Notes under the pieces: generated by a model | What the model was told of the DNA's origin: nothing | The model's database searches: none | The model's input: only the letters and a program-made list of their open reading frames with translations | In this document: piece after piece, positions 1 to 41,387 of the stretch | Layout of the letters: each line of letters opens with the position of its first letter | Position numbering within the stretch: the stretch's first letter is position 1 | Position numbers and translations under genes: made by a program | Assembly: GCA_002269645.1 (NCBI GenBank) | Contig: NIVC01004581.1 | Span: 1-41,387 of the forward strand | DNA from: Macrostomum lignano | Lineage: Eukaryota | Direction: 5' to 3' | DNA: 41,387 nucleotides

Positions 1-1280
1 CAGAGAAAGTAACTAAAAAATGTTTTGCTACGTCATCATTTTGTCTAAAATTGTTTCGCCATAATATTCTTAACTAGAAAGAACTGAAGCACTGGCTTTT
101 TCAACGCAAATTAAGCATTGCACAAAAATGGTAATTATAGCTGCTAATTGGTAACTGGTAATTGTTTCTGGTTTGCACAATTATCACTTTTGAGCTAGTT
201 TTATCCAGTTCTGATTCTTTCATTTCAGCAAAAAATGTATACATTACATATCGGTTAGAAATAAAATTTTCACTTGTCAAAATTAGCGCTTTATGATTTT
301 TTATTTGATTTGATTCACTTTGATTCAATGTGAGATAAGGGAAAGGAATTACCTAAGGCCATATATATTACATATTGCATGTGTAATTTTTGATTACACA
401 TTTTTGAGCTTATATACGCGGTCGGCGCTAAAGTTTCCAATTGAGTAAAATACAAAAAGCGCCGTATTTTAACCAAATGGGCGAATTTATTTAATAAGAT
501 GATTAAGTAATTCTGTGTCAAAAAGTTTAGGGTGGGTCCGGGTTTTGGTTACCGGTTAGGGGTTCAGGGTTCAGAGGTTAGGGTCTGGTTCTTGGTTAAG
601 GGTTTAAGGGTACGAGGTTTTGGGTTTACCCAGAACCCCAAAAAATTGCCATCCCGAACACCTATGACACAGGATTGATCACGCACAACTGTAAATATAG
701 ATAGCATTTGCTCATGCTCAAGCTCATGCAACATGCATGACTGCCATCATCTGTAGCCTGCAGAGTTCTAAAAAGTTCTTAAAAAATTAATACTTGCCGC
801 TCTACATTACTACTGTAGCCGTAATTATAGTAGTAAACATTACTATTGTATACATGATAATAAATATCTTGCAATTGGGAGGCTTCTAGAAAGAGATAAA
901 ATGATGGATTTATTAATTAAAGCGGAGATTGTACAAAAAATGCTAACGTTTTTCATCCATTTCCCTTCGGCCTTTTTTTCTCCATGTTGATGACTCGCTT
1001 GACTCGCTTAGCAGCGTCCCCCTGTTGGACCCCGCATGCAAGACTACCCACAAGAGTCTAAGCAGGCAAGATGTACTCTTGTGCGGGACGTGTGCGATCG
1101 CCATCCATCACAACTCTCTAGTGATAGACGACCTATTGATAAGGGCACCTGCTGCGGGGCTTGATACCAACATCGTAAGCTGCACTGGCATGTCGTCGGG
1201 GGGGGGTTTCAGTTTTCATCTTCTGCAGCCGCGGTAATGGTGCAGCCAAAGGCTACCGTTTGAAAGTCAGCCACTTATCT

Positions 1281-2165
1281 GGAGAGCCCCTAGGCCTGAC
1301 CTCGGTCAGCCGCTCCCCCAGCAGAGCCCCTATAGGCCTGACCCTCGGTCAGCCGCTCCCCCAGCAGAGCCCTATAGGCCTGACCCTCGGTCAGCCGCTC
1401 CCCCCAGCAGAGCCCCTATAGGCCTGACCCTCGGTCAGCCGCTCCCCCAGCAGAGCCCCTATAGGCCTGACCCTCGGTCAGCCGCTCCCCCAGCAGAGCT
1501 CCTATAGGCCTGACCCTCGGTCAGCCGCTCCCCCCAGCAGAGCCCCTATAGGCCTGACCCTCGGTCAGCCGCTCCCCCCAGCAGAGCCCCTATAGGCCTG
1601 ACCCTCGGTCAGCCGCTCCCCCCAGCAGAGCCCCTATAGGCCTGACCCTCGGTCAGCCGCTCCCCCCAGCAGAGCTCCTATAGGCCTGACCCTCGGTCAG
1701 CCGCTCCCCCCAGCAGAGCCCCTATAGGCCTGACCCTCGGTCAGCCGCTCCCCCCAGCAGAGCCCCTATAGGCCTGACCCTCGGTCAGCCGCTCCCCCAG
1801 CAGAGCCCCTATAGGCCTGACCCTCGGTCAGCCGCTCCCCCCAGCAGAGCTCCTATAGGCCTGACCCTCGGTCAGCCGCTCCCCCAGCAGAGCTCCTATA
1901 GGCCTGACCCTCGGTCAGCCGCTCCCCCCAGCAGAGCTCCTATAGGCCTGACCCTCGTCAGCCGCTCCCCCCAGCAGAGCCCCTATAGGCCTGACCCTCG
2001 GTCAGCCGCTCCCCCAGCAGAGCCCCTATAGGCCTGACCCTCGGTCAGCCACTCCCCCCAGCAGAGCCCCTATAGGCCTGACCCTCGGTCAGCCGCTCCC
2101 CCAGCAGAGCCCCTATAGGCCTGACCCTCGGTCAGCCACTCCCCCCAGGAGAGCCCCTATAGGCC
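1281..2165. repeat. Minisatellite, ~42-44 bp unit (CAGAGCCCCTATAGGCCTGACCCTCGGTCAGCCGCTCCCCCAG), ~21 copies
   Basis: Head-to-tail near-identical units varying mainly in C-run length. Each unit has a CTGACC-ctc-GGTCAG hairpin and a CCTATAGG palindrome. No spacers. Confidence 0.97.
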
Positions 2166-2813
2166 CACGCGTTTAAAGATGCACGCGTTTCGACAGTTTA
2201 AGCGTTATTCTGCTGAACAAGTAGAGTGAAAAGAAGTGAAGACACTGGAGAGGTGGTCCTATGCTGAATCTGATGGATTCAGAAGCTGCATGCTGAAAGT
2301 TCTGATGACTTGCGTGTAAAAAAGCATTGGATGCAGCAAAATCAGAACAGCAGAATCCTACGATGTATCCGACAGAGAGCGGCGGCGAGGTCACCAGTTC
2401 CGGTTGTAAAAAAAGAAAAAAGGGAAAAAAATCGAAAGATAAACTTCCGACAATAAAACGATTCAAACAATAAAAATATTAAAAATTTCCCTCAATAAAA
2501 ATTTTTGACCATCGCATATCTAGACAGAGGCAGCCTTGAGCCGGCACAAGAAATCATCCAGAAGCCATGGAGGCAGGAGCCTTGCTTTTTCTGCATTGGA
2601 ATTTCCTGACTTTCAGAAGAGTCGCCAGCTCGGTGCCATAAACTCGGCCATTAGCCGAACGACCAACACCTCTGAAGGCTTCCGGACTCTTCTGCATTTA
2701 AGAAAGTGGATTTCTGGCTCAGAAAATTCAAGCCATCAGCGACTCTGCAACTGCCGAACTGCGAATTCTTTCAACTCGAAGATTCAATCTCGCTCGATCT
2801 ACAAGCCGAAGTC

Positions 2814-2975
2814 ATGCTGAGATTTCTGATGCTCCTCGTTGCTCTGATTCTGGTGGGCGCCACGCAGCAGGCTCAGGCTGATTCATGCAGCTGCGAAGAT
2901 AACAAATGGCTGTGCAAGACCAAGTCAGGACGCTTCTGCGGTATCTGCCTTGGCCAGGGCGGCTGCTATGACTGA
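2814..2975 (+). CDS. Small secreted cysteine-rich peptide, 53 aa (MLRFLMLLVALILVGATQQAQA + DSCSCEDNKWLCKTKSGRFCGICLGQGGCYD); family unknown
   Basis: ATG 2814 to TGA 2973-2975. Textbook signal peptide (basic N-terminus, hydrophobic core, A-Q-A cleavage site), 6 Cys in a 31-aa mature part, and AATAAA at 3033-3038. Confidence 0.75.
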   Translation: MLRFLMLLVALILVGATQQAQADSCSCEDNKWLCKTKSGRFCGICLGQGGCYD

Positions 2976-3032
2976 GATGCCGAGAAGGCCCGACTTCGGA
3001 CTTAACAGGAACCACTAAACTTTGATTCTCTA

Positions 3033-3038
3033 AATAAA
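3033..3038 (+). promoter_or_regulatory. Candidate polyadenylation signal of the peptide gene
   Basis: AATAAA 58 nt after the stop codon, just before the (GTCA)n tract. Confidence 0.55.
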
Positions 3039-3117
3039 ACCGACCTATCATTGCAGCTACTTACCAACTTTGTGTGCAATGCTTGCATCCATAAAGCAAT
3101 GTATTGTTGTCATTCAT

Positions 3118-3563
3118 TCAGTCAGTCAGTCAGTCAGTCAGTCAGTCAGTCAGTCAGTCAGTCAGTCAGTCAGTCAGTCAGTCAGTCAGTCAGTCAGTCA
3201 GTCAGTCAGTCAGTCAGTCAGTCAGTCAGTCAGTCAGTCAGTCAGTCAGTCAGTCAGTCAGTCAGTCAGTCAGTCAGTCAGTCAGTCAGTCAGTCAGTCA
3301 GTCAGTCAGTCAGTCAGTCAGTCAGTCAGTCAGTCAGTCAGTCAGTCAGTCAGTCAGTCAGTCAGTCAGTCAGTCAGTCAGTCAGTCAGTCAGTCAGTCA
3401 GTCAGTCAGTCAGTCAGTCAGTCAGTCAGTCAGTCAGTCAGTCAGTCAGTCAGTCAGTCAGTCAGTCAGTCAGTCAGTCAGTCAGTCAGTCAGTCAGTCA
3501 GTCAGTCAGTCAGTCAGTCAGTCAGTCAGTCAGTCAGTCAGTCAGTCAGTCAGTCAGTCAGTC
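3118..3563. repeat. Perfect tetranucleotide microsatellite (TCAG/GTCA)n, ~111 copies
   Basis: Uninterrupted GTCA units preceded by 2-3 CATT units. Explains the SVSQ-repeat ORFs. Confidence 0.99.
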
Positions 3564-3899
3564 CCCTACTCACTGGAGACCAAATTAAATACCGCTGTGC
3601 CAGCCTTGCTACCATAGACAAAAGCTCCAATACAGCAAACGTTTCTTGGATTAAATTTAATGCGTGTAAGCCCAAAGGGGCTGCAAAAAGCTTTATTAGA
3701 ATAGCAGAGTTTACCGTGGAGTTTACTGCTTGTAAAACAGTCGATGTGATTTATGATTACTCAAAAACACAAAGCAAAAATCACAAGCCCATGCGAGTGA
3801 TATCGTCCATGGTGATTCTTCTCCCTACACTTTCCCACAGCTTCACAGGAAGAGTAGCACAAATTGAAGATAATTTCGTATTGAGATTTTTTATTTAGG

Positions 3900-4649
3900 A
3901 TGGCTGAATCAGCATTCTGTGGTATTCTGTGCCCGCAACCAACAACAACGAAGATGAGCAGAGACTCAATAAGCTGATTGCGTATATTGTGCCAGAAACT
4001 ACTAATAAGTGTAATGTGGATGGTAGAAATCTTTCGATCGTGTAATTGCGAAAAGAAGAAGACTTAATGGGCTAAAGGCAGAACATATGGACCGGCTTGG
4101 TGGTGCTGGCCGATCTATCCGAGAAGAGAAAGCGCGGTTTCAGCTACGTTCTTAAGTGGTTTATCCATAGATACGACATAAGTGTGGTGATCGCTTATCT
4201 GCATGGCGTATCGCATGTACGATGTACGTGAAGGATTATTTCAGCATGATGAAATGCAATGAAGATGAGTACCCGTTACGTAAAGGGTAGGGATTGCGTT
4301 GTGCCAGGACCTGTAATTCCATCTAGCATTGAAGAAACTCTTGTCTGAAGGTGTGTTTGGTAGTGATAGTCCATGACAACTCGTGAGTTCCGTGAGTTGT
4401 GCGGGGAGACCCTGTGTGTGATTGTCTACCTTGATTGAGGTTAATCGACTCTTACGGACCCAGCTCGACTCTCACTTTAACTATCAAGTCAAAAAACTGT
4501 TCAATAACTGTTCGTATATTCCAGAACATTATATAATATTTTTGCTCATTATTTGTTTGATTTATTTCCTGCTTATTCGTTATTCTTATTTATTTAGATC
4601 GTTTGTTTTATTTGGCCGGGACAAATAAATGCTTTTTTACATTAAAACA
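3900..4649 (+). mobile_element. Possible degenerate LTR-retrotransposon 3' remnant (integrase-tail-like stretch, polypurine tract, LTR-like segment)
   Basis: AAAGGGTAGGGA purine tract (4282-4293) followed by TG..., then a segment with AATAAA ending ...AAAACA at 4649. An upstream frame reads WTGLVVLADLSEKRKRGFSYVLKW, vaguely like an integrase C-terminus. No partner LTR in the window. Confidence 0.22.
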
Positions 4650-5550
4650 TATTGACTTTTTTGTCGTAACCAAAATTGGGGCTAAATTGATACCTACATG
4701 TGTGTACTATATAGTATACGTACGCAAGGACTTCTAGACTAGAAGTTAGTCTAGAAGCACGTCCTTGTACGTACGCAACAACGAAATAATCGGACAATGG
4801 TGATTAAGTTTGGCTTTTTGGACTCTAAGGGTAATTGGGCGAGTTCAATCTTCAGCATCGAGGAGCCTTTTCATATTGCTTGTTCTGGTTCCAGAACCAG
4901 AACCAATTTGTAAAGTATAACTTTTTGTCTCCATAACTAGAGGGAGATACGTGCTATAAAGTTTTTATTATTGAATGACAATCGCCAAGAAGAAAGTGAA
5001 AAAATGTGATAAGTGAGGTTGTTAAGGCAGTCAAACATTCAACAGAATTAAATAGTTATACTGCTGTTTTTCTTGGAAGATCCGAACCGATTCTGATACT
5101 GGTCTCGAGGTCTCGAGGTCTGTAATCGTGCTGACTAGTTTTTTTCGATTTTTAAGTTAAATGTAGATGCTGTGATGCTGTATATTCTTAATAAATTATC
5201 GATTTTGGTCATAAAAATTATGACTGTATAGAAACTAGAAGCCGCTTATAAATATTTGTTATATTATAATAAATGCTGCTATATGTTTTTAACTTCGTCA
5301 AGTTTACCATTTTTTCGTACCCTCAATAGGCTAGCTAGCATCATAGTAGTAGTCCACTTTAAAATTCTACTATTCTTATTTTTGGGCGGCTGGAGCCCAC
5401 TAATCTCTTTAGACGTGCTTCTTAGCGAAGTGCTTCATTTTCACACTGTTGTTGTGATCAACTGCAATCAACAAGCAATAGCATCATTGCTGATTGAAGT
5501 TAAGATTCCATAGGCCTAATCTGGCTTTTTATTTAGGCTTAGTTTAGGGG

Positions 5551-5570
5551 CCTAATTTAATTTTTTGTAG
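5551..5570 (+). promoter_or_regulatory. Branch point + 3' splice acceptor 64 nt upstream of the RSK start codon (5'UTR intron or trans-splice acceptor)
   Basis: CCTAAT...TTTTTTGTAG, followed by tandem CAG/CAG alternatives. Confidence 0.5.
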
Positions 5571-5633
5571 CTGCAGCAGACCCATTAATAGTATTTTTAT
5601 AGATAGGCTTATCTGTGTTAATCGAATAAAATC

Positions 5634-5693
5634 ATGCCAATTGCTCAACTTAGTGAACCATTCAAAGAAGTAAAGGTTGAAAAAACTCCTTCG
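5634..5693 (+). CDS. RPS6KA: p90 RSK coding exon 1 (MPIAQLSEPFKEVKVEKTPS)
   Basis: Resembles the vertebrate RSK2 N-terminus MPLAQLADPWQKMAVESPS. GTATGT donor at 5694, phase 0. Confidence 0.85.
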
Positions 5694-7781
5694 GTATGTA
5701 TTTTTGCTAAGTTTTATGCATGTCTTTTATTCAAAAAGTATGTCTAATTATCTTTGTAAGCTTTTTTCAGATATTTTTTTGTTTTGTGTTTTGTAATCTA
5801 TCATATCTTTTTAGTCTATAATTAGGGACTGTCTATGATTAGATATAGTCCATATGCTAGTGATGGATTGAAATTATTTTTTGTATTGAAATCAAAACTG
5901 AAATTTTCAGTTCTTTAGACTTGAAATCAAAATCAAAATTTTTTAAGTTAAACAAACTTTTGAATTTTGCTAATTATGCCAAAAGTTTAACAACTTACAT
6001 CTGCATTGTATATAGGCCCTACAAGCTTACATGTTTTTCTATAAAATATATTTGGTATTTAGACCTAAATACTTGAAATTACCTACTTAAAAACTTAGGA
6101 AATAAAAAAGCTGGTGCATTATACACTATACTTAGAGAAGAAAGTGTATTATTCACCACTATTTAAACTGGAGATCTATATGTAGATATATCAATTTCAT
6201 TAAGGCTTTAAAAGTCTAACTAATTAAATTCTACAGCCAATGAATTCAGCCAGTGTGCTTCCATGGAGGTTGAGGTGCATGCAGCACAAGGCTTGGAGCA
6301 ATGAGCGTACCCCATGCAATCTTTTCTTGCAAAAGAGGCGATTCTTGCCTCTCTACTAAGTCTGAATTGCACTTCTTTTCACTTCCTATAGATTTTCTTA
6401 TTTGTATAACATGGTCATGAATGCATAATTCTTAAAATATAACCAACATTTCAAAATGATTTTTGATGAATAGTGTCAAAATTCAGAATTGAAATTGAAA
6501 TTATTTTAATGCAAAATTAGTTTAGGTTTGAAATTTGGAATATTGAAATTGAAATTGAATTTTGATCTATCTCTACCATATGCTGTTTCATACTTGGAGT
6601 TATGCCTGAGGAAAATTGACAAAATTTCATAATTTGCACCAGACTTATACCAGGCTTAGGCCATAGCGTACCAAGCATAATGGACTAGGGGGTGGCCTAG
6701 GCAGTTTGTAGGAAGTTTTTTAATTCAAAAAAGTTTAATGCTTTTATTTGTATATTGCAATCATTAATTTATAAGTAAAAAAATAAAATGATAACATTGT
6801 CAAATGTTGTTGTGTTACAGTACAATTTATAAAATTAAAACTTATATTTTAATTTTTATAAATATAATATTTATAAAATATTTAATTACATAAATTCATT
6901 TAATCCTAATGTCATAGCCTTCAAAGTTTTATCTATTATCTATCTATAATCTATAGTTTTATGCCAAATTATTTTAATAGAGTTAGCAATTGCATCTATA
7001 TTATTTACTTTGTATATTATATATATTTATATCAATTTTTTGTTTGTCATAAATAAACAATACTTAATTAACTAGACCAATCTAATTTCTAGTAGGTAAA
7101 ATAAGTAAAATGTAGATAAGATAGATTTGCCATAAAAGCAATCAACCAAGTACTAAAATGGTAATAGGTAGTTTCTCTGTAACTAAAAATTCCTATATCT
7201 ATATTCATAGCTAATTAATTTTCTATAACTTTTAAATATGATGATAAATCCAATCACAATAGTTCTTGTATCATTTATTATTTAATGATGAAATTAAATA
7301 GTGATAGCAATGTTTTAACCTATTGCTTATTATAATATCTCATTTATTTATTGTATAAAAAGAATAGCTAGGATAGAGAAAAGAATAGCTATTTTAACCC
7401 CTAACTTTGCCCCACCCCTTAACCACAAAATGAACATATAACATGGAAAATCTCTGTTACTTAAGTCCATGACCCTAGAGACTTAAGAGTTTCCCTATGC
7501 CCTTTGCAATGAAAGCAAAAGTATCTATCTTAACTTTAGCCCCTAGGCCCTATCATCATAACTATAGAAAATGCACATGGCATTGAAAACCTTTATTGCT
7601 GAACTCCCTAAGCCTAAAGACTTAAGAGCTCTCCTTGCATTAAAAATAAAACATTTATCTTACACTTGGCCCCTATCACACCATGCACTCACTGTGCATT
7701 ATGGAAAATTAAACTTGAATTAAAAATTAGATTAAATTAAAATTAAACTGCGTGTTAGTTAACTTAATTAATTAATTTTAG

Positions 7782-7820
7782 ACATCAACATTGGAGGACG
7801 AACTTGGTGATGGAGCAGAG
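7782..7820 (+). CDS. RPS6KA: p90 RSK exon 2 (TSTLEDELGDGAE), 39 nt
   Basis: TTTTAG acceptor and GTAAGC donor. Phase 0-0 keeps frame between exons 1 and 3. Confidence 0.75.
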
Positions 7821-7961
7821 GTAAGCCATTGTATTTTTATATTTTGTTTAAATTTTAACCAAATATATTCGATACTCGTACAAGTTTATTGCATTGCGTG
7901 ACTGTGAATGCTAACTGCTAACTTGTTAACTAACTAAAAATACTGAATGTACTTTTCATAG

Positions 7962-8177
<216 letters not shown>

Positions 8178-8247
8178 TGATGCCGTCTTTAGAATTGACC
8201 AATTTAGTAATAAACCATTCAGCACTGATGGTTCAGGGTGAGTGGTA

Positions 8248-8560
8248 TGATGTAGGGTGATGGCAGATAATGGAAAGTGATCTGACGGAGATGATGCAGG
8301 GTGATGGCAGATAATGGAAAGTGATCTGCCGGAGATGACGCGGGTGATCTGCCGGAGATGACGCAGGGTAGATGACGGAGAGTCAGAGATGATGCAGGGT
8401 AGATGACGGAGAGTCAGAGATGATGCAGGGTAGATGACAGAGAGTCAGAGATGATGCAGGGTAGATGACGGAGAGTCAGATGATGCAGGGTAGATGACGG
8501 AGAGTCAGAGATGATGCAGGGTAGATGACGGAGAGTCAGAGATGATGCAGGGTAGATGAC
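8248..8560. repeat. RSK intron 3 minisatellite: ~42-bp unit x2 then 31-bp unit (GATGATGCAGGGTAGATGACGGAGAGTCAGA) x~6
   Basis: Direct tandem units visible. Ends ~25 nt before the acceptor. Confidence 0.93.
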
Positions 8561-8585
8561 GCAAACAATTGAACCCTTCCATTAG

Positions 8586-9810
<1,225 letters not shown>

Positions 9811-10334
9811 TGTTCTACCACTATCAGCATGCTCAGTTTCTCATTAGATCTAACCTAACAAAGCATTAGGCTTTGGAAAAAATTAGCGTTCTGGGACTGT
9901 GCCGCTGCTGATTCGGTCTGAATTTCCTGCAAAGTCTGGCAGCCCTGCTGGTGTGTAGCGAATATAGCGAGGTCACAGGGCTACTGCCGCACTTCGGAAT
10001 GACTTAAATTGCCTTCTTTGCCTGCCTGTAGAGATTGTGATTGGCCTGAAAGATATATATTTGTTTGCAGTAATATATTACTGTGCCTTACTGTGCCATG
10101 TGCATAAGTCACGAATGCTGCTGCCTTCTGGTCTGCAGCTGTTCACAGGGGGGGTGGGTGCAGTGACTAAAACTGACTGACTGTGTGTGTGGGCGGTGGG
10201 TATTCAGTCAGCTCGGCAGTTGAGCTGCCTCATTGATTTGACTTTGAAACCGATTCTCTGAATGGCATTGTTGCTTAAATTTCATAGAGCACTTTTGTTT
10301 TATTCTATCTTGTCGTGTTTGTGGTACTTTATGT

Positions 10335-10447
10335 AGGTCTGAGCACACCAGCAGATGCATGCAGATAACAGGTCTGAGCACACCAGCAGATACATGTAGA
10401 TAACAGGTCTGAGCACAACAACAGATACATGCAGATAACAGGTCTAG
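10335..10447. repeat. RSK intron 4 second array, 35-bp unit (ACAGGTCTGAGCACACCAGCAGATRCATGYAGATA) x3
   Basis: Three tandem units. Confidence 0.85.
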
Positions 10448-10512
10448 ACACTCAAAGAGGTACTCATGGCACCAACTAATCGATATCCCCATATAATCAC
10501 TGCCCTCTCCAG

Positions 10513-10832
10513 ACGAGCAAGGCCACATCAAACTAACCGACTTTGGCCTGAGCAAGGAGTCAATATTCGATGACGAGTCGAAGACTTACTCATTCTGCGG
10601 CACTGTTGAGTACATGGCCCCGGAGGTTGTCAACCGGAAGGGTCACGGTACCGCCAGCGACTGGTGGAGCTACGGCGTGCTGATGTTCGAGATGCTGACC
10701 GGCCAGCTGCCCTTCCAGGGGGCCAATAGGAAAGATACAATGCAGCAGATTCTCAAGGCTAAGCTCGGGATGCCTCAGTTTTTGTCGCCGGACGCGCAAA
10801 GCCTGCTTAGGGCGTTGTTTAAGCGCAATCCG
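10513..10832 (+). CDS. RPS6KA: p90 RSK exon 5 ([16 protein letters not shown]...[14 protein letters not shown]...LFKRNP)
   Basis: DFG, activation-loop SFCGT (PDK1 site) and APE. CTCCAG acceptor and GTAAGT donor. Confidence 0.97.
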
Positions 10833-10879
10833 GTAAGTAAATCTTGTGTACATTGAAGCTAATTTAGGTGTTTGCTATG

Positions 10880-11724
10880 TTTTAGTCAGGAATTAGCCAG
10901 GCATTAGTCATTAGTCAGACATAAACTAGGCATTAGCTAGGCATTAGTCTAGAATTAGTTACTTATTCTGACATTAGCCAGGCATTAGCCAGGCATCAGG
11001 CATTAGTCAAGCATTAGCCAGGCAATAGTCAGGCATTAGTCAGGCGTAAGCCAGGCAATAGTCAGGCATTAGTCAGGCGTAAGCCAGGCAATAGTCAGGC
11101 ATTAGTCAGGCATTAGTCAGGCATTAGTCAGGCGTTAGCCAGGCGTTAGCCAGGCGTTAGCCAGGCGTTAGCCAGGCGTTAGCCAGGCGTTAGCCAGGCG
11201 TTAGCCAGGCGTTAGCCAGGCGTTAGCCAGGCGTTAGCCAGGCGTTAGCCAGGCGTTAGCCAGGCGTTAGCCAGGCGTTAGCCAGGCGTTAGCCAGGCGT
11301 TAGCCAGGCGTTAGCCAGGCGTTAGCCAGGCGTTAGCCAGGCGTTAGCCAGGCGTTAGCCAGGCGTTAGCCAGGCGTTAGCCAGGCGTTAGCCAGGCGTT
11401 AGCCAGGCGTTAGCCAGGCATTAGCTAGGTATTAGTCAGGAATTAGTTACTTATTCTGACATTAGCCAGACATTAGCTCGGCATTAGCCAGGAATCAGGC
11501 ATTAGTCAAGCATTAGTCAGGCATTAGCCAGGCATTAGCCAGGCATTAGCTAAGCATTAGCTCGGTATTAGCCAGGCATCAGGCATTAGTCAAGCATTAG
11601 CCAGGCAATAGTCAGGCATTAGTTAAGTATTAGCCAGGCAATAGTCAGGCATTAGCCAGCAATAGTCAGGCATTAGTTAAGTATTAGCCAGGCAATAGTC
11701 AGGCATTAGTCAGGCATTAGCCAG
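10880..11724. repeat. RSK intron 5 minisatellite, 11-bp unit (GTTAGCCAGGC / ATTAGTCAGGC)
   Basis: Perfect core of ~26 units (~11133-11418) with diverged flanking units. Fills almost the entire intron. Confidence 0.96.
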
Positions 11725-11741
11725 CCCGCATCAACCCGCAG

Positions 11742-12272
11742 GCCAACCGCCTGGGCTTCGGCGCCCACGGCATGGCCGAGCTGAAGGCGCACCCGTTCTT
11801 CGCCAGCCTGCCCTGGACGGAGCTGCTCAACAGGCGGTTCCAGCCGCCCTTCAAGCCCGTGTGCACCAGGCCGGACGAGACCTTCTACTTTGACAACGAG
11901 TTCACCAATAAGACGCCCAAGGATTCGCCGGGAGTGCCGCCGTCTGCTACGGCGCACGAGTTGTTCAGGGGATTCTCTTACGTGGCCCCGATGCTGCTGC
12001 AGCAGACTGAGCAGCAGGCTGGAGACGCCGCTGCTGCCGCTAGCGACACCGCGCCCGCCGGTGGCGCCGCTGCGACAGCCGGCGTCGACGCCGCCGCCGC
12101 CTCCGCCGTCAATCCCGGCGTGAGAGCGGCCAAAAATGTTTCCCGACTGCCTGGCGTCCGGCCGGGGGAATTCCTTCAAGATTACGAGCTCAAAGAGCAG
12201 CTTGGCGTCGGATCCTTCGCCATCTGCCATCGCTGCGTGCACCGCGCCACAGGAGCCAGCTTCGCTGTCAAG
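11742..12272 (+). CDS. RPS6KA: p90 RSK exon 6: AGC C-tail, linker (TPKDSPGVPPS, FRGFSYVA), Ala-rich insert, start of C-terminal kinase (LGVGSFAICHRC...FAVK)
   Basis: Turn and hydrophobic motifs of RSK, and the CTKD Gly loop with its conserved Cys. CCGCAG/GTAAAG boundaries. Confidence 0.96.
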
Positions 12273-12284
12273 GTAAAGAGGCGT

Positions 12285-13097
12285 TTTCCTCTTGAGATTC
12301 AGATGCCATCTGTAGGAGAATTTTCCTTGAGGTTCAGATGGTATCTGTAGGAGAATTCCCCTTGTTGTAGATTATACCATTAGGAGAATTTCCCTTGAGT
12401 TTCAGATGATACCAGTAGGAGAATTCCCCTTGATGTAGATTATACCAGTAGGAGAATTCCCCTTGATGTAGATTATACCAGTAGGAGAATTCCCCTTGAG
12501 TTTCAGATGGTATCTGTAGGAGAATTCCCCTTGTTGTAGATTATACCAGTAGGAGAATTCCCCTTGTTGTAGATTATACCATTAGGAGAATTTCCCTTGA
12601 GTTTCAGATGATACCAGTAGGAGAATTCCCCTTGATGTAGATTATACCAGTAGGAGAATTCCCCTTGGTGTAGATTATACCAGTAGGAGAATTCCCCTTG
12701 ATGTAGATTATACCAGTAGGAGAATTCCCCTTGATGTAGATGATTCCAGTAGGAGAATTCCCCTCTAGATTCAGATGGTATCAGTAGGAGAATTCCCCTT
12801 GAGATTCAGATGGTATCAGTAGGAGAATTCCCCTTAAGATTCAGATGGTATCAGTACTAGAATTCTCCTTGAGATTCAGATGGTATCAGTACTAGAATTC
12901 CCCTTGAGATTCAGATGGTATCAGTAGGAGAATTCCCCTTGAGATTCAAATGGTATCAGTAGGAGAATTCCCCTTGAGATTCAAATGGTATCAGTAGGAG
13001 AATTCCCCTTGAGATTCAAATGGTATCAGTAGGAGAATTCCCCTTGAGATTCAAATGGTATCAGTAGGAGAATTCCCCTTGAGATTCAGACGGTATT
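12285..13097. repeat. RSK intron 6 minisatellite, 33/35-bp units (GTAGGAGAATTCCCCTTGAGATTCAGATGGTATCA and variant)
   Basis: Tandem units starting ~12 nt after the donor. Two variant types occur in blocks. Confidence 0.95.
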
Positions 13098-14247
13098 TAT
13101 TATTGCCAAGAAACCCGCAGGAAAGGTGTAGAATTAATATTTTGTTCTGAAAGTTTAAATTAGCTTGATTTTTATTCAAGTTTGAGCAGTTTGGACATGC
13201 ACTGTTGTAGAGTAGCATTGGGTTCTCATTTTTAATTAATTCTGTTCTTAATCCCCAATAATCCTTTCATTCGGAGGCGCAGCTGCTCCCTCCCAGATCC
13301 TCAGGGCCGGGGTTTTGCTGTCCTATGAAAAATATTTTCCCCAACAAATATTATTCCACATTGTAGATAAGTTCAACTTTCAAGAGATTTAACTAATCCT
13401 ATTTTTCATTTCTCACTCCGACCCGCTCCAACCCCGAGTGTCTGCGCAGCAAAATGCATCTAATAAATTTCTAAAGCTAAAGAGAAAACTTCTCTTAAAG
13501 TGGACAATGGACACACTGCGAAGCCCTGTCTGTCAGGGGCCTGGCTGTCTCTCCCTCTCTGACCAGCACCCTGCCTTCTCTCCGCCTCACTCAGTATTTG
13601 AGGATATGCGAGAATATGCAGTGACATCTTTAGACCTGCATATAAATGATATTTGCCCTCAGCACCTGGCTACCTGCCTATCTGTCTGTCTCAGTCTCAG
13701 TCTGCATTGCTGTTCTCTTTTTTTAGAGTTATAATTCCTATCTCAATAATACTAGGTGTCTTTATAGAGGCTTCTACTAACTAATGTGGCCCGCTTGCTG
13801 CCAAGCCAGGGACATCTTCAGCTGCAATCTGGACTGTCAATGTTGTCCTTGGCCAATGTCTGTCTCGGTGGCTAACTCTCTCTGTCCTTGCATCATTCTT
13901 TTCTGCGTCAACGCCCCTCTGATTTGTACTTTTGTTAGTAAATTTAGTATTCACTAAATATATATTTATGCAGATGCAGCCGTAGATACAGAATCTCAGG
14001 CTTGCGTTTTCTGTGTAAAACCCCCTACATGTGTATATAGTATACCTCGCAGATCCCCTTGACACTCCCAAAAGCCCAAAAGACAGAGAGAGGATGAAAG
14101 GGAAGACGATAAGGCTGTGCTGATCATGGGCTGACAGAGACTCCCCCCACCCCTAATTTCTACTAATCTGTTCCAAAACGGACATCCTAAACCGTATTGG
14201 CGCGAATGTCACTGGCCGCCGACCATGCACCCTTTTGGACGTTGAAA

Positions 14248-14760
14248 TGTGGTAGCTGGGGAGATTTGTGATAGCTGGAGTAGATCTGGGGTAGCTGGAG
14301 TAGATTTGGGGTAGCTGGGGTAGATTTGTGGTAGCTGGAGTAGATCTGGGGTAGCTGGAGTAGATTTGTGGTAGCTGGGGTAGATTTGGGGTAGCTGGAG
14401 TAGATTTGTGATAGCTGGAGTAGATTTGTGGTAGCTGGAGTAGATTTGGGGTAGCTGGAGTAGATTTGTGGTAGCTGGGGTAGATTTGTGGTAGCTGGAG
14501 TAGATTTGTGGTAGCTGGAGTAGATTTGTGGTAGCTGGGGTAGATTTGTGGTAGCTGGAGTAGATTTGTGGTAATTGGGGCAGATTTGGAGTAGATGGGC
14601 CAGGTCCACTTCAAGATGGGGCAGATTTGGAGTAGATGGGCCAGGTCCACTTCAAGATGGGGCAGATTTGGAGTAGATGGGTCAGGTGCACTTCAAGATG
14701 GGGCAGATTTGGAGCAGATGGGTTAGGTCCACTTCAAGATGGGGCAGATTTGGGGTAGTA
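14248..14760. repeat. RSK intron 6 distal arrays: 20-bp unit (GTAGCTGGAGTAGATTTGTG) then 41-bp unit x~4
   Basis: Tandem units. The 41-mer shares GTAGAT/GATTTGG with the 20-mer. Confidence 0.93.
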
Positions 14761-14851
14761 GCAGCAGATTTAAGCATTAAAGGTGGCATGGGAACAGCTG
14801 CGGTGAACTTGGAGTCCATGCAAATCTCGCATACACTCTGGTCGTCTGCAG

Positions 14852-15178
14852 ATCATCGACTGTTCCAAGCGGGACCCTCAAGAGGAGGTGGAAATCCTGT
14901 TGCGATTCTCCGAGCACCCAAACATCGTGTCGCTGCGGGATGTGTACACCTCGGTGTCCACCGGCCGCGTCTACCTGGTGATGGAGCTACTGCGGGGCGG
15001 CGAACTGCTCGACAGGATTCTGCGCCAGAAATTCTTTAGCGAACGCGAAGCCTCCGCCGTTATTGAGGTTGTCTGCCGGACCCTCGCTTTTCTGCACAAG
15101 AATGGCGTTGTGCATCGCGACTTGAAGCCTTCCAACCTGGTGTACGCCAGCGACGACTGGGCACCCGAGAGCTTGCGG
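14852..15178 (+). CDS. RPS6KA: p90 RSK exon 7 (IIDCSKRDPQEEVEILLRFSEHPNI...VVHRDLKPSN...ESLR)
   Basis: CAMK-like CTKD motifs. CTGCAG/GTGAGT boundaries, phase 0-0. Confidence 0.97.
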
Positions 15179-15199
15179 GTGAGTGAGACTGTTCGTGAT

Positions 15200-15875
15200 T
15201 GTAGCTGGGTGTCTGACTGGGTACCTGGGGTCTGAACGGGTATCTGGATGTCTGAGTGGGTATCTGGGTGTCTGAGTGGGTATCTGGGTTCTCTGAGTGG
15301 GTATCTAGGTGTCTGAGTGGGTATCTGGGTTCTCTGAGTGGGTATCTGGGTGTCCGAGTGGGTATCTGGGGTCTCTGAGTGGGTATCAGAGTTCTGAACG
15401 GGTATCTGGATGTCTGAGTGGGTATCAGGGGTCTGAACGGGTATCTGGATGTCTGAGTGGGTATCTGGGTGTCTGAGTGGGTATCTGGGGTCTCTGAGTG
15501 GGTATCAGAGGTCTCTGAGTGGGTATCTGGGTGTCTGAGTGGGTATCAGGAGTCTGAAAGGGTATCTGGATGTCTGAGTGGGTATCAGGGGTCTGAACGG
15601 GTATCTGGGTGTCTGAGTGGGTATCAGGGGTCTGAACGGGTATCTGGGTGTCTGAGTGGGTATCTGGGTCTCTGAGTGAGTGTCTGAGTGGGTATTTGGG
15701 GTCTCTGGGTGTCTGAGTGGATATCTGGGTCTCTGAGTGGGTATCTGGGTCTCTGAGTGGGTATCTGGGTCTCTGAGTGGGTATCTGGGTCTCTGAGTGG
15801 GTATCTGGGTGTCTGAGTAGATATCTGAGTTTCCGAGTGGGTATCTGGGAGTTTAAGTGGGTATTTAGGTGTCTC
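15200..15875. repeat. RSK intron 7 proximal minisatellite, ~20-bp unit (CTGAGTGGGTATCTGGGTGT)
   Basis: G-rich tandem units starting ~20 nt after the donor. Confidence 0.94.
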
Positions 15876-16404
15876 TACTTATCTGAGCTATATCTCAACC
15901 CTTGTAAGTGCTTCTATTTTTAGTGCATGGAAATTGCCAACAGTTCCTATACATGCTGACTTTTGCGCTGCAAGACAGACAGTAATAAGATTTTTTGGCA
16001 TTTAAGCATCAGCTGACGGCAAGCCTTTCTTAGAATGCGGCGACTGCGGCTAAGGAAGCTTTAGCTAGATAGAGAAAAGCAAAGAGAGAGAGAGTGATTA
16101 GTCTGTCCCCCAGATCTGAATGTACTTTTATGTTAACCGCGGCCGTGTCGTGCAAATATTATTATTGACAGAGTTCACTGGGTGGCTCTGGGAAGAATAG
16201 GAGGTAGAAGAAAGGGATTTGCATTACAGAGCTTCACCATCCTTGCTCTCCGAGGCCTTCTGTAATATTAAAGCTAGCTATTTCCTAACAATAGGATTCA
16301 AACCTCGAAAAATCGTGCTTATAAATGCAAAAATTCTGTCTACTTTGGGATTTTGAAATGTATTGGAGGCATTCTCGTATTCTGTTTGGGGATTCCCATG
16401 TTGC

Positions 16405-17810
16405 TAGGGATTTTTGTCTGATTGGGATGTTTAATCAGCTGGGGTTTTTTGTCTGATTGGTCTGTTTAATCAGCTGGGGTTTTTTGTCTGATTGGGATGT
16501 TTAATCTGCTGGGGATTTTTGTCTGATTGGTCTGTTTAATCAGCTGGGGTTTTTTGTCTGATTGGTCTGTTTAATCAGCTGGGGTTTTTTGTCTGATTGG
16601 TTGTTTAATCAGCTGGGGTTTTTTGTCTGATTGGTCTGTTTAATCAGCTGGGGTTTTTTGTCTGATTGGGATGTTTAATCTGCTGGGGATTTTTGTCTGA
16701 TTGGTCTGTTTAATCTGCTGGGGATTTTTGTCTGATTGGTCTGTTTAATCTGCTGGGGATTTTTGTCTGATTGGTCTGTTTAATCTGCTGGGGATTTTTG
16801 TCTGATTGGTCTGTTTAATCTGCTGGGGATTTTTGTCTTATTAGGATGTTTAATCTGCTGGGGATTTTTGTCTTATTAGGATGTTTAATCAGCTGGGGAT
16901 TTTTGTCTGATTGGGATGTTTAATCTGCTGGGGATATTTGTCTGATTGGGATTTTTAATCAGCTGGGGATATTTGTCTTATTGGGATGTTTAATCAGCTG
17001 GGGTTTTTTGTCTGATTGGTCTGTTTAATCAGCTGGGGTTTTTTGTCTGATTGGTCTGTTTAATCAGCTGGGGTTTTTTGTCTGATTGGTCTGTTTAATC
17101 AGCTGGGGTTTTTTGTCTGATTGGTCTGTTTAATCAGCTGGGTTTTTTTGTCTGATTGGTCTGTTTAATCAGCTGGGGTTTTTTGTCTGATTGGTCTGTT
17201 TAATCAGCTGGGGTTTTTTGTCTGATTGGTCTGTTTAATCAGCTGGGGTTTTTTGTCTGATTGGGATGTTTAATCTGCTGGGGATTTTTGTCTGATTGGT
17301 CTGTTTAATCTGCTGGGGATTTTTGTCTGATTGGTCTGTTTAATCTGCTGGGGATTTTTGTCTGATTGGTCTGTTTAATCTGCTGGGGATTTTTGTCTTA
17401 TTAGGATGTTTAATCTGCTGGGGATATTTGTCTTATTAGGATGTTTAATCTGCTGGGGATTTTTGTCTTATTAGGATGTTTAATCAGCTGGGGATTTTTG
17501 TCTGATTGGGATGTTTAATCTGCTGGGGATATTTGTCTGATTGGGATTTTTAATCAGCTGGGGTTTTTTGTCTGATTGGTCTGTTTAATCAGCTGGGGAT
17601 TTTTTTCTTATTGGGATGTTTAATCAGCTGGGGATATTTGTCTGATTGGGATGTTTAATCAGCTGGCGATTTTTGTCTGATTGGGATTTTTAATCAGCTG
17701 GGGATTTTTGTCTGATTGGGATGTTTAATCTGCTGGGGATTTTTGTCTGATTGGGATGTTTAATCAGCTGGGTTTTTGTCGGATTGAGATTTTTAGTCAG
17801 CTTGGGATTT
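16405..17810. repeat. RSK intron 7 distal minisatellite, 35-bp unit (CTGATTGGTCTGTTTAATCAGCTGGGGTTTTTTGT), ~40 copies
   Basis: Tandem units with patchwork variants. Confidence 0.96.
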
Positions 17811-17959
17811 TATCTGATTGTTTTTTATGATTTTTGTTTCATTGGGACTTTGCATTCGACTAGGGGGGGGGGGGATATTTGGGAATCTGTTGATCAGGCG
17901 GCAGTCGACGCACGGAATCGAACCCACCTACTCTGGCACCTCTGCTCTCTGCACTGCAG

Positions 17960-18244
17960 GTGTGCGACTTCGGTTTTGCTAAACAGCTGCGCGCGGAGAA
18001 CGGCCTCCTGATGACGCCGTGCTATACAGCCTCCTTCGTGGCTCCTGAGGTGCTCAAACTGCAGGGCTACTCAAAAGCCTGCGACGTCTGGAGCGCCGGG
18101 GTGCTGTTGTACACCATGCTGGCCGGCCGCACTCCGTTCGCCCACGGGCCCAACGACCCGTCCGAAGAGATTCTGAGCCGAATCGAGTCCGGGACCGTTG
18201 TTCTCGATGGCGGCAACTGGGACTCGGTGTCCGCGCACGCCAAG
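17960..18244 (+). CDS. RPS6KA: p90 RSK exon 8 ([30 protein letters not shown]...SAHAK)
   Basis: DFG and the ERK-target MTPCYT activation loop. CTGCAG/GTGAGC boundaries. Confidence 0.97.
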
Positions 18245-18269
18245 GTGAGCTGAGGCTTCGATTGACGGC

Positions 18270-19785
18270 TTTTGGTTGTTGAATAGCAATCCGATTGTTG
18301 TTTGTTGGTTGTTGAACTGCAGCAATCCAATTGTTGTTTGTTGGTTGTTGAATAGCAATCCGATTGTTGTTTGTTGGTTGTTGAATTGCAGCAATCCAAT
18401 TGTTGTTTGTTGGTTGTTGAATAGCAATCTGATTGTTGTTTGTTGGTTGTTGAATAGCAATCTGATTGTTGTTTGTTGGTTGTTGAATTGCAGCAATCCA
18501 ATTGTTGTTTGTTGGTTGTTGAATAGCAATCCGATTGTTGTTTGTTGGTTGTTGAATTGCAGCAATCCAATTGTTGTTTGTTGGTTGTTGAATAGCAATC
18601 TGACTGTTGTTTGTTGGTTGTTGAATAGCAATCTGATTGTTGTTTGTTGGTTGTTGAACTGCAGCAATCCAATTGTTGTTTGTTGGTTGTTGAATAGCAA
18701 TCTGATTGTTGTTTGTTGGTTGTTGAATTGCAGCAATCCGATTTTTGTTTGTTGGTTGTTGAATAGCAATCCAATTGTTGTTTGTTGGTTGTCGAATAGC
18801 AATCCGATTGTTGTTTGTTGGTTGTTGAATTGCAGCAATCCGATTGTGGTTTGTTGGTTGTTGAATAGCAATCCGATTGTTGTTTGTTGGTTGTTGAACT
18901 GCAGCAATCCAATTGTTGTTTGTTGGTTGTTGAATAGCAATCTGATTGTTGTTTGTTGGTTGTTGAATTACAGCAATCTGATTGTTGTTTGTTGGTTGTT
19001 GAATTACAGCAATCCAAGTGTTGTTTGTTGGTTGTTGAATAGCAATCCGATTGTTGTTTGTTGGTTGTTGAATTGCAACAATCCAATTTTTGTTTGTTGG
19101 TTGTTGAATAGCAATCCAATGGTTGTTTGTTGGTTGTTGAATAGCAATCCGATTGTTATGGTTGTTGAATTGCAGCAATCCAATTGTTGTTTGTTGGTTG
19201 TTGAGTAGCAATCCGATTGTTGTTTGTTGGTTGTTGAATAGCAATCTAGTTGTTGTTTGTTGGTTGTTGAATAGCAATCTAGTTGTTGTTTGTTGGTTGT
19301 TGAATAGCAATTCGATTGTTGTTTGTTGGTTGTTGAATTGCAATCCGATTGTTGTTTGTTGGTTGTTGAATTGCAGCAATCCGATTGTTGTTTGTTGGTT
19401 GTTGAATTGCGACAATCCAATTTTTGTTTGTTGGTTGTTGAATAGCAATCCAATTGTTTGTTTGTTGTTGAATAGCAATCAAATTGTTGTTTGTTTGTTG
19501 TTGAATAGCAATCCGATTGTTGTTTGTTGGTTGTTGAATTGCAGCAATCCAATTGTTGTTTGTTGGTTGTTGAATAGCAATCTGATTGTTGTTTGTTGGT
19601 TGTTGAATTGCGACAATCCAATTTTTGTTTGTTGGTTGTTGAATAGCAATCCAATTGTTTGTTTGTTGTTGAATAGCAATCCAATTGTTGTTTGTTTGTT
19701 GTTGAATAGCAATCCAATTGTTGTTTGTTGGTTGTTGAATAGCAATCCAATTGTTTTGTTGTTTGTTTAATAGCAATCCGATTGC
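18270..19785. repeat. RSK intron 8 minisatellite, largely alternating 33- and 36-bp units (TTGTTGTTTGTTGGTTGTTGAATAGCAATCCGA / ...GAATTGCAGCAATCCAA)
   Basis: Tandem units. Lengths divisible by 3 explain the long spurious ORFs on both strands. Confidence 0.97.
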
Positions 19786-20050
19786 TGTTTTGTTGATTGT
19801 TGCATTAGCAATCAAAGTGTTGATGATTGTTGCATTAGCAATCAAAGTGTTGTTGATTGTTGTATTAGCAATCAGTGTTTTTGATTGTTGCATTAGCAAT
19901 CAAAGTGTTGTTGATTGTTGCATTAGCAATCAAAGTGTTGTTGATTGTTGCATTAGCAATCAAAGTGTTGTTGATTGTTGCATTAGCAATCAAAGTGTTG
20001 TTGATTGTTGCATTAGCAATCAAAGTGTTGTTGATTGTTGCATTAGCAAT
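19786..20050. repeat. RSK intron 8 distal array, 30-bp unit (TTGTTGCATTAGCAATCAAAGTGTTGTTGA) x~8
   Basis: Related to the preceding array (TTGTTG, AGCAATC). Ends ~19 nt before the acceptor. Confidence 0.95.
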
Positions 20051-20069
20051 TTGCCAACCAATCCGGCAG

Positions 20070-20339
20070 GACTTGGTCCGCCGCATGCTGCTCGTGGATC
20101 CAACCCAGCGCATCACCGCTGCGCAGGCGCTGCAGCACACCTGGGTGGCCAGTCGGGCGGTGCTGCCGCTGTACCGGCTGGCGGTGCACCAGGAGGCCGG
20201 CCAGATGCGCGGCGCCATGCGAGCAACATTCGCCGCGGTGAACAAGCCGCCGCCCTTGCCGGCCCTGCAGAGCGTGGCGGCATCGGGGCTGGCAAAGCGA
20301 CGCGGCAAGCAGCTGCTGAAGGTGTCCACTGAGGTCTGA
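20070..20339 (+). CDS. RPS6KA: p90 RSK final exon (DLVRRMLLVDP...GAMRATF...LAKRRGKQLLKVSTEV*)
   Basis: Autoinhibitory helix, ERK-docking LAKRR, class I PDZ ligand STEV, and TGA at 20337-20339. All 9 exons join in frame to 772 aa. Confidence 0.96.
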   Translation, partial: DLVRRMLLVDPTQRITAAQALQHTWVASRAVLPLYRLAVHQEAGQMRGAMRATFAAVNKPPPLPALQSVAASGLAKRRGKQLLKVSTEV

Positions 20340-22515
20340 CTGTCCCGCTTTGGGGGAGGTCGTGAAAATAATGTCAAATTTTTGCTCTCGTGGCTTCAAC
20401 TTCCTCAGCTGGGATTTCATCTGTTTCAATAAAATTGTTCAAAATCAGACTAGTAAACAAAGTTCTTCGTATGTCTACTAATAGTACAGATTTGTTTCTT
20501 ATTAAGAAACTTGAACTCAAAATAGAGAATAATACAGTACCGCCCTACTGCCAGTACCTGCTCGTAGTTAGTAGTATCGAACGCGTTTTTCTTTTCGAAA
20601 ACAACAGAGACCCAAGTATTGCTGTTATCTTACCATTATTAATTGATATGCCAGCGTGTTCTATACTTTTTTACATTATAATCGAATTGTTTTGTGAACT
20701 GTTTTTCCCAGTCTTTATTCACTTGTTAATCTTCTTTAATGCCAGTAAGCTCGCAGGTTCTGTCTGTCTCTTTTTAAAAACTTATTTATTAACTTTAATT
20801 TGCATGCCTTTTACTATATGCCTGTGTTTCTTTTTATATATGGATAAATCTTTCGCGTACACACACACACTACTTTTTACAAGAAGTACATAGTTGCAGA
20901 AATCTTGCTGCCTATCTGATCTGATATTTTCTCCCGTTCACCTGGTTGCTGACCCCCTCTATCAGTCCCTATTTTGCAGGTGTCGGTGCTTCATGTTTGA
21001 AATATCGAATGAGAAAAATTAAAATCTTTTCATTTACGTTGTCATTATATTATTGACAGGCCATTGGATTATAGGACAATACAATACTGAGTAAGCATTG
21101 CGCACAGGTCTATCTGGGGCGACTGTTGAGTCACGTGTTCGTCACGTGAGCTGCAGCTTTGCAGAATCGTAAAAAAAGTCGCAAAAAAGACGTCCAAGAC
21201 GTCAAGTGTTAGCGCTTAACTTTCTACTAACTCAAGTAGGCTGAACAGAGTTGTTGAAAATGCGAAATGCGATTCGAATTCATTAAGTGACGCAGCTGCA
21301 CTTTTTAGAACGCAACTCAGTGATTCTTAGGCAACTCGTGAACGACTTTTTGGCGACTTGTACCGTGCCTGGGTACCGTCTTCATCGGGTTAAACAAATC
21401 AAGTCTTCTATTGTTGTTTTTTAACCTGGCTAGCGTGTTGTTTTATAAAAGTGTGCGTGCGTTTCTAAAATCATTTGTTGCCTGTGATCTCTGATATTAA
21501 ACCGGATTGGAACAGCAGCGATGCGGGCATTCCGAAACCCCCAGTTTCTATTCGATCAATTTTGGCTCACTCTATCTTCATTATCACATTTTATCTGTAC
21601 AATTTAGAATTTGTTGTCCGCATATCAAACGATTTCAAACGAATTACATGGCAGTGTAATGTTGACAAAATTATTGAATCAAATATAACTGCTATACTAT
21701 TTCTAGGAATTCGATTAGTTGCGGTTCCCGCGCTGTTAAACACTGCCCGCCTTTGAAACACTGCCCGCCTTTGAAATTTCTTATTTATTGGTAGAATTAT
21801 TTTACGATAATAAATCTCAAATAGCTCTACTTGCAGTAGCTAAACTTGACCTGTTTATCTCGTAGCACAATTTGCACCAGGTTGAGGTGTAGCAATGAAG
21901 TAAAAATAAATATGCAGAGTAACGATATTGGCCATAATTATATGAGATGGCAGTCAAAGTAATTAATAGCAGAAGGCTGCGCGCGTATTACCTTTGTAAA
22001 CACGCTCTGTTCTCTCTGTAGCTGCGCATTTAACCCGCAGCTATCAACGCTAGCACGAACTTGCAGACCTGTTTTGCATCGTCTCTCTGTCTCAAGTGTA
22101 CTCAAAATGTATAGATGAAAAGAAAATGCCTTTCGAAGCAGACGGCAGGGTTTATAGTTCTGAGAAAATGAAATAAAAATTCTTGTATTTTTCGTTTTGA
22201 CAAAATTGGCTAAATAATTAATGAGTACTTTTTCACAGCCAGGTAAAATATTTGACGGAAAACTCAGAATACAGAATGACTTCTTTGTTTGAAAATATTA
22301 TATATTGTGACCAAGAAGTTTTTCAACTGTTGTAATATTTGACTCCCCTGACACTTATGGGCACGCGAAAGTGTGGGCGGATGAAGCTGTGTGCAGCTGT
22401 GAGCATTGAAGGTACATGTACATTCAATCGTTGTTAGAAAGTTTTTGTTTTGATTTTCTTGCAAGCAAAACCAGGCAATGTAAGCACGCAAATATGAGAG
22501 CCTGACATGCAATCT

Positions 22516-23270
22516 TAACTCTGACACCCAATCTGAACCCTGACACCCTATCTGAACCCTGACACCCTATCTGAACCCTGACACCCTATTATGACTCTGA
22601 CACCCAATCTGAACCCTGACACCCTATCTGAACCCTGACACCCTATCTGAACCCTGACACCCTATTATGACTCTGACACCCAATCTGAAGCCTGACACCC
22701 TATCTTAACTCTGACAGCCAATCTGAACCCTGACACCCTATCTGAACCCTGACACCCTATCTTGACTCTAACACCCAATCTGGAGCCTGACATCCAATCT
22801 GGAGCCTGACACCCTATCTTGACTCTCGGACACCCCTATCTTGACTCCCTGACACCCTATCTTGACTCTCTGACACCCAATCTGAACCCTGACACCCTAT
22901 TATGACTCTGACACCCAATCTGAAGCCTGACACCCTATCTTAACTCTGACAGCCAATCTGGACCCTGACACCCAATCTGAACCCTGACACCCTATTATGA
23001 CTCTGACACCCAATCTGAACCCTGACACCCTATCTGAACCCTGACACCCTATCTGAACCCTGACACCCTATTATGACTCTGACACCCAATCTGAAGCCTG
23101 ACACCCTATCTTAACTCTGACAGCCAATCTGAACCCTGACACCCTATCTGAACCCTGACACCCTATCTTGACTCTAACACCCAATCTGGAGCCTGACATC
23201 CAATCTGGAGCCTGACACCCTATCTTGACTCTCGGACACCCCTACCTTGACTCCCTGACACCCTATCTTG
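22516..23270. repeat. Intergenic minisatellite, ~18-bp unit (CTGACACCCWATCTGAACC) with a ~406-bp higher-order duplication
   Basis: The variant string including CTCGGACACCCC recurs at 22827 and 23233. Confidence 0.94.
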
Positions 23271-23479
23271 GAATGAGCTCGATGCAGAGATCAAGAAAAG
23301 GTTGATTGAATCAGAATTATAACGGCTCTCAATATGCTATATGCTATGCAAACGTGGCGAGATTCTGGAATAAAAAATTGTCAACAAAAACGATAGCCGC
23401 TTGTTCAATAGAATGTTTATTGGTTTCAAACAGAACCGATTTAAACGAAAACTTTGACAATTTCACACATAGCCGAAAT

Positions 23480-23827
23480 TCACGTGTTGCTGAAATTCAC
23501 GTAGGCATTCTCCGAGCTCACCTTGTAGCTCTCGCTGGCGCCGCTGGTTCCGCTGGCGCCGCCTCCGCTGGCGCCGAAGAATCGCTCCCGGTAGCGGCTG
23601 GGCCGGTGCTCAATCAGCCAGGCGCCCAGGCGGCTTCCCGGATGTCGGAAGCCGTACAGCAGGACGCCGGCCACTGTGGCGACCGCAGCCAGCGCCAGGA
23701 TGCCCAGGCAGACGCCGAGTGCCACCTGACCGGCGCTGCGCCTGCTGGCTGCCTCTGGCGGCTGCTCCGTGCCGGTGCGACCGAGCGGCACAATGCTGCG
23801 GTCGCCGTCACCGCAGGTTCCGCTGGC
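23480..23827 (-). CDS. PLXDC: PLXDC final exon: juxtamembrane, TM helix (VALGVCLGILALAAVATVAGVLLYG), RHPGSRLGAWLIEHRPSRY, tail ending NAYVNFSNT*
   Basis: The post-TM motif matches the PLXDC HHPTS..FFIERRPSRW pattern. CCGCAG acceptor and TGA at 23482-23480. AATAAA on - at ~23417-23422. Confidence 0.9.
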   Translation of the reverse strand, partial: ASGTCGDGDRSIVPLGRTGTEQPPEAASRRSAGQVALGVCLGILALAAVATVAGVLLYGFRHPGSRLGAWLIEHRPSRYRERFFGASGGGASGTSGASESYKVSSENAYVNFSNT

Positions 23828-23844
23828 CTGCGGTTCATGGTGTG

Positions 23845-25827
23845 AGTGATGAATTGATGTGTGTTGGTGACTCAGTGATGAATTGATTTGTGTCAGTGAT
23901 GAATTGATGTGTGTTGGTGACTCAGTGATGAATTGATTTGTGTCAGTGATGAATTGATTTGTGTCAGTGATGAATTGATGTGTGTTGGTGACTCAGTGAT
24001 GAATTTATTTGTGTCAGTGATGAATTGATTTGTGACAGTGATGAATTGATTTGTGACAGTGATGAACTGATTTGTGTCAGCGATAGATAGATTGTGTCAG
24101 TGATAGATAGATAGTGTTAGCGATAGATAGATTGTGTCAGTGATAGATAGATTGTGTCAGTGATAGATAGATTGTGTCAGCGATAGATAGATTGTGTCAG
24201 TGATAGATAGATTGTGTCAGCGATAGATAGATTGTGTCAGCGATAGATAGATTGTGTCAGCGATAGATAGATAGATTGTGTCAGTGATAGATAGATTGTG
24301 TCAGCGATAGATAGATTGTGTCAGCGATAGATAGATTGTGTCAGCGATAGATAGATAGATTGTGTCAGTGATAGATAGATTGTGTCAGTGATAGATAGAT
24401 TGTGTCAGTGATAGATAGATAGTGTTAGCGATAGATAGATTGTGTCAGTGATAGATAGATTGTGTCAGCGATAGATAGATTGTGTCAGCGATAGATAGAT
24501 TGTGTCAGCGATAGATAGATAGATTGTGTCAGTGATAGATAGATTGTGTCAGCGATAGATTTTGTCAGCGATAGACAGATTGTGTCAGTGATAGATAGAT
24601 TGTGTCAGCGATAGATAGATTGTGTCAGCGATAGATAGATTGTGTCAGCGATAGATAGATAGATTGTGTCAGTGATAGATAGATTGTGTCAGCGATAGAT
24701 AGATTGTGTCAGCGATAGATAGATAGATTGTGTCAGTGATAGATAGATTGTGTCAGCGATAGATAGATTGTGTCAGCGATAGATAGATAGATTGTGTCAG
24801 TGATAGATAGATAGTGTCAGCGATAGATTTTGTCAGCGATAGATAGATTTTGTCAGCGATAGATAGATTGTGTCAGCGATAGATAGATTGTGTCAGTGAT
24901 GATTTGTGTCAGCGATAGATGGAATGTGTCAGCGATAGATAGATAGTGTCAGCGATAGATGGATTGTGTCAGCGATAGATAGATAGATTGTGTCAGCGAT
25001 AGATAGATAGATTGTGTCAGCGATAGATAGATTGTGTCAGTGATAGATAGATAGATTTTGTCAGCGATAGATAGATAGATTGTATCAGTGATAGATAGAT
25101 TGTGTCAGTGATAGATAGATAGATTGTGTCAGCGATAGATAGATTGTGTCAGTGATAGATAGATAGATTGTGTCAGCGATAGATAGATAGATTGTGTCAG
25201 TGATAGATAGATTGTGTCAGTGATAGATAGATTGTGTCAGCGATAGATAGATTGTGTCAGCGATAGATAGATTGTGTCAGCGATAGATAGATAGATTGTG
25301 TCAGCGATAGATGGATTGTGTCAGTGATGAACTGATTTGTGTCAGCGATAAATAGAATGTGTCAGCGATAGATAGATAGTGTCAGCGATAGATGGATTGT
25401 GTCAGCGATAGATAGATAGATTGTGTCAGCGATAGATAGATAGATTGTGTCAGTGATAGATAGATAGATTGTGTCAGCGATAGATAGATAGATTGTGTCA
25501 GCGATAGATAGATAGATTGTGTCAGTGATAGATAGATTGTGTCAGTGATAGATAGATTGTGTCAGCGATAGATAGATTGTGTCAGCGATAGATAGATTGT
25601 GTCAGCGATAGATAGATAGATTGTGTCAGCGATAGATGGATTGTGTCAGTGATGAACTGATTTGTGTCAGCGATAAATAGAATGTGTCAGCGATAGATAG
25701 ATAGTGTCAGCGATAGATGGATTGTGTCAGCGATAGATAGATAGATTGTGTCAGCGATAGATAGATAGATTGTGTCAGTGATAGATAGATAGATTGTGTC
25801 AGCGATAGATAGATAGATTGTGTCAGC
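23845..25827. repeat. Intronic minisatellite: 21-bp GTCAGTGATGAATTGATTTGT grading into 20/24-bp GTCAGYGATAGATAG(ATAG)ATTGT, left arm
   Basis: Tandem units. A ~325-bp higher-order duplication near 25311/25636. Starts 17 nt from the PLXDC acceptor. Confidence 0.97.
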
Positions 25828-26293
25828 TGTTGCCCCCAGGACCCCGGGTCCTGCACGTAATGGCGTGGTGAACTATCTGTGCAGTATGAGACTGGTATGG
25901 CCTTTATCCCAGCCAGCGATGCTCACACCTGCCTCCCCTGGCGGGCTGATAGCTCAAGAGACTCTGTCTCCTGATTTTCACCTTGCAAGGCGCACTTCGA
26001 AGGGTACTCGTCCCGTGGGTGTTAAGGCAGGCCCCCTTGGGCCCTGCCGAGCTGATTCGTTGGCGCCGGGTCCTGGTGTGACCATAAACGCACCCTCTAA
26101 TGTCCCAGTGTAACTCCGTGCTGATGGACGCTTGGCCAGGGAGTAGTCTGGTCGCTAACGGTTCCCCTTGCGCTTTTGGGTCCCCCGCAGGGTGGTATTT
26201 TGCTTTTTGGGGCCTGCCGCTTGGTTTGGGGTTGCGGCCTTGCGGCTCTTTGCCTGTGTTCTGCAGGAAGTCCCACCTTTTTACTTCCAGCCA

Positions 26294-27813
26294 ATGGCTT
26301 CTAACCGAAGTAACAAACCGGCTGTGGATGACACAGTGCCTCCGGCCTCGGCTGGGGCCGTGGACTCCTCGGCCATACCACCTGCTACCATCGGGGACGC
26401 CTCGGCGAGACCCGTGGAGCCAACTCTGAGCGGTGCCTCCGAGAAGACACCTGCTACTCCAGCTGCTAAGAAACGCAGCACCACCTCTGGAGCTGCCCGC
26501 CGTCGACTTAACAAGGCGAGGCGGGCCAAGGAGGGCGGAAGCCAAACCGGTGCCAGGGGCCAACGGCCCGCGGCAGCGGAAGCTTCCCAGTCTGGGGCGG
26601 TGGCGGAAGAGGGCCTCGAGCCCACGGAAGCCCCTGCCCAGGATAGGGAGGCCGATGCAGCCGGGAGGGTGGACAGCCCACCTGAAGAAAGCTCCACTGA
26701 CCCCCGGGCCTCCTACGCTGATGCGGCAAAGAGGCAACCGGCGGTTGTCATCCTGGGAAAGGACGCGCGCCTGTCTCCCGATCAGCTGAAGCAGGTGAGA
26801 AGTGCCGTTGATGGCCTCCTGTGGAAGCAAACTCTGAAGGGCACGCCTCTGAACATTCATTCGAATGCGACGAGGGACTCGTGCCTTCTCATTTGGCCCA
26901 GTGATGCTGACTCGGGTCGGCGGCTCCTTGAGCTGCTGCCCGAGCAGAGCTGGGACCTCAACCTAGCCTTCTGCAGAGAGGACGAGCGCCCCCGGACCAA
27001 GAGGCATCGAATCTGGGTCCCGGCCAGGAGCGTTGTTACCTCTGCTGACGAGCTCCGGAAAGGACTGCTAGCAGTCAACCGGGAGCTTCCCGCCGCGGGC
27101 CTAGTGGTGCATGACACCCTTAAGCGCACCGACGGCACTGGCTTCACAGCCATCCTGGGGCTGTCGGACGCCTGGATGAGGCGTTATCCACACGGCAGCT
27201 TCATCAACGTCGGCCTTTGGAAGCTGCGCATCCGCTCCTACGAGGCCGACCCTCCCCGTGGCAGTGAGCAGGGCGGGCGGGATGCGGAGGCGACCGGGGC
27301 CGAGGCGCAAGCCTCTGCTCAGACTGCCAAAGCAAACCGCCCTGCCCGGCAGCACGGCCGCGCGGGCAAAGCTGAGCGCGCTGCTGAGGGCGGAGGCGAC
27401 CGACGCCCGGCGCGTAGCACCAAGCGGCGCGGCCTGTACCAGCGTGCAGCTGAGGCAGTCCGTACCGCCAAAATCTCCCAGCTGAGGCGAGAGGTCGCCG
27501 GGACGCCTAGGCGCACCAGTTCGTCCAGGGAGGGTGGGGACGTCCCAGCTGGGCCCAACCCCTCGGGCAGGGCCGACTGGAGACGGACCCGCCTGCCCAG
27601 GCGGCTGGCTGCTCCAGGGCATTGGGCCAATCTGAGGCGGAGGACCCCATGGATGGTGGGCAAAGGGCGGCGAACGCTGCCTACTGCCTTCCGGCCAATC
27701 GGGGGCCTTTTGCTGAAGAAGAGCCCATGGACACCGGCGACCCCGACCCGAAGCCGGTGAGCGCCGAGGAGGAGGAGGAACTCCTGGCGGCTGCAACATC
27801 CGATCTGCAATGA
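26294..27813 (+). pseudogene. Retrotransposon ORF1 (basic N-terminus RRRLNKARRAK, SYADAAK, DUF4780-like core, acidic tail), probably with a 1-nt frameshift between ~27511 and 27620
   Basis: The frame from ATG 26294 stops at 27760. A second frame carrying the acidic PMDTG..EEEEELL tail ends at TGA 27811-27813, overlapping the ORF2 ATGs. The DUF4780 resemblance is from recall only. Confidence 0.7.
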
Positions 27814-30800
27814 TGCCAACGACTACCTGGTGTCTGCAGATCAACACCCAGCACTGCGTGGCGGCGTCGGTCAACCTGATGCGCACGGCAGAGCAACAGC
27901 TTCCGGGCCTGGTCTTCGTACAGGAGCCCTGGATGACTAAAGGTAAGCCAAATAATGTGCCATCTGGCTACCACTGTTTTTGCATGGCGGGCTCTCAGCC
28001 TCGCCCAAGATCTCTGGTCTTTGCTGCAAAAGCTTTTGAGGCATGGATGAGACCTGATCTCTCGACTGGGGACATCTGTGTTGTTCAAATCAATAACCTC
28101 ATTCCCAATAAACCTGTGCTGGTAGCTTCTGCCTATTTCCCGGGCGATGCCCCAGTTGTCTGCGACGCGTTAGTCAACCTTACTGACTATGCTGCGTCCC
28201 ATCGGTTCGAGCTGCTCATTGCAGGGGATGTGAACGCACACCACCTGCATTGGGGCAGCAAGAACATCAATAGCAGAGGCGAGGAGCTGCTGGCCTATGT
28301 CAGCAGCACTAACCTCAACTTCTGTAACGTGGGCAATGCACCAACGTTCAATAATGGGCGGTGGGCCGAAGTCATCGACACCACCATCGCCTCACCCGGA
28401 CTGCTTTCCGCAGTTACGGGCTGGCGAGTGTGGGACGAGGACTCGCTCTCGGCGCCGAGCCAGGACCCTCCAAAGGCGAGCGCTCAAAACCAAAGACCCA
28501 TCTGACAGAGAGGCCTATACCCGTGCGATCCACGAGTTTAAGGGCCAAGTCAGAAGGGCCAAGACGGCCAAGTGGCGCCAATATTGCGAAGGGCTTGAGG
28601 GCTCTCGCCCCGTAGCCCGCGTGGTTAAGGCACTCACTAATGACCGTTTTTCTAAACTCTCTGTTGTGAAGAGACCTGACGGCTCGGTCACAGAGAGTTC
28701 GGAAGAGACTCTAGAGCTCATGCTCAACAGTTTTTTCCCTAAATCTCCGACTCAGCAGGGCCCGCCCGACCACACAGTGGGAGGGCAAGGCCTAGCAAAG
28801 TCTATGATCACCAAAGACCGCATTATTAGAGCGGCAAGGTCCTTTAACCCGTTCAAGGCGCCTGGGCCCGACGGCATCTACCCAGCGTTCTTGCACGAGG
28901 CGGTGAAAAACCACCGCTTCCTGGACCTGCTCTGTCGTCTCCTTCGAGCTTGTATGGAGCTGGGCTATGTACCAGTTGCATGGAGAGAGGCCCGGGTGGT
29001 CTTTATCCCCAAGCCTGGAAAGAGCGACTACCAATCGGTGAAGGCCTTCAGGCCTATCAGCCTCACTTCTTTCTGCCTCAAGCTCCTCGAGAGACTGGTG
29101 CTTTGGCGCCTACTTTCGGTCGAGCTGAAGCGCTTCCCACTCTCGCAGAACCAGCACGCCTTCCGCGCGGGCAGGTCAACCGAGAGTGCTCTCCATGTCA
29201 TTGTTGACTTCCTGGAGAGGGCCGTTCTTGGCAGCGGCTTTGCCCTCTCGCTTTTCCTGGACATTGAGGGGGCCTTCGACAACGTCATCTTCGAGGCCTT
29301 TTGCAGAGCCCTGGAATCCAGGGCCACGCACCCTCACCTTGTCCGGTGGATCATGTTCATGATCCGAAACCGCACTGTTGTGGCCCACCTGAGCGGCAGC
29401 TCTCTTTCGGTGCCTGTCCTGAAAGGGGGCCCCCAGGGCGGCGTTCTCACCCCCGTTCTCTGGAACATGGTCATGGATGAGTTGCTTTGCAGTGATCTCC
29501 ACGACCCCATTCTCAAGGTGGGCTATGCCGATGATGTGACCGCGATATGCGCGGGCCCCTCGGTTGATACCATCAGAGACCTTCTGCAGGGCTTTCTGGG
29601 ACGAGCGGAGCGTTGGGCAGACCAATGTGGCCTTAGACTCTCAGAGTCGAAAACCACAGCAGTCATGTTTACCAACAAACTGCTCTGGACCATTAAGCCC
29701 CTCACCCTTTATGGAAAGAATATTTCCATGGAGAAGCAGGTCCGCTGCCTGGGCCTCACTCTGGACCACAGGCTTAACTGGACTCCGCACATTCAAACTA
29801 AAGCCAAAAAAGCCCTGGCTGTACTGGCTCAGATCAGGCGCGCCGTGGGCACCACCTGGGGGCTCACCCCCAGGAAGCTGTGGTGGATTTACACTGCCAT
29901 CATCCGCCCCTCGATCAGTTACGCCAGCCTCGTGTGGGCTAGCGGCCTGAGCGTCAAGAGCAACCTCGACGCTCTCTACAAAATCCAGGGCAGAGCCTGC
30001 CGCATGACTATGGGCGCTCCACCCTCTACTCCTTTTGAAGGCATGAATGCCTTCCTCTGTGCCCCTCCTCTGGATATTTATATCAAAGGAGAGGCGGCGA
30101 AGAGCACCCGGCGTCTTCTGGATGCTGGGGTGGCCTTCAAGAAAGTGCGGGCCTTTAAGAAGCGGTCGCTTATCCCGCACTCTGACCTCTGCCTCAAGGC
30201 TCTCGAGGAGTGTGGCGGGCTCAACATCCTCACGGACTCGATCCCAGCCACCCTTCTCCTGAGCCAAAGGTATAAGGTCACCATTCAGCCTCGACACGAG
30301 GCGAGTGACAGCTGGAGCGACTCTGAAGTCCACTGTTACACTGACGGCTCTATGAGGCATGGTCTTTCAGGCTTCGGAGCTTGCGTCTTCTTCAAGGGAG
30401 AAGTGGTGTGGAGCTACTCCCAGCACACTGGGCTCAACTCCAGTGTTTTTCAGAGCGAGGTGCTTGCCATCAGCTCCTGCGCGGCAGAGCTGCGCCGAAG
30501 GCAGCTTAGCGGCCGGAAATTTATTTTTCACTCTGACAGCCAAGCAGCCCTTCGGGCCCTCTGCCGCAGCACCGCCAGCTCCAGGTCCGTCCTGGACTGC
30601 AACACCCAGCTCAACGGGCTTGCGCTAGGCAACCAGGTGGAGCTCAGATGGATCCCGGGCCACGCCGGCTTCCTCGGCAACGAGCGCGCTGACCTGCTGG
30701 CCAAGGCTGGCTCCGCCGGCACGCTATTGGGGCCGGGCCCGGGTGCCCCCATCCCCGCCTCGGTGATCAATTCCCGCGTTAAGCGCTGGGCTGACTCCGA

Positions 30801-31227
30801 GCATCTCCGCAGGTGGCACGACACCCGGAATTGTAGGCAATCCCGTGCTGCCGTCCCCTGTCCCTCTCCTCTCCTGCGTAGAGCCCTCCTCAGGCTCAAC
30901 CGCAGAGACCTCAGAGCAGTTAGCATGGCCCTCTCCGGGCATGGCTGCTTCTCTCGCCACCGCTTCCTTCAGGGCCAAGTACCCGAGGAGCGGTGCCCCT
31001 TCTGCCGCTCAGGCAGTGAAAACGCCGAGCATTTTATCTGCCACTGCCCGGTTTTCACCAGGGCCAGGCTTACTCACCTCGGGCCAAACCCGGTTCTCTC
31101 CGACGTTTGCAGGCCCGAGAGCATCCCACTGCTCGCCCGGTACCTCAGGGACACCGGACGAGCTGATTTCTTCCCCACCGTCGGTGAGGAGGACCGCGCT
31201 GCAGGCGAGACCGACGGGTCCCCCTGA
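27810..31227 (+). pseudogene. Retrotransposon ORF2 (AP endonuclease, reverse transcriptase, RNase H, C-terminal CCHC), split by an internal deletion/frameshift at ~28450
   Basis: APE: LQIN, VQEPW, GDVNAHH..WGS, IDTT; the SDH motif is cut after SLS. RT: KAPGPDG, FLDIEGAFD, PQGGVL, YADD. RNase H: YTDGS, SEVLA, SDSQAAL, WIPGH, GNERAD. C-terminus: CPFC..ENAEHFICHC. Confidence 0.95.
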
Positions 31228-31345
31228 GCGACACCACTTCAACGGAAGTCGTTGGTCGCCAGGGGCTAGCGGAATGGGCGGTCTCCTCCGCCTCCTCGCT
31301 GCATCCGCCGGACGCCCCCTGCAGCTAAGTCAAGAAGTAAGTCAA

Positions 31346-31492
31346 GTGTCAGCGATAGATGGATTGTGTCAGCGATAGATGGATTGTGTCAGCGATAGAT
31401 GGATTGTGTCAGCGATAGATAGATTGTGTCAGCGATAGATAGATTGTGTCAGCGATAGATGGATTGTGTCAGCGATAGATAGATTGTGTCAG
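31346..31492. repeat. Right arm of the GTCAGCGATAGATRGATTGT array, ~7 units
   Basis: The same 20-bp unit resumes immediately after the element. Confidence 0.96.
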
Positions 31493-31796
31493 ACAGAAAC
31501 AAATCACAAAAACAGCAGCCCAATATCAATATCAGCTTTGGCTAAAGTGGCATGCAGAGCTGACGGGCGGCAAGGCAAACACATTCCGACTGGTGAGAAA
31601 CTGATTGATTCAACAATTGAGTAATCTGTATGATTTGCAGTTGCAACAACTGCAAGGCAATAAAATGAAGGCTGTTAAGAAACGATAAAAAGTTGATAAA
31701 AATGCTACTTAAAAGCGAAAGCAGTTCTGTGAAAATGAAACGCTTAAATAAGTGAAAGAAAGTGAATTATTGATTTGTGTTTCATTGTTGCCGTAC

Positions 31797-31958
31797 ACAG
31801 TCGCGGTCCACGACGACCACATCGACAGTGGTGGCCTCCGGGGCCTGGGTGCTGCGTTCGCGAGTAGTAGTAGTAGCAGTAGTAGTAGCAGTAGTAGCAG
31901 CGGTAGTAGTAGTCTCAACCCTACGAGTTGTGATGTCCTTCCAGCAGAGCCTTGTGAA
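31797..31958 (-). CDS. PLXDC: PLXDC exon: end of PSI region and Thr-rich stalk (FTRLCWKDITTRRVETTTTAATT...VDRDC)
   Basis: TCTCAG acceptor and GTACGG donor. Phase 0-0 fits neighbours. (ACT/GCT)n encodes a mucin-like stalk. Confidence 0.75.
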
Positions 31959-32139
31959 CTGAGATTACACGCGTTTGTGTTGCCCAGTCAGAACTCTATT
32001 AGCTACTTATTACTGAGGAACTTCTCTGATGCTGGCGCGATGAAAAGTTTTGGTTTGCAATAGCAAATTCTACAGATTGTATCAATTGTAAGTTTGTCAG
32101 GTTGATTTACATGAGGTAGAAGGGAAAAGTTTGAAAAAT

Positions 32140-33150
32140 TAGATATGGGAGTGGGATACGGGAAGTGAGATATGGGATGTGAGATATGGGAATTGAGATT
32201 TGGGAAGTGAGATATGGGAAGTGAGATATGGGAAGTGAGATACGGGAAGTGAGATATGGGAAGTGTGATATGGGAAGTGAGATATGGGAAGTGAGATACG
32301 GGAAGTGAGATATGGGAAGTGAGAGAGATGAGATATGGGAAGTGAGATGTGGGAATTGAGATTTGGGAATTGAGATTTGGGATGCGAGATACGGAAAGTG
32401 AGATATGGGGATTGGGGTATGGGAAGTGAGATACGGGAAGTGAGAGAGATGAGATATGGGAAGTGAGATACGGGAAGTGAGATATGGGAAGTGAGATATG
32501 GGAAGTGAGATACGGGAAGTGAGATATGGGAAGTGAGATACGGGAAGTGAGATATGGGAAGTGAGATACGGGAAGTGAGATACGGGAAGTGAGATATGGG
32601 AAGTGAGATACGGGAAGTGAGATATGGGAAGTGAGATATGGGAAGTGAGATACGGGAAGTGAGATACGGGAAGTGAGATACGGGAAGTGAGATATGGGAA
32701 GTGAGATATGGGAAGTGAGATACGGGAAGTGAGATATGGGAAGTGAGATATGGGAAGTGAGATACGGGAAAGAGATATGGGAAGTGAGATATGGGAAGTG
32801 AGATACGGGAAGTGAGATACGGGAAGTGAGAGAGATGAGATATGGGAAGTGAGATATGGGAAGTGAGATACGGGAAAGAGATATGGGAAGTGAGATATGG
32901 GAAGTGAGATACGGGAAGTGAGATACGGGAAGTGAGAGAGATGAGATATGGGAAGTGAGATACGGGAAGTGAGATACGGGAAGTGAGATATGGGAAGTGA
33001 GATACGGGAAGTGAGATACGGGAAGTGAGATATGGGAAGTGAGATACGGGAAGTGAGATATGGGAAGTGAGATATGGGAAGTGAGATATGGGAAGTGAGA
33101 TATGGGAAGTGCGATACGGGAAGCGAGATATTAGAAGTGAGAGATGGTAA
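32140..33150. repeat. PLXDC intronic minisatellite, 14-bp unit (GGGAAGTGAGATAY), ~70 copies
   Basis: Purine-rich tandem units with T/C variants. Confidence 0.97.
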
Positions 33151-33265
33151 GTTTAAAAAGCCAACAGAGCCACTATGTAAATTAAAACACTCACCAAAAC
33201 TGTCAATCTTTTGAACCAAATAAAAACAATAAACAGACTGCAAAACCAGCATAACCCAAACTCAC

Positions 33266-33414
33266 CGAATAGTGGCACTCGGAGTCGTGCCAGGCCTGCA
33301 GCCGACGGTCGACCCCGGAGCTGCAGCGGCCCAGATCGTAGCACCAGCTGCAGTTGAAGGCGGGGACTCGCGACCGGTCAGTGCAGTTGGAGCAGCTGGT
33401 CTGCTGGTTGCAGG
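33266..33414 (-). CDS. PLXDC: PLXDC exon, PSI (plexin) domain (CNQQTSCSNC...FNCSWCYDLGRCSSGVDRRLQAWHDSECH)
   Basis: The Cys/Trp pattern matches the PLXDC FNCSWC..LQRCSSGFDR..QDW motif. CCCAG/GTGAGT boundaries. Confidence 0.93.
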
Positions 33415-33502
33415 CTGGGAATTGTGGGAGTGGAGAAGCAAGCTGTTGTATGATTGCTTTCTTGGGATAATTCTGTGTACAGCTAATCACAGCTCAAATG
33501 TA

Positions 33503-34000
33503 GTCTCAATGTGATCTTAATGTCACCCCAATGTGATCTTAATGTCAACCCAATGTGATCTTAATGTCAACCCAATGTGATCTTAATGTCAACCCAATGT
33601 GATCTTAATGTCAGTCTCAATGTGATCTTAATGTCAGTTTAAATGTGATCTTAATGTCAGTTTAAATGTGATCTTAATGTCACCCCAATGTGATTTTAAT
33701 GTCAACCCAATGTGATCTTAATGTCAGTCTGAATGTGATCTTAATGTCAGTCTGAATGTGATCTTAATGTCAGTCTGAATGTGATCTTAATGTCAGTCTG
33801 AATGTGATCTTAATGTCAGTCTGAATGTGATCTTAATGTCAGTCTGAATGTGATCTTAATGTCAGTCTGAATGTGATCTTAATGTCAGTCTGAATGTGAT
33901 CTTAATGTCAGTCTGAATGTGATCTTAATGTCAGTCTGAATTTGATCTTAATGTCAGTCTGAATTTGATCTTAATGTCAGTCTGAATGTGATCTTAATTT
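33503..34000. repeat. PLXDC intronic minisatellite, 23-bp unit (AATGTGATCTTAATGTCAGTCTG), ~21 copies
   Basis: Tandem units with a polar variant gradient. Confidence 0.96.
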
Positions 34001-34111
34001 AGTCTTAACCCAAGATACCATTGAGTAAGCCTAATTAAGGTCACCTCATCGTCACCTAGTCATGGTTACGAACTCGCACTAAAATAACAACACAAGTGCA
34101 GCGCCACTTAC

Positions 34112-34207
34112 TCGGCTGGTGCACCAGATGGATTACGCCGTCTGTGACAATTTGATCCCGTGGCACTCGCAGCTCGTGGTATCTCACAATCTTGCGCAAC
34201 ACGGTGC
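34112..34207 (-). CDS. PLXDC: PLXDC exon (GTVLRKIVRYHELRVPRDQIVTDGVIHLVHQP)
   Basis: Matches the RRTIYEYHRV..KI pattern. CCTCAG/GTAAGT boundaries, phase 1-1. Confidence 0.85.
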
Positions 34208-34574
34208 CTGAGGAAACAACTAATAAATTTAGAATGATGAATTATTTGACTGGTTAGTGCGTAAATTAGTGAAGATTTATAGATAGATTGACACGTATCT
34301 GGCAAACAAGATAATAAATTACAAGTCTAATAGATTAAAAGCAAAGTAGATAGTGGTGCAGTCAATCAGTTAGTTAAATAATGTTATTTATTACATGGTA
34401 AAGCGAAGGCTAAATTAAGTTAATTAGAATATACAGAGCAGTTATTAATTTTATATTATACACGCAGAGAAATAGCTTGTACAGGTTTCAGAAATAGTTG
34501 CTCAGCTCAAGACAGTAAGATAATAAGTTGATTAAGGTACAAGGAGCTAGTTTAAACAGGTAACACACCGAATA

Positions 34575-35531
34575 GCCTATCGAACCTTCAGTAACAGGTT
34601 GTCTGAATACCCCATCAAACCTTCAGTAACAGGTTGTCTGAATACCCCATCAAACCTTCAGTAACAAGTTGGCTGAATACCCCATCAAACCTTCAGTAAC
34701 AAGTTGTCTGAATACCGAACCAAACCTTCAGTAAGGGTAGCCTGAATACCCCATCAAACCTTCAGTAACAAGTTGTCTGAATACCCCATCAAACCTTCAG
34801 TAACAAGTTGTCTGAATACCGAACCAAACCTTCAGTAAGGGTAGCCTGAATACCCCATCAAACCTTCAGTAAAAAGTTGTCTGAATACCCCATCAAACCG
34901 TCAGTAACAAGTTGTCTGAATACCCCATCAAACCTTCAGTAACAGGTTGTCTGAACACCCCATCAAACCTTCAGTAACAAGTTGTCTGAATACCGAACCA
35001 AACCTTCAGTAAGGGTAGCCTGAATACCCCATCAAACCTTCAGTAACAAGTTGTCTGAATACCTCATCAAACCTTCAGTAACAAGTTGTCTGAACACCCC
35101 ATCAAACCTTCAGTAACATGTTGTCTGAATACCCCATCAAACCTTCAGTAACAAGTTGTCTGAATACCCCATCAAACCGTCAGTAACAAGTTGTCTGAAT
35201 ACCCCATCAAACCTTCAGTAACAAGTTGTCTGAATACCCCATCAAACCTTCAGTAACAAGTTGTCTGAATACCCCACCAAACCTTCAGTAAGGGTAGCCT
35301 GAATACCCCATCAAACCTTCAGTAACAAGTTGTCTGAATAACCCATCAAACCTTCAGTAAGGGTAGCCTGAATACCCCATCAAACCTTCAGTAACAAGTT
35401 GTCTGAATACCCCATCAAACCGTCAGTAACAAGTTGTCTGAATACCCCATCAAACCTTCAGTAACAAGTTGTCTGAATACCCCACCAAACCTTCAGTAAG
35501 GGTAGCCTGAATACCCCATCAAACCTTCAGC
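34575..35531. repeat. PLXDC intronic minisatellite, 33/35-bp units (AAACCTTCAGTAACAAGTTGTCTGAATACCCCATC and variant)
   Basis: Tandem units. Confidence 0.96.
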
Positions 35532-35642
35532 AAACTACAATTCTTTATTGAATTGTCAAATTTTAATAAGAGTACGGAACCTGGCAACTAGGATTGCATT
35601 GAGCAAGGTCAAAATACAGGCCCTAGCAATGGTTTTTCTTAC

Positions 35643-35739
35643 CTATCCCAGGAGCTTTCACTTCATAGTAAAAGGCATCTGACAGTCCAATTTTCAGCAT
35701 AGACGAGGCTGACCTCAAGGCTTCCATGGTGATTGGGAT
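35643..35739 (-). CDS. PLXDC: PLXDC exon (IPITMEALRSASSMLKIGLSDAFYYEVKAPGI)
   Basis: The KIGLSDAF hallmark. ATTCAG/GTAAGA boundaries. Confidence 0.92.
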
Positions 35740-35826
35740 CTGAATTAGTCAGTAGGAATCGATTACTATTATTAATCAATTTTAAGGCTAAACAAACCAG
35801 CACAACTATCAAGTCCGATGGCTCAC

Positions 35827-35891
35827 CTTAATGTAGTCGAAGACGATAGATCCGTTTGAGAATATGGCGCATTGAAAGGAAAAGGTGCCCA
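35827..35891 (-). CDS. PLXDC: PLXDC exon (GTFSFQCAIFSNGSIVFDYIK)
   Basis: Matches the GSFTFQATL..DGRIIFGY pattern. TTACAG/GTGAGC boundaries. Confidence 0.9.
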
Positions 35892-36014
35892 CTGTAACAG
35901 AGTTCAGAATTTTGCGCTAGGTGAGTATTATATAAATAGATTTAAGTACAATGTTTAAATGGATTCTGTGGTCTAATTTGACAAACTATACACAGAAAGT
36001 ATCTTGTAAAGCGT

Positions 36015-36410
36015 GAACAGACAAGATTGAAGGAGTGTCAGTGACCTGAAGTGAGAACAGACAAGATTGAAGAGTGTCAGTGACCTGAAGTGAGAACAGA
36101 CAAGATTGAAGAGTGTCAGTGACCTGAAGTGAGAACAGACAAGATTGAGTGTCAGTAACCTGAAGTGAGAACAGACAAGATTCAGTGTCAGTGACCTGAA
36201 GTGAGAACAGACAAGATTGAGTGTCAGTGACCTGAAGTGAGAAAAGACAAGATTGAAGGAGTGTCAGTGACCTGAAGTGAGAACAGACAAGATTGAAGAG
36301 TGTCAGTGACCTGAAGTGAGAACAGACAAGATTGGGCGTCAGTGACCTGAAGTGAGAACAGACAAGATTGGGCGTCAGTGACCTGAAGTGAGAACAGACA
36401 AGATTGGGTG
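36015..36410. repeat. PLXDC intronic minisatellite, 36-39-bp unit (GTGTCAGTGACCTGAAGTGAGAACAGACAAGATTGA...), ~10 copies
   Basis: Tandem units. Confidence 0.95.
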
Positions 36411-36481
36411 TCTATATGCAAAGCACAAGATCAAGAGACCATTTCAGCCCCTCATTACAACAGCAGTCAGAGAGAACTTAC

Positions 36482-36655
36482 AAGAATAGTTTGAGCTCAC
36501 AAACAGATTCTCCCAGCGCACCCAGAAGGCGTCCTCAGCTTCGACATACTTGATAGCGGACACCGACTTCCTGGTCTCGAAGTCGGCCATCATTGGCGCA
36601 ATGTATTGCGAGAAAGTCAAGTAAGGATGCGTCAGATCGTTTACGTAGATGAACC
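36482..36655 (-). CDS. PLXDC: PLXDC exon, NIDO-like extracellular domain (GFIYVNDLTHPYLTFSQYIAPMMADF...WVRWENLFVSSNYS)
   Basis: The GFIY...TQYIAPLMANF hallmark. CGCAG acceptor. The GTAAGT donor at 36481 gives the phase needed for NYSLGTF. Confidence 0.94.
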
Positions 36656-36744
36656 CTGCGTGTTGGGGATTGGGCGTGCAACTTTTGATTATTTTTGTTT
36701 GATTTATTTCTATTTTCAGACAAAAAGCGCACAAAGCTTGATTA

Positions 36745-37033
36745 AATAATAATAATAGCTGATTACACCTGCCCTGACGGCCAGATGAGCAACCGACAGC
36801 TCAGCCGCAGCTATTGCGCGGCGCATCTGAAGGCTGCGTACGGCTGTTCAGTCCAAGGACTGGGGGGTCGCCACACACACCCTCAATTACCCCAGCTAAT
36901 GCTGGCACCCATTTTACAGCTGGGTGAACTGAAGCAATGCAGATCGTTAAGTGTTTTGCTCAAGGACACAAACTGTTCCGAGTGGGATCGGGAATCGAAC
37001 CCCCGACCTTCAAGTCGTGAGTCCGACGCTCAC
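36745..37033 (-). mobile_element. tRNA-derived SINE, slightly 5'-truncated, with a Nin/Deu-like central domain and (ATT)n tail
   Basis: On the - strand: GAGCGTCGGACTC...GGTTCGATTCCC (B box), then GTGTCCTTGAGCAAAACACTTAAC...CACCCAGCTGTAAAATGGGT, ending ATTATTATTATT. The A box is not visible. Confidence 0.8.
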
Positions 37034-37503
37034 ATTAAACAGGGCTGATTAAACAGGTATCAGCAGGTTGATAGATTAAATAAATAAATAGCACAGCCCA
37101 GCGACTCAGTGGCAATAAAATCAGGCACTAACAATGCGAGGACTACACATACGTATCCGACTGTATATCTATCGCATGAATTATTGCTCAACCCTGAGCT
37201 AAAACCAATTGGAAAGAGTCGGAATGTCAGGACAGGTGGGTGCACTGTTCAGAAAAAAACATTTATGGCAAAACCTGGGACCGCGAAGGGGAGGAAGAGC
37301 TGTTACAACAGAATGGGGAGCTGCGTACTCCACGCATGTATTCCCAAGCCAGCCAGCCATGCGCAGAGCTGCATCAGTGCAGCTCCCAACAAGCGAGACA
37401 ATAGTACAGCCTTTTCCTTACAGAGGCTGCTACGTTTTTAAGTCCTACGGGGAAAAGCAAACACAATGCGTTGTCATGGCAACCAGTGCCACGCCAGCCT
37501 CAC

Positions 37504-37573
37504 CGCTAGTGGTAAGCACAATCGACTTGACTGAATGGCCGTAGAAGTCGAACGAAAAAACCAGTGGAATTGT
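37504..37573 (-). CDS. PLXDC: PLXDC exon (TIPLVFSFDFYGHSVKSIVLTTS)
   Basis: Matches the LSFDFPFYGH..ITVAT pattern. TTTCAG/GTGAGG boundaries. Confidence 0.92.
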
Positions 37574-37703
37574 CTGAAATACGAGTATTAGCGGCGGGTT
37601 TATAGGGTGGCCGGGTCACTCGGTGCATAGTAGAACCTATTTACCGCACAACTGATTTCCCAACGCAAGACAAAGCTCGAGGTCGAAAAGACCCAAGACT
37701 TAC

Positions 37704-37844
37704 CAATGCCAGATTTTTTCCATTGTTCAATTTAATATTGGAGCGAATCGAATAAGCTGAGAAGATTCGATCAAACTCGCTGGAATAGTACGTGCTCATG
37801 GGGTGACTCTTTGCTATAATCATATTGTAGTACACATGGTTATC
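37704..37844 (-). CDS. PLXDC: PLXDC exon (DNHVYYNMIIAK...NGKNLAL)
   Basis: DNHVYY corresponds to the DHNYY motif. TTGCAG/GTAAGT boundaries, phase 0-0. Confidence 0.85.
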
Positions 37845-37934
37845 CTGCAATTGTGTTTTTAGGATAATCTGTTGTACGACTTGCATTCGTGATAATAGCT
37901 CGTATAGTAGTCATAACTATTTAAACTTAACTTT

Positions 37935-38975
37935 GCCGTCACGCTGTCCATGCATGCTAAAGTGTGTCTGTCGCCCCAAGGTCATTTAATTCTAGCTAAC
38001 TTTTCAGTCACGCTGTCCATGCGTGCTAAAGTGAGGCTGCAGCCTTCAAGGTCATTTAATTCTAGCTAACTTTTCAGTCACGCTGTCCATGCGTGCTAAA
38101 GTGAGGCTGCAGCCTTCAAGATCATTTAATTCTAGCTAACTTTGTAGTCACGCTGTCCATGCGTGCTAAAGTGAGGCTGCAGCCTTCAAGATCATTTAAT
38201 TCTAGCTAACTTTTCAGTCACGCTGTCCATGCGTGCTAAAGTGAGGCTGCAGCCTTCAAGGTCATTTAATTCTAGCTAACTTTTCAGTCACGCTGTCCAT
38301 GCGTGCTAAAGTGAGGCTGCAGCCTTCAAGGTCATTTAATTCTAGCTAACTTTTCAGTCACGCTGTCCATGCGTGCTAAAGTGAGGCTGCAGCCTTCAAG
38401 GTCATTTAATTCTAGCTAACTTTTCAGTCACGCTGTCCATGCGTGCTAAAGTGAGGCTGCAGCCTTCAAGATCATTTAATTCTAGCTAACTTTGTAGTCA
38501 CGCTGTCCATGCGTGCTAAAGTGAGGCTGCAGCCTTCAAAGTCATTTAATTCTAGTTAACTTTTCAGTCACGCTGTCCATGCGTGCTAAAGTGAGGCTGC
38601 AGCCTTCAAGATCATTTAATTCTAGCTAATTTTGTAGTCACGCTGTCCATGCATGCTAAAGTGTGTCTGTCGCCCCAAGGTCATTTAATTCTAGTTAACT
38701 TTTCAGTCACGCTGTCCATTCGTGCTAAAGTGAGGCTGCAGCCTTCAAGATCATTTAATTCTAGCTAACTTTGTAGTCACGCTGTCCATGTATGTTAAAC
38801 TGTGACTGTAGCCCCAATGTCATTTAATTCTAGTTACCTTTTCAGTCACGCTGTCCATGCACGCTACATTGCGACTGTAGCCCCAAGGTCATTTAATTTC
38901 TAGTTAACTTTTCAGTAACGCTGTCCATGCACGCTACATTGCGACTGTAGCCCAAGGTCATTTAATTCTATTTAA
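37935..38975. repeat. PLXDC intronic minisatellite, 70-bp unit, ~15 copies
   Basis: TCATTTAATTCTAG recurs at 37982, 38052 and onward. Diverged terminal units. Confidence 0.97.
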
Positions 38976-39167
38976 CTCTAGTTCATGCATATTCGGGGTA
39001 GCGCCCTCCAAGGTTATTTAACAGTAGTTTGTTTGGCTATTGCAAACACAGTCGAGCTGCATGTTTTGGACTTTTGATGGCATGACTGTTAAAAAATTTT
39101 ATGGCTTAATTACGAGCATCGGTTGCTTGGAACAACTACAAATGACAATAATAGATAGCAAAGTTAC

Positions 39168-39356
39168 CTCGGACAAGTCGGGCTCCCCGGAGTCGGATGT
39201 GTCTCGTCGAACAATACCATGCTCAAGGGTTGGTCGGTCCAACAGGCGGATAGTCGAAGTTACCGGCTTGTTAGCTGACTCGAATTCGAACACTTCGCCT
39301 TCTTGAGTTTTACGTGGAATAGGCGGAATAGAGAGTGAAAGCGTGTAGATGCAAAA
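39168..39356 (-). CDS. PLXDC: PLXDC N-terminal exon (FCIYTLSLSIPP...HGIVRRDTSDSGEPDLSE)
   Basis: Open frame in phase with the next exon, with a GAG|GTAACT donor. The acceptor could instead be 6 nt upstream. Low sequence conservation. Confidence 0.65.
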
Positions 39357-40142
39357 CTGATGCTAGAAATCCGTTAAATGAAGTTAGCCTTCCAACTAAT
39401 GAGATCCCACTCATTGAATTATTAGTTTCCATCTCTGACTTTGAACTCCCCACCTTCCAACTTTGAGTTAAGCACTTCAGACTTCAAGTTCTCTAATTCA
39501 GAATATGTGGAGGAATTCCATATCTCTAAATTTCAGCTTCCACTGCTAAAATTGAAGTCTTTGTGACTCCATAGATATTTTGAACTTCTCTAAAACTAAG
39601 GATAATGACAGGAGTTTCTAAATTAAATACTCAGGTAACAATTATTATATGCTAAATATTTTAAAATTCCTATAATCTTGAATTAAAAAATAAAAGTTCA
39701 AATCTAAAATTATTAAAGATATAAGCAGATAAGTGAAATTTTACATGCATTTGTTTTTCATCAAAATATTAAAAGAAGAGAGAAATTCTGTTTATATTTG
39801 TTGTGGTATTTGTATTTAAAACACTGGATTTAAAGTTTGTGGTATGCTTAAAATAAAAAAAAAATTTCTAAGAAAAGCATTTTTAGGCTTATTTTGTGTT
39901 AATGTTTATGTTTAACAAGTCTAAAAGCAGAATTCACTCTGAGACAAAAGCAACTTCTTCTTAATAGAAACTGATTCCTTTTAAAAATGAGTACAAAAAT
40001 CAGTGTACTGTAAGTTTTGTTATGAATTAGAGCATTTGGAATACTATAGGCGCGATGCATCATGCCTAAAAATAGCTAAATCGAACTGATCAGATAAGGT
40101 CAAGGAGGCTGAGAGATTTTAAAATTAAATTTGGACGCTTAC

Positions 40143-40184
40143 CATCTTTAATAACTTGAGTGGGGTTAATCTCAGACAGCCCAA
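40143..40184 (-). CDS. PLXDC: Candidate PLXDC exon ending in the start codon (...AAAGATG|GTAAGC)
   Basis: Good acceptor (CTTTTACATTCTGCAG) and donor. The ATG is in phase with the next exon, but the resulting signal peptide is short. Confidence 0.4.
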
Positions 40185-40732
40185 CTGCAGAATGTAAAAG
40201 GACAAGGACAAAAGTCCCTATTGTCCATAAAATTGTACTTATTGTCATTGATAATACATTTACCAGTAAAAATAATCAAAGAAATTGATATTTAGCACAA
40301 TCCTTGTTCAAGGCTATTTTCCTTGATCGTTTTAAAGTTATTTTACTTTACTTTTAGACGTTTAAAGTTTGAGACGTTACGGCCGCTCGCTCGTTGATCA
40401 TCTTAAACAATCAGTGTAAGATTTAAAACGATGCAAATTAATGTTTCGTGGTTTTTACTTGTTTAAACAAAGCAAAATAACCAAAATAATTGGTTTTACT
40501 ACCAATTTCAACAAAATACACTTTGAAAGGTAATTTTTTTTACTTTTAGCAATTATTTTAACATTAAATTACCCAGTCCTTGAAATTAACGAAAAACACT
40601 AGTTATAGCATGAAATTAACAAGGAATTAAATTATGCCCCTGGAACACTTTCCAAAAGCTTTTTACTTTTAATACTTCGTTTTTTTGTTAAAATATTTTT
40701 CCCAATTCTGTCATTATCCTGACTCCACTTAC

Positions 40733-40900
40733 TCAGCTGGCTTTTTCAACTTCTTTCGAATTCGATTTCGGTTCTTTCGAATTTTTTTCGCTATTGCTTT
40801 TATTTATATAACTTGTTATTGTTATTATTTCCTTCTCAAAAATTTTTTTTCTTGCTACACGTTTGCTTTTGCATATTATAATTTGAATTGAATTGAACGG
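40733..40900 (-). other. Candidate non-coding first exon of PLXDC (5' boundary undefined)
   Basis: Strong GTAAGT donor on - at 40732 in an AT-rich region. No convincing ORF. Confidence 0.3.
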
Positions 40901-41387
40901 CCGCTTTTCTGTTTTGTTCAGAAATTCATCATCGGGACATTTGTCCCAATTGGTGTTATAATTCGTCGTTTTCGCTTTGAGTGAATGTATATTAAAAAAT
41001 CAATTTAATTGGATCTTTTAATATCGAATATTTTTGTAGCTCTGTGCGAGCGCTTCATACGTTTTGTTTTAATTTCTGTCACGTGATTCTCATCAAAAGA
41101 TTTAATTTCCGTTGCTACAGACATAAATGAACATTTATGCGAGGACATGTACTCCTCGTATTGGAATACCTGTGCAACAGTGTCTAAATATCATCAGAAC
41201 TATATTTTAATTGACTTCCATTCCAAAAGATAAAAATCCTATCCAGTGCCTTTACTCGCGATCTCGATGGCTAATTAATTAATCTATCATACATGTAACT
41301 GCGTTATTACATATTTTACTGCGCTTTAATTAGAGATTCTCAAGCGCTTACAGTGTATACCTGAATATTCAGCAGGCATATTTAAGG

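Follow-up and report, generated by a model that had tools for sequence, protein, structure and literature searches.

A small Macrostomum lignano gene predicted to encode a secreted six-cysteine peptide with a hypervariable core

Results and Discussion

A 53-codon reading frame for a six-cysteine peptide

The stretch analyzed here, called the window, is the 41,387-bp contig NIVC01004581.1 of the Macrostomum lignano assembly GCA_002269645.1, and it carries a gene for a six-cysteine peptide. Reading of the sequence placed the start ATG at 2814-2816 and the stop TGA at 2973-2975, which gives an ORF of 53 codons that is followed by AATAAA at 3033-3038; the features of the gene are collected in Table 1. 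The precursor translates as MLRFLMLLVALILVGATQQAQA + DSCSCEDNKWLCKTKSGRFCGICLGQGGCYD, a 22-aa signal and a 31-aa mature peptide, and the cysteines of the mature part are spaced C-x-C-x6-C-x7-C-x2-C-x5-C. A first-pass annotation of this DNA had called the signal, the six-cysteine mature peptide, the spacing, the stop and the AATAAA, and the sequence bore out these calls to the base. It had also remarked that the supplied ORF track hides the gene inside a longer non-ATG frame, and the mechanical ORF list does contain a GTG-started 89-aa ORF (2706..2975) within which the peptide ORF lies. The transcript of the six-cysteine gene probably ends some 15-20 nt past AATAAA.

Table 1. Coordinates of the six-cysteine peptide gene and adjoining features in the window
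Feature	Position	Strand	Basis
Upstream block (putative core promoter), duplicated together with the gene	2625..2726	+	Paralog similarity from 2625
5′ UTR	2727..2813	+	No ATG before 2814; 22-nt indel and in-frame TGA in the paralog leader
Signal peptide, 22 codons, MLRFLMLLVALILVGATQQAQA	2814..2879	+	Sequence, ORF list
Mature 31-aa peptide DSCSCEDNKWLCKTKSGRFCGICLGQGGCYD and TGA	2880..2975	+	Sequence, ORF list
Hypervariable inter-cysteine core (EDNKWL-C-KTKSGRF-C-GI-C-LG)	2895..2954	+	Paralog p-distance 0.63
3′ UTR, with AATAAA at 3033-3038	2976..3055	+	AATAAA and flanking CATTGCAGCT kept in the paralog
(AGTC)n microsatellite, ~114 units	3109..3563	+	Same position behind the gene at all four loci

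By inspection, the precursor has the properties of a Sec signal peptide: a basic residue at position 3 (M-L-R), a 12-residue hydrophobic stretch, FLMLLVALILVG, and then ATQQAQA|D, with Ala at −3 and −1 of the predicted cleavage site (A-x-A). A crude signal filter also passed the precursor. The mature peptide of the window contains 4 K/R and 4 D/E residues, for a net charge of 0, and both dibasic and amidation sites are absent from its sequence and from that of the mature paralog described below.

The gene is annotated at three homeologous loci

The six-cysteine peptide is 100% identical to the GenBank entry [quoted passage not shown], which belongs to a cluster of three members on three contigs of GCA_002269645.1, the window contig among them. 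The GenBank gene call in the window spans 2730-2975, and the two other copies start at the equivalent of 2727. It had been anticipated that annotation pipelines would miss the gene; instead, GenBank annotates the window gene (2730..2975), its two homeologs and, as a complete 56-aa protein, its paralog. All gene models of GCA_002269645.1 are RNA-seq transcript assemblies (StringTie, TACO and de novo) with TransDecoder ORFs (PMC5730564), and the GenBank model therefore implies a transcript. We infer from the way in which the annotation was built that the six-cysteine gene is transcribed.

The three annotated proteins begin (F)KPSATLQ..., an N-terminal part that is translated 5′ UTR. ATG 2814 is the first ATG in the annotated transcript, none being found between the annotated starts (2727/2730) and 2814, and we take it as the true start because the paralog has both an in-frame TGA 12 codons upstream and the 22-nt leader indel. 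The "partial" flag of the entry means just that the frame remains open to the 5′ end of the transcript. We conclude that the GenBank coding sequence is overextended at its 5′ end at all three loci and that the true product is a 53-aa protein translated from the first AUG.

The three loci are syntenic, each flanked on one side by an F-box/LRR gene and on the other by an RSK-like kinase gene with two kinase domains, and they are 98-99% identical, a three-copy state that fits the known redundancy of the polyploid M. lignano assembly. Within the 162-nt coding sequence, a single difference was found among the three homeologs, a synonymous TGC/TGT exchange that leaves the peptide identical. When the window was compared with its more diverged homeolog, L002, only 1 of 450 sites differed across the upstream block and gene (2550-2999), against 102 of 3,230 sites (3.2%) across the surrounding 3.2 kb, and this low local divergence reflects either constraint or gene conversion. 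Homeolog divergence over positions 1-6500 is a mosaic: the window and the other homeolog, L001, are 99.5% identical downstream of 3213 and ~97% identical upstream of 2550, and identity between the window and L002 is ~96-97% on both sides of the gene. The mosaic suggests that subgenome copies have recombined or undergone conversion in the vicinity of the gene.

The family consists of two annotated M. lignano genes

A phmmer search, exhaustive over 1.84 billion representative proteins, gave three matches. One was the gene itself. Another was BOX15_Mlig013770g1 (PAA93506.1 / A0A267H5E7), a complete 56-aa M. lignano protein, MLRFLMLLAALLLVSATQQAAAADECSCHQDGIRCIGGEKCNEGFCNKDSQGGCYL, which matched the single-sequence query at E = 3.9e-5 with 58% identity. 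The remaining match, a 1030-aa repeat protein of Peronospora effusa (E = 1.9e-12 summed over 12 repeats), was rejected as a low-complexity repeat artefact. A word-indexed search of 5.8 billion proteins, run with the single sequence and with a two-sequence profile, solely recovered the gene's own cluster and the same paralog. An orthologue from another species was not found among the 1.84 billion protein representatives, and neither tblastn nor a six-frame Cys-pattern scan revealed further paralogs within the window. The gene had been described as an orphan, a description that holds for matches outside M. lignano and fails within the species on account of the one paralog. We conclude that, in the protein collections searched, the family comprises two annotated genes, both from M. 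lignano.

The inter-cysteine core diverges faster than noncoding DNA

The paralog locus, L004, is unlinked to the window locus and has no called gene within 10 kb of it. The two loci share a unit of ~0.5 kb, corresponding to window positions 2625-3108, plus the (AGTC)n microsatellite that follows. Included in the shared unit are the upstream block, the leader motifs, the ATG context, the signal peptide, and AATAAA together with sequence beyond it; the paralog is also single exon, and its signal peptide is near-identical. The microsatellite lies ~50 nt beyond the presumed poly(A) site and stands behind the gene in L001, L002, the window and L004. Similarity between the paralog loci stops inside the repeat, which delimits the duplicated unit on its 3′ side, and (AGTC)n would be either a part of the ancestral duplicated unit or the mediator of its duplication.

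Divergence from the paralog is distributed unevenly over the unit. The p-distance was 0.25 in the upstream block (2625-2726), 0.23 in the 5′ UTR, 0.30 in the 3′ UTR and 0.25 in the 3′ flank; within the coding sequence it was 0.12 in the signal peptide (with one 3-nt indel), 0.13 in DSCSC, 0.63 in the inter-cysteine core (2895-2954) and 0.17 in QGGCYD. The core thus stands at 0.63 versus 0.26 for noncoding DNA (276 pooled aligned sites; Fisher's P = 8e-8), and the signal peptide is less diverged than noncoding DNA (Fisher's P = 0.02). Indels in the coding sequence measure 3 and 6 nt, all multiples of three, and those in noncoding sequence measure 1, 6, 22, 14, 1, 2 and 4 nt. Full identity is limited to two of the 20 aligned core codons, each of them a TGC for cysteine.

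At the protein level, both peptides have six cysteines, an N-terminal D-x-CSC and a C-terminal QGGCY, and the loop residues all differ. Cysteine spacing in the paralog is C-x-C-x6-C-x5-C-x4-C-x7-C, in which the fourth cysteine is shifted by two positions (x7/x2 to x5/x4) with the distance between the third and fifth cysteines unchanged, and the last loop is two residues longer. Homologs conserving the cysteine pattern had been proposed as a check on the gene, and the paralog supplies such a homolog as to cysteine number and departs from it in the placement of the fourth cysteine and the length of the last loop. The mature paralog contains 3 K/R and 6 D/E residues, for a net charge of −3.

By the Nei-Gojobori method, the signal has a dN of 0.125 and a dS of 0.152, and the mature part has a dN of 0.75 and a dS of 0.60. 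As dS in the mature part is also high, the core may owe its divergence to replacement or indel scrambling and not to positively selected point substitutions. When the two cores were aligned as nucleotides with gaps, the score was no better than that of shuffled sequences (P = 0.16), an outcome compatible alike with point substitutions, small indels, compensated frameshifts or segment replacement. The pair has the hallmarks of hypervariable secreted peptides, taken as a functional class and not as a statement of homology: the signal is conserved, the cysteine count is conserved and the loops diverge beyond the neutral level. We conclude from this single paralog pair that the scaffold (signal, cysteine count and termini) appears to be under purifying selection, with the loops apparently either free or driven to change.

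Conservation argues against a fortuitous reading frame

When the window was block shuffled, an ORF combining a signal-like N terminus with an even number of at least six cysteines arose in 11% of shuffled windows, or 0.115 expected per window; the same crude filter applied to the real window found the peptide ORF as its sole match. The ORF pattern by itself is not beyond chance expectation. It might accordingly be asked whether the ORF is fortuitous and encodes no functional peptide, the transcribed DNA around it being a recently duplicated ~0.5-kb repeat unit linked to (AGTC)n. The unit is indeed short, adjoins a microsatellite and is found at loci that are not linked, the cores of the two paralogs cannot be aligned with each other, and no homologue was found outside M. 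lignano. Nevertheless, despite ~25% noncoding divergence, both copies keep the ATG, the frame (with indels that are multiples of three), the six cysteines and the termini, and the signal peptide is intact and less diverged just downstream of a leader that has suffered a 22-nt indel and an in-frame stop. Local conservation among the homeologs and the presence of gene models at all four loci also speak against a fortuitous frame, which we regard as unlikely. On the opposite strand, an antisense ORF of 79 aa (2812..3051) was rejected as a candidate, as it is not conserved at L004, where the sense ORF alone is conserved.

We judge the gene to be real because its annotation is transcript derived at three loci, because it is conserved among the homeologs, and because its paralog keeps the frame, the signal and the six cysteines. 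We conclude with considerable confidence that the gene is genuine and encodes a secreted, disulfide-rich peptide.

The mature peptide matches no described fold or family

Single-sequence AlphaFold2 modeled the 31-residue window peptide with a mean pLDDT of 84.3 as all-beta, with no helix, and placed all six cysteines in strands at mature residues 3-5, 11-14, 19-24 and 28-30; the paralog model had a pLDDT of 72.5 and an N-terminal hairpin, and single-sequence models of such short peptides can be confidently wrong. Structure prediction followed by Foldseek had been suggested as a way of placing the peptide, and it yielded no significant fold match in the PDB for either model, the best probabilities being 0.03-0.04. 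Neither mature peptide matched Pfam at E ≤ 10, a PDB profile search with the two mature peptides aligned gave no match, and an Rfam scan of the whole window returned nothing. In Pfam, the signal region gave sub-threshold matches to KASH and to Defensin_propep (E = 0.04), the latter of which is a generic match to a hydrophobic signal. The Pfam, PDB profile and Foldseek results agree with the first-pass expectation of a lineage-restricted peptide without a match to a described family. The sequence is already in GenBank/UniProt as an uncharacterized protein, and the family and its cysteine framework appear to be undescribed.

Several known frameworks were considered and rejected. The knottin spacing (C-x3-7-C-x3-6-C-x0-5-C-x1-4-C-x4-13-C) is at odds with the first loop of one residue (C-S-C) in both members, and no Pfam knottin or toxin family matched. 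CS-alpha/beta defensins have a CxxxC helix and a C-terminal CxC; the window peptide lacks CxxxC, carries an N-terminal CxC and an internal CxxC, and has no predicted helix. A resemblance of the N-terminal cysteines to VWC/Fn1 modules had been suggested and was not sustained, as those modules have 8-10 cysteines (C2xxC3xC4, C8C9xxC10) and the peptide has six, and as neither VWC nor fn1 was matched in Pfam at E ≤ 10.

EGF-like domains, which likewise contain six cysteines and form two small beta hairpins, were the top Foldseek neighbors of the paralog model (TM-score of ~0.3), but the matches were nonsignificant (E = 5-10; probability, 0.03-0.04), no Pfam match was found, and the EGF spacing C-x7-C-x4-5-C-x10-13-C-x-C-x8-C is absent from the window peptide. 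Those neighbors and the small size of the secreted product are what could recommend an endogenous signaling peptide, such as a neuropeptide, a hormone or a growth factor-like ligand. Signaling peptides, however, usually conserve the mature part while the signal drifts, the opposite of the pattern in the M. lignano pair; the lack of an orthologue among the 1.84 billion representatives and of dibasic or amidation sites points the same way, and we consider a signaling role highly improbable.

A PDB sequence search gave a local, nonsignificant match (E = 0.29) to the N terminus of Pinus sylvestris defensin 1 (PDB 5nce), a pine defensin that is also small and disulfide rich, with CKTxSGxF as the shared string. 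The aligned segments are lCKTkSGrFcGiCl..ggC in the window peptide and mCKTpSGkFkGyCvnntnC in the defensin. This CKTxSGxFxGxC resemblance and the sub-threshold Defensin_propep match would suit a defense peptide, antimicrobial or antipredator, produced by epidermal, rhabdite, pharyngeal or gut glands, and a conserved signal joined to a hypervariable, cysteine-framed mature peptide is typical of host defense families. The pine defensin match, however, spans the first strand and loop alone, one strand of the defensin fold, against a window peptide predicted to be all-beta, and it was lost when the two-sequence profile was used; the Defensin_propep match lies below threshold. Moreover, the net charges of 0 and −3 are unlike those of cationic, membrane-active peptides, and the cationic antimicrobial class was rejected on that ground. 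The first-pass annotation had listed an antimicrobial among its options, and the charges weaken that option. M. lignano is a diatom feeder, a diet that makes a prey-capture venom unlikely, and we know of no venom apparatus in this species. A defense role seems to us rather doubtful.

A conserved upstream block contains a putative core promoter

The most conserved noncoding stretch between the paralogs lies at 2677-2707, where the window reads GGCTTCCGGACTcTtCTGCATTTAAGaAAGT (conserved block, GGCTTCCGGACTnTnCTGCATTTAAGnAAGT). It includes GCTTCCGG at 2678-2685, which on the reverse strand (CCGGAAGC) is similar to an ETS-type site, as well as TTTAAG, a TATA-like element, at 2697-2702, ~25-30 nt upstream of the annotated transcript start. 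The upstream block is a candidate for the core promoter, as judged from these elements, and would offer a minimal promoter of ~100 bp that could serve as a small cell-type-specific driver if expression were confirmed.

Annotated 5′ ends vary among sequence-identical copies (81 versus 82 aa), which suggests that the ends are coverage defined. Genes of M. lignano that undergo spliced-leader (SL) trans-splicing are recognized by a YTNCAG acceptor where the mature mRNA begins, together with SL-containing reads. The sequence GCTCAG at 2717-2722, 2-7 nt upstream of the annotated starts, departs from YTNCAG and is missing from the paralog through a deletion, and trans-splicing at an AG just 5′ of the transcript start is unsupported.

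A probable family of fast-evolving extracellular peptides

Starting from the observed gene structure, transcript-derived annotation, paralogy and divergence pattern, we think it probable that the two genes form a young family, confined to M. lignano, of secreted three-disulfide mini-proteins that act as fast-evolving extracellular binders. The window would contain, from 2727 to ~3055, a small intronless transcribed gene whose message is translated from the first AUG at 2814 into the 53-aa precursor. The 22-aa signal would direct entry into the ER and be cleaved after AQA, and the remaining 31 residues would, if the structural model is correct, fold into a compact beta-rich mini-protein with three disulfides that is secreted without further processing. 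Since duplication, the loops between the cysteines would have been rewritten, presumably under diversifying selection, and the upstream block, the UTRs, the signal, D-x-CSC and QGGCY retained. Because toxin, defense and reproductive peptides show the same divergence pattern, the most likely role, by analogy, is an extracellular one in which the peptide binds a partner that itself changes fast.

A secreted, cysteine-rich mini-peptide with hypervariable loops is a familiar kind of product. In conotoxin-type families, a conserved signal precedes a hypervariable mature peptide in which the cysteine codons are conserved and substitution is elevated even at synonymous sites. The conotoxin-type superfamilies, frog skin peptides and beta-defensin precursors share their evolutionary mode with the M. 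lignano pair, a likeness that is an analogy of process; unlike conotoxins, the M. lignano genes lack a propeptide, have one exon and show no homology of sequence or framework (no Pfam match). That mode fits the broad class of antimicrobial, venom, adhesive-gland or reproductive peptides that the first-pass annotation had put forward. Within the class, we lean toward a glandular secretion for reproductive or other interindividual interaction in preference to a membrane-disrupting antimicrobial.

Our leading specific guess is a reproductive or gland secretion, because many small orphan secreted products of M. lignano are prostate limited (PMC5977470). In its specific form, the proposal is a seminal fluid or reproductive gland peptide, from prostate, cement gland or antrum, that acts on the mate, with sexual conflict driving the hypervariability of the loops; we offer it tentatively, as a possibility that falls well short of being probable. 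An in situ hybridization screen of this species found 76 of 146 candidates to be prostate limited, and an ORF could be read in 65 of these, with a signal peptide predicted in 38 of the 65 (PMC5977470). The putative seminal fluid proteins of M. lignano (Mlig-pro) come from the same species as the present pair, and many of them are small secreted products that lack homologues elsewhere (PMC5977470). The six-cysteine product shares these properties, being small, secreted and lineage restricted; its mature part diverges fast, and its charge, neutral to acidic, would suit a peptide of the ligand type. Against a reproductive role, the sequence holds no reproduction-specific feature, and the gene IDs, the peptide and the DNA strings were not found in the supplements of the screen, which may lack sequences (PMC5977470).

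A full-text literature search turned up no mention of Mlig020725 or Mlig013770. Mlig020725 was not found in the supplements of Wudarski 2017 and Grudniewska 2018, nor were Mlig020725 and Mlig013770 in those of Mouton 2018, the Cells 2026 paper and Weber 2018, among which ID formats differ. A prefix search of the Brand 2020 supplements yielded no IDs of the Mlig format, which makes the absence of Mlig020725 there uninformative, and the GBE 2023 study uses Trinity IDs.

The most far-reaching version of the fast-evolving binder, which we consider speculative and on balance improbable, is that the peptides represent a new disulfide-rich fold or framework (CxC-x6-C...C...C...QGGCY), confined to Macrostomum, whose loops have been diversified by antagonistic coevolution, for instance as a seminal or gland peptide that manipulates the mate. 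If so, flatworms would possess a "conotoxin-like" hypervariable peptide system outside a venom context. Provided that the peptide is indeed produced and secreted, it would offer a compact 31-residue scaffold with a cysteine framework that matches no curated family, and the two genes would be a natural pair in which all but the scaffold has been rewritten, a case for studying the origin and diversification of secreted peptide families in a neopolyploid flatworm. M. lignano lends itself to tests of these ideas through transgenesis, RNAi and established mating and adhesion assays. On present evidence, the peptide remains one among many uncharacterized lineage-specific secreted peptides.

Other features of the window

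A GC-rich 44-bp minisatellite (1283-2165; ~20 copies, 96% match) lies ~0.5 kb upstream of the six-cysteine gene and is also present, in different copy numbers, in L001 and L002. The RSK-like gene, of the ribosomal S6 kinase type with two kinase domains and Pkinase_C, extends from 5634 to ~20400. Its introns are packed with long minisatellites at 8876-9810 (26 bp, 36 copies), 10883-11724 (11/33 bp), 12286-13096 (35 bp), 16403-17820 (35 bp, 41 copies) and 18272-20050 (33 bp, 53 copies), which give rise to long spurious ORFs in several frames.

Positions 26168-31227 are taken up by a non-LTR retrotransposon that is GC rich (56-66%). It comprises a 530-aa ORF without a Pfam match (26168-27760), an AP-endonuclease ORF (27810-28505) and a 976-aa ORF for reverse transcriptase and RNase H (28297-31227), which overlaps the endonuclease ORF in another frame and thereby suggests a frameshift between the endonuclease and reverse transcriptase parts. 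Minisatellite arrays are distributed over 21000-41387, at 22501-23268, 24072-25814, 32141-33152, 33497-34005, 34570-35530, 36015-36412 and 37928-38977 (70 bp, 15 copies), and several of them have a strong GC skew, for example 0.82 at 32001-33000.
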